A stretch of 64,000 nucleotides of DNA from Prochlorococcus sp. AG-412-I05 (lineage in GTDB: Bacteria > Cyanobacteriota > Cyanobacteriia > PCC-6307 > Cyanobiaceae): positions 2,211-66,210 of the forward strand of contig QCLC01000005.1 in assembly GCA_003214855.1 (NCBI GenBank), given 5' to 3'. Below, piece after piece: positions 1 to 64,000 of this stretch (position 1 is the stretch's first letter; each line of letters opens with the position of its first letter). The notes beneath the pieces were generated by a model, which was not told where the DNA came from, searched no databases, and saw only the letters and a list, made by a program, of their open reading frames with translations. Made by a program: the position numbers and the translations under genes.

Positions 1-684
1 ACTGGCGGAGCCTGGGTGCACACGATAACGAACCAGCAATTCTTCGATCCATTTGCCCTGGCTGCCCGCTGCCGCCAATCGCACGAGTAAGTCGACATCC
101 TCAGCATGGCTAAGGCCCACATCGAACCCACCCACCTTCAGGAATGCATCACGACGGACAGTCCAGGCACTCGGCAACACGGCTTTGTGCTCAAGCATCT
201 TTTGCCAATCGAAAGCCGCACCCTCTTGCCAAGGCCTAACAGGATGCTGAGGCTGACCTGCAACATTGCAACGCCACCAACCAGCATGCACATGATCCAA
301 TTCAGGATGAGCCTGCAACATGGCGAGAGGGCCTTCAAGACGCCCAGGCAAAGGGCGATCGTCGGCATCAACAAAAGCAATCAAAGGCGCCCTAGCCGCA
401 GCGACGGCCTGATTGCGAGCAGCTGAAACCCCATGACTATTGGCCTGAAGCAAATGCCAGCGAGCCGATGGCCAGTGAGCACAAAGACGCCGCAACTCAC
501 TCGCTGATCCATCGTTGCTGTGGTCATCAACCGCGATCAACTCGAAAGGCACGTGCCATTCCCGCACCAGAGCCGCCAACAGCTGAGGCAACCAATGCGC
601 AGCATTGCGAAATGGCACCACCACCGAAATCTGCGGCGCAAACGTTTGATCCGCTAATTCAGCATGGCTGCATTCAGCCTTCAA
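1..684 (-). CDS. GT2 family glycosyltransferase (3' end runs off the window)
   Basis: Hand translation of the minus strand (not in the ORF track): PQISVVVPFRNAAHWL...ELIAVDDHSNDGS...GVSAARNQAVAAARAPLIAFVDADD...FLKVGGFDVGLSHAEDVDLLVRL...YRVHPGSAS. The frame is open to position 1. The TTG start at 684 is approximate. Confidence 0.88.
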   Translation of the reverse strand, partial: MKAECSHAELADQTFAPQISVVVPFRNAAHWLPQLLAALVREWHVPFELIAVDDHSNDGSASELRRLCAHWPSARWHLLQANSHGVSAARNQAVAAARAPLIAFVDADDRPLPGRLEGPLAMLQAHPELDHVHAGWWRCNVAGQPQHPVRPWQEGAAFDWQKMLEHKAVLPSAWTVRRDAFLKVGGFDVGLSHAEDVDLLVRLAAAGSQGKWIEELLVRYRVHPGSAS

Positions 685-750
685 AGTTTTACTGCCAGAG
701 CGAACTGTTATTCCTATCGTGACGCACTAAGAAGACTTGGCTCTTTCGTC

Positions 751-1926
751 ATGCCTCGCCCAGCACGTCGCGCAAAAAAGCCAAGTCTTGAATCAATGGA
801 TCAAGAAGCCAGCAAAAGACCTAACAGGCCTACAGCGACGAAAGCTAAGCCCAAAGCGAAAACCAAGGCCAAACCCAAGCAAGATCCCAAGCGGAGCCCG
901 CAAGCTCAAAGTGTTGCTCTTGAGAATGAATCCATGGCTGATCGCTACTACGCGATAGCCGAAACAATGAACACACGTGGTGCCATGGAACTGGCGGTGC
1001 CCTTCTATCGACAAGCGATAGCCCTACTGCTCTGCGAACGAGACCACCTGCGCCAACAGGTACCAGAAGGGCAAAGCGACCCAGCCAACAAGGCCCTGCC
1101 GATCGACGAACTGCATGGACTTCTGGAAGCTGCACAAGCCTGGGAGAGTCAACATGAAGACACCCCCAGAAACAGACCCAAAGAGAGCCTTGAAGGCATA
1201 CGTGAAGACAGCTCACAGAAGTTTGGGCAACCCGAAACCATCGAAGTCAATAGACCCAGCCTGGGAAGTCGTATTAACGAGCTGGCTGAAGAGCTAACAC
1301 CCAGTAGTGCAAAACAAGTGCTTGTTGGACTTGTGGAGCTTGAGAAGGAAGCCATCAACTTGCCTGCAAGCGGACTGAGCTTGCGCGGCAAAGCATTGAT
1401 GCTTGCAGGTGAACGCAGCGCAGCGTTAGCGAGCTTCGAATCGGCAATGGCCCTGGCACCAGATCAGCCAGAATTGCGAATCAACACGGGAGCAGCGCGA
1501 CTCGCCAATTCAGATTCAAACGGGGCTCTGAGCCTGCTACGTGAGGTTTTTTGCGAAGGTCTTGAGCAGCTCGATAAACCAATCCAAAATGCTTTGCTGC
1601 GCAATCTATCAACGGCAGAAAACCAAGCAGGAAATAGTGCAGAAGCGCTTCGGATTAGGCGTCATTGGCTGCAACTCGATCCCGCAGCTGTTCCTATACA
1701 GAAATGGCTGGGCTGGGCCCTATCAGGATTGAAACAGCCAAGTGGCGAGGCAAGCCGGCTGGAAGCAATTAGCCTGCTTAAAGAGCTAAACAGATTGGCG
1801 CCTAACGAACGCAGCGTGATGGAAACCCTAGCAATCGCATTAGAAGAAGAAGGCGAGTATCGAGCAGCTTCACTATTTTACCGAGAATTGATCAGACCTA
1901 CGAATACACCCGCAGCGCAGAAATGA
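751..1926 (+). CDS. TPR-repeat protein with Lys/Pro-rich N-terminus
   Basis: ORF 664..1926; likely start is ATG 751 (MPRPARRAKK). TPR-like helices: KALMLAGERSAALASFESAMALAPDQPELRINTG, LAIALEEEGEYRAASLFYRELI. Confidence 0.8.
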   Translation: MPRPARRAKKPSLESMDQEASKRPNRPTATKAKPKAKTKAKPKQDPKRSPQAQSVALENESMADRYYAIAETMNTRGAMELAVPFYRQAIALLLCERDHLRQQVPEGQSDPANKALPIDELHGLLEAAQAWESQHEDTPRNRPKESLEGIREDSSQKFGQPETIEVNRPSLGSRINELAEELTPSSAKQVLVGLVELEKEAINLPASGLSLRGKALMLAGERSAALASFESAMALAPDQPELRINTGAARLANSDSNGALSLLREVFCEGLEQLDKPIQNALLRNLSTAENQAGNSAEALRIRRHWLQLDPAAVPIQKWLGWALSGLKQPSGEASRLEAISLLKELNRLAPNERSVMETLAIALEEEGEYRAASLFYRELIRPTNTPAAQK

Positions 1927-1967
1927 AGCGCGATCAAGATGATATCTCATACAGAATCAACAATCAG

Positions 1968-2006
1968 CAATTTATCAATTTATCAATTTATCAATTTATC
2001 AATTTA
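1968..2006. repeat. 8-bp tandem repeat (CAATTTAT) x ~4.9
   Basis: Directly visible: four perfect CAATTTAT copies plus CAATTTA. Confidence 0.95.
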
Positions 2007-2020
2007 ATTCGATTGAGAAG

Positions 2021-3000
2021 ATGAGCAATTCCCAAAGATACAAAACCAGCCAGAAAACAAAAAGTACAGAAGAATTCAAAAACAACAACTTCCAACCAAA
2101 TCGAATCCAAATTAAAGAGCTTCCATCAACAGAAGCAAATTCACGAAATATCTCAAGCTTACGAATTAGCCAGAAAACATAGAGAGGCCGCCGATCAATT
2201 CAGTTCTCAGGACAAAACATCTTTGGGCATCACACCGTACCGACAATCAATGCTGCTCTTAATGGCCAAAAAAGACAACCTAACAAAGCAAATTCAATCG
2301 TCTTCGACAACACACTCAAAAGAAGAAGTCCCAAACAATGAATCACAAAAAATCAAAACAATTCATACAAACCAAATAACTCAGGCCCTGAATCAACAGG
2401 GTCAACAGGAGAAACTATCAACAGTCAGCTGACATCTCTTGAAGACAAACTATCCCGTGAATCTGCTCAGAAGCTGCTGACGACAATTGATGCATTAGAG
2501 ACTAAAATGCAACAACTCCCAAAAAAGTTGCGCCTTTTCCCAGATAAGCGTATCTACTCATCAATGACGAGAATAGAGCAAATGCAGAATCAATAAAAGC
2601 AGACAAAAATGATCCCATAGTTCAAAAAATAGACGTCGAAGATACACAACCCAAGCAAGCCCTGGAGCCACTTCAAAGATTAGTTAAAGAAAGTGATTAA
2701 AGAAACGATACTGACCGGATAGCTTTAATCCTGAGCCAACTTGCAGAAGCGAAGACCTTATCAGGAGAGGCTGTCAAAGCTGCTCAATACTGGGTAGACC
2801 TGGCAGCCATCGCTCCAGAAGAAATAGAACTAGAAAAAACTCATTAATAATGCGAGACAATGGCAAAAAAAAGGGGGGTGGATTACACTACTAACGGCTT
2901 TAAACGCAATGCTTGGTCAACAGCCTATGCTCATGAACCAATGCATAACTACGCTACAGCAGCAATGGTTTGCCGCGAAACAATACAGCCAAATTATTTA
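2021..3000 (+). pseudogene. Degraded AT-rich paralog of the upstream TPR gene
   Basis: Fragments in several frames align by eye to 751..1926: YRQSMLLLMAKKDNLTKQI vs YRQAIALLLCERDHLRQQV; DKLSRESAQKLLTTIDALE vs EELTPSSAKQVLVGLVELE; ALILSQLAEAKTLSGEAVKAAQYWVDLAAIAPEEI vs ALLRNLSTAENQAGNSAEALRIRRHWLQLDPAAV. Multiple stops and frameshifts; boundaries approximate. Confidence 0.6.
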
Positions 3001-3012
3001 ACATCTTGAACC

Positions 3013-5169
3013 ATGGCATCAAATGATCCGCAATCCATAGCGTTGATACACTTTGAGCAAGGCCGTCAACTTCTCGACCAAAACAAACCAATCCAAGCAC
3101 TACTGAAACTAAAAAAAGCAATAGAAATAATGCCGAGTCACGGCTGCGCCTATCACCTAATGGGTAAGGCACTTAAGCAACTGGGTGATCAGCAAGAGGC
3201 AGAAAACTATCAACTAATTAGTTGCCAACTAGACCCTGCAATTGGCTGGAACTGGTATGCACTTGGAGAACTTCAGCAGCGTCGCGGTGCACTGCAAGAG
3301 GGATTCAAAGCATTAACAATGGCAAGCAAATGGCTACCAACAGAACGCTGGATCATGGATCAAGTACGCCTATTGAAGAGGCAGCTGAGCTGGGAAGATT
3401 TTCGCTACCAAGAAGATGCCAAACCACGTTTTGGACTTGACGTGCTCATCAATGGAGTGTGGGCCTTAAGGCCAGATGTTCGACAAAAGCTTGAAGGAGA
3501 AATCGATCGATTACCGCTCTGGCTAATATTAGATGGACCAAAAGAATATCTAGCCGCCATTGTCTTTCGAGAAGAGTTGCTGCAATCGCTACAACCTTGG
3601 GCCGGTCAACCAGCACCGCTAGAGCCAATCAACACATGGCCGAGCAAAACGTTGTCTGCACCTATAAGCCTCTTGATGTTAGAAATCTGGAAGCAACAGA
3701 GACCTCTACAGTATCGCTTTAACATAAATACTAGCGCGGGGCAGTTAGGACTTTTTTGGTGGTTTGTTTTAGAAGGAACAGCCTGTTATGGGCTTAAGAA
3801 GCTATGGACTGATTCACTTCGGCAGTATCTCAATCAACCAGTCGATAGAAACAAGCCAACTATCAACCATCTGATGCGCGCTGGTCAAAGACAACTTGGG
3901 AGGATGGATGTTGGCGATCAAGATCTAGGAAGTTGGTGGCAACAACAAGGATTAGCAGCCCTAGGACTTGAGTTGGAATTAGCACTTAAAGAACCCAACA
4001 ATGATGACCAACAACCAATTCAACCAACCGCAACACAATTAGCCTCACCTACAGCACCATCATTGCCCTTTGGCGTGAACTTGATCGGATTTGCGCGCGG
4101 TGTGCTTGGCATCGGAGAAGACATACGCATGGCGGCTAAAGCGCTCGAAGTGGCCGCCGTCCCTTACTCAGTTTATGAAGTACATACTGATCGATCCATC
4201 GATAGCAATGAAAATAGCCTCCATCTTGAACTATCTGAGTCAATGCCTTACCAGGCCAATATCTTCTGCCTAACAGGCATAGAAACGTTACGGATAGGCT
4301 TAAAAGACTATCTGCCAATGTTGCTGCGAAGATACACAAATATCGGCTACTGGCCCTGGGAATTCGAACGCTGGCCATTGTTTTTACAAGATAGCTACAA
4401 AATCGTCGATGAAATTTGGGCATCGACGAAATTCACAGCTAAAGCCTACAAAGCCGACAGGCAAGTGAATGTGGAATGGATGCCGATGCACGTGGATGTT
4501 TCTCAAGGAGAAGGATTAACGCGAAAAGAATTTAATCTGCCAGCTAAAACTTACTTATTCCTGTTCACATTTGATGTCAGCTCATCAATACTTCGAAAAA
4601 ATCCATTGGCCGTATTACGAGCATTTCAAGAAGCATTCCCTAGAGATAACTCTTCTGTAGGACTCGTGGTGAAATTAATGCGCGGAAGCTCATCTTACGC
4701 ACTTGCCTTGCTGGAGTTGAGGGCTGCCGCCAAAATGGATAAGCGAATCATAGTCATCGACACAACGCTGCCAAGAGCTAATTTGCTGGATCTAATGAGA
4801 GCATGCGATGCCTATGTATCTCTACATCGATGCGAAGGGTTTGGACGTGGAATGGCAGAAGCAATGTTGCTAGGTAAACCCGTTATCGCAACCCAATATT
4901 CAGGGAACCTTGATTTCTGCTCACCAAAAACATCCTTATTGGTTGATGCTGAATTAGTCCCTGTAAGGCCTTGTGAATACGAGCATGCCGTTGGCCAATA
5001 CTGGGCCAATCCGAATCAGAATTCAGCAGTCTCAGCACTGCGGCAAGCTGCTGATGGCTGGAAGCCTGACCTTAAATCAATAAAAGAAATTGAACGGCGA
5101 TATAGCGCTAAGGTAGTAGGGAGTAATTATCGAAAAAGACTCGAGGCTATTTGCAAATACGAAGAGTAA
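3013..5169 (+). CDS. TPR-containing GT4-type glycosyltransferase
   Basis: N-terminal TPRs (AYHLMGKALKQLGD, NWYALGELQQRRG). C-terminal GT4 motifs GVNLIGFARGVLGIGE, IGYWPWE, RKNPLAVLRAF, YVSLHRCEGFGRGMAEAMLLGKPVIATQYSGN. Confidence 0.88.
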   Translation: MASNDPQSIALIHFEQGRQLLDQNKPIQALLKLKKAIEIMPSHGCAYHLMGKALKQLGDQQEAENYQLISCQLDPAIGWNWYALGELQQRRGALQEGFKALTMASKWLPTERWIMDQVRLLKRQLSWEDFRYQEDAKPRFGLDVLINGVWALRPDVRQKLEGEIDRLPLWLILDGPKEYLAAIVFREELLQSLQPWAGQPAPLEPINTWPSKTLSAPISLLMLEIWKQQRPLQYRFNINTSAGQLGLFWWFVLEGTACYGLKKLWTDSLRQYLNQPVDRNKPTINHLMRAGQRQLGRMDVGDQDLGSWWQQQGLAALGLELELALKEPNNDDQQPIQPTATQLASPTAPSLPFGVNLIGFARGVLGIGEDIRMAAKALEVAAVPYSVYEVHTDRSIDSNENSLHLELSESMPYQANIFCLTGIETLRIGLKDYLPMLLRRYTNIGYWPWEFERWPLFLQDSYKIVDEIWASTKFTAKAYKADRQVNVEWMPMHVDVSQGEGLTRKEFNLPAKTYLFLFTFDVSSSILRKNPLAVLRAFQEAFPRDNSSVGLVVKLMRGSSSYALALLELRAAAKMDKRIIVIDTTLPRANLLDLMRACDAYVSLHRCEGFGRGMAEAMLLGKPVIATQYSGNLDFCSPKTSLLVDAELVPVRPCEYEHAVGQYWANPNQNSAVSALRQAADGWKPDLKSIKEIERRYSAKVVGSNYRKRLEAICKYEE

Positions 5170-5339
5170 AATCAAACAAGTCTCCCTAGATGCAAGCAAA
5201 TAAAGACTTCAATTTACATATCGCTTGCTGCGATCAAATTCATATCGATAGTGACCACTGCACCCAGGGAATCGTACCTACCGGAGAGGATGTTCGCCGA
5301 TGCTGATGCAGACGCACCATGGAGTAAGACGATAGCTTC

Positions 5340-5690
5340 TTAGGGGTGTTACAGCGGTGTTTACTTGATCCTGCGCCCTGAGTTGCCCCCTTCGTTGCTG
5401 TGGCTTCGATGAGGGTTTGGCGGTTGGTGAATTCAATGAACTAGACATTTGCCTCAGGCATCAAGCACTTGGTAATCGCCTTGTGATTCCAGTAGAAGCG
5501 GTGCTGATTCACGCTGAAAGCTAGAGCCGAGATGTATAGGCCAGAGCTACTGCAAATCCTGCCCTGAAGCTAACGACCCTGGCAAGGAAGAATGCGCGCT
5601 GGAACTTCGTGGTGGCCGGAGCAATGCGAACTCGATCATGTGGATGGCCGACCGTTGGGGATGGTTTTTGTGGAGTCGTCGAATTGCTTG
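5340..5690 (-). mobile_element. Possible highly degraded IS481-like transposase 3' fragment
   Basis: Higher-GC non-coding gap between convergent genes. Minus-strand fragments (KNHPQRSAIHMIEFAL, TKFQRAFF) weakly resemble an IS481 integrase core; many stops. Confidence 0.3.
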
Positions 5691-5692
5691 AA

Positions 5693-7051
5693 TTAATCCG
5701 AAATCAGACTTTGGTAAAGACTTTCAATCTTCCTGGCGCAATCCTGATTGCTAGGGAGGAAATCTGATGGCATTGGAATACCTTTTCTTCGCTGGTACAC
5801 CCAGCGGAAGAAAGGTCCTTCTTCAAGACCTTTTTTTAAATACTTGCTCCAATTGTCCGAATCGGCCATGGGCAGTGTGAAGACTCCTTCATGGCCGCTC
5901 AATCCAGCAAGGCCACCTGCATCAGTGATGATGATTGGAAGTCCATAAGCAAGAGATTCTCGGGCGACGAAACCATACACTTCATGCCAAAGAGAAGGCA
6001 TTGCTACGATATCGAGCTGAGAAAAGATGGATGACAGAAGTTCTTTGTCGTAAGGTCCATTGAATTTTAAAAAGTCAGGAAACTTGTTGGCAATTTCAAT
6101 AATTTTGTTCTGGCTTGATTCGTCTCCCTGATAGGTTGCTGGAATAGGCCCATGGACTTCAACCTTGAAAAATTCGTGTAGGTTTGCATCTAAAAGAGCC
6201 TCGCAGAATTTCAGTTGGCCTTTGTGGGGTGCAACAATTCCGAGAATTCCTATTCGAATGCGCTCAGTGGGGGTGTTAGCTGCTGATGTGTGCTTGATTT
6301 CGTGAGCAAGTTGTCCACGAGGGAATGAAAGATTCAAGCCATTTTCAACTACTTTGATCTGATAGGTTATGCCATGTTGGTAATGAATGGTTGCAGCTTC
6401 TGCGGATGGTGTAATCACAGCGCTGGCATATTGAAGCATTTGATCGCTATAGCGGACCCATGCTGCTTTCAGGCTGATGATGGAATCATCTCTATCGTTT
6501 TGTTCTTGGAGAGACTGGTAATAATGAGCTGAGTCTAAACTTTTTAATGTGCGATCTGTAGCTTTTCTTGAGTTGCGTTCCCACTTGTCATGATCATCAG
6601 GCTCGATAATTGAATGCTCAAAATCGAACAGTGAGCATTGTGGATCGATACACCAATAGTCGTGCAGCGTTACTACGGTTGGCACTAGTTTGCTGCAACT
6701 GCGAACTGCTCGGATTCCGAAGAAAAGATTGTGATGGAAGTCCACGATATCTAATTGATAGTGGTTGATCCAATTGTCTAAAATGATTTCAGCCTGAGGA
6801 ACGCGTTGATAATCAAATAGGCATCTTGTATCCCAGTAATTATAGTTTGACTGTTCGATGCGCAGTTCTCCTTCTTCCCAGCCTTGTGTGTTGTATTGAC
6901 TCTCAAGATCTAGATTATCTGCATTGTTGATGCAATGAACAAAGACTTGGTGTCCGTATTCGGTTAAAAGTTTCGCCAAACCTGAAACATGCGTTTCAAG
7001 GCCTCCTCTATGATTTTTGCCCCATGCAAAACAAACAATTCCGATTCTCAT
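5693..7051 (-). CDS. GT4 family glycosyltransferase
   Basis: RGGLETHV, PTVVTLHDYW, LGIVAPHKG, MPSLWHEVYGFVARESLAYGLPIIITDAGG. Confidence 0.9.
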   Translation of the reverse strand: MRIGIVCFAWGKNHRGGLETHVSGLAKLLTEYGHQVFVHCINNADNLDLESQYNTQGWEEGELRIEQSNYNYWDTRCLFDYQRVPQAEIILDNWINHYQLDIVDFHHNLFFGIRAVRSCSKLVPTVVTLHDYWCIDPQCSLFDFEHSIIEPDDHDKWERNSRKATDRTLKSLDSAHYYQSLQEQNDRDDSIISLKAAWVRYSDQMLQYASAVITPSAEAATIHYQHGITYQIKVVENGLNLSFPRGQLAHEIKHTSAANTPTERIRIGILGIVAPHKGQLKFCEALLDANLHEFFKVEVHGPIPATYQGDESSQNKIIEIANKFPDFLKFNGPYDKELLSSIFSQLDIVAMPSLWHEVYGFVARESLAYGLPIIITDAGGLAGLSGHEGVFTLPMADSDNWSKYLKKGLEEGPFFRWVYQRRKGIPMPSDFLPSNQDCARKIESLYQSLISD

Positions 7052-7129
7052 TAGTTAGGGATATCAGCCATAGAGGTCTTTGAAATTTGAAATGAAGTGA
7101 GGTTTACAGGATGTGACTCATTCTCTATG

Positions 7130-7651
7130 TCAGTACTGAATCCCGCAATCAATTGTGCAATGTTGTGATATAACTCCTTGGAAATGCTTTCTGATCTGGA
7201 TCCGCCGAAAAGGGAACTGTGCTAATGTTGATTGGCCGATTGATTGCCCATATTTAAACCTTGACATGGAAGGGCACTTGCAAGTCAAGGTAAACAGAGT
7301 CAGTGAAAGCCACATCCGGTCTCGCATGAGTTCTTCACGGGGATGATTAGCCTTTGAAAACTTATAGTAGTCAAATATCTCTAGGCTATGTTGGGTCAAC
7401 ATTCGCCATGTTTGTAAAACGTTATCTTGAGAGGATGAATTATCTAGGGACTGAATATTCTTGTGTTTGATATTGAACAATTGTCCACGTGGATCAATTG
7501 GCCAATAATCATTAAACGTGGCAATCACAAGGACTATTTCAGCCAATACTGGTATAAACCTCAAGCCAATCAAAAGCGTGTGATGTATATCAAAAATATG
7601 GAGATTGAGACGATCGGCCCATTCAGTTAAAACCATCTCCACTTGGGGCAC
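7130..7651 (-). pseudogene. Probable degraded glycosyltransferase (GT2-like) fragment
   Basis: VLVIATFND...SLDNSSSQD resembles a GT2 N-terminus, but the ORF is short and lacks later motifs. Confidence 0.3.
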
Positions 7652-7913
7652 TCTCTGAAAATCAAGCAGTGATCAAATATGATGATAAACACAAATAAAC
7701 TCTTAAGCATGAATAGGCCCATAATCCCAGGGACATGATTCAAATGGCGCTACTGAAGGATCATTATGAACGCAGTGAACAAAAACACTGCAATCCATTG
7801 CAGAAAGCCTGAAGGCAAGTTCTCATACATGACTTATTAGACCAACTCTACTCTCAGACTTCCATGCAAAACTCACCAAACCGATACGTAATTTAGACAC
7901 AAGAATGAGATAC

Positions 7914-9329
7914 TTAGAACTTAACCTCAATCGAAGCTTGAATGCTTAAACGTGGTCTTTCAGTAAGAACAGAAGATGGAAGAGAAACTTTCTCTGAGTA
8001 ACCTGATATTGGCGTTACTTTACAACCAGGATATTCACAATTAGGAATAAGACTTTCAAACATTGGGGTAATTACCAACCCAAGCTCAGGAATAGGCACC
8101 CAGCTAAATCCGGCATTCAGATTGCGACCAGTCCATTCGGTTATTAGATTCAAGCCATCATAAACTTCAAGTCCAATGGATGCTATAGGATTAATCTGTC
8201 CATAATCACTCCCATCACGGAGCGCACGTTTAAAAGTCTTTTGACTACAAGGCTTATTTGGGATGTAGCCATAAGTCTCGCAACCCGCATCACGCAGAGC
8301 CTGGGTCTGGTCTTTAAATGTTTGTTCTATTGGCTTGAATTCCCCATTACCGATTCCAGCCGTGAGATAAAGATTGCGGAACCAAGCACTGGTATTATCT
8401 TGATTAATCCGTATGCGTTGACTCCCAACAAAATAGAAATTTCTAGTCATATCTGCATAAATATAATCATTAGTATCCCAAGTAATAAGGTTTTCAACTC
8501 CCAGCCTAAAAGAGGTGTCTGGCCCTATAGCTTTAGCCAGATGTAAACCTGTTTGAGCTCCTTGAAAGATATCTGAATCAAAATTTTGAGCTTTGAAATC
8601 AGCAGCCACCTTTTCTAAGCTATTAGTAACAATGAGTGAAACTGCATTAACAGGATCTCCAAAGCCTAACGCTTGAAAAAACTCACCATTCGATTGAGTT
8701 GAATTAGAATCCTTCCATGCTTCAATGGTTGTAAAGGGTTCACATGGTCCTTTACCAAGTGTACAATCTGTTTGATTGATCATAAAAGATAACATCAACC
8801 CCTTTGGTCCATAACCTACAGGAACAGTTTTGCTAATTTGAGGTAACCAAAGACCATCTCGCCAAAGGGCGCGATAATTTGAATATGTAGGGCCAGTGTC
8901 ATAAGTATAGGGTATAGATGAGTATTCTTTATAAGCTTCATGCATGTCAGATAATTCAGATTCAGTTTTATCAGTTGACTCTAAATCCTCTTCATCCGTC
9001 AACACTGTCCATATAATAGGAACAGAGTTTTTGGGAAATTCATCAACATGCTCCCAAGCCGCACCGTTAGAGTTATTAGGTTTATTATCAGAGTCAGGCA
9101 TGTCAACCCAATTAACAGCTTTAGGATCATTAGTCGTTCCATTGGCTTTTGACTCAACCTCCCAAGAAGCTGTTGAATTGACATTTGTTGCAGCGGTTTG
9201 GGACGCTGGTAATTCAGGCAATTGCTGCCAATCAGCAGCTAACGATGGAGTGCAGGTGCTGGTGAAGCTAATGCCTGAAAACATTAAAAGAAATAGCTGT
9301 GAGCATTTATTGCCTTTGATCATTATCAA
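7914..9329 (-). CDS. Secreted, probable outer-membrane beta-barrel protein (cyanobacterial hypothetical family) in the export operon
   Basis: Signal-peptide-like N-terminus, low-complexity linker, amphipathic strands (YLTAGIGNGEF, LNLITEWTGRNLNAGFSWVP), C-terminal Phe (LSIQASIEVKF). Overlaps the wzc stop by 4 nt. Confidence 0.65.
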   Translation of the reverse strand: MIMIKGNKCSQLFLLMFSGISFTSTCTPSLAADWQQLPELPASQTAATNVNSTASWEVESKANGTTNDPKAVNWVDMPDSDNKPNNSNGAAWEHVDEFPKNSVPIIWTVLTDEEDLESTDKTESELSDMHEAYKEYSSIPYTYDTGPTYSNYRALWRDGLWLPQISKTVPVGYGPKGLMLSFMINQTDCTLGKGPCEPFTTIEAWKDSNSTQSNGEFFQALGFGDPVNAVSLIVTNSLEKVAADFKAQNFDSDIFQGAQTGLHLAKAIGPDTSFRLGVENLITWDTNDYIYADMTRNFYFVGSQRIRINQDNTSAWFRNLYLTAGIGNGEFKPIEQTFKDQTQALRDAGCETYGYIPNKPCSQKTFKRALRDGSDYGQINPIASIGLEVYDGLNLITEWTGRNLNAGFSWVPIPELGLVITPMFESLIPNCEYPGCKVTPISGYSEKVSLPSSVLTERPRLSIQASIEVKF

Positions 9330-10924
9330 ATAGACATATCATTTTTATTGTTTATAAGAAGAATTCCCAAGACTGGCTTACCTTGAAGTTGCAGCTGTTG
9401 ATACGTCCTTTTCACATCGTCGCGTCGCAATTTACCAATCTCTACTAATATAATCTGTCCTTCAGCTCGAGAAGCCATGAGGGGGTTGTCTGCCGCATAA
9501 ACAACATCTCTATTGGCATAATGATTTAGAGCTTCAGCAATGCCTGCGGCAGTCTTCAAGCTATTAAAATCAACAACCAGCAAAGCAATAGAAGACTTAT
9601 CATGCAAAATATGCTGGCTCAATAAAGTCAACGGAGCTTCCCAAAGCCCCTCATCCTCTGGAGGGATCTGTGTCAACAAATCATAGGGGAGAAAACTCTG
9701 CAACTCCTGAAGGCTCCACAACAAGCCTGTCCTGCGATCTACCCAAAAAGCTGTAAAGCTACCTAGGAAAAGACCTGATATCAGACCAAGTGTAATTATT
9801 TGCTTCTTGTTTTGCCCTATTGGTGAATCAAGCACGGTTGGTGTTGAAATCAGCTGCCAAGGTTCCTCCTGGCGTGCCTTTTCCAACTGTGCTGATTGTA
9901 AACTTAACTCCAAACTTGCCAGAGTTGCTTGGTCCTGTTTAGCATTTCGTACCAGTTGACTGAACTTTATCATCTCATCACTGGCTTGAATATTCAAATT
10001 GCGATCAATAACCTTAGTGAGTGCTAAACGATCGCGGTTAAGTTTCTGTATTAATGGATCATTAGAATTAAGAAGATATTTTTTCTGCTCAAGTAGTACA
10101 TCAAGGCTTGTCAGCTGACCATACAAATTTATTCCACCATCTTGAGAATTTGCTGCAAAATCTGAAGCAGAAGATAGTGAGTCTGATTGAGATTTCTCAG
10201 CAAATCTTGGTTGATCAAAAGATGATGCTCCGCTTGATGCAACTAATCTATTAGTGAAAGCAAAGGTCTTTGCTATGCGCGTAGAATTATCCGACTGTTG
10301 CTTCAGCTTGGTCAATTGATCCTCGAGGTAAGCAACAGTCTTAGATATGCCGCGTGCCCGGTTAATTCCAGCATAAGATTGATACAGGCTTGATATGCGA
10401 TCCAAGACTGGAAGAATTTGCTGCTTATCTTTGTCTTGGTAGGCAATATTAAGAACAGAAGTGCCTTGTTCTAATGAAATGTTGAGGTTTTTTTTCCAAT
10501 TAGCATAGCGCCAATTACTCAATTTTTCACCAGATCTAATCTTACTTTCTTTTACGAAATCAAAGACAGGTTTAAGTACAGAAGGGCTTTCGAGAATTTT
10601 CACCTCTGTCTCAAGACTGATTCCATTCCCTCGATCTGTAGCCGAGTTTACAATTCCTAGGGATGCTAAAAGTTTATTTTGTTGCTTGGTAACATTATTA
10701 GACCCGCTGAGCACGATCTGAAAACTTCCTTCCCAGACAGGCTTTATTCTAGAAACATAGAACGCACTGATCAACAAACAACTTCCAGTAACAACAGTAA
10801 TTAACAGTTTTTGGCGATAAAGCAAAGAGGCTAAGCTGCGAATATCGATTTCATTTTCAAGTGTATTAATTGCGTTAACTGAAGTCAAAGAAGGATCGAC
10901 AGGATTGCTTGATGGCGTTTGCAT
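9326..10924 (-). CDS. wzc: Polysaccharide co-polymerase / chain-length determinant (Wzc/GumC family) with degenerate C-terminal domain
   Basis: EIDIRSL + TM, LETEVKILESPSVLKPV, TSVLNIAYQD, coiled coil, PWQLISTPTVLDSP + TM2. No Walker A motif or Tyr cluster seen. Confidence 0.85.
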   Translation of the reverse strand: MQTPSSNPVDPSLTSVNAINTLENEIDIRSLASLLYRQKLLITVVTGSCLLISAFYVSRIKPVWEGSFQIVLSGSNNVTKQQNKLLASLGIVNSATDRGNGISLETEVKILESPSVLKPVFDFVKESKIRSGEKLSNWRYANWKKNLNISLEQGTSVLNIAYQDKDKQQILPVLDRISSLYQSYAGINRARGISKTVAYLEDQLTKLKQQSDNSTRIAKTFAFTNRLVASSGASSFDQPRFAEKSQSDSLSSASDFAANSQDGGINLYGQLTSLDVLLEQKKYLLNSNDPLIQKLNRDRLALTKVIDRNLNIQASDEMIKFSQLVRNAKQDQATLASLELSLQSAQLEKARQEEPWQLISTPTVLDSPIGQNKKQIITLGLISGLFLGSFTAFWVDRRTGLLWSLQELQSFLPYDLLTQIPPEDEGLWEAPLTLLSQHILHDKSSIALLVVDFNSLKTAAGIAEALNHYANRDVVYAADNPLMASRAEGQIILVEIGKLRRDDVKRTYQQLQLQGKPVLGILLINNKNDMSI

Positions 10925-10927
10925 AAT

Positions 10928-12313
10928 CTATCGGATATTGGAGTAATCCTGATATATTGAATAAACACTATATATTCCAACCAAAGGCGCTGTCAACTCG
11001 TTCAAGACTGTTGAAGTTGCTGACAAAATAGATTCCTTCACGCGTACAACATCACCAGCCATCAGGATAGGATTGCGATAATCGTCTGATGGCGCATTTG
11101 GGCTATAGCTAAAGACTCGACGATCAATTTGCCCCTCTTGAGTAAAACGCGTAAATTCGATCTTGCCATGCATGACTTGTAACCCTCCGGCAAGACTAAT
11201 TGCTTGATTCAGTGAAGAGGCTTGAGGCAATGTTACTCCACCTGGATTTTTCACACGACCACTTACATAAACCTGCAAAAATTGAGGTGAAATATTCGTT
11301 CGCCCCGCCTGCAGCAATTGATCTATCATAACCACATCACTTTTAGGTACATTAACTACATCGCCATCAAACAAACGTATGTTCTGGGTTTCATCACCTT
11401 TTGTAAGTAGCGTAATGAAATTTAGTTTTGCCCGCATGCGACCTCCTCCGGCACTTAGCGGTTGTTTACGTGTAACTTGAACTGAAGAAAGATCTGAGTA
11501 AGGAGTAATCCCTTGGGCTGAACGGATGGCATCAAACAAGGTTGGAAGAGGAGTTTGATATCCATATCCTTCAGAAATAGTTGACTGAGAAACAATCATA
11601 TTTCTGGAATAACCACTGGGCTGAACTCCAGTAGAACCAAATTTAGACACCGGAGAATTGGGGGCCAGGTCAGCTTTTGGGCTTTGACCAGCACTTTGAC
11701 CAGCAAGAGTATAGTAACCAGGTCTTTTGACCTCTCCAGATACATAAACTCTGACTGGACGATAATGAATTGGTCTAATGTAAATCTCAGGATTCTTAAC
11801 GTACACACTGAATTGCTCAAACAAGAAGTGATTTAACTCTTGTAATGTGAGCCCTTCTACATATAGTGCCCTAAGGCGTGGAAGATAAAGCGTTCCATCA
11901 GGCCCAATCGTAAAGACACCACTAAGTTCCGGAAGGCCTAGCAGTTCGACTTCAAGAGAATCGCCTGGGCCAAGTATATAACTGTTATAAGCATTATTGA
12001 TAGCTATAGCCTCAGGCAAAACCGAAGAATCAGATACTTCTTCAGCTCGAGACTGGCTTAGGACCTCGGATCCTAAAAGCGTGAAAGCAATTAGTAAAGA
12101 GAATCCGACAGGTAAAAAATTTAAATTTACGCGTGCTTTGCGAGCTTGTATCAAGCCATTAATGATGCTACAACCATTAAATCTTAACCTATTAAGACCT
12201 TTGATCCCAGACAGGCCGTCCAGTAACCGGTCTGTCCACTGAACCTTAGCGTTAATGGTACTGATATATTGTTTTAAAAAAAGAGATTGAAAAATTTTCA
12301 ATAAATACTTCAT
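10928..12313 (-). CDS. wza: Polysaccharide export protein (Wza/OPX, SLBB domains)
   Basis: PES motif YILGPGDSLEVELLGLPELSGVFTIGPDGTLYLPRL; SLBB repeats VYVSGEVKRPG and VYVSGRVKNPG. True start probably downstream of the ORF start. Confidence 0.92.
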   Translation of the reverse strand: MKYLLKIFQSLFLKQYISTINAKVQWTDRLLDGLSGIKGLNRLRFNGCSIINGLIQARKARVNLNFLPVGFSLLIAFTLLGSEVLSQSRAEEVSDSSVLPEAIAINNAYNSYILGPGDSLEVELLGLPELSGVFTIGPDGTLYLPRLRALYVEGLTLQELNHFLFEQFSVYVKNPEIYIRPIHYRPVRVYVSGEVKRPGYYTLAGQSAGQSPKADLAPNSPVSKFGSTGVQPSGYSRNMIVSQSTISEGYGYQTPLPTLFDAIRSAQGITPYSDLSSVQVTRKQPLSAGGGRMRAKLNFITLLTKGDETQNIRLFDGDVVNVPKSDVVMIDQLLQAGRTNISPQFLQVYVSGRVKNPGGVTLPQASSLNQAISLAGGLQVMHGKIEFTRFTQEGQIDRRVFSYSPNAPSDDYRNPILMAGDVVRVKESILSATSTVLNELTAPLVGIYSVYSIYQDYSNIR

Positions 12314-13670
12314 TTTAGTAGCTAGCCTTCTCGCAACTAAAAAATATCTTATAGGGCAAAGCTAATTTTTCTCCATCCAATTAGCAAACGCAAGTAAAAA
12401 GAATTGCTCCTAACTCCATCGGCGATTTACGCAACTATTTACTTTGTCAAGGGGAAAACTCCTTTACGCATCAACTTCCTGGACAGTTATAGATCTGATT
12501 GGTTACAAACAAGAACCCCAGCTTGCACCTATTAATCTTCAAAGGCATATCAATCCTGGCTGGGCCCTAATGAATAAACTGACAATAATTTAAACCCCAA
12601 TATTTTAGCAAAATCTAGAGATCCATGTAATCAAAGTCGTTCTTGAATTATTGATTCTCTCCAACCAGAGAAAACGAACCGCATTTCCAATATCGTCGAT
12701 TCGTACCACCAATCACAAAACCGATAGATTAGTAAAGCTAGAATAGCTTGAAGGAAATATCGTGACCCTACATTCAATTGAAATCACCGACCAGTATTTG
12801 TCCATTGCCTGGAGGAGAAGGAAGGTTCTCTAGGGTTTTGCCTTGCCTGATTAATACAACATTAGGACTTAAGCCAGGGACAATCATTCAACTATCTAAC
12901 CCAAGTAAATCAAGGCACGATACCTTTGCCTAAGCATATTTTAGGTTTGACTGATTTCACAAAACAAAGTCTAAACCTTCGGTTCTTTACCTCGACAAGA
13001 TCAGATCATGCTAAAAATAAAATGAAACAATAGTATTTTAGAAATTTGTAGGCGATGGATGAGTTGCATTAACAGCAAACCTGCAAATTTTAAAAAGCAT
13101 TTACTTGAGCCAGGGTTTAACCCTGTCAACTATATTCTGCGGTTTATAAGGTTATTGGTATCTCTAAGGACGATATTATTGCAGCTCTGATAAACATCCC
13201 TCTGTGATACAAGGCTGATTTTATTCTTCATACCATTCCAGCCATAAACTACGAATCTACTCTATCAATAGCTTAGCGACGCGCCTCATAAGCGCTGAAG
13301 ATTGTTTTAAAGATTCCACAAGCCAATATGCAGTCCCGCTGCAGCTGAGCTGGTCGTGTTTAGAAGAAAGGTCAATAACCCTCATTAATAAAATCACAGT
13401 CTTATATACATTTAAACCTTATATATTCTAAAAACATCTCCTAACTAAACCTTTGAGATTCTACTAACATTGTACAAGGTGTAATTAACATTAGTATCTA
13501 ACCATGCTCGCGCCTTGGCCAGGCTATGTGCAGATCCTAGGATTTATAAGAGTTCAACAATGAATGCCACCTGAGATGCTAATGTTATGATGGTCTTAAA
13601 TTAGAAGTAATTCTTCTTGCCTTAAAAACCTAGTTCATTCTCTCTGAATTATTTCCAGCAAACAATCAAA

Positions 13671-14870
13671 ATGGCACACAATCAAACATTTGGGACTATC
13701 AATTCCCATAATGAATGGGATAAACTAAAAGAGATTATCGTTGGTACGTCAACCGGTACACTTGCAACTCTTACATGGCGACATGAATCAGAACCATCGC
13801 AAAAGCTGCTTGATGATGCCTTCAAGTTAGCGAGAAAGGCTTGCCCAAAATGGTTTTACGATGAAGTAGAGGAGGATCTAAGCAGCCTAGCTGAAACTCT
13901 ACAAAAATGTGGAGTAATCGTCCATCGCCCGGAGCCAATTGATTTTTCTGCAATGTATGGCACCCCATTCTGGAGAACGACAAGTAATAATATCTACAAT
14001 ACCAGAGATTTAAACCTAATTGTCGGAAATTCGGTCATTGAAAGTCCGTCCTATTTGGAAAGTCGATACTATGAAACGACAACTATGTATCCAATTTGGT
14101 ACCGATACTTCGACAATGGATTTCGTTGGATCGCTGGTCCTAAGCCTATGCTCAACTATCCCGTAAGGTTACCTTATTACAGAGACGAAAAATCCCGTGA
14201 ACTCACCTCAGAAGACATCAAACATCAGGAACTAACTGGAGGTAGGTTGGAGAAGTTACACAAACTAGCTGAGCGAGAAATTCTTTTTGAAGCTGCAAAT
14301 ACTGTTCGCATGGGCAAGGATCTTCTTTACCTTATATCCTCATCTGGGAACGAGTTAGGTGCAAGATGGTTACAAAGTGTTCTTGGCGATGAATATAAAG
14401 TACATACTACTAGAGAGATTTATCGATCCAGTCATATTGACTCCACTGTGATGTGCCTAAGCCCCGGTTTGGTTTTGTTAAATGACACACGAGTTACAGA
14501 GAAAACATGCCCACAGATTTTCCGAACTTGGGATAAGATTTACTTCTCTGATGTAGCACCAACCTCTGAAGCAGAGCTTAAACATCAGAAAGAGTTACGC
14601 GATCCAATTGGTTGTGAATTGGAATCCATGGGCTTTGCCACAAACCTTCATGACATGTCATCTCCCTGGGTTGGACTCAATTTTCTATCAATTGATCCAG
14701 AGACTGTTGTTGTTGACGAGCGTCAAACTGCCTTGATCAAGTTACTTGAACAAAGGAGGTTCACTGTTATTCCTATACGCATGCGTCATATCTACACCCA
14801 AGGAGGAGGGATTCATTGTGCTACATTGGACACTGTCCGAGAAAGCAGTCTTGAGAGCTATTTTGATTAG
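13671..14870 (+). CDS. Amidinotransferase (StrB1/glycine amidinotransferase family)
   Basis: SHNEWDKLKEIIVG, RDLNLIVGNSVIE, FEAAN, GNELGARWLQS, catalytic His in SHIDST, catalytic Cys in GGGIHCATLD. Confidence 0.92.
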   Translation: MAHNQTFGTINSHNEWDKLKEIIVGTSTGTLATLTWRHESEPSQKLLDDAFKLARKACPKWFYDEVEEDLSSLAETLQKCGVIVHRPEPIDFSAMYGTPFWRTTSNNIYNTRDLNLIVGNSVIESPSYLESRYYETTTMYPIWYRYFDNGFRWIAGPKPMLNYPVRLPYYRDEKSRELTSEDIKHQELTGGRLEKLHKLAEREILFEAANTVRMGKDLLYLISSSGNELGARWLQSVLGDEYKVHTTREIYRSSHIDSTVMCLSPGLVLLNDTRVTEKTCPQIFRTWDKIYFSDVAPTSEAELKHQKELRDPIGCELESMGFATNLHDMSSPWVGLNFLSIDPETVVVDERQTALIKLLEQRRFTVIPIRMRHIYTQGGGIHCATLDTVRESSLESYFD

Positions 14871-14933
14871 CTATTTCTTATCATAGGCTTCTTATGTTAA
14901 AATAAGGAAATAAACCATCTATCACAGTTTTCC

Positions 14934-16178
14934 ATGACAGCTCAAGGCAGTCGCGTGAGCTACCAACAAAGAAACAAAGTCGAATCAGAGACGCTAAGAA
15001 CGTTCAAGGCAGAACGTCCAAGTGAATATTTTTCACATCTAGATGATGATTTAGCCGCATTCAAGGCGTACGATAGCCAGAGGGAGAATCTATACCGTTT
15101 TGGGTTGACATTCCCTCCCGAGTTCTTCAACAATAAAAGCCTCATTGATCTTGGTTCTGGTACTGGTGAGGCTACTGTTTCACTCGCAAGATGGGGAGCA
15201 ATCTGCACTTTAGTCGAAATGAATCCTGATGCTTTGGAGGTAGCTAAGCGGGTTTTCTCACAGCACACAAATAATTTTAATCAACATAGCTTTATCAACT
15301 CCTCCCTGTATGATCTTGATCTAGATTTGCTTAAAGAATCATTTGATATAAGCAGCTCATCTGGTGTTTTTACGCATGTCGCTGATAAAGCGAAAGCCTT
15401 TGGGATTCTAGCCTCCCTTGCTAAGCCCGGTGGGTATGTGCTTTATGGCGATCGCAATACCCTAGGCGGACTACAAGAAATGCTGCAGCGTTACGCTATT
15501 TATCAACTAGGGGGGCAGTCAGATGAAAAAATTGTTGAAATTGCGGAAATTCTCTTTTCAGAGGACATTGACCGTAGTCAGCGATCAGTTGCGCGCCGTA
15601 CCCGAAGGGCAATCATCTTTGATCGATGGGTCATACAACAGCAGGATGATCCAAGCGTGAATGAAGTGCTCACATTCTTTGAGCAAGAGGGGCTCGAATA
15701 CGTTAGTTCCTGGCCTCGCATTGACTTCCCTGGTCGCGGTAATTCAGTCCTATCTGACCCAAGAAATTTGCCTGCTCTACGAGATGGAGCACGACTAATT
15801 GAAAGCCTATGGATGGTTCTCAATAAAGGGGAATCTGAAAATATTCTCTCCTGTAATCCTATTCAAAACAACGAAAAATTCTATGATCAACTCGAAGTAA
15901 TTGGGGAATCATTGAGGAATCATCAAATTAATGATAGAGTAGACGTTGGACAACTTATTGATAAGTTTATACATTTAGGCTCTTCAGTTACGACAAATAA
16001 TGCAATCCTGAGCGAGAGGCTTGAGCAATTCTCACTAGAAGTTCAGGAATTCCTGAAGATGATTGAAGCATCCAACGACCCACAAGATATTCGAAAAAGA
16101 ATTGACAGTTTTAAGATCTTATTTCGAGGCTACACCGGTGTAAGACATGTTGATTATGTTGCATTCAAGCCTCGTTAA
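14934..16178 (+). CDS. Class I SAM-dependent methyltransferase with extended C-terminus
   Basis: Motif I LIDLGSGTGE, TLVEMN, FDISSSSGVFTH, LAKPGGYV. Confidence 0.88.
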   Translation: MTAQGSRVSYQQRNKVESETLRTFKAERPSEYFSHLDDDLAAFKAYDSQRENLYRFGLTFPPEFFNNKSLIDLGSGTGEATVSLARWGAICTLVEMNPDALEVAKRVFSQHTNNFNQHSFINSSLYDLDLDLLKESFDISSSSGVFTHVADKAKAFGILASLAKPGGYVLYGDRNTLGGLQEMLQRYAIYQLGGQSDEKIVEIAEILFSEDIDRSQRSVARRTRRAIIFDRWVIQQQDDPSVNEVLTFFEQEGLEYVSSWPRIDFPGRGNSVLSDPRNLPALRDGARLIESLWMVLNKGESENILSCNPIQNNEKFYDQLEVIGESLRNHQINDRVDVGQLIDKFIHLGSSVTTNNAILSERLEQFSLEVQEFLKMIEASNDPQDIRKRIDSFKILFRGYTGVRHVDYVAFKPR

Positions 16179-17127
16179 TAAGGCATCATCTAAAAGAGTG
16201 CCCTATGGATTAATGTTTCATCATTTTCATGGAGGAATTCATAGAGCCGATGGTGCAGGTTCTCTTTCACAGAATAATCTAGATGTGCTTTTAGAGCATG
16301 CCGGCATCAATAATATTCTTACTCCGAATGACTGGATCTCTGCATTTTTAGCTGATGAGTTAAGCCCTTCTCATAGATGCCTGACTTTTGACGATGGACT
16401 CAAGAGCCAAATAGACGTTGCTCTTCCTGTGCTTCAAAAATATGGGTTAAAAGCATTTTGGTTTATTTGCTCTGCGCCGTATCACGATGAATACCCACAA
16501 TTAGATCTTTTCAGGAAGTTCAGATATCAGCATTTTGACACAATTGAAGATTATTATCATGAATTCTTCGGGCGATTTGGTGGGGTTAGTATTCAAAGCA
16601 ACGAATCTTTTAAATCGTGGTACAAAATGATGTCAGCCACCTACCCATTTTATTCGAAAAATGATCTCATCTATCGCTACATTAGAGACGTTTTACTTAG
16701 TCCATCAGAGTATACCGAACTGGTTGAAACGATGATCAGATCACATGGTTTATCAGTAACTGACTTAGCCACAAATCTTTGGTTAACGGAGTCAGATTTG
16801 CGATCATTGCACGAGGAAGGCCATATGCTTGGCTTGCATTCTGATAATCATCCAACATGTCTGTCGAAGCTAGATGAATTGCATCAGCGTAATCAATATT
16901 CTAAGAATGCAGCATTCATTCAAACACTTTCAGGGCAACCTATATCAATGGCTCATCCTTGCAACTCATATAATAAAACAACTCTAAGCATACTGGCCGA
17001 ATTGGGAGTCAAGATTGGGTTCAGGTCCAACATGACTCAGCTGAACTACATAAATTCTTACTATAATAACTTACAGTGTCCAAGGGCCGATGCAGTAAAT
17101 ATCTTGCGTCATAATTGCCAATCTTAG
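16147..17127 (+). CDS. Polysaccharide deacetylase (CE4/NodB family)
   Basis: GLMFHHFH, LTFDDG, GHMLGLHSDNHP, SMAHPC. Start uncertain (TTG 16147 or a downstream ATG). Confidence 0.88.
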   Translation: MLIMLHSSLVNKASSKRVPYGLMFHHFHGGIHRADGAGSLSQNNLDVLLEHAGINNILTPNDWISAFLADELSPSHRCLTFDDGLKSQIDVALPVLQKYGLKAFWFICSAPYHDEYPQLDLFRKFRYQHFDTIEDYYHEFFGRFGGVSIQSNESFKSWYKMMSATYPFYSKNDLIYRYIRDVLLSPSEYTELVETMIRSHGLSVTDLATNLWLTESDLRSLHEEGHMLGLHSDNHPTCLSKLDELHQRNQYSKNAAFIQTLSGQPISMAHPCNSYNKTTLSILAELGVKIGFRSNMTQLNYINSYYNNLQCPRADAVNILRHNCQS

Positions 17128-17648
17128 TATTCCTGATCGCTAACCAGAACTCAGAGAAAAAAGCAGGTGATTCTTTAGATTAGATGCTAAGCAGTCATCG
17201 AAGCATTTGATTTGTCAATTAACTACTTATCCTCTGCTAGAACAATTCTGGATGAAACCTGCACCTTCAATCTGCAGTTAGCAATAATCGCAAAACCAGA
17301 ACCACTCAAAGCAAAGGCCATCGGTTTTCAGAAGACTTCAAGTCTCAATAGAGGCTATTGAAACTCAATAAGTCATTCTGCTTGGTGCTTCAACCGGCTC
17401 TAAGAAAACTTGCTCAATAAGCCAAAAATCTTTAGGGGACCAGATTTAGACCTTGGCAACCCGCGCGATTAAAATCAGCAACAGATCCTTTTGTATACTC
17501 GTTGGTACATTATAAACGATACTAGCATTTCCTACTCGCCAATTAATTACCATTGTGAAATTCCTGATAATGCTCAACTTAAAATCTAGATCCCGATTAT
17601 ACTCTAAATTATGGCTTGTAATTTGAACCACTACTTTAATTTGAGTAA

Positions 17649-18701
17649 ATGTTAAATACAGCCTCGATTTCAATTGGTTCACTTGTTACCGCGCTAGAAG
17701 CTTTACGAGTCATAGACCAAGGCGGCGCCCAAATTGCCTTGGTGGTCGACGAACAAAAGCGCCTGGTGGGCTCGCTCACCGATGGTGATATCCGTCGAGG
17801 TTTACTCAATGGTGAAACGCTCGAGACGCCCGTTGAGCGACTGATGAACCGGCAATTTTACTTTGTGCGGAATAACGAGGATCACTCGACCATCATAAAG
17901 ACGATGAAACGGAAGTCACTGCATCAGGTGCCGGTACTCGATGAAGATAACCGCGTGGTGGAAATGCTGATACTCAAAGAGCTGCTGGGCCAAACCCAGT
18001 TGCCTAATGAGGTGGTAATCATGGCCGGTGGTAGAGGCATGCGACTGCGACCCCATACCGATCATTGCCCCAAACCGATGCTGCCAGTAAATGGCAAGCC
18101 TATGCTAGAGATTCTGCTGGAGCAGTGCATCGAAACCGGCTTTCGGCGTTTCCATCTGTCAGTGAATTACCTCAAAGGGCAGATCATCGACTACTTCCAG
18201 GATGGAGGCCGTTGGGGTGCATCGATAAATTATTTAGTGGAGGATAAGCCGCTAGGCACAGCTGGCTCACTGCATTTACTTCCCAAAGATATAGAGGCGC
18301 CAATTCTGGTGCTCAATGGCGATGTGCTCACTAGATTCAATCTAATCCAGCTACTTCGCTTCCACAGGGAACAAGATGCAGAAGCTACTCTCTGCGTTCG
18401 TAATCATGAAGTAAGCATTCCTTTCGGGGTAGTGCAAACCAAGGATGGGGAGCTGTCCGGGTTTGAAGAAAAGCCCACCTACCACCAACTGGTAAATGCT
18501 GGATTGTATGTAATCAATCCGCAACTGATTTCTCTGTTACCGCCCAATCAAAAAACCGACATGCCCACGTTACTAAAGAGTGCTCAGCAAGCTGACCATC
18601 GCGTGGCGGTTTGCCCGATCCATGAGTACTGGATTGATGTGGGCCGCCCGGAAACCCTGCAGCAGGCCAGTCAGGAATGGTCTATTGCAACAGAACCATG
18701 A
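17649..18701 (+). CDS. CBS-domain nucleotidyltransferase (PtmE-like GlcN-1-P guanylyltransferase)
   Basis: CBS LVGSLTDGDIRRGLL; VIMAGGRGMRLRPHT...PKPML; EDKPLGTAGSL; YWIDVG. Sits in leg context. Confidence 0.9.
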   Translation: MLNTASISIGSLVTALEALRVIDQGGAQIALVVDEQKRLVGSLTDGDIRRGLLNGETLETPVERLMNRQFYFVRNNEDHSTIIKTMKRKSLHQVPVLDEDNRVVEMLILKELLGQTQLPNEVVIMAGGRGMRLRPHTDHCPKPMLPVNGKPMLEILLEQCIETGFRRFHLSVNYLKGQIIDYFQDGGRWGASINYLVEDKPLGTAGSLHLLPKDIEAPILVLNGDVLTRFNLIQLLRFHREQDAEATLCVRNHEVSIPFGVVQTKDGELSGFEEKPTYHQLVNAGLYVINPQLISLLPPNQKTDMPTLLKSAQQADHRVAVCPIHEYWIDVGRPETLQQASQEWSIATEP

Positions 18702-19372
18702 CGCTATTGGCCTTGATCCCAGCCCGTGGCGGCTCCAAAGGCATCCCAAGAAAAAACATTCGACTGTTTTGCGGAAGACCACTTCTGTATTGGTCGATTG
18801 ATGTCGCCTTGATGTCGAGTTGCGTTGACCAGGTGGTTGTGTCCACGGATGACACCGAAATCGCTGCTATTGCCAAGACTGGCGGAGCGGAAGTGCCTTT
18901 TCTTCGGCCTGAAAAGCTTGCCAGTGATGAAGCACCTGCTATTTCCTCAGTTCTGCATGCTTTGGAACAACTGCCCAAAGTTACTGATGTACTTCTACTG
19001 CAACCAACCTCACCTCTTCGTCATCTAGAGGATTTGGACGCCATCGTGCAATTGCGCCACCAGGCGGGCAAAGAATCAGCTGTATCTGTGACGCCCTGTG
19101 CCAAACACCCTGCTTGGATGTATGGCCTTTCCGCGGAGCAGCTATTACAACCCTTACTAAGCGAATCAACTGCCTCTTCTTGCCGGCAGATGCTGCCTTC
19201 GGCATATGTGATAAACGGTGCTCTATACCTAGCGAGCCGTGACTTTTTTATACGTGAGCAAACGTTCATCACCGATGAAACTATGGGATATGTGATGCCG
19301 ACCGAGCGTTCCGTAGATATAGATACCCCATTGGACTGGCAATGGGCGGAATTCCTTATGGAGCAACAATAA
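18698..19372 (+). CDS. neuA: CMP-nonulosonate synthetase (NeuA/LegF-like cytidylyltransferase)
   Basis: ALIPARGGSKGIPRKN, VVSTDD, LLQPTSPLR, INGALY, SVDIDTPLDW. Confidence 0.92.
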   Translation: MTLLALIPARGGSKGIPRKNIRLFCGRPLLYWSIDVALMSSCVDQVVVSTDDTEIAAIAKTGGAEVPFLRPEKLASDEAPAISSVLHALEQLPKVTDVLLLQPTSPLRHLEDLDAIVQLRHQAGKESAVSVTPCAKHPAWMYGLSAEQLLQPLLSESTASSCRQMLPSAYVINGALYLASRDFFIREQTFITDETMGYVMPTERSVDIDTPLDWQWAEFLMEQQ

Positions 19373-19374
19373 TT

Positions 19375-20373
19375 TTGAGAAGAGTTCTAGTCACCGGCGC
19401 CGACGGCTTCATCGGCTCCCATCTCACAGAAGCACTGCTGGCGGCTGGTCATCAGGTGCGTGCATTCTGTTTCTACAACTCCAATGGCAGCTGGGGCTGG
19501 CTAGATGCTTTACCTGAGTCAACCAAGATTCAACTTGAAGTTGTACTTGGTGACATCCGAGATCCCCTCTGCGTGCGGGAGGCTATGCGGGGTTGCGAGC
19601 AGGTATTTCATTTGGCTGCTCTGATTGCCATCCCCTATAGCTACGTGTCCCCCGCAAGTTACGTAGATACCAATATCCACGGCACCTTGAATGTTGTCCA
19701 GGCGGCCCGGGAACTAGGGATTAGCCGGGTAGTTCATACCTCCACCTCCGAGACCTACGGCACTGCTCAGTTTGTGCCAATCACCGAAGATCACCCTCAG
19801 GTTGGCCAGTCACCCTATGCCGCCAGCAAGATCGGTGCCGATCAAATCGCACTGAGCTATTGGCGCAGTTTTGAGACGCCAGTTGTAGTGCTTCGGCCGT
19901 TCAACACCTATGGCCAGCGTCAGAGTGCCCGAGCGGTAATACCCACAATCATCACTCAGATAGCTGCAGGCAAACGCCAGGTTTGCCTTGGAGCTCTTTC
20001 ACCCACTCGTGATTTTAATTTCGTGGCCGACACCTGCTCAGCGTTTTTGGCCATTGCCACCTGTGATCAGGCCCTTGGGCATGTATTTAATGCCGCCAGT
20101 AATTTTGAGATCTCAATCGGTGATACGGCCTCGCTTATCGCAGAGGTGATGAACGTTGAGCTAGAGATAATCACTGACGAACAACGACTGCGTCCTCAGG
20201 GTTCAGAGGTGAACCGGCTCTTTGGAGACAACCGACGTCTGCGCGAGTTAACTGGTTGGCAGCCTGCATATGGCGGCCTAGAGGGTTTCCGCAGAGGTCT
20301 GACTTGCACTGCCGAATGGTTTAGCGATCCCACGAACCTGGCCTGCTATCGCCCCAGCGGCTACGCAGTATGA
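19375..20373 (+). CDS. legB: NAD-dependent GDP-GlcNAc 4,6-dehydratase (LegB-like)
   Basis: VTGADGFIGSHL, HLAALIAIPYSY, HTSTSETYG, QSPYAASK, RPFNTYG.RQSARAVIP. TTG start assumed. Confidence 0.9.
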   Translation: MRRVLVTGADGFIGSHLTEALLAAGHQVRAFCFYNSNGSWGWLDALPESTKIQLEVVLGDIRDPLCVREAMRGCEQVFHLAALIAIPYSYVSPASYVDTNIHGTLNVVQAARELGISRVVHTSTSETYGTAQFVPITEDHPQVGQSPYAASKIGADQIALSYWRSFETPVVVLRPFNTYGQRQSARAVIPTIITQIAAGKRQVCLGALSPTRDFNFVADTCSAFLAIATCDQALGHVFNAASNFEISIGDTASLIAEVMNVELEIITDEQRLRPQGSEVNRLFGDNRRLRELTGWQPAYGGLEGFRRGLTCTAEWFSDPTNLACYRPSGYAV

Positions 20374-21569
20374 CAAATAAAGCATCCTCTGCTGCGATCC
20401 TTCAGGGCATACAGCAGGTGGTGGGAACCAGCTCCAGGGAGAAGCCTATCTGCCTGCATGAGCCTGATTTTCAAGGGACTCAAGCCTGGACTTACGTAAA
20501 GAGTTGTCTTGATACAGGTTGGGTTAGCAGCGCTGGCAGCTGGGTGAGCCGCTTTGAGCAGGAGCTTGCTTCCTTTACTGGTGCTTCTCATGCAATCGCC
20601 GTCACCAATGGCACGGTGGCCTTGCGTTTGGCTCTACATCTTGTTGGAGTAAAACCAAACGATGAGGTGCTACTACCTTCGATGAGTTTTGTTGCCACTG
20701 CAAATGCGGTTTCGCATCTGGGGGCCATCCCCCACTTTGTGGATATTGAGCCCTCAAACCTTGGCCTAGACCCCACGGCTTTATCTTCCCGACTTGAGGC
20801 GGTGGCTAAGCAGCACCAGGGTCAATTGATTAATGGTGAATCTGGCCGGCGCATCGCAGCGGTGCTGCCAGTGCATGTTTTTGGTCATCCTGCAGAAGTT
20901 GCCAAGATTCACTCAGTAGCCGATAAATGGGGCCTACCGCTAGTTGAAGATGCAGCTGAGGCTCTGGGGAGTTGGCGCAACGATACCCACTGCGGCCTGT
21001 TTGGTGCTGTGGGCACTTTGAGCTTCAACGGAAATAAGTTGATCACAACCGGTGGTGGTGGGGCGCTGCTTACCAACGATCCGGAACTGGCCCAGCGGGC
21101 CCGACACCTTTCAACTACTGCCAAACAACCCCATCCCTGGGCTTTCGACCATGACGCTGTGGGATGGAACGACCGAATGCCCAACCTCAACGCGGCTTTG
21201 GGCGTGGCGCAGGTAGAGGATTTGAATCGACGTCTTGAAGCCAAGCGCTTGTTGGCAGAACGCTACGCAACTGTCTTTGCCGACCTGGAAGGCGTAGAGC
21301 TGATGCCTCAGCCACTTGGATGCCGCAGTAACCACTGGCTGATCAGTCTGCGCTTAACTAATGTCGACCCCATCGAGGCCAAAGCCCAGCGTCTGCAACT
21401 TTTGGAAGCTGCTCATGCTGCAGGTATTCTTTTACGCCCTATCTGGATCCCCCTACACCATCTACCGATGTACAAAACTAGCCCAGCAGGCTCGTTGGTA
21501 TTTACGAATGATCAGGCCTACAAATTGGTGAATTTGCCAAGCAGTCCACAATTGCTGAAGCAATGCTGA
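20370..21569 (+). CDS. legC: LegC-family PLP aminotransferase
   Basis: LHEPDF, WVSSAG, EDAAEALGS, SFNGNKLITTGGGG, HLSTTAK, RMPNLNAALG. Confidence 0.92.
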   Translation: MTNKASSAAILQGIQQVVGTSSREKPICLHEPDFQGTQAWTYVKSCLDTGWVSSAGSWVSRFEQELASFTGASHAIAVTNGTVALRLALHLVGVKPNDEVLLPSMSFVATANAVSHLGAIPHFVDIEPSNLGLDPTALSSRLEAVAKQHQGQLINGESGRRIAAVLPVHVFGHPAEVAKIHSVADKWGLPLVEDAAEALGSWRNDTHCGLFGAVGTLSFNGNKLITTGGGGALLTNDPELAQRARHLSTTAKQPHPWAFDHDAVGWNDRMPNLNAALGVAQVEDLNRRLEAKRLLAERYATVFADLEGVELMPQPLGCRSNHWLISLRLTNVDPIEAKAQRLQLLEAAHAAGILLRPIWIPLHHLPMYKTSPAGSLVFTNDQAYKLVNLPSSPQLLKQC

Positions 21570-21662
21570 TGTTGGCCCAAAACAAAGGCATAGAAAAGTT
21601 AATTAAGTCAATTCCTGGTACTGACTTATTCCTTTAATTATATTTTTTTGAAGTCCGGATAA

Positions 21663-22553
21663 ATGAGCAAACAGAAGCATCTAAAAATTGGTAATTTTAT
21701 GGTGAGGTGTGGGTTCACAACACCTTGGATTGATTGACCAAGATCCCTTTGTATTCATTTGCGCTAGATACAACAATCCTGATCTGTACCTAAAGGCGAA
21801 GTCAGAAGAGCTTGGCATAAGTCTTCAAATTGAAAAAGATGTTAACTCTTACTCCTTTTTGGATTTAATTGGCCATTATGAGTGCGACCTTTTCGTCTCA
21901 ATGTAGTTTCGTCAGATATTCAGAAGGCATCTCTATGCTCTACCCGAGCTTGGAACTATCAATTGCCATGCTGGAAAATTACCATTTTAAAGATGCGGAA
22001 ATATCTTAAGCTGTGCTCTTGTCAACGGCCAAAAGGAATTTGAGATTACGGTTCATTATATTTACAAGGGCATTGATACTGGTGATATTTTTCTTCGAAA
22101 ATCTTAGCCTGCTTCCGGAAAGACAACTATGGAATGTCACCAGAAAACGCTCATCATGAATACCCAGCATTTCTTTGCGAAGCAATTTGGCAAATCGCTT
22201 CTAGGCCCGCCCAGAGAGTCACTCAGGAGACAATTCATCCTTTTGGTACAGTATTTAGCCACAGGAATACAGGAGGCTAGGCGATTAATTGGACGCAAAG
22301 TTCAAGGGATATATTTAACTTCATACGTGCACTTACCAATCCAGGCCTGTCTACCCAATTATTAATCAATGGTACTATCATCCGAATAATTGGCGCTGAA
22401 ATGATTAAAGGAATGCTTTCTTATAAATGTATTCCAGGTGCAATCCTTTCAAAAGACACTAAAGGATTCCTTATAAAGACTGGAGATTCATATATTCGAA
22501 TTCTCCAATGGGAACCTGAAGTGAACCTTTCTACTGGCAAGAGATTTAGTTGA
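21663..22553 (+). pseudogene. Formyltransferase (Fmt-like sugar N-formyltransferase) pseudogene
   Basis: DLFVSM*, INCHAGKLPF*, ITVHYIYKGIDTGDIF. In-frame stops near 21906, 21990 and 22107, plus frameshifts. Confidence 0.8.
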
Positions 22554-23551
22554 TGACTCTGACAATTATTGAAGCAGGCGTTAATTACAACGGAACGCGC
22601 AAGCTAGCAAAAGAACTGATTGATGCCTTCTTCACAGCAGGTGCCGATGTTGTCAAGTTTCAATCTTTTCAGGCAAACCAACTTGCCACAGGGCAAGCTG
22701 AACAAGCTAGTTATCAAACTAAAAATCTTGGGCATTCGCAAATGCCTGAGCGAAATGCTACAGAAGCTAGAACTTAAGTTTTAAATGTATAATTCCTTGA
22801 TTGCGTATTACAAACAAAAGACAATTGAGTTTCTTTCAACGGCCTTTGATTCATTTAGTATCGAATTGCTGGCTGCTCTTCAGCTGAAACATTGGAAAAT
22901 CCCATCCGGTGAAATCACTAACCTCCCTTATCTACGCAAGATCGGATCATTAGATCAACCTGTGATCCTCTCTACCGGCATGGCTGAACTAGGTGAGATT
23001 GAGTCAGCTCTGAAGATTCTGGTTAAAGCCGGTACGGCTCGCGAAAAGATCACAGTGCTGCACTGCACCACCGAATATCCCGCTCCCGAAGAGGAAGTAA
23101 ACCTACGAGCGATGCAGACCATTGGCCAAGCGTTTGGTGTCGCTGTTGGTTATTTCGACCACACGGAGGGAATTGTGGTGCCGATCGCAGCTGTGGCTCT
23201 AGGCGCAATGGTGATCGAAAAGCACATCACCTTGGATGGCAACCCTCCAGGCCCAGACCATAAGGCCAGCCTCGAGCCTGAGAGGTTTGCCGCAATGGTA
23301 GATGGTATCCGCACGATTGAGCAGGCCATGGGTGATGGCATCAAAAGGCCCTCAGCTAGCGAGAAAATAAATATACCTATTGCAAGGAAGTCTCTGGTCG
23401 CTGCAAGAGAGATATTTGTGCCGGCGAATAATTCACTGAAGAAAATCTGACCGCCAAAAGGCCTAGCACAGGCATCTCTCCCATGCATTGGGATGATTGG
23501 ATTGGCCAAACCGCCGCCCGTGATTTTGCTGCTGATGAATTGATCGGATGA
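22553..23551 (+). pseudogene. neuB: N,N'-diacetyllegionaminate synthase (LegI/NeuB) pseudogene
   Basis: Pieces: IIEAGVNYNG...ADVVKFQ / KIPSGEITNLPYL...HCTTEYP...GYFDHT...IEKHITLD...GPDHKASL / ENLTAKRPSTGISPMHWD. At least two frameshifts; conserved NHNG and YSDH motifs are mutated. Confidence 0.85.
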
Positions 23552-24710
23552 TGAATTCTTCACGCAAAGTCTGTGTCGTTACTGGGACCCGAGCTGAATA
23601 CGGCCTCCTGAAATGGATCATGCAGGGCATTAATGATTCTGATCTTTTGGATTTGCAGTTGATTATCACTGGGATGCACCTCGCCCCCGAGTTTGGCTTA
23701 ACTGTCGCAGGCATCCAAGCAGATGACTTTAAAATTGATCGAAGGGTCGAAATGCTGCTCAGCTCCGATACACCTGTCGGGATTACCAAGTCGATGGGGA
23801 TTGGTTTGATTGGTTTCGCTGATGCTCTGCTTTTTGAAACCGGATTTAATTTTGCATTTGGGCGATCGGTTTGAAATTTTTACAGCAGCAATGATTGCCC
23901 ATCTCCCGATCGCTCATTGTAATGTTGGCGAGCGAACTGAAGGAGTGATTGATGAGCCAATCCGCCACAGTATTACGAAGATGTCGCAGCTTCATTTCGT
24001 TGCAACCGATGAATATCAGCGGAGGGTAATCCAGCTCGGCGAGGATCCAGAACGTGTCTTCAATGTCGGTGATTTGGTAATAGACGGCATCCAGCGTCTT
24101 GATTTAATGAGCCGAGAAGATCTTGAACTTGCATTGGGTTTCAAATTGCCCTCAAGAAACTTATTAATCACTTTTCATCCTGTTACTCTAGAGAATAATA
24201 CAAGTGCAAAGCAGATGAATAAATTACTTACCTCTCTTGGAGAAATTAAAGAGACCAGATTGATTTTTACGATGCCAAATGCCGATACAGAAGGACGCAT
24301 TTTATTTAGACATATTAACGACTTTTGCAATGAGAAGCCTAATGCTAAAGCTTTTACCTCGCTCGGTCAGTTACGCTACCTTTCTTGCATGCAGCATGTT
24401 GATGGAGTTGTTGATAATTCTTCTAGCGGTCTTATGGAGACACCAAGTATTAAAAAGGGAATGATCAATATTGTCGATCGCCAGCGTGGCCGCATAAAAG
24501 CTGAAAGCGTGATTGATTGTAGTCCAAATCGCAAGGCTATTGATAAGGCTATAGAAAAAACTATTTGCTATAGAGTTTCAGATAAGTCTCGAGAAGATTT
24601 AGAATCCCTATGGCAATGGTGGAGCAAGTGATGAAATTCTCAAAACCCTTGAGCAAATATCGTTTAATAAATTACTGAAAAAAACTTTTTACAATATAAC
24701 TTCAGTATGA
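23548..24710 (+). pseudogene. neuC: Hydrolysing NDP-sugar 2-epimerase (LegG/NeuC) pseudogene
   Basis: VVTGTRAEYGLL, TGMHL / LGDRFE, IRHSITK, TFHPVTLE, VVDNSSSG / NPYGNGGAS. Frameshifts near 23830 and 24560; HGGE and GNSSSG motifs altered. Confidence 0.85.
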
Positions 24711-25587
24711 GAATTGTATTTATTGGTGCAGTTGCCTATTCTGCGAATACCTTACGAAAACTGATTGCGATGCAAGCGGAAATTGTAGGTGTATGCACTT
24801 TATCTAAATCTTCGTTCAATAGTGATCATACAGACTTAACTCCTATTGCAAATTTGGCTTGGATACCAGCAATTGATGCCATTGATATTAATGCACAAGA
24901 GACACTATGTGCAATCAATGAATGGAAGCCTGATGTCATTTTTTTCTTTGGCTGGTCACGGCTAATTAAGCGCCCTTTGCTTGATCTCACGCCCCTTGGC
25001 GTAATTGGCTTTCGCCCAGCAGCGCTAACTGCCAATCGTGGTCGACACCCCTTGATTTGGGCGTTAGTTCTTGGTTTGTCAGAAACTGCATCAACATTTT
25101 TTTTATGGACGAAGGTGCTGATAGTGGAGACATCCTTTCGCAGCAGACGGTTCCAATTTCTTATCAAGATGATGCTAGTAGCTTGTATGAACTTATGACT
25201 AAAACTGCTCTTAATCAGATTAGTCATTTCCTCCCTAGTATGATAAATGGTAGTTTTACACGAAAGTCTCAAAGCAAGCTAAAGATCAATGTTTGGCGGA
25301 AACGTCTACGAGTAGACGGGGAAATTGGTTGGGGAATGGCGGCAGAATCAATTTACAATCTTGTACGTGGACTCACTCATCCTTATGTAGGTGCTCACTT
25401 TGATTTTGAGGGTAACTCGATCAAGGTCTGGACCACCGCTTTAGAAGAAGATGTTCCTATAAATATTGAACCTGGCAAGGTTTTGGAAAGTGGCAATGGT
25501 GCTCCTCTTGTAAAGGCTGGAATTGGAGACATTAGATTGCTTGATATAGAACCGAAAGTAACCTTGCCCCCTGGTACTTATCTTTGA
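24707..25587 (+). pseudogene. Formyltransferase, frameshifted
   Basis: FFGWSRLI, GFRPAALTANRGRHPLIW, then MDEGADSGDILSQ in another frame. Shift falls at the T8 run 25097-25104. Confidence 0.8.
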
Positions 25588-26255
25588 AAACCCTAGTGAT
25601 TGCACTCCACACCGACGACGAGCTCCTCGGTTGTGGAGGAACGTTTTTACGCCGAGCCGCAGAAGGCCAGATAGTGAGTTGGGTATTGATGACTGCGATA
25701 ACAAAAGAAGCTGGCTGGAGCCAAAAATAAATTAATCAGAGTTTTGATGAAATCGAGAAAGTTCGCAAGGGTTTACATATCGAACGCGAGAATTTCTACC
25801 AGCTTGATTTTTTCTTCTGCTGAGCTGGATCACCTTTACATACGCAACATAATAGCTCGTCTATCTGATGCAGTTAAACATTTTGAGCCAAATGAGGTTT
25901 TGTTACCACATCCTGGGGATGTGCACAATGATCATTGTGTGACATTTGAGGTCGCCAGTGCATGCACCAAGTGCTTTAGATAGCCATTTGTCAAACGAAT
26001 ACTGACATACGAAAAAATCTCTGAGACTGATTTCTCCCTAGGCTTGCCTACAGACACATTTAGGCCAAACCTATTTATTAACATAGAGAATTATCTTGAG
26101 AAAAAGATATCATTGCTGTCTATTTATAGCTCTGAGTTTCAAGATCCTCCTTTTCCACGAAGTTTTAAATCATTTCGTGCTCTACACATTTAAGAGGAGC
26201 ACACATGGGTTGCAAGTCAGCCGAGTTCTTTCAGCTATTAAAACAAATCGAATAA
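25584..26255 (+). pseudogene. PIG-L family deacetylase pseudogene
   Basis: MKTLVIALHTDDELLGCGG, PHPGDVHNDH, R*PFVKRILTYE, FRPNLFINI, PFPRS; stops and frameshifts. Confidence 0.8.
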
Positions 26256-26511
26256 ATATTATTTAAAAGTTTGACAGATTTTAAAAACAGGTTAGCTTAA
26301 ATAAGCAGCTTTCTATTAAGACTCTGCAGAACCCAAGCCTTCATTGGGGAAGCATCGTTGGGGTCTTATGGCATCACCTTTTAATATAATAAAAACAGCT
26401 CATGCTATCTCACGAGTAACAAACCTAAACAGGGAAATGAATTCCTCCTAGCAAAGATGTTTTAATAAAAACATCCACAAATCTACACTCCTATCCGTTG
26501 CGTTTTCTCCA

Positions 26512-28296
26512 TTGAACAGAATCAATGAAATTCTAGATCTGCTTTTGCCTTCTGAAAGGCGGCAAGTTGGATTGATGATCGCTTTGATGATAATTACAGC
26601 TGCGTTTGAAATGACTGGTGTTGCCTCAATCATGCCATTCATTGCGGTTCTAAGCAATCCCGAATCAGCACAGAGCAACACAGCACTTAGAGCCCTTTAC
26701 ATTTTTTTCGGTTTCTCCAATGCACAGCATTTCAGACTATTTCTTGGCGTGACGGTTTTCGCGTTGCTGTTGGCATCAATCGGCATGAAAGCAATCAATG
26801 CCCTAATGCAGTACCGCTTTACCTTGAGGAGCGAATACAGCATTGGCCGTCGCTTGATCGAGAACTATCTGCACCAGCCCTACAGCTGGTTCCTTAATAA
26901 GCACAGCGCAGAACTAGCAAAAAATATTTTATCAGAGGTCACAACAGCTTCTTCAAGTATTGGTGCACTAATGATTCTGATTAGCAAATCATTCGTTGTC
27001 ATCTCCCTGCTTGTATTGTTACTTGCAGTCAACATAAATCTAACCCTTTTCACAAGCATTATACTACTAATATTTTACACTGTTATCGTCAGAGGAATAA
27101 GATCTTTCACCACCCGTCTAGGCAAGGCATCATTTACCGAAAATGCAAATCGCTATAGTGCTGCAAGTGAAGCCTTTGGCGCTGCTAAAGAGGTGAAAGT
27201 AGGAGGGTTGGAAAGAGTTTACATAAAGCGATTTGCAAAACCTGCTGAACACTATGCACAAACAAGAACTAAGGTGCTAATTGCAAGAGAGTTGCCTCGA
27301 TACTTACTTGAATCTATCGTATTTGGAGGTATTCTATTATTTACTAATATATCCATAGCCAATAGCAATGGTATTGAAGAGACACTCCCAATTCTCTCAG
27401 TTTTTGCTTTTGCGGCACTGCGATTAATGCCTGCTTCCCAAGAAATATATACAGCAATTATCACATTACGTGTTGGCTTTCCTGCCTTGGATAAAATTTA
27501 TAGGGATTTAATAATAGACAAAAATATTGACTGCCAACAAACACAGTCGAGTATCCCTCAACTCCAAAACAAAATCGAACTCAACAACATCACATTTTCC
27601 TATCCCAAGGCATCGCAACCTAGCCTCAGAAACCTCGATCTCACGATTCCTGCCAACAAAACCGTTGGATTGGTGGGCTCCACTGGCAGCGGCAAGACGA
27701 CCACAGTGGATGTAATTCTGGGGTTGCTAACGCCTCAGGAAGGTAACCTCATTGTGGATGAACAGGTAATTGACAGCTCAAACACTCGTACTTGGCAAAA
27801 GCAGATCGGTTATGTACCACAACAGATTTATTTATCAGACGACAGTGTGGCTGCCAACATTGCCTTTGGAGTTGATCCGGATCAAATCGAAAAAGAGGCC
27901 GTTGTGAGGGCAGCCAGTCTTGCGAACTTGCATTCATTTGTGACAGGCCAACTACCTGCAGGCTATGAGACAAAAGTAGGTGAACGCGGCGTGAGGCTTT
28001 CGGGTGGGCAGAGGCAGAGAATAGGAATTGCTCGCGCGCTTTACCACAATCCAACGATATTAATTATGGACGAAGCGACCAGTGCATTGGATAATCTCAC
28101 AGAGAAGGCTGTGATGGAAGCTGTTAATAACCTTAGCCGCAGAATTACAATTATTCTGATCGCCCATCGCCTAACAACAGTGCGCCAATGCGATTGCATT
28201 TTTCTCTTAGAAGAAGGACATGTGAAGGCAGCTGGGACATATGATCAGCTCCAAGCATCCAATCCAACCTTCCAGAGAATGACTGGATCGGCGTAA
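26512..28296 (+). CDS. ABC transporter, fused permease/ATPase (PglK/MsbA-like glycan flippase)
   Basis: About six TM segments; Walker A GSTGSGKTT, signature LSGGQRQR, Walker B ILIMDEATSALD, IAHRL. Confidence 0.92.
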   Translation: MNRINEILDLLLPSERRQVGLMIALMIITAAFEMTGVASIMPFIAVLSNPESAQSNTALRALYIFFGFSNAQHFRLFLGVTVFALLLASIGMKAINALMQYRFTLRSEYSIGRRLIENYLHQPYSWFLNKHSAELAKNILSEVTTASSSIGALMILISKSFVVISLLVLLLAVNINLTLFTSIILLIFYTVIVRGIRSFTTRLGKASFTENANRYSAASEAFGAAKEVKVGGLERVYIKRFAKPAEHYAQTRTKVLIARELPRYLLESIVFGGILLFTNISIANSNGIEETLPILSVFAFAALRLMPASQEIYTAIITLRVGFPALDKIYRDLIIDKNIDCQQTQSSIPQLQNKIELNNITFSYPKASQPSLRNLDLTIPANKTVGLVGSTGSGKTTTVDVILGLLTPQEGNLIVDEQVIDSSNTRTWQKQIGYVPQQIYLSDDSVAANIAFGVDPDQIEKEAVVRAASLANLHSFVTGQLPAGYETKVGERGVRLSGGQRQRIGIARALYHNPTILIMDEATSALDNLTEKAVMEAVNNLSRRITIILIAHRLTTVRQCDCIFLLEEGHVKAAGTYDQLQASNPTFQRMTGSA

Positions 28297-28468
28297 TAAG
28301 TTTAGGAATCAGGATTGAAACCTTCATTCAAATATCTTTAACATCAACATACTATTAATTATAATCTAAGAATTAACACGCTCCATTCAAGGATTATCTT
28401 TCTATTGTGTCAAGCAATCGCGAACTGCAAAGGATCGTAGTGCTAGAGTTTCGTAAATATTTGAAAAG

Positions 28469-29674
28469 ATGGCATTTAGACGAGTGTTGGGCAAATTACG
28501 TTTATTCTATAAATTATATGTGGCTGCACCCAAAGATTGGCGCCCCCCAAGGTTATGTGAGGTGCTGATATACGACGACAACACAACGGCACACCTAGAG
28601 CCATACTTGAAGGATAGAAGTGTATCGGTTCTATTAACAGGGGGGGAATTAATTAATGTAACTGCCTTACTTCATGCGATTACACAGCGGGCCTTCTGGA
28701 AAGGCAAGTTCTACTTAGCGTACATTGTTGCCTTCGTTAAGGCATCGAAACCAAAACTGGTAGTGACAATTGTTGATAACATTTCAAACTTTTACCAGAT
28801 TTCAAAAAGCTGCGGGGTGACCACCGCCTTTATTCAGAACGGCATTAGAGGAAGTAAATATGGTGATGTCTTTTTCGAGTTACCCCGTACCAGAGATAGA
28901 GATTGCCATGTCGATCATATGTTGGTGTTTGGATCAGCAATTGGCAAGAAATATCAGAGTTATATATCAGGCGAAATAACAGTTATTGGTTCCTTTAAAA
29001 ATAATCTAGTTAGCAAGTCAAAGCTAAAAACCACTCCTAGCGTCCTGTTTATTTCCCAGTATAGGAAAGAACCTAAAAATAACGCCCCTTTGCATTATGA
29101 AGAAGAGGGTCTTGTTCCGATTAGCCATGATTCCTTTTTTTCAAGCGAGCGCATTTTGCTCAACTTTCTTGCGAATTGGTGTGTCAATAACAATAAAACA
29201 TTAAAAATAGCAGCTTGCGGAAGGCATTGCGACAAGGACTGCAGCGAAGCGGATTTTTATGAATCAATTTGTGGCCTTAGCTCTTACAGCTTCATACCTC
29301 ATTTAGAGCCTTACGATACATACAAACTTATCGATGCCACCGAAATAGTTGTTACTATTGATTCAACAATGGGACTTGAGGCTATAGCACGTGGAAAAAA
29401 AACAGCCTTTTTCAACACTCGCGGGATGGAAACAAAAAATACAACATTTTTAAGGGTTGGAGATGAATTTGGCTGGCCTGCCGAGCTGCCGGACCACGGC
29501 CCCTTTTGGACAAATCATCGAGACGAGAAAGAAGTTAAGCGCATCATGGACTATCTCTGCAAAGTAAGCGATCAGGAATTTGAGGAGACCTGGCAGCAAT
29601 ATAAACTGGAACTCATGGACTATGATTCCGGCAACACACGCTTTGTTGCCTTACTAGATCGTCTCTTGTCCTGA
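28469..29674 (+). CDS. Surface-carbohydrate biosynthesis protein, putative GT-B (CMP-ulosonate) transferase
   Basis: KPKLVVTIVDN, AFIQNGIR, IGSFKNN, IVVTIDSTMGLEAIARGKK, FGWP...GPFW; resembles orphan families in rfb loci. Confidence 0.6.
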   Translation: MAFRRVLGKLRLFYKLYVAAPKDWRPPRLCEVLIYDDNTTAHLEPYLKDRSVSVLLTGGELINVTALLHAITQRAFWKGKFYLAYIVAFVKASKPKLVVTIVDNISNFYQISKSCGVTTAFIQNGIRGSKYGDVFFELPRTRDRDCHVDHMLVFGSAIGKKYQSYISGEITVIGSFKNNLVSKSKLKTTPSVLFISQYRKEPKNNAPLHYEEEGLVPISHDSFFSSERILLNFLANWCVNNNKTLKIAACGRHCDKDCSEADFYESICGLSSYSFIPHLEPYDTYKLIDATEIVVTIDSTMGLEAIARGKKTAFFNTRGMETKNTTFLRVGDEFGWPAELPDHGPFWTNHRDEKEVKRIMDYLCKVSDQEFEETWQQYKLELMDYDSGNTRFVALLDRLLS

Positions 29675-29837
29675 GCTGTATTTTTCCATTGGGTTTCTTC
29701 TAGGGAAGAAACTCTCCAATTCCTTCATTTATGGTATGTCGATCCAAGTAACCGATGGCTCAGAGTTGCGACAGCATTTTACGTTCCAAACAAAAACTTG
29801 TTTGCATTCATATAGATAAACCAAAAGAGAAAGCTCT

Positions 29838-30941
29838 ATGAACATACTAGACACAAACATCAAGAATGTCCGCAATGTATTGCGCTACACCATCGGAGCA
29901 GGTTCTCTAACTGAATTACCCAATCTGCTGGAGCGGCGCAGGACATTACATGGCGGCCCAGTGGTGTTTTTCATTGATGAATTCTTCCAGTCCCAGCCCG
30001 ACATCATTAGCCATTTGTACCTAAGCACAAACGACCATGCCATTTACGTACCAACCAAAGAGGAACCCTGTACCGACCAGGTAGACCAGATTGTTACGAA
30101 ATTACAAGCCGATGGCCTAAACGAACCTGCTGCCATCGTCGGCATGGGTGGCGGAATTGTGCTGGATGTGGCCAAGGCTGTAGCCAATCTGCTCACCAAC
30201 GGTGGCCTTGCCGAGGACTATCAGGGCTGGGATCTTGTAAAGGTACCCGCCATTTATAAAGTGGCCGTCCCCACGATTTCGGGCACTGGGGCAGAGGCCA
30301 CCCGAACCTGCGTGATGACCAACAAGCGCAGTGGGCTGAAACTTGGAATGAATAGCGACTTCACTGTCTATGACCAGATCGTCATGGATCCAGAACTGAC
30401 GGCAACAGTTCCCCGCAATCAATATTTCTATACCGGAATGGATGCCTATATCCACTGTGTGGAGGCATTGGCTGGTCGTTATCGCAATGCCATCGGAGAT
30501 GCATACTCAAGAGAGACCATTAATCTGTGTCGCCAGGTTTTTCTAGACGGCGACATGAAGAGTTCCTTGAACCGCGAACGGCTTATGGTTGCTTCCTATC
30601 TAGGGGGCTGTGCTATTGCTACTAGTTATGTTGGTTTAATTCACCCCTTCTCGGCAGGTTTGAGCGTGGTACTGGGCCTGCATCACTGCGTGGCGAACTG
30701 CATCGTGATGCGGGCCATGCAACCCTACTACCCAGAGTTCTACGAAGAGTTCTGGGCAATGGTAAATAAGCAGGGCATAAGTATCCCAGAGGGCGTTGCG
30801 CAAAATTTGAGTGATGATAAGTATGAACAGTTATTCGCCTCGACCATCATTCACCAAAAGCCGCTGACCAATGCCCTGGGCGAAACCTATCGCGATATTT
30901 TGACTCCTGACAAGGTGCAATCTATCTTCAAGAAGATTTAA
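29838..30941 (+). CDS. kdnB: Iron-containing alcohol dehydrogenase, KdnB-like (Kdo 8-oxidase family)
   Basis: GMGGGIVLDVAKAV, YQGWDLV, PTISGTGAEATRT, KLGMNSDFTVYDQI, YTGMDAYIHCVE; paired with a kdnA-like gene. Confidence 0.8.
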   Translation: MNILDTNIKNVRNVLRYTIGAGSLTELPNLLERRRTLHGGPVVFFIDEFFQSQPDIISHLYLSTNDHAIYVPTKEEPCTDQVDQIVTKLQADGLNEPAAIVGMGGGIVLDVAKAVANLLTNGGLAEDYQGWDLVKVPAIYKVAVPTISGTGAEATRTCVMTNKRSGLKLGMNSDFTVYDQIVMDPELTATVPRNQYFYTGMDAYIHCVEALAGRYRNAIGDAYSRETINLCRQVFLDGDMKSSLNRERLMVASYLGGCAIATSYVGLIHPFSAGLSVVLGLHHCVANCIVMRAMQPYYPEFYEEFWAMVNKQGISIPEGVAQNLSDDKYEQLFASTIIHQKPLTNALGETYRDILTPDKVQSIFKKI

Positions 30942-30942
30942 T

Positions 30943-31596
30943 GTGACTGAGTATCATAAGTACGTGTTTAACACCGAGGAGCGCACATTTGTTGGTAAGT
31001 TTGAAGAGATGTACCAACAAGAAAAAGATTCTGTCTTCGACAGTTGGCATCAGGAAGATTCGCGGCAGCTGAACCGAAAGATTGCCCTGGAAATACTAAG
31101 TGAGTACAACTTTGATCGCATCGTCGACATTGGTACAGGTAAAGGTGCGCTAACCCATCAGCTGAAGCGTTGCAATAATGAAGTCATTGGTTTGGATATC
31201 TCGCCAACCGCAGTGGAGGTAGCTAGATCACGTTTCCCAGATATCATTTTCGATGTTGTGGACGTCAATGATGTAGTTGGCTTCATGGATTACTACGACC
31301 GGCAGCTCCTTGACAACAATGAGAATAGATCGAATAGCATTGAGACTGTTGATCTTGTCTTTACCTCCGAATGCCTTTCCTACATCGAACACTGGCGTGA
31401 TTTGCTGGCCAGCCTAGCTAGCCGTACCCGCTTCTTGATGATTGTTTTATTTCTCCCTGACAATCCAATTGGCTTCGTGAAAAACATCGACGAATTAGAA
31501 CTGGAAGTCAGCCGGTTTTTTGAAGTCCTAGAAATGGTCATCCTCAGGCAAAGCCGATTCGTCATAATCTTTGCGCAAAGCCTTCCTATCAAATAA
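30943..31596 (+). CDS. Class I SAM-dependent methyltransferase
   Basis: IVDIGTGKG, IGLDIS, DLVFTSECLSYI. Confidence 0.85.
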   Translation: MTEYHKYVFNTEERTFVGKFEEMYQQEKDSVFDSWHQEDSRQLNRKIALEILSEYNFDRIVDIGTGKGALTHQLKRCNNEVIGLDISPTAVEVARSRFPDIIFDVVDVNDVVGFMDYYDRQLLDNNENRSNSIETVDLVFTSECLSYIEHWRDLLASLASRTRFLMIVLFLPDNPIGFVKNIDELELEVSRFFEVLEMVILRQSRFVIIFAQSLPIK

Positions 31597-31607
31597 GCGA
31601 GCACACA

Positions 31608-32774
31608 ATGCCGGGATACGAGCTAATGGGCTCAGAGGAACTCTTGGAAGTACAAGATGTTTTTAACCATGGCGGAGTTCTCTTTCGTCATGGTTTTGAC
31701 GCCATGCGCAACGATTGCTACAAGGTGCGCGAGTTTGAGCAGACTTTTGCCGCGCAGATGGGCGTGCCCCATGCGCTTGCCGTTAGTTCGGGCACTGCGG
31801 CTTTACGGGTCGCCTTAGCAGCGCTAGGTATCAGTAGGGGTGATGAGGTGATCACCCAGTGCTTTACTTTCGTCGCGACAGCGGAGGCGATTATCGAGTC
31901 TGGTGCGACACCTATTTGTACCGATATCGACCTCACGCTAAACATGGCCCCCGCGGACCTCGAGCGCCGGATCACGCCTCGCACCAAGGCTGTGATCATT
32001 GTGCATATGCTCGGCACACCGGCACGCCTGCCTGAGATAAGAGAGATCTGCCGTCAACGCGGCCTATCGCTAATCGAGGACACAGCCTGGGGATGTGGCG
32101 GCCATCTACAGGGACAATCACTTGGCTCTTGGGGTGATATAGGCACCTTTAGCTTCGACTTCGCTAAAACGATGACCACAGGGGAGGGTGGGATGTTGAT
32201 TTTCCGCGATGAACAGTTGTGGAGTAAAGCGGCGGCGTGGCACGACCACGGTCACGAGAACAATCCATCAGTGCCGCGCTGGGAGGATACCCGCTCGAGC
32301 AGCGGCTTCAACTACCGCATGATGGAATTGCAAGGTGCGATAGGCCTTGCTCAACTGAAAAAACTGCCGGAGGTGGTTGCCGCTCAGCGAGCTAACAAGA
32401 TGGATCTTTGGCAAGCGATCTTCGATCTTCCGGGAATCCAACCGCGAGTCGTGCCCGAGGGTTCCGCTGAAACTGCCGATGCTCTAGTCTTTCTGGTGCG
32501 CGATATGGCAACGGCACTTCGCTGTCGTGAGGAACTGCTCAAAGCTGGCTTAGCAACAAAAATCCTTCCCGAAGCCGTTACCTGGCATTTTGCTGGCACC
32601 TGGCACCACATGGCGGAACTCGTTCAAGCCCATGAGGGGCAGCTGGAAAAGGCATTTATGGCTTCCCACGCCATCCTCTCGCGCGCTGTGTCCTTGCCTG
32701 TGGGAGTCAGATTGACTCCCAACGCCACTAAAAAAGTGCGCCATGCCTTGGGCATAGCACTCTCAACTAATTAA
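31608..32774 (+). CDS. kdnA: DegT/DnrJ aminotransferase, KdnA-like (8-amino-Kdo transaminase family)
   Basis: Characteristic N-terminus MPGYELMGSEE...VLFRHGFDAMRN; SSGTAAL; FSFDFAKTMTTGEGG; DHGHEN. Confidence 0.8.
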   Translation: MPGYELMGSEELLEVQDVFNHGGVLFRHGFDAMRNDCYKVREFEQTFAAQMGVPHALAVSSGTAALRVALAALGISRGDEVITQCFTFVATAEAIIESGATPICTDIDLTLNMAPADLERRITPRTKAVIIVHMLGTPARLPEIREICRQRGLSLIEDTAWGCGGHLQGQSLGSWGDIGTFSFDFAKTMTTGEGGMLIFRDEQLWSKAAAWHDHGHENNPSVPRWEDTRSSSGFNYRMMELQGAIGLAQLKKLPEVVAAQRANKMDLWQAIFDLPGIQPRVVPEGSAETADALVFLVRDMATALRCREELLKAGLATKILPEAVTWHFAGTWHHMAELVQAHEGQLEKAFMASHAILSRAVSLPVGVRLTPNATKKVRHALGIALSTN

Positions 32775-32781
32775 TAGATCG

Positions 32782-33477
32782 ATGAAACAACTACCCAACA
32801 ATCCAATGATCGCGGTGGTTGTGGCTGCTTATAACCAGGAAAAATTCATCGGCCGCTGCCTGCGTTCTCTCTTGCACCAGACCCTTCCCCAAAACACATA
32901 CGAGATCATTGTTGTTAATGATGGCAGCACTGACCTTACGCCCTACGCCCTGACACAATTTTGCGACGCCAATGACTCAATCGTGAACGTCATTAGCCAT
33001 GACACCAACAGAGGCTTGCCTGCGGCCTTGAACACGGGGATTCAAAATGCCCGTGGCCCTTACATCGTACGCGTGGATGCTGACGATTTCGTAAACGTAA
33101 ACTTCCTCAACTTCCTTTACTACTACCTTGAAACCAATGTCCATGTAGACGCAGTCGCCTGTGACTATCTATTGCTTAATGATGATGAAATATTATTGGA
33201 ACGTTGCTCCTGCCACGAGAAGCCAATCGCTTGTGGGATCATGTTCCGTAAGGAGCATTTGTTTGAAATCGGTCTTTACGACGAAGAATTTCGCTGCCAA
33301 GAGGAACGCGAACTGCGCATTCGTTTTGAAAAGAAATACAAGATTCATCGACTCGAACTACCTCTCTACCGCTACCGCAAGCACTCAAACAATATCACTC
33401 GTGATGCTCGGATGATGGAGCAGCATCACCTCAAGCTGATGGAGAAACATAAACATGACTCAAACCCAACACACTGA
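32782..33477 (+). CDS. GT2 family glycosyltransferase
   Basis: VVVAAYNQE, IIVVNDGSTD, NRGLPAALN, VRVDADD. Confidence 0.9.
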   Translation: MKQLPNNPMIAVVVAAYNQEKFIGRCLRSLLHQTLPQNTYEIIVVNDGSTDLTPYALTQFCDANDSIVNVISHDTNRGLPAALNTGIQNARGPYIVRVDADDFVNVNFLNFLYYYLETNVHVDAVACDYLLLNDDEILLERCSCHEKPIACGIMFRKEHLFEIGLYDEEFRCQEERELRIRFEKKYKIHRLELPLYRYRKHSNNITRDARMMEQHHLKLMEKHKHDSNPTH

Positions 33478-34195
33478 GCAGCCGATAGCTACTCAAGGGA
33501 AATTGGTCGTCGCCATTGTGCAGGCACGCATGGGCGCCAGCAGGCTCCCCAATAAAATGATGCTTTGGATGAACGGTCTGCCGATAGCAGGCTGGGTATT
33601 GCACCGGCTAAGGCAAGCGAAACGAATCAATCGGATTGTGTTTGCCTTGCCCAACACGGCACCTGACGATGTGCTGGCTGAATATCTGCAATCAGAAGGG
33701 GCGACGGTCTTCCGTGGTGCTGAGCAAGACGTGCTTGGGAGATTCTTCTATGCGGCTAAAGCCTTTGCCGCAGACAAGGTCGTAAGAGTCTGCGCGGACA
33801 ACCCATTGGTAACAGGATCTGAGATCGACCGTCTCATAGGCATTTTCGAGAGTCAAGGTTATGACTATGCCTACAATCATATCCCTCTTGATAACTTCTA
33901 CCCAGATGGACTGGGCGCAGAAGTCACTCATTTCACTGTGTTGCAGACATTGCATCGCGAGGCAGAGCTGCCCGAACATCGTGAGCATGTTTTCAATTAT
34001 CTCTGGGCGCATAAAGAGCGATTCCAGATCGGCACCTGCGACCCTGCAGATGCTGCCTTAGCCCATCCAGAACTGAAACTAGATATTGACACATTGAACG
34101 ACTACCAACGACTACTACAAATGCCTGTCAAACCAGAAAGTACGGCACGTGAAATCGTCGCGGCAGCACTGGCAGCAAAGAGGAGAGCCCAATGA
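33455..34195 (+). CDS. SpsF-like cytidylyltransferase
   Basis: IVQARMGASRLPNK, FRGAEQDVLGRF, VRVCADNPL, PDGLGAE, HREHV, LDIDT. Confidence 0.88.
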   Translation: MTQTQHTEQPIATQGKLVVAIVQARMGASRLPNKMMLWMNGLPIAGWVLHRLRQAKRINRIVFALPNTAPDDVLAEYLQSEGATVFRGAEQDVLGRFFYAAKAFAADKVVRVCADNPLVTGSEIDRLIGIFESQGYDYAYNHIPLDNFYPDGLGAEVTHFTVLQTLHREAELPEHREHVFNYLWAHKERFQIGTCDPADAALAHPELKLDIDTLNDYQRLLQMPVKPESTAREIVAAALAAKRRAQ

Positions 34196-35256
34196 ATTTG
34201 CGAAATCTGATCGAACATCATCGACCTGGAGAGAACCATTTAATCTCTCGCCCCTATCTGATCGCAGAGGCCGGTGTGAACCACGAGGGAAGCCTAGATC
34301 TTGCGAGACGCCTGATTGATGAGGCCAAGGAGGGTGGTGCTGACGCGATAAAATTTCAAACGTACAAGGCATCTACCATTGCGTCAAAAGATTCACCGTC
34401 CTATTGGGATCTCACTAAGGAACCTACAGATAGTCAGTATAAACTTTTTCAGAAATACGACAAATTCTGGAAATCTGAATTTGAGGCTCTGGCGGAACAT
34501 TGCCAAAATGTAAATATTGAGTTCCTGAGTACTCCTTTTGACATCGAATCAGCTCGATTCCTAAATGATCTGATGCCCGTATTCAAAATCTCTTCATCCG
34601 ATTTAAATAATAAACCGTTTATTAATTTCCTATGTCAATTCGGCAAGCCCATCATCCTCTCTACCGGTGCTTCCTATCTGTGGGAAGTGGAACAGAGCCT
34701 GAATTGGATCGAAACTCACGGCAATCCGGTTGCCTTGCTGCATTGCATCCTTAATTATCCAACAGACGATGCCAACGCAAATCTGGCAATGATAAAGGGC
34801 CTGGCGCACAAGTTCCCGGATCGGTTGATTGGCTATTCGGACCATACCCTGCCAAAAGACATGAAAACACTTGAAGTGGCGACACTAATGGGAGCACGGA
34901 TCATTGAAAAGCACTTCAGCCATGACAAAACCTTGACTGGAAACGATCACTATCACGCAATGGACAAGGATGATCTCAAGCGATTCCATGCCAGAATGGA
35001 TACATCTCTAGCACTGCTGGGCAGTGATACTCGCACGCCGCTGTCAAGCGAGAAGATATCCCGCACGAATGCTCGGCGGAGCTTAGTAGCCGCACGATCC
35101 ATCTCTGCAGGTTCCAATATCGTTGCAGAAGACATCACCTGGAAGCGACCTGGCACGGGAATAGACCCACGTGAATACGAACATCTATTAACTAAAACAG
35201 CTCTCCAAAATATCAAAGAAGATACGGTTCTTACTTGGGGTCTTTTTGATGATTGA
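34192..35256 (+). CDS. neuB: Second, intact nonulosonate synthase (NeuB/SpsE family)
   Basis: LIAEAGVNHEG, ADAIKFQTY, FLSTPFD, KISSSD, HCILNYPT, GYSDHT, IEKHF; C-terminal SAF domain KRPGTGI. Confidence 0.92.
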   Translation: MNLRNLIEHHRPGENHLISRPYLIAEAGVNHEGSLDLARRLIDEAKEGGADAIKFQTYKASTIASKDSPSYWDLTKEPTDSQYKLFQKYDKFWKSEFEALAEHCQNVNIEFLSTPFDIESARFLNDLMPVFKISSSDLNNKPFINFLCQFGKPIILSTGASYLWEVEQSLNWIETHGNPVALLHCILNYPTDDANANLAMIKGLAHKFPDRLIGYSDHTLPKDMKTLEVATLMGARIIEKHFSHDKTLTGNDHYHAMDKDDLKRFHARMDTSLALLGSDTRTPLSSEKISRTNARRSLVAARSISAGSNIVAEDITWKRPGTGIDPREYEHLLTKTALQNIKEDTVLTWGLFDD

Positions 35257-36547
35257 CGTCGCAGATGAGCTTGATCAATACCTGCATCGGCTTTTTCCTC
35301 TATGTCGCAGTCTGAGCGGGGAGCCAAATCGCGAGACGCTACGCATTATTCAAGAAATTGTACCACTAACAATTCATGAAGTTGAAAGTGGCACCTCAGT
35401 TTATGACTGGGTTATCCCTGACGAGTGGACAGTAAGAGATGCGTGGATCGCAGATACATCAGGTCATCGAATTGTCGATTTTAAGGAAAACAATCTTCAC
35501 TTGGTCAGCTATAGCACACCCATAAATTCAAAACTCCATTGGGCACAGTTAAAGGGCCATGTCCATAAACACCCACAGTTACCTAATGCTATACCTTACC
35601 GAACAAGCTACTATCGTCCTGACTGGGGCTTTTGTGTAACTGACGCGCAATACCAGCTATTAGCCAATTGCACTGAACCACTGACTGTTGTGATTGAAAC
35701 GGAACTGAAGCCAGGCTCAATGAGTTACGGTGAATATCTTCTTCCGGGAAATTCAAAGCAGGAAATACTGATTTCTTGTTACATTTGCCATCCATCAATG
35801 GCAAATGACAATTTAAGCGGTGTTCTGCTAACAGCATTCTTAGCAAGATATCTTTCCAAAAGAAAGAAAAGGCAATGGAGTTATCGCATAATATTTGTAC
35901 CAGAAACTATCGGAGCAATTGCTTATTGCGCGAGAAATGAGACAGCAATAAATGCTATTGATTTCGGTCTTGTCGTCACAACCGTAGGAGGGCCAGGAAA
36001 ACTTGGCTACAAACAGAGTTACAATTCCATGCATCCTATTAATGCAATTATTGAGACTATACTTGCTAAAAAGGAGAAAGACTTTATTACATACCCCTTT
36101 GATATCCACGGTAGTGACGAACGACAATACTCTAGTCAAGCATTTCGGATCAATACAGCCACCATTTGCCGTGATAGATATTACGAATATTCCTACTACC
36201 ATTCTTCCCTGGATGACCTGAGTTTTGTAAATGGCTCTCAAGTGGCTCTAACATACGATATTTACGTTGAATTAATAGACACTCTAGAAGAGCTTAAATA
36301 TTACAAAAGCCAAAACCAATCTTGCGAGGTGATGCTATCCCGTCACAAACTTTATCCAAGCATAGGAGGCGCTCGGAATCCTGAGCATGAAACTTTAACT
36401 GAGAATGACATTATACTATGGCTACTATTTCTTAGCGATGGGAAAATGCCTATCCAATTAATTGCCAAAAAGCTTAATATTAAAATGGCATACTTACAAC
36501 ATATAGTTGATAAGTTGATTGCTCGTGGGCTTCTATCAGAAGTTTAA
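35249..36547 (+). CDS. DUF4910-type aminopeptidase-like (M28 fold) protein with C-terminal HTH
   Basis: LFPLCRSLSG, DWVIPDEW, AIPYRTSYY, CHPSMANDNLSG, PETIGAI, GSDERQY, YHSSLDD. Confidence 0.85.
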   Translation: MIDVADELDQYLHRLFPLCRSLSGEPNRETLRIIQEIVPLTIHEVESGTSVYDWVIPDEWTVRDAWIADTSGHRIVDFKENNLHLVSYSTPINSKLHWAQLKGHVHKHPQLPNAIPYRTSYYRPDWGFCVTDAQYQLLANCTEPLTVVIETELKPGSMSYGEYLLPGNSKQEILISCYICHPSMANDNLSGVLLTAFLARYLSKRKKRQWSYRIIFVPETIGAIAYCARNETAINAIDFGLVVTTVGGPGKLGYKQSYNSMHPINAIIETILAKKEKDFITYPFDIHGSDERQYSSQAFRINTATICRDRYYEYSYYHSSLDDLSFVNGSQVALTYDIYVELIDTLEELKYYKSQNQSCEVMLSRHKLYPSIGGARNPEHETLTENDIILWLLFLSDGKMPIQLIAKKLNIKMAYLQHIVDKLIARGLLSEV

Positions 36548-36548
36548 A

Positions 36549-37373
36549 ATGAAAATTCTTATACTATCAGGCAGCCATCCACGACATCTTTATATTCATA
36601 AAGAGATTCTCAATTCAGGTCACGATTGCGCTGCGATCATAATGCATCGTGAAAATCTATTACCTATAGCTCCTACAGGGACATCAGATGAAGTAAACAA
36701 ACTTTTTAAATTTCACTTTAGTGAACGCTTTAAGGTCGAGAGTAAATATTTCGGCAACATTAGTCCAAGGGAGATTTTTTCTGATATTCCAAGCATTTAC
36801 TGCAATCCAAAGGAACTAAATTCATCTAAGGTTGCAGATTATGCGCGCCATTTTGGTGCCGATCTCGCATTTATTTTTGGTACAGACCTGATCAAAAGAC
36901 CACTTTTTGATGCACTTCCATCTACTAAGATTAATCTACACTTGGGATTGTCTCCTTGGTATCGAGGTTCAGCAACTTTATTTTGGCCGTTTTACTTTTT
37001 AGAACCACAGTTTGCTGGAGCAACATTTCATCAAATTGTTCCTGAAGCAGATGCTGGAGCTGTCCTTCACCAGTTTGCAACGCCATTATATATGGGAGAT
37101 GGAATACATGATGTAGGCACACGCACAGTATTGCAGGCTCGTAAAGACCTGAAGGAATTACTTACAGGCATTGATAGAGAAGGTTGGATTTACGCTGAGC
37201 AAAAAACTAGTGGGCGTATTTTTTTAACCAGTAATTTTCAAGCTGAACATTTACGTGTTATATACCAGACATATGAAAATAATATCGTTGATCATTATCT
37301 CAATGGTCATCTTGCGCAGCGTGTCCCTAATTTGATCAGATCACAACTAGTGCAGACCTGTTCTGTAAATTAG
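36549..37373 (+). CDS. Formyltransferase-family protein
   Basis: INLHLGLSPWYRGSATLFWP, GATFHQIVPEADAG. Confidence 0.85.
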   Translation: MKILILSGSHPRHLYIHKEILNSGHDCAAIIMHRENLLPIAPTGTSDEVNKLFKFHFSERFKVESKYFGNISPREIFSDIPSIYCNPKELNSSKVADYARHFGADLAFIFGTDLIKRPLFDALPSTKINLHLGLSPWYRGSATLFWPFYFLEPQFAGATFHQIVPEADAGAVLHQFATPLYMGDGIHDVGTRTVLQARKDLKELLTGIDREGWIYAEQKTSGRIFLTSNFQAEHLRVIYQTYENNIVDHYLNGHLAQRVPNLIRSQLVQTCSVN

Positions 37374-37822
37374 AATTAATGATCTGTTCATGAATATTTC
37401 AAACAACCTGCCAAAAACGGGATTCCCAAAACAAGGGGACATCAAGGATGATTTAAAAGATTGATAGTATTTACTCGGATGCTTCAGATAGATAAAGAGC
37501 TTAAATTAAAAAGAGTGAAGTACGTTTCAAAATTAACACAACTTGACGGGGAGGTTTATGCAAAGTTATTCTTATTTTTGCCGAATCCATGTCTATTTTA
37601 GTAGCGGTTTAGATGTTTCCTTTAACCATATATTGTCAGTTTCAATAAGAGAAGACTGATGGATAGCATTAAGACGCTACCGGTCAGAGTTATGGAAATA
37701 GATCTGGTGAGTATTTTCTACTGAACAAGATTTTAGTTGCTAAGAGTAGTCAAATGGCTGCTGGCGTTGCATTAAAGTAGTAAACTTAAGTTTCTGTCAA
37801 TTGCACAAGTTTACCGGATGAC

Positions 37823-39769
37823 ATGAAAATTGCTAGTATGCGATTATTAGAGAAAAGACAAGCCTATCCATCCAATAATTTCATGAAGACTCTTCTGATC
37901 ACCATTCCTATAAGACCCACTCCATCAGAGTTCCCGCCGATTGGCATGCTTTCAATAATGCAAGCAATGAGAAAAGCTGGTATTGATAATTTCGAATTTT
38001 ATAATATTGATGGGAATAGGCCTTCGTATAAAGATGCCTTAAAATATATTATCCGAGCAAATCCAGACATTATTTTTATTAGCGCTGTGGTTTCTACATC
38101 ATATTCCTATATAAAGAATATTACTCGGGACATACGTTCCTCATTGCCAAATGTATTAATTGTCGTAGGAGGGTCTATGGCTGCAAGCGCAGAAATATTA
38201 CTAAAGAGAACAAATGTCGATATTTGCGTAACAGGCGAAGGTGAAATCACCAATTGTAATATCATAAAGCAATTTAGTAAAACAAGGGATATTAAAGACT
38301 TGGTCAATATTCGAGGCATTGTGATGCTCATAGATAACAGGCTGCTTAACACCGGTTATGAAGAGCAAATATCCAAAGAACATGTTTATGATATTGATTG
38401 GGAAGACCTAGAAAAAAGCTCAGATATTAATCAATTTATGGTGCCCGCCTTTAATAGAGAGGGAGAGGCATGTGCTTGGTTCAAGAATGATCAGAGGACT
38501 TATGAACCTCACAGAAAAAATAAAACGGTAGCCTCTCTGCCTTGCTCTAAAGGCTGCATCGCTAGGTGTACCTTTTGCCATCGTTTCACATCAGGCATTA
38601 GATATATTCCCAATGAAATTATAGAGCAACGCATAGTACAACTTATCAAAAAATATAATGTTGGCTTTATAAGCATAGTGGATGAAAACTTTGGTACTGA
38701 CAAAAGATGGTTAAACAATTTCTGCTCGATGATTAAAAAGTATGATTTATTATGGAGAGTAGCTGGTATGAGAGTAAACACCTCATCACCAGAAAAGATG
38801 CAAATGATGAAAGACTCGGGATGTACTACAGCAATTTATGGCATGGAAACAGGTAGTCCAACTATATTAAAAGTAATGGAGAAAAGAGTCCATATTGAAG
38901 ATAATTACAATGCGATCAAATGGACAGTCGAGTCAGGGCTAGACACAACAATACAGCTAATTGTAGGCATGCCCGGAGAAACACCTGAAACTATTGCAGA
39001 AACCTGTCGCTTTGTTAAATATGGCATGTCTCTTAGCCCTGAACAATTCCCCAATAATACAAGTATCAACTACGCTCAAGCATTACCTGGAACACCACTT
39101 TATGAATATGCAAGAAATAATAAACTAATTGGCCAGGGTCTTCAAGGGGAAGAGGATTACCTGATTTCAATTTCAGATAAAGATGCTGCGGATGAATTAA
39201 CAACACTTAATTTCACTAAGTCTCCCAAGTTACTAGTCGAAACATGGAAGTCATTAATCACAATAGAAGTGAATTACCATTATGTCAAAAAATATGGTTT
39301 GCATCATTATTATAAAAAACTATTGCAATCATCCGATAAATACAAAGAAACAGAGATTGGGGGGAAAACATCTGAACAAAAAGTTTTTCTTGACTCAAGC
39401 TTTACATTTAATATCGATGACAACGCGAGGACGCGCCTTAAGTTCAATCGAAAGGATGAAGTTCCAAGCATTATTGAACTTTTCAAGAAAAAGTATTTTG
39501 GTCTGTTAATTATATGTTACCCAAGGCTTGCCTATAGGCTAAGAATGCTGTTACCTGTTGCGCAACTTCTCATGCATATTTCAAAATCTCGCTATGTTTA
39601 TTCTGCCAAGATATCTTTAGAATATCTCAAGTACGCAGTATCTAAAATTGCAAGATTTAACCATAGAAACCATGGACCAAATATATCCCTACGTAAGTTA
39701 ACAAACCCCAATATAGGTCAGCTCTATGAAGACAACTTTGATCTACTAGAGTTAAGGAAAGGGCGCTAA
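37823..39769 (+). CDS. B12-binding radical SAM protein (class B methylase-like)
   Basis: Cobalamin-binding N-terminus (FPPIGM, ISAVVST, VVGG, GEGE); CxxxCxxC in KGCIARCTFC; DENF, GMETGS, VGMPGET, PGTPLYE. Start may be ATG 37883. Confidence 0.9.
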   Translation: MKIASMRLLEKRQAYPSNNFMKTLLITIPIRPTPSEFPPIGMLSIMQAMRKAGIDNFEFYNIDGNRPSYKDALKYIIRANPDIIFISAVVSTSYSYIKNITRDIRSSLPNVLIVVGGSMAASAEILLKRTNVDICVTGEGEITNCNIIKQFSKTRDIKDLVNIRGIVMLIDNRLLNTGYEEQISKEHVYDIDWEDLEKSSDINQFMVPAFNREGEACAWFKNDQRTYEPHRKNKTVASLPCSKGCIARCTFCHRFTSGIRYIPNEIIEQRIVQLIKKYNVGFISIVDENFGTDKRWLNNFCSMIKKYDLLWRVAGMRVNTSSPEKMQMMKDSGCTTAIYGMETGSPTILKVMEKRVHIEDNYNAIKWTVESGLDTTIQLIVGMPGETPETIAETCRFVKYGMSLSPEQFPNNTSINYAQALPGTPLYEYARNNKLIGQGLQGEEDYLISISDKDAADELTTLNFTKSPKLLVETWKSLITIEVNYHYVKKYGLHHYYKKLLQSSDKYKETEIGGKTSEQKVFLDSSFTFNIDDNARTRLKFNRKDEVPSIIELFKKKYFGLLIICYPRLAYRLRMLLPVAQLLMHISKSRYVYSAKISLEYLKYAVSKIARFNHRNHGPNISLRKLTNPNIGQLYEDNFDLLELRKGR

Positions 39770-40388
39770 TAAATCATAGCTTTCAGTGGGGAATTATATA
39801 ACTTCCTGACTCAATAAGCATGCCTCACTTAAACTTATCAAGAGAATTTAATGCGTGGTTCGGAAAATATATTGGATCCTCATAAGGAAGAGCGAGGAAA
39901 TAGAAACCCATGTCAATTGGGGCAGATGAGCAAAACAAATACGAACTGATAAATGCAATGTACATTAGAGTATGTATGTGATGGTTAATCATATATACAA
40001 ACACTTCAACAAGCCTTTGATCTATGTCTCTAACTTCCACTTGAGTAGGAAATACATTCAAGAACTACAGGAAAGTTAAGGTGGTTTGTCTGTTTTGCAG
40101 GACAGGTCCCATCGTTAGTCTTTGAGGCGGGATACCGCCCCTGATAGGGGCTCCCATCGAACTTACTTATATAATATGAGGCATAGGCCTTATTCCCATA
40201 CACCAACCACTATCAAAGCAGAAAATCCCATGCGCATGTTTCTGCAATTTGGCCATTAGAGGCCACACATATATTATAAAACAAAGAAATGTAAATATAT
40301 TTTCCGCAATAATTGCATTTGCGCAAATGGCCCAATACAATTTAATTGATAATTTTTTTATTTTGAGAATCTTTTCAATCAATATTAA

Positions 40389-41981
40389 ATGTGTTCTTCA
40401 AGGTTGAATTGGGACAAAAACCTTATTCGTCAAAGTCTCGACAAGGTTTACGAATGTCGAGCACAAGTCCAACCTTTTCTTACACTTTTATTAAACGAAT
40501 ACCATAGAAAAGATAATTCCTATCAATACTACGACCTTATTTTGGGTGATTGGCTTGATACCTTTCTTCAACTAGCATATGTGGCATGGCTAGAGCATAA
40601 ACTCAATTCTCCAGGTGGCTCAATACACTCTTTAACTATCCCATTGCCAAGTAATCCTGAAGATTTTAAAAGATTACACCTAAACTATGATGCCGCCCTA
40701 CAAAATCACCTGGCTTGGGCAACATCTGCAATATGCGATGGCGAAAAGCCGCAAAAATCCTGGTTTGCCAAAGAATCGACATTGATCTCAACTAATCTAG
40801 ATTCTAATTGGACTATAACTAAAGCCCTATGCGAAGGTATCTGTACTAATAAACCTAAATTAATTATTACTGCTGCGTATTGGAAATGTACAAAAATCGA
40901 AAAGTTATATGCTCTCTGGAAATGGCGTAGTTGGGCAAGGTTTGATGATATGCAATATCCAATTACTATTGCAACCCATATAAATATTAATTGGAGGATA
41001 CACGCTTCTTCTAATTTCAGAAGCATTAGTGGTTTTCAGGATCTAGTATGCGCTCTTTTGCCTCTTTACCTTCCGGTTGTGTTTTTGGAAGGTTTCAACT
41101 TATACCGGGAAAAAGCTTTAAATCTCTCTTTACATAGACCAAAGGCCATGTTCTCTGCTAATGCACTTTATGAAAATTTGATATTCAAATTATATGCTGC
41201 AGAATGGCAGAAAGAGGGTACCAAATTACTTTATGGGCAACATGGAGGTGGATATGGAATAAACCACTCACATATAATCGAAGAATATGAGACACGAGTT
41301 TCATCATGTTTTTATAGCTGGGGTTGGGAACGAGATGATCGATTAGTAAAGCCACTTGCTCCACCATTGCCGCGAATTTCCAAAAATAAAACCATAAAAA
41401 TTCTCCTTATTTTGGTTAGTTATCCAAAATATATCTACCGAATTCACTACCATTCGATGGGGAGCCAAATACCCTTGTTACATAATGAGGTATGCGAGTT
41501 CCTCCATAATCTTAGTGACCACAAACAAATGATGATTCGTGGATATCCATATGATTACGGCTGGGGTGAAACTTCCAAAATTCGCAATGCTGCTCCCGAA
41601 GCAATGTTTGATATCAAACGACCTTCACCCTTTATAAGATTTGCCCAAAGTCAACTAGTTGTTCACAGCTATCTTTGTACTTCATACCTAGAAACGCTTG
41701 CCCTAAATATTCCTACAGTTTGCTTTTACAATCCCATTGTAAACTCCTTTGATGCCAAAGCTCAGCCATTAATTAATGAGTTAGAGCATAATTCAATACT
41801 TCATCGATCAGGTAAAGATGCAGCTCGATTTGTATCAAGCATCTCTGAGAATCCTTTGAATTGGTGGTTTAAAGCAAATGTCCAAGAAGCAAGATCTAAC
41901 TTTGTACGCCATTACGCAAACTTCTCTGAACACTGGTTGCAAGAATGGGAAGAAGAATTTAAGTTCCAAATTCAAGCCTAA
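40389..41981 (+). CDS. LIC12162-type putative transferase (surface carbohydrate)
   Basis: LNEYH...LILGDWL, LPVVFLEGF, GQHGGGYG, YSWGW, TSYLETLALNIPTV, WW...VQEAR. Confidence 0.7.
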   Translation: MCSSRLNWDKNLIRQSLDKVYECRAQVQPFLTLLLNEYHRKDNSYQYYDLILGDWLDTFLQLAYVAWLEHKLNSPGGSIHSLTIPLPSNPEDFKRLHLNYDAALQNHLAWATSAICDGEKPQKSWFAKESTLISTNLDSNWTITKALCEGICTNKPKLIITAAYWKCTKIEKLYALWKWRSWARFDDMQYPITIATHININWRIHASSNFRSISGFQDLVCALLPLYLPVVFLEGFNLYREKALNLSLHRPKAMFSANALYENLIFKLYAAEWQKEGTKLLYGQHGGGYGINHSHIIEEYETRVSSCFYSWGWERDDRLVKPLAPPLPRISKNKTIKILLILVSYPKYIYRIHYHSMGSQIPLLHNEVCEFLHNLSDHKQMMIRGYPYDYGWGETSKIRNAAPEAMFDIKRPSPFIRFAQSQLVVHSYLCTSYLETLALNIPTVCFYNPIVNSFDAKAQPLINELEHNSILHRSGKDAARFVSSISENPLNWWFKANVQEARSNFVRHYANFSEHWLQEWEEEFKFQIQA

Positions 41982-42260
41982 TAGAATATATTTTATTGTT
42001 TCTTGCCTTCTGTAAAGAAAATAACAATGCAGAACTGAAGTGTACGAGACACGGCCTATTTTAATTTTTCTGAGGAGCTTGTGTAGGTTGGATGCAGTCC
42101 CTGAATAAGCAGTATTAATCCAAAGAAACAGATCGCTCTATGGTAATTTCGCTTCTTTTATGGCTCAATAGTACGACATCCCCTTTATGAAAGTCAGCCC
42201 GCTAGATGTTCTGTCAGAGCACATTGTTCAACTGACTAGCATGTATAAAGCCGCTAAGGG

Positions 42261-43020
42261 TTGAAGTGTGGCCCACCAATTCAGTCCTCTCGCTGCCATT
42301 TATTCCACCCCGATGCCCACGTGACACAACAGGGACAACTTCGACTTGTGATCCTGCTCATTTAGCAAGGCCGCAGCATGGCCGAAAACGCTTCTGAGAA
42401 CAGGATTCAATCTAGAATGTATCTATAGCTGACTGGCCCACTGCTATCGCTCAGGCGGACTCCCTTTTCTGGCAGATCGCCGCAGTGAGCTCCTCACTCA
42501 GCATCGGATACTTGATCCGCAGCAACTTTACAAAGCGATTGCCCTTCGTCATCAACGCCTGCACTTGCGTCATATTTCCCATCTGCTACTGGCTCCCCTT
42601 CTCCACCGTGGCCAGAACACTCAGTAGTCTGGGCCTTCAGGCTAAGCCCAAGGCTTATCTAAAGCGATTATCAATGGAAGCTCCCTGCCGATATGTTCCA
42701 AATCCACGTCAAGACGCTGGTCAGGATCCGAAAGCTGGGATACCGGATCATTGCAGACCATCTAAAGGGACGCTCCTACGGCCTCGGTTACGAGAAAAGT
42801 CCGCATCGCGGGGATGACGCCAAACGGCTCTCCTACGTCTAGTTCCTTGACGATGAGGCCTTGGCCCACTGAGTAGAAAGCCAAGTGCAGATGTTTGATG
42901 ACTATCGATAGCAGGAATTAGAAGCAGGTCGATGTCCATTCCCTCTAGAGGTCCTCGAAAACGCCACCCAGCCAAATATCACGTACATGGCCACTGCTAC
43001 CAGAAAACCCTCGACTGTTT
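42261..43020 (+). mobile_element. IS481-family transposase relic (pseudogenised)
   Basis: Across frames: HPDAHVTQQGQLRLV, YRSGG, LADRRS...LDPQQL...LRHQRLHLRHI, PFSTVARTLSSLGL, IHVKTLVRIRKLGYRI, GRSYGLGYEK, DDAKRLSYV. Matches the IS481 layout typical of picocyanobacteria; ends approximate. Confidence 0.8.
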
Positions 43021-43758
43021 GTTATCGGTGGATCAATAAACGTCTATAGTGATTAATAGTGTCTGAGGTAGAAGACAGTAAAGTAGGCTGTTGCAGCATG
43101 GCAGACTATTTAGATGTGAAGTTGATTACTTTGCTCATTCATGCCATGTTACTCAGAAGTCAATGTCTCGCTTGGGCTAAGCCCCTCCAAACCACTGGTT
43201 AGTGGACAAAGTTTTATTCTTACAGCAACCAGATCAGCGCTTTGAGCGATCACAGCATTCTTGACCTGGCAAAGTTTTTGCGAGCGTTTATTTTATGGCG
43301 ACTTCACTCACCCTCCCCGCTCAATTGTCCGAAGCGTAATTTCGATATAGCAATGCCCACGCTGCTTACGTGTGTGGTGCCGCTAAATAGCGCAGTTAAT
43401 CCCATGGAAACGAACAGCCCTATGCCTCGAAGAAGGCGAGACATCGGTTAACCTTGCATGATGGAGTCGATTTAATTATATTAAATTTTAGAGCCATAAG
43501 GACTAGAGAATGTTTTTCTGTAAATTACTGTCTCGTGAATACTCCAATATGCATATTACCAGTTCAGGCAACCAAGGTCCAGTACTAGCATTTGATTATG
43601 ACCTCCTCAAAAATCACACAGACCGTGTATGTGTACGTGCTGGCTATTGGCCTGCAAAAGAGCGCCTTACATTAAACAGTCCTCAAGAATCATGGCAACT
43701 TTGAAGCGATGCCCTCAAGGTTACTGCTCTCAAGAACGTTGATTGTAAGAGTTTAAAA

Positions 43759-44535
43759 ATGCTTAGAACAAAGTTGAAGGCCAAGCTGAAGGCGGGGGAA
43801 CTTTCTCTTGGCACTTGGATCACATTGGGGAATGCCGCGATCGCAGAGATCTTCTCCAGGGCTGGATACGACTGGGTTGTTGTCGATCTGGAACATTCCA
43901 CAATCTCCATTGATCAGGCCGGGGAGCTGATCCGAACCATCGAATTGGCCGGGGCATCGCCCTTGGTTCGGCTCACATCCAACGACAAGAATCTGATCAA
44001 GAGGGTGATGGATGCGGGAGCTCATGGCGTAGTGGTGCCTAACGTCAATACCTCTCAGGAAGCCAGCAAAGCGGTAGCCGCCACACGCTATGCCCCACTT
44101 GGTCACCGGGGGGTAGGGCTAGCTAGAGCCCAGCATTACGGCCCAGGGTTCAGTGAATATCTTGATTGGCAAAGAGATGGTCCCATTGTGATCGTTCAAA
44201 TCGAAGATCAGGCCGCACTGGATCACCTCGAAGCGATTTTCACCACCCAAGGTGTTGATGGCTTCATCATTGGACCCTACGATCTGTCCTGCTCTATGGG
44301 TTTCCCCGGAGAGTTTAAACGTCGCGATTTTCTCGCGGCGATGAAACACATCCTGTCCACTGGTCAGCGCTTGGGCTGCCCACCCGGCCTTCATATAGTG
44401 GAACCTAAACCGGTTCTCCTCAGCCAAGCCATTAACGATGGTTATCGCTTCATCGCCTACAGCGTGGACATCCGCATGCTGGATGTCGCTGCCAGGGCTG
44501 GTTTTTTGGTTAACGAGCAGAACCGGAAAGCATGA
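43759..44535 (+). CDS. HpcH/HpaI class II pyruvate aldolase
   Basis: DWVVVDLEHS, KRVMDAGAHG, GHRGVG, IVQIE, IIGPYDLS. Confidence 0.92.
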   Translation: MLRTKLKAKLKAGELSLGTWITLGNAAIAEIFSRAGYDWVVVDLEHSTISIDQAGELIRTIELAGASPLVRLTSNDKNLIKRVMDAGAHGVVVPNVNTSQEASKAVAATRYAPLGHRGVGLARAQHYGPGFSEYLDWQRDGPIVIVQIEDQAALDHLEAIFTTQGVDGFIIGPYDLSCSMGFPGEFKRRDFLAAMKHILSTGQRLGCPPGLHIVEPKPVLLSQAINDGYRFIAYSVDIRMLDVAARAGFLVNEQNRKA

Positions 44536-45305
44536 TCAAGGCGATCGGTATTGTTCCTGCGCGTATGGGGTCAAGCCGCTTCCCCGGTAAACCCATGGCG
44601 CCCCTGTTGGGCATGCCTATGGTCGGTCATTGTTACCACCGCACACGTCTAGCTCCTGGTCTTTCTGCAGCCTATGTGGCTACCTGCGATGAACCCATTG
44701 CCGACTATTTAGCCGAAATCGGCGGACGAGCATTAATGACCGCCTCCACCCACAACCGCGCCAGCACCCGCACGGCCGAGGCATTTGAGATTATCGAACG
44801 GGAGACCGCTGAGCAGATCGACGTGGTAGTGATGGTTCAAGGCGACGAACCGCTGATCACGCCCGAAATTATCGGTGAGACCCTGCGGCATTTCACTGAC
44901 CCAACAGTGGGCATTGTCAATGTGATGTCCAGGCTGCGCACACTTGAAGCATTTATGGATAGAAACAACGTCAAAGTGGTCGTCGATCGCAACAGCAATG
45001 CTTTGTACTTTTCCCGCGAGCCGATTCCCTCACCCTGGAAAGGCTGGGAACATCTACCGTGCTTCATGCAAACCGGCATCATCGCCTTCCGGCGCGAAGT
45101 GTTGCAGCAATTCAACGCCATGACAGAGACACCCCTTGAACAATTCGAATCGGTTGACATGAACCGAGTGATTGAAACCGGCGGTGTCGTACGCATGGTG
45201 CCAACCGATGCCTTTACGATTGGCGTAGACACCCCAGAAGAGTTGACCGAGGCGCAGCACCATCTCTTGAATGATCCAACCCTTTCGAGATACATGCGCA
45301 GATGA
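44532..45305 (+). CDS. kdsB: KdsB-family cytidylyltransferase (CMP-ulosonate synthetase)
   Basis: IVPARMGSSRFPGKP, VQGDEP, VKVV, ALYFSREPIP, LEQFESVDMNR, GVDTPEE. Confidence 0.88.
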   Translation: MIKAIGIVPARMGSSRFPGKPMAPLLGMPMVGHCYHRTRLAPGLSAAYVATCDEPIADYLAEIGGRALMTASTHNRASTRTAEAFEIIERETAEQIDVVVMVQGDEPLITPEIIGETLRHFTDPTVGIVNVMSRLRTLEAFMDRNNVKVVVDRNSNALYFSREPIPSPWKGWEHLPCFMQTGIIAFRREVLQQFNAMTETPLEQFESVDMNRVIETGGVVRMVPTDAFTIGVDTPEELTEAQHHLLNDPTLSRYMRR

Positions 45306-46291
45306 AAGAAAACGATATCCGCCCAAAAGCCTTGCTTCAGCGTTATATAAAAATGAGTGCTGAGGACGCCGAACGACACTTTGCAGATAATTTGCGAATA
45401 GACCTCCCCTGCGTGGCCTGCGGCGGGATAGAAAGTGTCCATGCGTTCGATAAACACGGGTTTGGATATTGTCGCTGCAACATCTGCGGCACGCTCTATC
45501 AGAATCCTCGCCCGAGTCAAGCTTTATTTGAGGCCTTTTACCGCAATTCTGAGTCTTCCAGTTACTGGGCTAAGGTTTTTTTTCCAGCAGTTGCAGAAGC
45601 ACGGCGGGAAAAGATCTTTCGACCACGCGTCGAGCGCCTTTCGGCAATGTGTGAAGAGAGTAAAATAAGAGTGGATCGCCTGATCGATGTTGGAGCTGGA
45701 TACGGCCTCATGCTGGAGGAATGGCGTGAGAAATTTCCAGGGGCAAAGTTAGTTGCTATTGAACCCTCAGCAGATTTGGCTGAAAAGTGCCGTCTCAAAG
45801 GTTTTGAAGTTGTCGAAAATATCGTTGAACAAGTTAAACGATACGATGACTTTTCAGATCTGGTGGTTTGTTTTGAAGTTCTTGAGCATGTGTATGAGCC
45901 GCTATCTTTCCTGCAGACCCTTCATCGGCTTACAAGGCCTGGAGGGATGGTGGTTGTAAGTACGTTGTGCATCGACGGATTCGATCTTCAAACCCTTTGG
46001 GAGAAGTCGAATCAGATTTCTCCACCACACCATATTAACTTCCTCTCAGTTGATGGCATTCATCGCCTCTTTTCACGTGCTGGCCTGCAAGATATAAAGG
46101 TAACTACCCCTGGTCTGCTGGATGTAGATATTGTACGCAATGCCTCCCTACAGAATCCGGACATTCTAAACAATCAAAGATTCCTCAAATATCTAATTGA
46201 GGATGACCACAGAGCTAAAATATTTCAGAGATTTCTATCGGTAAACCAACTCAGCTCCCACGCGTGGGTGAGCGCAATTTCACCCGACTAA
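45302..46291 (+). CDS. SAM methyltransferase with N-terminal Zn ribbon
   Basis: CVAC...CNIC; LIDVGAGYG; FEVLEH; PPHHINF. Confidence 0.88.
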   Translation: MKENDIRPKALLQRYIKMSAEDAERHFADNLRIDLPCVACGGIESVHAFDKHGFGYCRCNICGTLYQNPRPSQALFEAFYRNSESSSYWAKVFFPAVAEARREKIFRPRVERLSAMCEESKIRVDRLIDVGAGYGLMLEEWREKFPGAKLVAIEPSADLAEKCRLKGFEVVENIVEQVKRYDDFSDLVVCFEVLEHVYEPLSFLQTLHRLTRPGGMVVVSTLCIDGFDLQTLWEKSNQISPPHHINFLSVDGIHRLFSRAGLQDIKVTTPGLLDVDIVRNASLQNPDILNNQRFLKYLIEDDHRAKIFQRFLSVNQLSSHAWVSAISPD

Positions 46292-46309
46292 TTCCTAAAA
46301 AGTAAGCAG

Positions 46310-47060
46310 ATGGCGAACATCCCTAAAAGAGTTGCAAAGCGAATCATACCCAAATCAATCCAAGGGTATTTAAGGAAAGCCAGCCTAAATAGGGCATTGA
46401 AAAGGCACGATAAGTTATTTTCAAGCAGAAGTACGAATCAGATATTTGCAACAATCTATTCAAAAAGGATGTGGGGCGAAAGCGATCTTGATGCAATTTT
46501 TTCAGGCAATAGCTCTCACGAGCTAGCCCATGTCTCAACATATGTCAAAGCGGTGCAATCATTTTTAGGCCTGTTCGAGCCACCTCTGAATGTAGTTGAT
46601 CTGGGTTGTGGTGATTTCAACATCAGACCTAAAGTCAGATCACTGGCAAAAACCACGTTGCTTGCGATGGTACAGACAAACTACTCGAGAGAAATGGGGA
46701 GCGTTTCTCGGAGATTGGCCTTGATTTCAGAATTCCTGATAGAATTGAAGACCCTTGCCGCCAGGAGAGGTGGCAATGATTCGTCAAGTGTTTCAACATT
46801 CATCAAATAAAGAGATCCAAGAAATTATAGATATGATCCATCAATATAGATATTTAATTTTAAGGAAATATATGCCTGGTTCATTGTTTACACCAAAAAT
46901 CGATCACCCTACTGGAGCCTACTCTCGATTAGCTCGTGGGATAAAAAGCGTGATTGTGCATACAAAACCTCTCGTCAATTTAAGGTTTAGGAATAAAAGA
47001 ATAATTTGCGAAATGCCAGAGCAGACATGTTTTCCGAAGGCCATCCTTTACGAGTCTTAA
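46310..47060 (+). pseudogene. SAM methyltransferase, frameshifted
   Basis: FATIYSKRMWG...SGNSSH...VVDLGCGDFNI in one frame; PPGEVAMIRQVFQH in another. Confidence 0.75.
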
Positions 47061-47063
47061 TTA

Positions 47064-48119
47064 ATGAAACGATTGAAAATCGGTATTGCCGGATACGGAG
47101 TTGTGGGCAAAAGGCGCCGTGATTGCATTGACAAACATCCGAAGATGCATTTAGTAGCAGTTTGTGATCGATTGTATAATGAGAATGGCATCCATCCTGA
47201 TGATATACGCTATTACTCTAACTATCATGATCTGCTAAATGAAGACCTAGACGCTTTATTTGTATGCATGACTAATGATATCGCCCCGGAGGTCACTATT
47301 GCCGCCCTAGAGCGAGGCCTACATGTATTTTGCGAAAAGCCCCCAGGTCGCAGTTTAGAAGACATTAGCCGGGTGATTAACTGCGAGCGCCTGCACCCTG
47401 ATCAACGGCTCATGTACGGCTTCAATCACCGCTACCATGATTCTGTTCAGGACGCGCTGAAGATAGTTCACTCGGGCGCATTGGGAAAAATTATTAACTT
47501 ACGTGGCATTTACGGAAAGTCTAAGATCATCACATTCAACCAATCTGACTGGCGTACAAAACGCAAAATATCAGGAGGTGGAGTGTTACTCGATCAAGGA
47601 ATTCATATGGTTGATTTGATGCGATTGTTCGCTGGTGAGTTCATCCAAGTCCAAAGCATCGTGTCGAATTCTTATTGGGGGTTCGATGTAGAAGATAATG
47701 CCTATGCCCTAATGTGTACTGCAGAAGGCATAGTTGGAATGCTCAATTCATCGGCCACACAATGGCGACATCGTTTTCATCTTGATATCAATTTGGAAAA
47801 AGGTAGTGTTATTCTCGGTGGATTGCTCACAGGTAGCAAAAGCTACGGCGCAGAAACACTAACCGTAGCCATAGTTGATCATGATAATGACAATGGAGAT
47901 CCACGCGAGCAACTTACTCGTTACAATACAGACAAATCGTGGGAACGCGAAATCAATGATTTCGCTACAAGTATCTTAGAAGATAGCGAAATAATTTCTG
48001 GCACTTCACATGATGCCTTTCAAACGATGAAGCTGGTCACTCAAATCTATTACGCAGATCACAATTGGCGAACTCAATTCAACATTTCTGATCCAAATTT
48101 GATCCAATCCCAATACTAA
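47064..48119 (+). CDS. Gfo/Idh/MocA family oxidoreductase
   Basis: IAGYGVVG, HVFCEKP, GFNHRY, GGGVLLDQGIHMVD, VEDNA. Confidence 0.92.
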   Translation: MKRLKIGIAGYGVVGKRRRDCIDKHPKMHLVAVCDRLYNENGIHPDDIRYYSNYHDLLNEDLDALFVCMTNDIAPEVTIAALERGLHVFCEKPPGRSLEDISRVINCERLHPDQRLMYGFNHRYHDSVQDALKIVHSGALGKIINLRGIYGKSKIITFNQSDWRTKRKISGGGVLLDQGIHMVDLMRLFAGEFIQVQSIVSNSYWGFDVEDNAYALMCTAEGIVGMLNSSATQWRHRFHLDINLEKGSVILGGLLTGSKSYGAETLTVAIVDHDNDNGDPREQLTRYNTDKSWEREINDFATSILEDSEIISGTSHDAFQTMKLVTQIYYADHNWRTQFNISDPNLIQSQY

Positions 48120-48129
48120 TTAACCTAAT

Positions 48130-49370
48130 CAACTCTTGAGCGTGGCTTCCAACTGGTTTAAACAAATTTAGATTAGGTACATTCTTTCAGGAATTGGAGC
48201 TTGTGAAACAGGAAGTCTTGTCATCATTTTTCTCGAATCACGCAGATTTGACTTTGCTTTATTTTTCATTGGCAACAATAGTAGTACAAAACTATATGCC
48301 TATTGGTAGCAACTGTGAGGAAACCTGTTTGTTCGCTGTTTGCTGAACCGGTAACGGCACGATAATAGCTGTGATTAGGAAAGACTTCGGCTTCGCCGCC
48401 ATTTTATTTTGTACTAGGCTTGCGAAGCATCTACGTCTATCCGGTTGTGATAATATCTTAACTAGGGAATCATACAATCTGCTCAAAACCTTTGATCATG
48501 CAAGAAAGGCTAGCATAAAGACAGTAGACTAAATATGCTTGATTAGAGCAAAAAAAACAAATCGAACACGAATGCATTCACATACCCATGAGTCCAATAA
48601 GGCAAGGTCCAGGTAAGAGTGCGCTTAGCTTGTTGGATAATTTGACCCGTGTTTCTTTATTCATCAGGACAATAAAGTGATTATTGCCCACAACATTTTG
48701 GACAAAAGCTTTTTGGATTAGTGCTAATAGTGGAATTTTCAAGAAAATCAGTAAAAATTCGCTAACTTTACACAAATGTAATCGGTAAACGAACGAATTC
48801 TACTGACTTTTCAGAGAACCATTGTGCAAAGTTGTTGATTGCTAAATCTCGCATCACCTAAAGGCTTACAAGTGCACGGAGTAGTCAAAGTGTTTCTCAA
48901 AATATTCGATCAGTAAAGCAGGGATTAACAAGGTTGGGGAATTTAAACAGCTTGAGCTTGAAGACTTACGGGGTATCCGCAAGGAAATGTGCTTAAGATT
49001 TTTATTCTCAGCCAATCAGTCATTCCCACAATAAAATTTACAGATCGGGCAGTATCGTTAATATTTTGATGGCTTTGTTAAAAGTTTGGCGAGCAATCTC
49101 CCACCCAATCATGAAAAAGGTTCTCCCACTATGGGTTAATTCTTAACATAGCGGCTTAAAGTGCGCACAACAGCACTCTCGACAACTCTGTAAATCCAGG
49201 GTTCTCGAATGCAGAGATCACAAGGAGGTTGCTTAGCTATAAGCAAATACATGATTGATCGGAGATGGTGCTGATTCATTGAATGGCTACAAGCAATGAG
49301 ATTGCACGGATTCTTATTTGGCTAGCCTGTGATGAGAATAGCTGCATAACAAGCTAATATAAAGAAATCT
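48130..49370 (+). pseudogene. Heavily eroded gene remnants: an SDR oxidoreductase (~48590-49370), possibly preceded by a metal-hydrolase/cyclase-family gene
   Basis: SDR fragments KAGINKVGEFKQLELED (~48915), NSVNPGFSNAEITRRLL (~49185), EIARILIWLACDENS (~49300). The upstream part is only weakly recognisable. Confidence 0.55.
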
Positions 49371-50456
49371 ATGGAGACTTTACTCATGCTTGAGCGCATA
49401 ACTATTAAATCTAATAGTGGCCCATATGATGTGGAATTTGCTCCAAACTTATTAAATAATTTCGTGGCTAGCGAGGAGGGTGTGACGCACTATTTAGTAG
49501 ACAGCAATGTTGCACGTATGTACACAAATCAGCTTGCTAGTGTACTTTCAGACCCCTACACTCTGCTGATAGAAGCGACTGAAGATAATAAGTCAATAGA
49601 TAGCATCATACCAGTCATCGAGCAGTTAGTGAATAACAATTTCAAACGAGATCATTTGTTGCTTGCCATTGGCGGTGGCATTGTTCAAGACATCACTTGT
49701 TTTATTGCAAGTACTCTGCTTCGAGGAGTGGAATGGCGATTCGTACCGACGACGCTTCTAGCTCAAGCAGATTCCTGTATTGGCTCAAAGAGCTCGATCA
49801 ATCTCGGCAATGTTAAAAACATATTAGGGACTTTTTTACCACCTAAAAAAATATGGATCTGCCATGAGTTTCTGAACACCCTTGAACGCAAGGACATTCA
49901 ATCTGGCATTGGTGAGATCCTAAAAGTGCATGCAATCGCTGGCCCTGAGGCATTTGACTTGCTAAAGCAAGACTTTTCGAAGTTGATTTCAGATCGTACA
50001 ACCCTATTGCACTATATAAAGGAAGCTTTGCTGATTAAGCGAAAGTACATCGAAGTTGATGAGTATGACAAAAGTTCACGCAACATTTTTAACTATGGAC
50101 ACAGTTTTGGTCATGCCATAGAGTCAGCCACTAATTTTAGAGTTCCTCACGGAGTGGCAGTAACAATCGGCATGGACATGGCAAATCATATCGCTGTGAT
50201 GCGTGGACACCTACCTGCAGAACACCGTGATCGAATGCATGATGTACTAAGTCAAAATTACTTTGACTTCAAAAATATCCCCATCAACCCAGACTCAATG
50301 ATGAGAGCATTACTGAAGGACAAGAAAAATACAGCTACCGAGTTAATGCTTATCTTTCCAGTTGGAGAGAAAGCTAGTATGCAGCGAGTAAGTGTGGCCC
50401 CTGAAGAAGACTTTTATTCCCAATGTGTACAATTTCTTCAAGGTATTGGAGCATGA
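49371..50456 (+). CDS. AroB-related sugar-phosphate cyclase (3-dehydroquinate synthase superfamily)
   Basis: GGGIVQD, PTTLLAQADSCIGSKSSIN, KNILGTF, GEILKVH, NYGHSFGHAIE, PHGVAV, DKK. Differs from canonical AroB at GGGVIGD/DSSVGGKT. Confidence 0.88.
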   Translation: METLLMLERITIKSNSGPYDVEFAPNLLNNFVASEEGVTHYLVDSNVARMYTNQLASVLSDPYTLLIEATEDNKSIDSIIPVIEQLVNNNFKRDHLLLAIGGGIVQDITCFIASTLLRGVEWRFVPTTLLAQADSCIGSKSSINLGNVKNILGTFLPPKKIWICHEFLNTLERKDIQSGIGEILKVHAIAGPEAFDLLKQDFSKLISDRTTLLHYIKEALLIKRKYIEVDEYDKSSRNIFNYGHSFGHAIESATNFRVPHGVAVTIGMDMANHIAVMRGHLPAEHRDRMHDVLSQNYFDFKNIPINPDSMMRALLKDKKNTATELMLIFPVGEKASMQRVSVAPEEDFYSQCVQFLQGIGA

Positions 50457-51385
50457 ACACAATCGACCGCATCGCTGTATGTTCTCGTTCGTTTTCTAGA
50501 AACCCGTTGTTGCGCAAAGAGCTACTGGCGCGCTATCAGCATGTAAAATTTAATGATGATGGACTCAAATTAGAGGGTGATGATTTAATCGCTTTCCTGA
50601 AGGGTCATAACAAGGCTATTACGGCGCTCGAGAAGATTAACGATGATGTTTTATCTCAATTACCAGATCTAGCAGTGATCGGCAAGTATGGGGTTGGTCT
50701 CGATATGATCGACATAGAGGCGATGCGACACCACGGCAAACGATTAGGATGGACTGGCGGCGTCAACCGTCGATCGGTTTCAGAGATGGTTATCGCGTTA
50801 ATTATTACGATGCTTCGCCATTTCCCTACAGCACATAACGAGGTCCTCAATGGAACCTGGCGGCAGCATGTCGGTGGGCTGTTATCCGGGAGGACTGTCG
50901 GCATCATCGGCTGTGGACATATCGGGAAAGATCTGGCCACGCTCTTACAACCTTGGGGTTGCACCTTGCTAGCAAACGACATTCTGGATTTTCCGGAGTT
51001 TTATGCCGCCAACAAAGTAGAGGCCGTCTCTTTGACCACGCTGTTAAGGCAAGCCGATGTAGTGACGTTACACGTACCCTTGAACGAGACGACCCAAAAC
51101 ATGCTTTCGGCGAAGTACTTGCGACTGATGAAGCCCAGCGCCATACTTATCAATCTTGCACGCGGAGGCTTGGTTGACGAAATTGAGGTAAGGGAAATGC
51201 TCAAGTCCAATCGATTAGGTGCTGCTGCATTTGATGTTTTTCATACTGAACCCCCTGAGGATAAAGAATTATTGAAGCTGCCCAATTTCTTTGTTACCCC
51301 CCACATCGGCGGTAGTGCAGAGGAAGTGATTCTGGCCATGGGGCGTGCGGCAATTGATGGACTGGATTCCAATATTATTCCTTGA
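50453..51385 (+). CDS. D-2-hydroxyacid dehydrogenase (phosphoglycerate dehydrogenase-like, no ACT domain)
   Basis: YGVGLDMID, GIIGCGHIG, LHVP, INLARGGLVDE, TPHIGG. Confidence 0.9.
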   Translation: MNTIDRIAVCSRSFSRNPLLRKELLARYQHVKFNDDGLKLEGDDLIAFLKGHNKAITALEKINDDVLSQLPDLAVIGKYGVGLDMIDIEAMRHHGKRLGWTGGVNRRSVSEMVIALIITMLRHFPTAHNEVLNGTWRQHVGGLLSGRTVGIIGCGHIGKDLATLLQPWGCTLLANDILDFPEFYAANKVEAVSLTTLLRQADVVTLHVPLNETTQNMLSAKYLRLMKPSAILINLARGGLVDEIEVREMLKSNRLGAAAFDVFHTEPPEDKELLKLPNFFVTPHIGGSAEEVILAMGRAAIDGLDSNIIP

Positions 51386-52336
51386 ACATGAAGATTTTAG
51401 AGAATGATCACTTCTACCATATCAATCAGACCATGCAATCAAATATTAAACAGTTGGTCAAAGCTATAGCAAATGGCACAGTTAAATACCTTTCTAGGAG
51501 CAGAGTAGGCGGCTATGTTTGTGAATTAATTCTCAATTCTGCCATGAGCGCAACACAGACTATCAATCATGATCAAATAAAACTTACTTTCTCTACACCC
51601 AATTAACTTACCCGATTTCGTGTTGACACTTGTTCAACCAAAGAACCACAGAAACTCTCAATTGGATCGATACAATGACTGAAGGAGCGGTGTTCTGGGA
51701 TGTCGGCTCCAATATTGGTCTATACAGTTGTTATGCTGCAAAAGCTAGAGGCATACGTGTTTTCGCCTGTGAGCCTTCGGTATTTAACCTAGAGTTGTTG
51801 GCTAAGAATATCTATCTGAATGAACTCGTTGAGAAAGTCGTGATTGTTCCCTTGCCGTTGTCGGACTCAATTAAAACAAGTACATTAAATATGTCTACAA
51901 TGGAATGGGGGGTGCGTTGTCGACATTCGCAGAGGACTACGATGATGATGGTAAAATCCTTGAAATACCCTTCCAATTTAGTTCGGTTGGCCTATCGATG
52001 GATGAGGCGGTGACGCTGCTAAAAATACCCCTTCCGACTTACATCAAAATCGACGTGGATGCGATCGAACATCTGATTTTATCCGGAGGTCAAGCTCTAC
52101 TTCAATACGTCGAAGAAGTGGCTATCGAAGTGAATGAGTCCTTCTCTCATCAAGTCTTAAATGTCCAAAAATACCTTTCGGCTGCCGGGCTGTCATTCAA
52201 GGAGAAAAAGCACTCAGCGATGGTCAAAACGTTGAGAGATGGAGTCGAACATATAACCAAGTCTGGCATAGAGTTAAATATTAAGAATGGCCTACTGCGT
52301 TTAACTGTCATGCCAATAAGACCCAAGTCTTTTTAA
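51382..52336 (+). pseudogene. FkbM-family methyltransferase pseudogene
   Basis: FSTPN*LTRFRVDTCSTKEP / ETLNWID...WDVGSNIGLYS...EPSVFN / GGALSTF...YIKIDVDAIE. One stop and at least two frameshifts, one at the G6 run 51907-51912. Confidence 0.8.
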
Positions 52337-52338
52337 TT

Positions 52339-54210
52339 TTGCATAAGAAACATCTGGGCAAGATACTTATCTGGGATTCGGAGACGCCTCCACCCAAATG
52401 CAATGAGACGATTTTATTGTGGAGTGCTTTCTCCGATGAGACAGCTCCTCATGCCGTATCAATTCCTACTCTCATTGAAACGAATGCCAATAAGCTTAAA
52501 TCCCAGTACCTAGAATACATATATGAGCTAGGCGAATTATGCCCAAAGGGTCGCCGTCTAATTGACCACCTGGAGCTTCGACCAGGGTTTAGTTATTGGT
52601 GGATGTCACAGATCGTGGAGAGTGCCTACGATAAATCCCTCCAATTAGTGAATATATTAGGTATACTTGCCTTCACAAATTGGGCCGAAAGATTCTTCAT
52701 TGATCAAATCTTGCTGGTAACAGCAAATCGATCTTTAGCCGAGTCAATGAGACGGTGGTGTGCAAATAAGGATGTAGCATTTGAATGGCGACACGTAAAG
52801 AAAACACAGAATCGGCAGTCCTTTAGGCACATTTTCAAATTTACCCTAGCTCCCATTAGAGCCATCTCATGGTTACTGCACTACTGGGCTACACGTTACC
52901 AGTTGAAAGGGTTCGGCATCAAACAATGGCAAAAGACATGCGCAGGCATCACTTTTGTTCCCTATTTATTTAATATGCTTCCAGATGCCGCGAACGAAGG
53001 TCGCTACGCAACTTACTACTTTGCCCACCTACCAGAGACTCTAATAAGCAATGGCTATAAAACAAATTGGCTACATTTGTATTGCGGCTCTGAATTAATC
53101 CCAAATAGCAAAAAAGCTGCCCAATTTATTCACCTATTTAACAAAGATAGTCAAGGCAGTCAATGTCATACCACGCTTGATTCTTTCCTTAGCATTCGAA
53201 TTATTCTTCAAACCATTGGTGACTGGATCAAGATTGCATTACCTGCATATAGGGTAACACTTGATTTAAGTCACAACAGCAATTCCAAGACATATTTATG
53301 GCCCCTTTTGTCAAAAGATTGGAGGGAGTCCTTCTTTGGTCCTAACGCGATCAGCAACTTACTGTTCTTAAATTTATTCGAAGAATCGATGAGCACTTTG
53401 CCTCATCAACAAATCGGTTTTTATCTTCAGGAGAATCAGGCATGGGAGATGGCTTTCATCTATGCCTGGAAGGCTGCTGGCCATGGCAGACTAATCGGTG
53501 TTCCTCACTCAACTGTACGGTTTTGGGATCTTAGATACTTCTACGATCCACTCACTTTCCAGCGCGACCGGAAGAATGTCTTACCAATGCCAGATGCGGT
53601 GGCTCTTAATGGCCCAGCGGCTACCAGCGCTTATCTATTAGGTGGTTATCCCGCAGAGAAAATAGTGAAGGTAGAAGCCCTTCGCTTTCTATATCTTGCG
53701 AATGCACATTTACGTAAACCTTTATCTATATCACCTAATAGTCCAATGCACTTATTGGTTCTGGGAGACTATTTCGAGCGCAACACAAAAACACAACTTC
53801 GTCTTTTGGGGGAAGCTGTAAAGTCATTTCCTCATGATCTTAAAATTACAGTCAAACCACACCCAGCCCGCTCTGTATTCGCAGCGGACTACCCAAATCT
53901 AAAAATGCAAGTAGTTGCTGAGCCTGTTGCTCAACTTCTTAATCAATGTCATATAGCCTACACCAGTTCGATCACCGCGGCTGCAGTCGATGCTTACTTA
54001 ACCGGTGTGCCAGTGGTGACTCTGTTAGATTCAACTCAGCTAAACCTGAGTCCATTGCGCGGCCTGGATGATGTGTTTTTTGTAAGTAGTGCGGTTGAAT
54101 TATGTAATGCACTCAAAACAATCATGATAGCACCGCCCAGGGCTATCCCCAAGAACGAGTTTTTCAACCTCGACAAAGACTTACCTCGATGGCGAGATTT
54201 GCTGACCTAA
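52339..54210 (+). CDS. Surface carbohydrate biosynthesis protein (TIGR04326-like, putative transferase)
   Basis: FSYWWMS, YLQENQAWE, GVPHSTVRFWDLRYF, KVEALRF, VKPHP, TAAAVDAY...NLSPLRG. Confidence 0.7.
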   Translation: MHKKHLGKILIWDSETPPPKCNETILLWSAFSDETAPHAVSIPTLIETNANKLKSQYLEYIYELGELCPKGRRLIDHLELRPGFSYWWMSQIVESAYDKSLQLVNILGILAFTNWAERFFIDQILLVTANRSLAESMRRWCANKDVAFEWRHVKKTQNRQSFRHIFKFTLAPIRAISWLLHYWATRYQLKGFGIKQWQKTCAGITFVPYLFNMLPDAANEGRYATYYFAHLPETLISNGYKTNWLHLYCGSELIPNSKKAAQFIHLFNKDSQGSQCHTTLDSFLSIRIILQTIGDWIKIALPAYRVTLDLSHNSNSKTYLWPLLSKDWRESFFGPNAISNLLFLNLFEESMSTLPHQQIGFYLQENQAWEMAFIYAWKAAGHGRLIGVPHSTVRFWDLRYFYDPLTFQRDRKNVLPMPDAVALNGPAATSAYLLGGYPAEKIVKVEALRFLYLANAHLRKPLSISPNSPMHLLVLGDYFERNTKTQLRLLGEAVKSFPHDLKITVKPHPARSVFAADYPNLKMQVVAEPVAQLLNQCHIAYTSSITAAAVDAYLTGVPVVTLLDSTQLNLSPLRGLDDVFFVSSAVELCNALKTIMIAPPRAIPKNEFFNLDKDLPRWRDLLT

Positions 54211-54218
54211 CTGAGTAA

Positions 54219-55106
54219 ATGAATGTAACCCTAAACAATCTAATGAAGGTACCTTATTTCTTGAGTTCACTACAGAAAGACACTAATGACATTTTTGGTC
54301 AAGTAATGGTCTCAGGGCCTCAGGCATCAGAACACGCATTGCGTGAAAAAATCGCCACTCAGAGCTACAACAATTACCTTCACGAAATATCCAAACATCA
54401 CAGCATAGAAGTTATGGATAGGGAAATAGAATTATTTCTCACTGCAATACCGAGGAATGGAGTCATCTGTGATGTAGGTGGAGGCTGGGGCTGGCATTGG
54501 CGAAAACTTTATCGATTTCGTCCAGACGTTAATGTGGTGATTGTAGATTTCTGCAAGAGCAATTTACACCATGCTAAAAACCTTCTCAAAGATAGTGTCG
54601 GCAAAACCATTTGGCTCGTTCATGGTGATGCTACGCGACTAGAATTCGACTCTGGCACCTTTGATGGATACTGGTCAGTGCAAACCTTGCAGCACATTCC
54701 AGATTTCGAGCAGAGTATTACTGAGGCTCTCAGAGTTTTAAAGGCAGGCGGAGTATTTGCTAACTACTCTTTAAACTATTCTTGGCCAATGGCACTTCTT
54801 TATCATTTACTTCGTCGGCAGTACTCAATCAAAACCCAAATCAAAACCAATTATTATTTGAATCGCGCCGATAGGCAACAGGGAGTTACTATTAGTCATT
54901 TGTTCAATAGCCATGTAGTGAAAAGATATAGTGAAATACTTTTCAAACCTGGATTTAAGTGTCATTTTCCAGGCAAGAACAGATCATGGTGGGGAAAGTT
55001 GGATGCCCTAATGAGTAGTGATTCCCCACTCTTTGCTTGGATGGCCCGGCAGCGATCATTTCACACCAAGAAACCTTTAAAAATGACTTCATACTATTTT
55101 CAATAA
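54219..55106 (+). CDS. Class I SAM-dependent methyltransferase
   Basis: ICDVGGGWG, HGDATRLEF, TLQHIPD, EALRVLKAGG. Confidence 0.87.
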   Translation: MNVTLNNLMKVPYFLSSLQKDTNDIFGQVMVSGPQASEHALREKIATQSYNNYLHEISKHHSIEVMDREIELFLTAIPRNGVICDVGGGWGWHWRKLYRFRPDVNVVIVDFCKSNLHHAKNLLKDSVGKTIWLVHGDATRLEFDSGTFDGYWSVQTLQHIPDFEQSITEALRVLKAGGVFANYSLNYSWPMALLYHLLRRQYSIKTQIKTNYYLNRADRQQGVTISHLFNSHVVKRYSEILFKPGFKCHFPGKNRSWWGKLDALMSSDSPLFAWMARQRSFHTKKPLKMTSYYFQ

Positions 55107-55127
55107 ACTATTTAGGCAATCATCTAA

Positions 55128-56225
55128 ATGTCTCTGCAAGATTTTTTCAACCAAAAAACTGTTCTTATCACTGGCCACACTGGTTTTAAGGGAGCGTGGC
55201 TCACTGCCTGGTTAAAACAGCTTGGTGCTCAAATTGTGGGTGTTGCCCTCGATCCACCTACTCATCCCTCGCATTTTGCTGCAGCCAAGCTGGCCGACGG
55301 GATCACAGATCATCTAGTCGATATTCGTAATCAAAATCAGCTGCAAGAGTTGATTCTTTCCACTCAACCCGATTTCGTGTTTCACCTTGCCGCTCAGGCA
55401 CTAGTGCGTCATTCATACTCTAGTCCTGTTGAAACATGGCAGATAAATGTTTTGGGAACATTGTATTTGCTCGAAGCGCTGCGGAAGTTAGATAAAGCTT
55501 GTGCAGCAGTAATTATCACAAGTGATAAGTGCTACGACAACGTAGAGTGGGTCTGGGGTTATCGAGAGAACGATGCCTTGGGTGGACCTGACCCATACAG
55601 CGCCTCAAAAGGTGCAGCAGAGTTGGTAATACGATCCCATATCAAGTCGTACTTCTCAGGTGATACCAAGCCTGTGCGTATCGCATCGGCCCGGGCCGGT
55701 AATGTGATTGGTGGTGGCGATTGGGCAGCAGATCGCATAATGCCCGACTGCGTTAAGGCCTGGTCTATCGGTGAGAAGGTCAAGTTACGCAATCCCCATT
55801 CCACGCGACCCTGGCAACATGTATTAGAGCCCTTGAGCGGCTATTTGAATCTAGCGATCGCTTTGACTCAACACCCTGGGTTGCATGGTGAGGCGTTCAA
55901 TTTCGGCCCGGGTGCGCAACAAAATCACAGCGTCTTGGAATTGGTGAAGGAAATGTCCCAACATTGGCCTCAGGTGCGATGGCAGGATGTGTCAACCACA
56001 AGCTTTGGTCCGTATGAATCCGGTTTACTTAAACTCAACTGCGACAAGGCCCTACACGAGTTGCGATGGCATGCCGTCATGGGTTTTCAGGAAACAGTTA
56101 AAATGACCGCCGATTGGTATCGAGTCTTTTACGAAAAGCAGTCACCAATTTGTGAAATCACAAAAGCACAGATACATGACTACACATTGCTAGCAAAACA
56201 GAGGGAATTGCAATGGGCACAATGA
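55128..56225 (+). CDS. rfbG: CDP-glucose 4,6-dehydratase
   Basis: ITGHTGFKGAWL, HLAAQALVR, ITSDKCY, DPYSASK, RAGNVIGGGDW, RPWQHVLEPL. Confidence 0.95.
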   Translation: MSLQDFFNQKTVLITGHTGFKGAWLTAWLKQLGAQIVGVALDPPTHPSHFAAAKLADGITDHLVDIRNQNQLQELILSTQPDFVFHLAAQALVRHSYSSPVETWQINVLGTLYLLEALRKLDKACAAVIITSDKCYDNVEWVWGYRENDALGGPDPYSASKGAAELVIRSHIKSYFSGDTKPVRIASARAGNVIGGGDWAADRIMPDCVKAWSIGEKVKLRNPHSTRPWQHVLEPLSGYLNLAIALTQHPGLHGEAFNFGPGAQQNHSVLELVKEMSQHWPQVRWQDVSTTSFGPYESGLLKLNCDKALHELRWHAVMGFQETVKMTADWYRVFYEKQSPICEITKAQIHDYTLLAKQRELQWAQ

Positions 56226-56638
56226 GCATTGAAGATATCCTGGTAACGCCTTTGCGGCGTATAGAAACTATTGGTGGCGATGTCCTGCACGCCCTTAAAG
56301 AAGGTGATGAAGGATTTGCAGGATTTGGCGAGGCCTACTTTTCCTGGATCGAAGGAGGGGCCGTAAAGGCTTGGAAACGTCATACGCGTATGACAATGAA
56401 CCTAGTTGTGCCGATAGGGGAAGTTAGGTTCGTTTTTTGTCAAAGCAATGAACAATACAGGATAGAAGAAATTGGAGTCAATAACTACGCCAGACTTACC
56501 ATTCCGCCAGGTATTTGGCATGGCTTCAAAGGCCTCAGCAAAACAAATAGTTTGATCATGGATGTCGCCAACATCCGGCATGACCCCAATGAGGTGGAGC
56601 GTCTTCAAAAGTTTGATTTCGATTATTCCTGGGATTAA
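56213..56638 (+). CDS. NDP-4-keto-6-deoxyhexose 3,5-epimerase (RmlC-like cupin)
   Basis: GFGEAYFS, KAWKRH, RLTIPPGIWHGF. Confidence 0.87.
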   Translation: MGTMSIEDILVTPLRRIETIGGDVLHALKEGDEGFAGFGEAYFSWIEGGAVKAWKRHTRMTMNLVVPIGEVRFVFCQSNEQYRIEEIGVNNYARLTIPPGIWHGFKGLSKTNSLIMDVANIRHDPNEVERLQKFDFDYSWD

Positions 56639-56641
56639 TCG

Positions 56642-57270
56642 ATGAAAGTAATCAAACCTTGATGATTGCTTTAGTTACCATTTAGATGAATACACGGAGG
56701 TGATCAAAGAATATTTTCTACCCTGCCAGGTGCTTAATACTGATTTCACCGTTGACTTCTCTCTAGGTAGTAAGATTCTCATCAACAACAGACGATAGAT
56801 ACGCGAGTCACCCTTGTTCATCCAGGTGAAGCCCCGATAAAAGTTGCCGCCTTCGTCGCATGAAAGCATATGTCTACAACGACACGTGTATGCCCACATA
56901 TTGATATGGAATCGTCAATGTCGATCTGAAGGCACTCGCGTTTCATCGCAGACATAGTAAGCTGGTTTAGATGAGAGAAGTTCGTGCTACGGCGAACTGG
57001 AACTTGACATCTCACCTTTCAAGAGTTTCAAGGACAACCCCAGCTCCACGAGGGCTGGATCAATAGGGGGGTTTCTTTGTAATCGGGCGCGCCTTTTTTG
57101 ACTGGATTACCAGAGATGAGATTCTGGTGAAGCGTCAAACTCTCGAAAATCAGAACCATGTACAAACTGATGGCCTTTCGCCATAAACGATGCTGGCAAT
57201 GCATTGATGCCAAGTCAGATCACGAATTGAACGAGACGCTTTGGTCCAAATGGCCCCCACGTGCACAGCA
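56642..57270 (+). pseudogene. rfbF: Glucose-1-phosphate cytidylyltransferase pseudogene
   Basis: Hand-read fragments across frames: MKVI, HLDEYTEVIKEYFL...LNTDFTVDF, CMPTY*YGIVNVDLKALAFHRRHSKLV, YGELELD, PQLHEGWIN, LMAFRHKRCWQCIDAKSDHELNETLW. Confidence 0.82.
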
Positions 57271-57273
57271 AAA

Positions 57274-58227
57274 ATGCGCGTTTTAATAACGGGCGGAATG
57301 GGTTATGTGGGCGGACGACTCGCAGTACACCTATCTGAAATCGGTCATACTGTGCTTATAGGGACGCGCAGGGCAGTCGATTCACCTGAATGGCTACCCA
57401 CTGCGGAGACACGTCAGATTGATTGGCATGTTCCTGAAGCTTTGCTTCATGTCTGCGAAGAGGTGGATGCGATCGTTCATGCTGCTGGTATGAACGCCCA
57501 GGATTGCGCTGCAGCACCCGCATCAGCCCTGGAATTTAATGGAGTAGCAACCGCCCGTTTGGTGGATGCGGCCATACACTCTGAGGTGAAGAAGTTCCTT
57601 TACCTATCTACTGCCCATATTTATGGAAGTCCATTGACTGGCGTGATCACTGAAGAGACCTGCCCTCGAAATTATCATCCATACGCAACATCACATCTAG
57701 CAGGGGAGCACGCTGTAATGCTTGCAGCTGAGCGACAAAAAATGAGAGGATTTGTCATTCGCTTATCTAATGCAATAGGTCCTCCAGTTCACCCAAGGGC
57801 GAACTGCTGGATGCTGTTGTTTAATGACCTTTGCCTACAAGCTGTTAGGCATCAAAGGTTGTCTCTCTCTTCAGATGGGACCGCACAGCGTGATTTCCTG
57901 CCGATGAAAGATGTTTGCTATTCGATCGAATTCCTTATTTCATCACTTGGTTCTGAAGTCCCATCACAAATATTGAATCTCGGTAGCGAACAATCGTTGA
58001 GCATTCTGGAGGCTGCGAATAAAATTTCAAAGCGTTGCGAATCAGTCTTTGGTTTTCGTCCAAAAATAAGTCGGCAATCCGAAACGAATTGCTCAACACT
58101 CTCCAGAAAAATTGCTTACAGCTGTGGGAGAATAAAGGCATTAGGTGCATGTCTTAAAAACAACGTAAACGAGGCAATAGACGACACACTCAACTACTGC
58201 AATACTAACCAAGATCTTATTCCATGA
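57274..58227 (+). CDS. NAD-dependent epimerase/dehydratase (probable 4-ketoreductase)
   Basis: LITGGMGYVG, YLSTAHIYG, PYATSH (YxxxK Lys replaced by His), RLSN, QRDF. Confidence 0.85.
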   Translation: MRVLITGGMGYVGGRLAVHLSEIGHTVLIGTRRAVDSPEWLPTAETRQIDWHVPEALLHVCEEVDAIVHAAGMNAQDCAAAPASALEFNGVATARLVDAAIHSEVKKFLYLSTAHIYGSPLTGVITEETCPRNYHPYATSHLAGEHAVMLAAERQKMRGFVIRLSNAIGPPVHPRANCWMLLFNDLCLQAVRHQRLSLSSDGTAQRDFLPMKDVCYSIEFLISSLGSEVPSQILNLGSEQSLSILEAANKISKRCESVFGFRPKISRQSETNCSTLSRKIAYSCGRIKALGACLKNNVNEAIDDTLNYCNTNQDLIP

Positions 58228-59129
58228 GCACTTTACCTTGCATTAGTATCATCATACCTACTTATAATCAAGGGCACCTTATTGGCGAATGCCTCGAATC
58301 TATACGTTCTCAAACAGTATCAGACTGGGAAGCTATCGTTGTTAATAATTTTTCTGACGACAACACAGAGCAAATCGTAGAAAATTTCCAGGATTCACGT
58401 ATTCGCCTTTTACGTTTTCGCAATCATGGAGTGATTGCAGCATCCCGAAATGAGGGCGTCAAGCAAGCAAAAGCACCCTTTTTGGCATTTTTGGATTCAG
58501 ACGATGTTTGGTACCCAACTAAAGTCGAAAAAGCATTGGAAGCCATGCAGGTTGGCCATGAGATTATTTGCCATGCAGAAAAATGGGTCCATCAAGATGG
58601 GGCAAAGCGGGTGTTCAAATACGGTCCAGCCATTCGCGCAAGCTATTCTCATTTGCTGTTCGATGGCAATTGCCTTTCAACTTCTGCCGTAACCATGTCC
58701 AAAGGCCTGTTCAAAGCTGTAGGAGGCTTTTCCGAAAAGCATGCCTACATTACGGCTGAAGATTATGACTTATGGCTAAATATCACGCGCATAGGCACAT
58801 CTATTTATTTTATCGATAACGTTTTGGGTGAATATAGACTTCATGGTGAAAATCAAAGTTCTGCAGCAGAGCGAAACTATCGGGCAATAATGGAGGTCCT
58901 GAAATTTCATTTTTCCACGCATATGCAACCCACAATTATCAACAGAATAAAAATTCAACGGCGATTTGCCTTGGCTGCTTATGGCTGCGGCCGATCCTTA
59001 CAAGCACAAAAACATTACAAGCTTGCCTATAGATGGTTAATAAAGTCAATCTACTTGTGGCCCTTTACTACTAAACAGTGGGCTGCGCTAGTGTTAAATA
59101 TCTTAGGCAGCATTCGGTCGGTCAATTAA
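58224..59129 (+). CDS. GT2 family glycosyltransferase
   Basis: SIIIPTYN, IAASRNEG, AFLDSDD, AEDYDLWL. Confidence 0.92.
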   Translation: MSTLPCISIIIPTYNQGHLIGECLESIRSQTVSDWEAIVVNNFSDDNTEQIVENFQDSRIRLLRFRNHGVIAASRNEGVKQAKAPFLAFLDSDDVWYPTKVEKALEAMQVGHEIICHAEKWVHQDGAKRVFKYGPAIRASYSHLLFDGNCLSTSAVTMSKGLFKAVGGFSEKHAYITAEDYDLWLNITRIGTSIYFIDNVLGEYRLHGENQSSAAERNYRAIMEVLKFHFSTHMQPTIINRIKIQRRFALAAYGCGRSLQAQKHYKLAYRWLIKSIYLWPFTTKQWAALVLNILGSIRSVN

Positions 59130-59152
59130 TAAAATTTAGATTTTAAAAAATC

Positions 59153-60028
59153 ATGTCCATAGCTCATAAAGCCCTAGCAGCTCTCTACCCCGCCCTAAGG
59201 CTTTACAACCAACTTCTGTCAATCACCTTTTCGTCAATGCCGCCTGTCCGGATATTGATCTACCACGATATTCCTCCCTCACAAGAGGAAAATTTTTCCA
59301 GGCAACTGCGTTTTCTGCAGCAATCATGGCAGTTCATAACACCACAACAATTTAACGAATATCTTTCAGGGTCTAGAACTTTAAAGAAGCGCAGTCTGCT
59401 GCTCTCATTTGATGACGGCTATCTTTCTAACCTACATATCGCCAAAAGTATTCTCAAGCCTTTGGGCATCTCAGCCCTGTTTTTCATCGTCTCCGATTTC
59501 ATGGATCTTACTAGTCCAATCGATGCTCGCTTATATATCAAAGAACATTTTTTCTCTGGGCAGAAGCAAATACCTGTTCCCCTTCACTGTCAAAATATGA
59601 ACTGGAGTGATCTTAAATATCTGTTAAAGCAAGGGCACACTATTGGAGCGCACACAAAAAGCCACGCCCGTTTATCGGAAGTGGATGAAGGTGAGTTATG
59701 GGAAGAAATCGTGGCGAGTGCCGACCGAATAGAACAACAACTAGGCATCACTGTCAAGCACTTCGCCTACACCTTTGGCGATCTTAAAAGCTTTAATTCA
59801 CAAGCATTTGAGGTAGCTTACAAGCGCTTTGATATGGTCTTTACGGGACTGCGCGGACCAAATCTACCCAATGTAAATCCACTTGCATTACGTCGCGACG
59901 CAATATGCCCCTCTAATTCACACTTTCAAATTGGTGCTCTTCTTGAGGGGGGTGCAGATCAGCTGTATAGGTCTTCTTTAAAGACTTACATGAGCTGGGC
60001 TCACCCTCCGAGAAGGTTTCAATCTTGA
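59153..60028 (+). CDS. Polysaccharide deacetylase (CE4)
   Basis: ILIYHDI, LSFDDG, GHTIGAHTKSH, FAYTFG. Confidence 0.9.
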   Translation: MSIAHKALAALYPALRLYNQLLSITFSSMPPVRILIYHDIPPSQEENFSRQLRFLQQSWQFITPQQFNEYLSGSRTLKKRSLLLSFDDGYLSNLHIAKSILKPLGISALFFIVSDFMDLTSPIDARLYIKEHFFSGQKQIPVPLHCQNMNWSDLKYLLKQGHTIGAHTKSHARLSEVDEGELWEEIVASADRIEQQLGITVKHFAYTFGDLKSFNSQAFEVAYKRFDMVFTGLRGPNLPNVNPLALRRDAICPSNSHFQIGALLEGGADQLYRSSLKTYMSWAHPPRRFQS

Positions 60029-60029
60029 T

Positions 60030-62201
60030 ATGGCGCTCGCTTCTTCAACCATCACCTTGGCACCCCTGCCAACGATTCGGCAACTTGTTCGTGCGCTATG
60101 TCTCCCGCCACTAGACGGAGAAAGGCTGGCCTCTAACTGGCAACGCCCTGGGGATTCGGCACTCTGGTTTTCTCGTTCCGCTTGGTCGCTGGCCGCAATC
60201 GCTTGCCTTCGAAAGGCGCACAAACACAAAACGAGAATTTGTGTTTGGCTACCTGATTTTTTTTGCAATTCCTCGCTCTCCTTGCTGCGAGACCAAAATG
60301 TGGAGCTCGTCTTTTATGCGATCGACGAGAACTTGCACCCTGAGGAGGATGACTTTCAGGAGCTTGTCAACCGTCTGCCCCCAGACCTTTTTCTGATCGT
60401 TCACTATTTCGGACAAGCCACACCGATCTCAACAGGAATTAGGTTCCTTTGCAATCAACACAATGCCTGGCTCATCGAAGATGCAGCTCATGTGCTGCGT
60501 CCGATTAAGGGAGTTGGAGAGGCCGGTGATTTCGTGCTGTATAGCCCTCATAAGCACTTGCCGCTGCCTGACGGCGCCGTGCTGATGTTCACCGCGCGTG
60601 GAGCGCAACATCTGGCGGACGGGGCGCAGGTTATTTCTCAATTGACCACCATTCGAAGAGATCTTCGAAAGAGATATCTTCATCTTTACTCCCTTTCAGC
60701 TGAGCCATGGGCGTGGCTTTTCAAACGGATCATGCAGCAAGTAGGCATTCGCTGTATACCACCCACCATCAGTTTCAAACACGACCTGCCGAGTTCTATA
60801 CAGACTGTATCCCCACGCATGTCAACCTTAGGCCGCAGGCTCCTAGCTCCCTTGTTGGCTGATTTAGAGGCATTTGGTCGGCAGCGCAAGGAATTGGACT
60901 TCCTCTGGGATCAGGTGATTCAGCTTTCAGGAACTCAAGCCACCCGCATTCCCCGAGCTGCAGCTCCTTATCTCGCAGGGTTCCGCCTGCCAAGCGGCTT
61001 ACCCATTGAAGAAGAATCTCGACGAAGCATATTGAAACTCCATCGAGCAGGTATGCCGTTCACAACTTGGCCTGATTTGCCTCCTGAGGTGGTGGCGAAT
61101 CCCGAGCGACATGCAACCGCGATTCGACTTCGAAGCACTGACGTCTATCTGCCCTTGCATGCATCGGTCTCCCCTAAAGCAGCTCAACGATTAACCCGAA
61201 GAATGCTCATCTCTAGGCTGCACGGTTGGCAAATTGAAGCCATCGATCGAACTGAATGGCGAGAACTTGAGAGGCACTGCACGCAAGTAAACATGCTCCA
61301 AACCTGGGAATACGGCGAGGCCAAACGAACTGCAGAAGGCTGGCAACCCAAGCGTTTCTGTATTCGAGATCAAAACAAGAAACCCGTGGCGATCGTGCAG
61401 GTGTTACTGAAAAGACTTTACGGGTTTGGTTATGTAGCCAGGATCAATCGAGGCCCACTGCTCTTAGAGGGAAGCATGAATCCTGAAATGCCCTCTGTAA
61501 TGGCCTCCAAGGCAATTGCACTTTTGCGGGAAAGCATGAGGAAACAAGGTTGGCGCCTACTCACGATTGCCCCTGAAATGCTAGACACCTGGCAACATCG
61601 TTTTGTGCTTAAGGCTCTGGGCTTTAAGAAGCGCAGGAAAATGGCTAACTGGACATCAGGTCGGCTAGAGCTAAAGAAGGAAGATAAGGTCTTGCTAAAA
61701 GAATTGAAGTCAAATTGGCGGAATAAACTTCGCAAAAGTCAAGAGATTGAAATAGCAATCAAAGAAAAATGGCTCGAGTTAAAGGAGATTGAAGCTCTAA
61801 TTCAAAATTACCAAACCCACCAGCAGAGGCAAGCTTATACAGGTATACCCGAGCGGCTGGTTAGAGCTATTTGCATGCAACAAACTGAAGATTTTCGGTT
61901 ATGTCTCTTTGCCTGTTTTGCCAAAAATGATATACTTAAGGAACTTAAATGTCTTGGACAAGTGGTTACTGTGCATGCCGGCGATACCGCTACCTACTTG
62001 ATCGGGCTGGCCACACCGGCAGGGCGCCAAGCGCAGGCTAATACTGCCCTGTTATGGCATGCCATCTTACACGCGAAGCACCAAGGCTGCGCCTGGTTCG
62101 ACGTGGGCGGATTAGGAGAAGGTGATACAGCTAATGTATCAGTTTTTAAAAGAGGTTTGAATGCTGCAGAGTATTCACTGGTGGGTGAATGGTGGAGTTA
62201 A
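60030..62201 (+). CDS. Fusion: DegT-like PLP aminotransferase domain + FemAB/GNAT peptidyl-transferase domain
   Basis: N-half: LPDFFC, VHYFG, LIEDAAH, SPHKHLPLPDGA, WPDLP. C-half: NMLQTWEYGEAK, RGPL, WRNKLRKS, LLWHAILHAKHQGCAWFDVGG, FKRGL. Confidence 0.8.
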   Translation: MALASSTITLAPLPTIRQLVRALCLPPLDGERLASNWQRPGDSALWFSRSAWSLAAIACLRKAHKHKTRICVWLPDFFCNSSLSLLRDQNVELVFYAIDENLHPEEDDFQELVNRLPPDLFLIVHYFGQATPISTGIRFLCNQHNAWLIEDAAHVLRPIKGVGEAGDFVLYSPHKHLPLPDGAVLMFTARGAQHLADGAQVISQLTTIRRDLRKRYLHLYSLSAEPWAWLFKRIMQQVGIRCIPPTISFKHDLPSSIQTVSPRMSTLGRRLLAPLLADLEAFGRQRKELDFLWDQVIQLSGTQATRIPRAAAPYLAGFRLPSGLPIEEESRRSILKLHRAGMPFTTWPDLPPEVVANPERHATAIRLRSTDVYLPLHASVSPKAAQRLTRRMLISRLHGWQIEAIDRTEWRELERHCTQVNMLQTWEYGEAKRTAEGWQPKRFCIRDQNKKPVAIVQVLLKRLYGFGYVARINRGPLLLEGSMNPEMPSVMASKAIALLRESMRKQGWRLLTIAPEMLDTWQHRFVLKALGFKKRRKMANWTSGRLELKKEDKVLLKELKSNWRNKLRKSQEIEIAIKEKWLELKEIEALIQNYQTHQQRQAYTGIPERLVRAICMQQTEDFRLCLFACFAKNDILKELKCLGQVVTVHAGDTATYLIGLATPAGRQAQANTALLWHAILHAKHQGCAWFDVGGLGEGDTANVSVFKRGLNAAEYSLVGEWWS

Positions 62202-63523
62202 ACCCATTAGGGGAATCAGGCTTGCCTTCAGTCCTGAATATTTGCCAAAAGTTAGCAATATATTTTTAAATCAACTCAATACAACCGCAATCAATTTCGC
62301 ATAATTGATATTACCTACTTAAAAGATTCTCTCCCTATAGCTTATGCAAATTACAATACTATTTGCATTATTCAATTCACCATGCATGTGGCACTAGGAT
62401 ATTTAAAGTCGGCAGGCGATCTAGTCTTGTAGGCATCTTTAGTTTTATCACTAGTATCCCATCCCAGAAATGAGCACGTAATTTCGCTGGAACTTCTCTA
62501 AGAATCAAACAGCGATTCTGCCACAGTAGAATGGAGCTCAACTCTTTTGCAATGATCAGAAGTCCCGGATATGAGCGATCAGCTATTTGACAGTCAAGAA
62601 GCTCGCTGATCAATAATCTAAAACCACTGTTACAATTGATAGAGTGATGAAAGTTAAAAGTAGCGTGGATACAAGAAGCTTGGGTGGGCCTTAATTACAA
62701 TCAGGCTTTTTGATTGGTACACTTACTGCAAAAGCAATTGTGAGCTATCTGCCCAACTCCAACTGGAGAGGTACTTCCTTATCAATACGCCTCAGCAAGC
62801 CAAGGAACTGCTAGGCATGATAAAAAACTATAAAAACCTGACAAGGAGCAGGTGCAAATAATTGATAACTTATAGCCTATTTTTGTTCCACTAAGTAATC
62901 AGACGAGTGAAGCAGGCTGTTTTCATGGCTAATGCCCCCAGAGATCCTCTTCCCGCCAAGCTAGTTGCATCCGCCTAATGTCTAAGGGTCCGGTGTTCCC
63001 TTCGCCCAATTGGGAGGTGATGCTTGGACCCAACAAATGTGTTCAGCTGCGATCACACGGAAAATGCAAAGGGTCTTTGCCTACTCAAGTTTGTGACTTT
63101 GACAGGGCGAAGATAAATTCTGTTGCACTGGCCCACCATCGGAAAGGCGAAGGGCTCGGAAATCAGGAAAGGCGTCAGTTGGTTCAGAACAGCCATATGA
63201 TAGCCACGTAAACATAGACTTCTAGTGTCCGTTTGAGCCTTTTAAGATTCCTAAGACTTCATCATGCCACATTGTTATCAACAGACGCAGCTTATCCAAA
63301 GCAATACATATATTATATTAAAGAGATCTGCCAGGGTTTTATATGGGCGATTAGCATTTGAACTTGCAAATGTTCTGTTTTGGTGAGTGGCGGGTGCATT
63401 GCATGGCGACACCCCATGCCCAGGCTGACCTGACGTGAAGACCCATTCAAATTGGTCTAGCCTCCAAAGGCCACTTCATTCAATACATGCAATAGTTTAA
63501 TTCATCAAAATCAAATCCAATGA

Positions 63524-64000
63524 ATGAGACCAGTTACAATGGAAACTAAGGTTTATTCGGAAAGAGCTCAGCGCGGTTCACCTCTAAGGCTATCGACACT
63601 AGCCAGAACGGATTTCAGCAATAACTACCTATTAAGAAGAAATTTAATCCTATTTCTTCTTATCTTCTATCCAATCATTACAAGATCAGTCATTAGCCAA
63701 GCAGTAGGTCAAATTAGCGATCGTGACCATGTTACTATTGCATACGCAGCAATACTGTTCCCCTACATTCTCCTTTCAGGATTTTATTTAAGTAAAATAG
63801 TCTTACACAAAGACAATATTCTTGCAATCTCTTCATTGCTTGTATTTTTAGCGACTTTTTCAGGGTTAATTATTGGCTTCCTAAACGGTTGGCAAATCAG
63901 AGACATCATAGGTGATACAGTAAGATTCATTGCTCCTTTCCTGTCGTTTGCACTATTTTCGCTACTTTTCAATAATTTAACAGCGAAGGCCTTAGGGCGG
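63524..64000 (+). CDS. Polytopic membrane protein, possible O-antigen polymerase/ligase (Wzy-like); runs off the window
   Basis: Hand translation from ATG 63524/63539 is open to the window end, with several hydrophobic segments (NLILFLLIFYPII, IAYAAILFPYILLSGFYL, ILAISSLLVFLATFSGLIIGFL, FIAPFLSFALFSLLF). Confidence 0.6.
   Translation, partial: MRPVTMETKVYSERAQRGSPLRLSTLARTDFSNNYLLRRNLILFLLIFYPIITRSVISQAVGQISDRDHVTIAYAAILFPYILLSGFYLSKIVLHKDNILAISSLLVFLATFSGLIIGFLNGWQIRDIIGDTVRFIAPFLSFALFSLLFNNLTAKALGR

Follow-up and report, generated by a model that had tools for sequence, protein, structure and literature searches.

The window analysed here, a stretch of 64,000 nucleotides from Prochlorococcus sp. 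AG-412-I05, encodes a cassette whose gene content supports a dedicated route to a CMP-activated unusual keto-acid sugar. We lean, by a small margin, towards a chemistry in which the AroB-like enzyme eliminates phosphate from a C7 2-ulosonate 7-phosphate without ring closure, with an SDR then giving a 7-deoxy sugar acid that is CMP-activated. An earlier note on this DNA had proposed a CMP-activated carbocyclic or unusual ulosonate sugar pathway; the unusual keto-acid part of that proposal is supported, as canonical aroB and kdsB genes lie elsewhere and the KdsB-like motifs of the cassette are altered. The genes are:

43759..44535, + strand: HpcH/HpaI class II pyruvate aldolase (PF03328, 1e-33), accessory to the cassette
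44532..45305, + strand: KdsB-like CMP-ulosonate synthetase with altered sugar-binding motifs (PRK13368, 261 bits, cut-off 255)
45302..46291, + strand: class I SAM methyltransferase (PF13489, 1.5e-23), accessory, in 6/24 long loci
46310..47060, + strand: split ORF pair (166 + 101 aa) with a glycine-rich motif visible in the sequence
47064..48119, + strand: Gfo/Idh/MocA NAD-dependent oxidoreductase (profile matches), core
~48118..48680 (ends approximate), + strand: decayed GmhA-like SIS isomerase gene (tblastn, three frames, E 1e-14)
~48685..49390 (ends approximate), + strand: decayed classical SDR gene (tblastn E 3e-22)
49371..50456, + strand: AroB-related sugar-phosphate phospho-lyase of the TIGR04425 family, activity predicted (469 bits, cut-off 400)
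50423..51385, + strand: D-2-hydroxyacid dehydrogenase (2HADH; PF02826, 6e-53), core
51445..52336, + strand: frameshifted FkbM-type methyltransferase gene (three frames against loci L026, L031 and L057; TIGR01444 on one piece)
52339..54210, + strand: TIGR04326 surface-carbohydrate protein (501 bits, cut-off 250), in 12/24 long loci

The ORFs named in the earlier note are all present where it had placed them on the + strand, including the overlap of the aldolase and KdsB-type ORFs (43759-44535 and 44532-45305), and the decayed SDR gene it described is recovered by tblastn in three frames with internal stops. Its gene list was incomplete in that the second decayed gene, for the GmhA-like SIS, was overlooked. 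It also listed methyltransferases, of which only the class I SAM enzyme is intact. The ORF pair at 46310-47060 has no family match in profile searches and no relative among the fetched loci; it is probably a broken methyltransferase-like gene, its glycine-rich motif being one that we take to be a methyltransferase motif. As noted before, the window ORFs scanned include no shikimate gene and no kdsA.

The AroB-like gene, previously described as a divergent DHQS-family cyclase, is real and fails the aroB model TIGR01357 (268 bits, cut-off 305, against 370 for the canonical aroB of this genome), but it was already classifiable, because it passes TIGR04425. This NCBIfam HMM ("AroB-related putative sugar phosphate phospholyase") is a hypothetical equivalog, so that membership is by score in a family whose function is itself putative. 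The family name at NCBI includes 'cyclizing', though the model is hypothetical. Among 401 genomes of the class searched with the TIGR04425 profile, only AG-412-I05 exceeds the cut-off, and a single-protein scan of genome contigs with the AroB-like protein returned two loci only. The wider clade of glycan-cassette enzymes also holds members under the TIGR04425 cut-off (267-397 bits). Many clade proteins carry the label '3-dehydroquinate synthase', and database annotation is thus probably wrong at scale. Literature searches found no paper carrying the TIGR04425 accession and, in the papers searched, no description of the cassette gene set. Plasmid and phage record searches returned no close relative of the AroB-like protein, and thus yielded no named strain in which the glycan is solved and the cassette intact.

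The predicted structure of the AroB-like protein has the DHQS fold (pLDDT 88.7, TM ~0.8), with AroB as its best solved relative; DOIS had the weakest identity in the structure comparison (20-21%), and the tree contained no DOIS sequence. The metal site (E177, H239, H255) and the NAD motif (GGG, 96-98) are present in 127/127 glycan-cassette enzymes. All 127 also carry Q101, S137, L215, D228 and C131, marks unlike those of six AroB references. K218, R232, N236 and H243 are kept as in AroB, whereas the corresponding residues of three annotated SH7P cyclases are M, K/A/A, D and P; this retention points to a C7 substrate with a C1 carboxylate. Compared with AroB and the sugar phosphate cyclases (EEVS, DDGS, DOIS, EboD/DEIS), the fold and the metal, NAD and phosphate positions are alike and the carboxylate side is that of AroB; the clade differs in being separate, in its own residue marks, in an SDR gene that almost always adjoins it inside glycan loci, and in its predicted lack of cyclisation.

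The phylogeny that the earlier note had called for sets the glycan-cassette clade apart from AroB, SH7P cyclases and EboD at 100/99 support, in a tree with a small reference set (6 AroB references) and long branches. In a careful tree of 41 rows picked by hand, the subgroup of the window joins six enzymes from thiamine-enzyme/CDP-dideoxyhexose cassettes (93/96, unstarred). This link has support of 96 in a quick tree that omitted 33/138 sequences (every second type-A row) and that typed locus L116 as C, where the residue comparison has it as B.

The aldolase has the HpcH/HpaI catalytic set: H46, R71, E149 and D175, which we take to be the catalytic residues, do not vary among 10 cassette copies and line up with HpaI/YfaU. 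The KdsB-like protein passes broader subfamily models and scores 137 with TIGR00466 (canonical KdsB), under the cut-off of 155. Its best solved relatives are KdsB/KpsU, it is ~28% identical to the same genome's own kdsB product, and RASTR, QTGII and VDMNR replace the SGT(D/E)R, HIGIY and LEQLR of solved KdsB structures. The earlier note had set against its own proposal the case of an AroB-like gene that is the genome's only aroB, with KdsB activating Kdo made elsewhere. Instead, the AroB-like gene is an extra copy: a canonical aroB is on contig C2 (370 bits, over the cut-off), and the housekeeping kdsB is near kdsA on contig C3.

The cassette follows the logic of the CMP-Kdo pathway (KdsD, KdsA, KdsC, KdsB/KpsU), with an isomerase, addition of a C3 unit, removal of phosphate and activation with CMP by a KdsB-type enzyme. 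It differs in having a GmhA-like SIS and a pyruvate aldolase for KdsD/KdsA, the AroB-like enzyme and SDR at the KdsC step, additional Gfo and 2HADH genes, and changed sugar-binding motifs in the KdsB-like enzyme.

A survey of synteny, also suggested earlier, shows that the scaffold Gfo-SIS-SDR-AroB-like-2HADH plus a CMP-transferase is widespread, but the aldolase, which had been taken as a defining part, is optional (8/24 long bacterial loci). Gfo is present in 23/24 and 2HADH in 24/24 of these loci. In 68/68 bacterial and 41/42 viral loci with upstream DNA, the gene immediately upstream of the AroB-like one encodes the SDR. These counts leave out loci that are too short, 68/82 and 24/82 bacterial loci being used. 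KdsA, KdsD and KdsC are not among the recurring families. Intact SIS orthologues match gmhA models under the cut-off and are nearest to GmhA. Most phage cassettes consist of SIS, SDR and AroB-like genes, with neither Gfo nor 2HADH.

We infer the following substrates, products and order of steps. The backbone would be made from pyruvate and a tetrose phosphate by the HpcH aldolase where present, and would be host DAHP otherwise. The AroB-like enzyme would remove the terminal phosphate of a DAHP-type heptulosonate 7-phosphate, forming no carbon ring and leaving a methyl group, and the SDR would reduce the methyl ketone to a 7-deoxy C7 2-ulosonic acid. The KdsB-like enzyme would then activate the product with CMP for a surface glycan. 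SIS, Gfo and 2HADH may set stereocentres or oxidation state, and the TIGR04326 protein (52339-54210) is a candidate transferase for the CMP-sugar.

A backbone made by oxidation is improbable, although it shares the same phosphate removal and explains several features of the loci. SIS would convert sedoheptulose 7-phosphate to an aldoheptose, Gfo would oxidise C1, a lactonase would open the ring, and 2HADH would oxidise C2, giving a 3-hydroxy (Ko-like) heptulosonate. Gfo and 2HADH are core where the aldolase is not, a 6-phosphogluconolactonase-family gene occurs in 6/24 long loci, the SIS is nearest to GmhA, P0443 has 2HADH and the AroB-like domain fused in one protein, and a GmhA-like gene elsewhere on C5, the contig of the window cassette, could account for the SIS decay. 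Against this route, most phage cassettes lack both Gfo and 2HADH, and the intact aldolase of the window copy is left unexplained.

Evidence for elimination without ring closure comes from the constant SDR neighbour, from the residue marks and tree position of the clade, and from two kinds of related locus. The caryophyllose locus of M. marinum is annotated with a DHQS-family protein (MMAR_2329), an SDR (MMAR_2330), an aldolase (MMAR_2331), a ThDP enzyme (MMAR_2332), RfbF (MMAR_2334) and RfbH (MMAR_2335) (PMC12395582 supplement). Caryophyllose bears a hydroxylated C6 chain (PMC7821131), which has been proposed to derive from a polyhydroxylated keto acid (PMC9306805). By annotation, the DHQS-family, SDR and aldolase set of the cassette is shared with this open-chain sugar locus (MMAR_2329-2335), which we group with the acyl-branched sugar pathways (YerE/F, ErwE/F/I). 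The deoxy and terminal methyl positions of caryophyllose match those of a 3,7-dideoxy-heptulosonate. Annotation and gene content would place MMAR_2329 in the same clade as the AroB-like protein of the window; database searches for clade proteins named no mycobacterium, and the ESM Atlas returned only 'DHQS family' clusters.

AG-412-I05 itself has a second AroB-like cassette, on contig C27, with an SDR, a ThDP carboligase and CDP-3,6-dideoxyhexose genes, the same gene content as the caryophyllose locus. No ThDP enzyme or RfbH is among the window ORFs scanned. For caryophyllose, the thiamine enzyme is proposed to decarboxylate the keto acid onto CDP-4-keto-3,6-dideoxyglucose, whereas CMP activation is proposed for the window cassette. 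Between the two cassette types, SDR identity is ~35% and does not exceed that to other SDRs of the genome, which counts against the favoured reading.

The three best plasmid matches of the window Gfo (Leisingera, Paenibacillus and Sinorhizobium fredii) lie in sister cassettes with Gfo, SIS, 2HADH, a CMP-transferase and an inositol-monophosphatase-family gene. No SDR/AroB-like pair is present in the fetched stretches of these cassettes; an ordinary phosphatase where the pair is lacking argues for the pair as a means of phosphate removal. The exchange has exceptions: L159 and L161, both phage loci, have neither module, and L162 has SDR, Gfo and 2HADH without the AroB-like gene. The fourth Gfo plasmid match (Rhizobium jaguaris) belongs to a different pathway, and two SIS matches are in unrelated contexts; these were rejected as sister cassettes. 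No K-antigen structure of S. fredii SMH12 appears in the literature passages searched, and searches within PMC4703794 and PMC13354803 gave nothing on these genes.

These comparisons also weigh against the carbocycle raised by the earlier note, a reading in which a true cyclase would form dehydroquinate or an epimer, and a quinate-like cyclitol acid would be cytidylylated and built into the glycan. A glycosyl donor requires a ring oxygen, which a carbocycle does not have, and a carbocycle is unable to form an oxocarbenium donor. The skeletons of caryose and bradyrhizose resemble branched 3,6-dideoxyhexoses, not CMP-ulosonates. With the same gene set annotated at an open-chain sugar locus and a plain phosphatase in the sister cassettes, we consider cyclisation unlikely. 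Its case is that the enol intermediate of DHQS is able to cyclise unaided, that the fold is that of DHQS and nearly the whole AroB site is kept (metal, NAD, phosphate and carboxylate positions), which counts against a non-cyclising enzyme, that the family name says 'cyclizing', and that all characterised enzymes of this fold are described as cyclising (passages of PMC12904256).

In this copy, the SIS and SDR genes decayed long ago, and six neighbours remain constrained. Identities to locus L020 by codon position are 0.60/0.71/0.55 with 6 gaps for the SIS remnant and 0.66/0.74/0.64 with 16 gaps for the SDR remnant. The AroB-like gene has 0.90/0.92 at first and second positions, with no gaps (dN 0.095, dS 0.82), and dN/dS is ~0.1 for this gene and for 2HADH. 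Thus, the decay is old and the neighbours stayed intact. No contig from the sequencing runs spanned 48344-49345 at 85% likeness, leaving the decay without confirmation by independent reads, and promoter signal in the decayed stretch is not above chance (3 vs 4.1).

Loss of the near-invariant SDR is awkward for any model requiring it. With both cis genes dead, the pathway would need other copies or halt at the ketone; SIS activity could come from the GmhA-like gene on the same contig and SDR activity from the C27 cassette. It is less probable still than either alternative above that the pathway ended with the two losses and the other genes are just not broken yet. Two core genes are destroyed, neighbours at 46310-47060 and 51445-52336 are split, a NeuB at 22785 is short, the AroB-like branch is about twice that of its sister (0.16 vs 0.077), and the protein departs at 7 conserved sites, where the median is 4. 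However, as many departures occur in 15/120 homologues, none of the other five genes exceeds its own median, and the old SDR decay and low dN/dS count against a relic. A second ordinary dehydroquinate synthase with a KdsB-like gene activating Kdo is very improbable: AroB and KdsB/KpsU are the best solved relatives, yet the two proteins fall under the aroB and TIGR00466 cut-offs, respectively, with canonical copies elsewhere, a separate clade and altered motifs.

For phosphate elimination without ring closure, the wider proposal is one to which we give even chances: that a large bacterial and phage clade of the DHQS fold lost ring closure and forms, with the SDR, a portable terminal-deoxygenation module supplying both the methyl end of caryophyllose-type side chains and, in cassettes such as that of the window, a new family of sialic-acid-like C7 CMP-sugars, with AG-412-I05 having both cassette types and the CMP one still running after loss of its own SDR and SIS. 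If true, a DHQS-fold member that halts once phosphate has been eliminated would add a new activity and offer a natural probe of how far the enzyme itself catalyses ring closure. It would provide a route to terminal deoxy sugars without a nucleotide-sugar dehydratase and close a gap in how caryophyllose is made. It would further predict that marine bacteria and phages with GT29 sialyltransferase-like genes have a CMP-heptulosonate not seen so far.

The window (contig C5, 2211-66210) is a surface-polysaccharide island of the source genome (assembly of 2.13 Mb, 74% complete), with legionaminic-type genes, a second NeuB set and a CDP-glucose dehydratase, and marine metagenome runs hold contigs matching parts of it. 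Two photosystem reaction-centre genes identify the genome as cyanobacterial; among the controls, Synechococcus alone matches that family. It also contains members of TIGR04441, TIGR04331 and TIGR04326, orphan families whose names come from O-antigen genes of Leptospira. The open reading frames of the cassette at 43759..51385, including an AroB-like gene at 49371..50456 (plus strand), are present as the earlier note described them. The cassette was not found in the four same-genus genomes searched, and the source genome alone, among 401 genomes of the class, passes the TIGR04425 cut-off. Thus, the cassette was probably acquired. Other features of the island are as follows.

17649-25587: legionaminic-acid-type genes, with LegB and LegC above cut-off, a NeuB of just 221 aa that covers profile positions 79-286 only, a NeuC that is also short, and a formyltransferase gene that is split
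29838-35256: iron-type alcohol dehydrogenase, methyltransferase, DegT aminotransferase, GT2, CMP-synthetase and NeuB
37823-39769 and 35246-36547: B12-dependent radical SAM protein and DUF4910/DUF2172 protein
41982-43758 (5' of the aldolase): 1.8 kb without long ORFs, where the gene upstream of the cassette in loci L054 and L030 matches weakly (E about 1e-6); the first 500 bases of this stretch match contigs of three runs at about 95%

The legionaminic-type genes are possibly also decaying. The set at 29838-35256 resembles the KdnB/KdnA amino-ulosonate logic, here joined to a nonulosonate synthase.

The cassette is real, conserved and uncharacterised in the literature searched (subscription papers are mostly outside its coverage), where TIGR04425 is not named. 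'Heptulosonic acid' was not found among the matches listed, and the titles and abstract openings covered contain no module description linking dehydroquinate synthase (DHQS) with O-antigen, kdsB, aldolase or Leptospira rfb.

We clustered the ORFs of 42 viral and 82 bacterial loci; of the bacterial ones, 80 come from metagenomes and two from genomes. Wherever a bacterial locus extends at least 500 bases upstream of the AroB-like gene (68 loci), an SDR immediately precedes that gene, and the same holds for 41 of the 42 viral loci. Family counts refer to the 24 bacterial loci with enough sequence to either side.

2-hydroxyacid dehydrogenase (2HADH): 24/24
SDR: 24/24
Gfo: 23/24
KdsB-like: 15/24 (another two kinds of CMP-synthetase occur in 6 and 3 loci, with overlap)
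GmhA-like isomerase (SIS): 14/24
TIGR04326: 12/24
HpcH aldolase: 8/24

Three contexts of the AroB-like gene were found. Type A is that of the window cassette. Type B, in phages, comprises a CMP-synthetase-cupin, a weak GT29 match, SDR, AroB-like gene, class III aminotransferase and SIS; viral contigs with this set, including the weak GT29 match, are L108, L110, L111, L114-L120, L140 and others. Type C combines CDP-3,6-dideoxyhexose genes with an HpcH-like aldolase, SDR, AroB-like gene and thiamine enzyme, and the source genome itself carries one such cassette, on contig C27.

L012:4174-13095, minus strand: RfbF, RfbG, RfbH-like, SDR, AroB-like, thiamine enzyme, HpcH-like aldolase, unknown, large GT2

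One protein (P0443) is a natural fusion of an AroB-like domain with a 2-hydroxyacid dehydrogenase. A phage cassette (L162:2254-9567) shares 66-76% identity with type B in its GT29, CMP-synthetase, SDR and aminotransferase, but has swapped the AroB-like gene for 2HADH and Gfo. In a same-family genome (L144:7124-10252), SIS, AroB-like, CMP-synthetase and SDR genes occur together, and the enzyme forms a long branch.

The central enzyme belongs to TIGR04425 and is not AroB. Its predicted structure (pLDDT 88.7) adopts the DHQS fold, at a TM of about 0.8. A careful tree was built from 41 chosen rows. In it, 30 glycan-cassette enzymes separate at 100/99 from a small reference set of six AroB, three sedoheptulose 7-phosphate cyclases, EboD and a single further sequence, from which DOIS and DDGS are absent. 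Type A forms a clade at 100/98, which groups with six phage enzymes of type C at 93/96 (96 in a quick tree of 105 rows). All 127 glycan-cassette rows surveyed have AroB-like residues at R113, D129, K135, N145, E177, K218, R232, N236, H239, H243 and H255 (P0001 numbering), whereas the three annotated sedoheptulose 7-phosphate cyclases depart at 218, 236 and 243, and two of them also at 232. Also common to all 127 are Q101, C131, S137, L215 and D228, where six AroB have G/T, S/A, G/A, A/C/I/V and E; among the best 150 distant representatives, Gln is found in 147 and Asp in 147. By analogy with the Aspergillus DHQS structure, K218 and R232 bind the C1 carboxylate, which makes a seven-carbon ulosonate 7-phosphate the probable substrate.

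The DHQS mechanism runs via a phosphate-eliminated enol. We lean towards a non-cyclising deoxygenation of a backbone made by an aldol/DAHP route, in which this enol would be protonated rather than cyclised and the resulting 6-keto-7-methyl acid would be reduced by the SDR. According to PMC9306805, mutants in MMAR 2331-2333 of Mycobacterium marinum fail caryophyllose addition, and the donor is proposed to be a polyhydroxylated keto acid; a DHQS-like gene is not mentioned in the text covered. Caryophyllose has a hydroxylated C6 chain (PMC7821131). The annotated gene set of the M. marinum caryophyllose locus has the type C content. The C6 chain is deoxy at its second carbon and has a methyl end, a pattern that corresponds to a 3,7-dideoxy-heptulosonate after decarboxylation.

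The carbocyclic product considered in the earlier note is therefore disfavoured, caryophyllose being an open-chain sugar, and we regard it as unlikely. A carbocycle also lacks the ring oxygen that a glycosyl donor needs. The window Gfo has five plasmid matches, and the best three (Leisingera aquaemixtae, Paenibacillus cellulosilyticus and Sinorhizobium fredii SMH12) lie in sister cassettes with Gfo, SIS, 2HADH, CMP-transferase and a PF00459 phosphatase; the SDR/AroB-like pair was not found in the stretches fetched, which also speaks against a ring. However, seven viral Gfo matches weaken this phosphatase-swap argument: the pair is present in two, two have neither the pair nor a recognised phosphatase, and one has the SDR alone (of the others, one is cut and one weak). 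The S. fredii sister cassette (L168:3224-14497) adjoins two capsule-synthesis genes. The strain is cultured, and the product could be solved there. An oxidative origin of the backbone, rather than the aldol/DAHP route, has as low a probability as the carbocycle.

Between Gfo and the AroB-like gene, the earlier note rightly saw a decayed SDR and missed a GmhA-like SIS remnant. This gap is 1270 bases long, versus 1315-1395 in six intact relatives, with 25-29 stops per frame. Against the sister locus L020, the AroB-like gene aligns with no gaps (codon-position identity 0.90/0.92/0.64; dN 0.095, dS 0.82), the SDR remnant with 16 gaps (0.66/0.74/0.64) and the SIS remnant with 6 gaps (0.60/0.71/0.55). 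Because SIS and SDR are conserved between L020 and L021 to the same degree as the cyclase, the alignments indicate decay that is old and specific to the window lineage. Independent contigs covering the decayed stretch were not found among those of the sequencing runs searched, which leaves some room for an assembly error, although the substitutions at first and second codon positions argue against one. In the six intact cassette genes, changes at conserved positions are not clearly in excess: the cyclase has 7 (median 4; 15 of 120 homologues are as high), and the other five are at or below the median. Candidate stand-ins may be a GmhA-like gene at C5:82173 (35%) for the SIS, and SDRs on contigs C1, C12 and C27 (about 31-35%). 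That the cassette is a dead relic seems to us improbable, more so than a carbocycle.

The least credible reading, that the window genes are ordinary AroB and KdsB, is nearly discounted by a canonical aroB on contig C2 (370 bits), which makes the cyclase-like gene an extra copy, and by kdsA and a TIGR00466-passing kdsB near one another on contig C3. The window KdsB-like protein retains the N-terminal nucleotide motif and QGDEP, and has RASTR, QTGII and VDMNR in place of the SGT(D/E)R, HIGIY or HVGIY, and LEQLR of solved KdsB/KpsU, which we take to be Kdo contacts. The cassette works like the CMP-Kdo pathway, yet is no member of it. By its gene content, the C27 cassette is of the caryophyllose type, and leads one to expect that a picocyanobacterium makes a long-branched dideoxy sugar.
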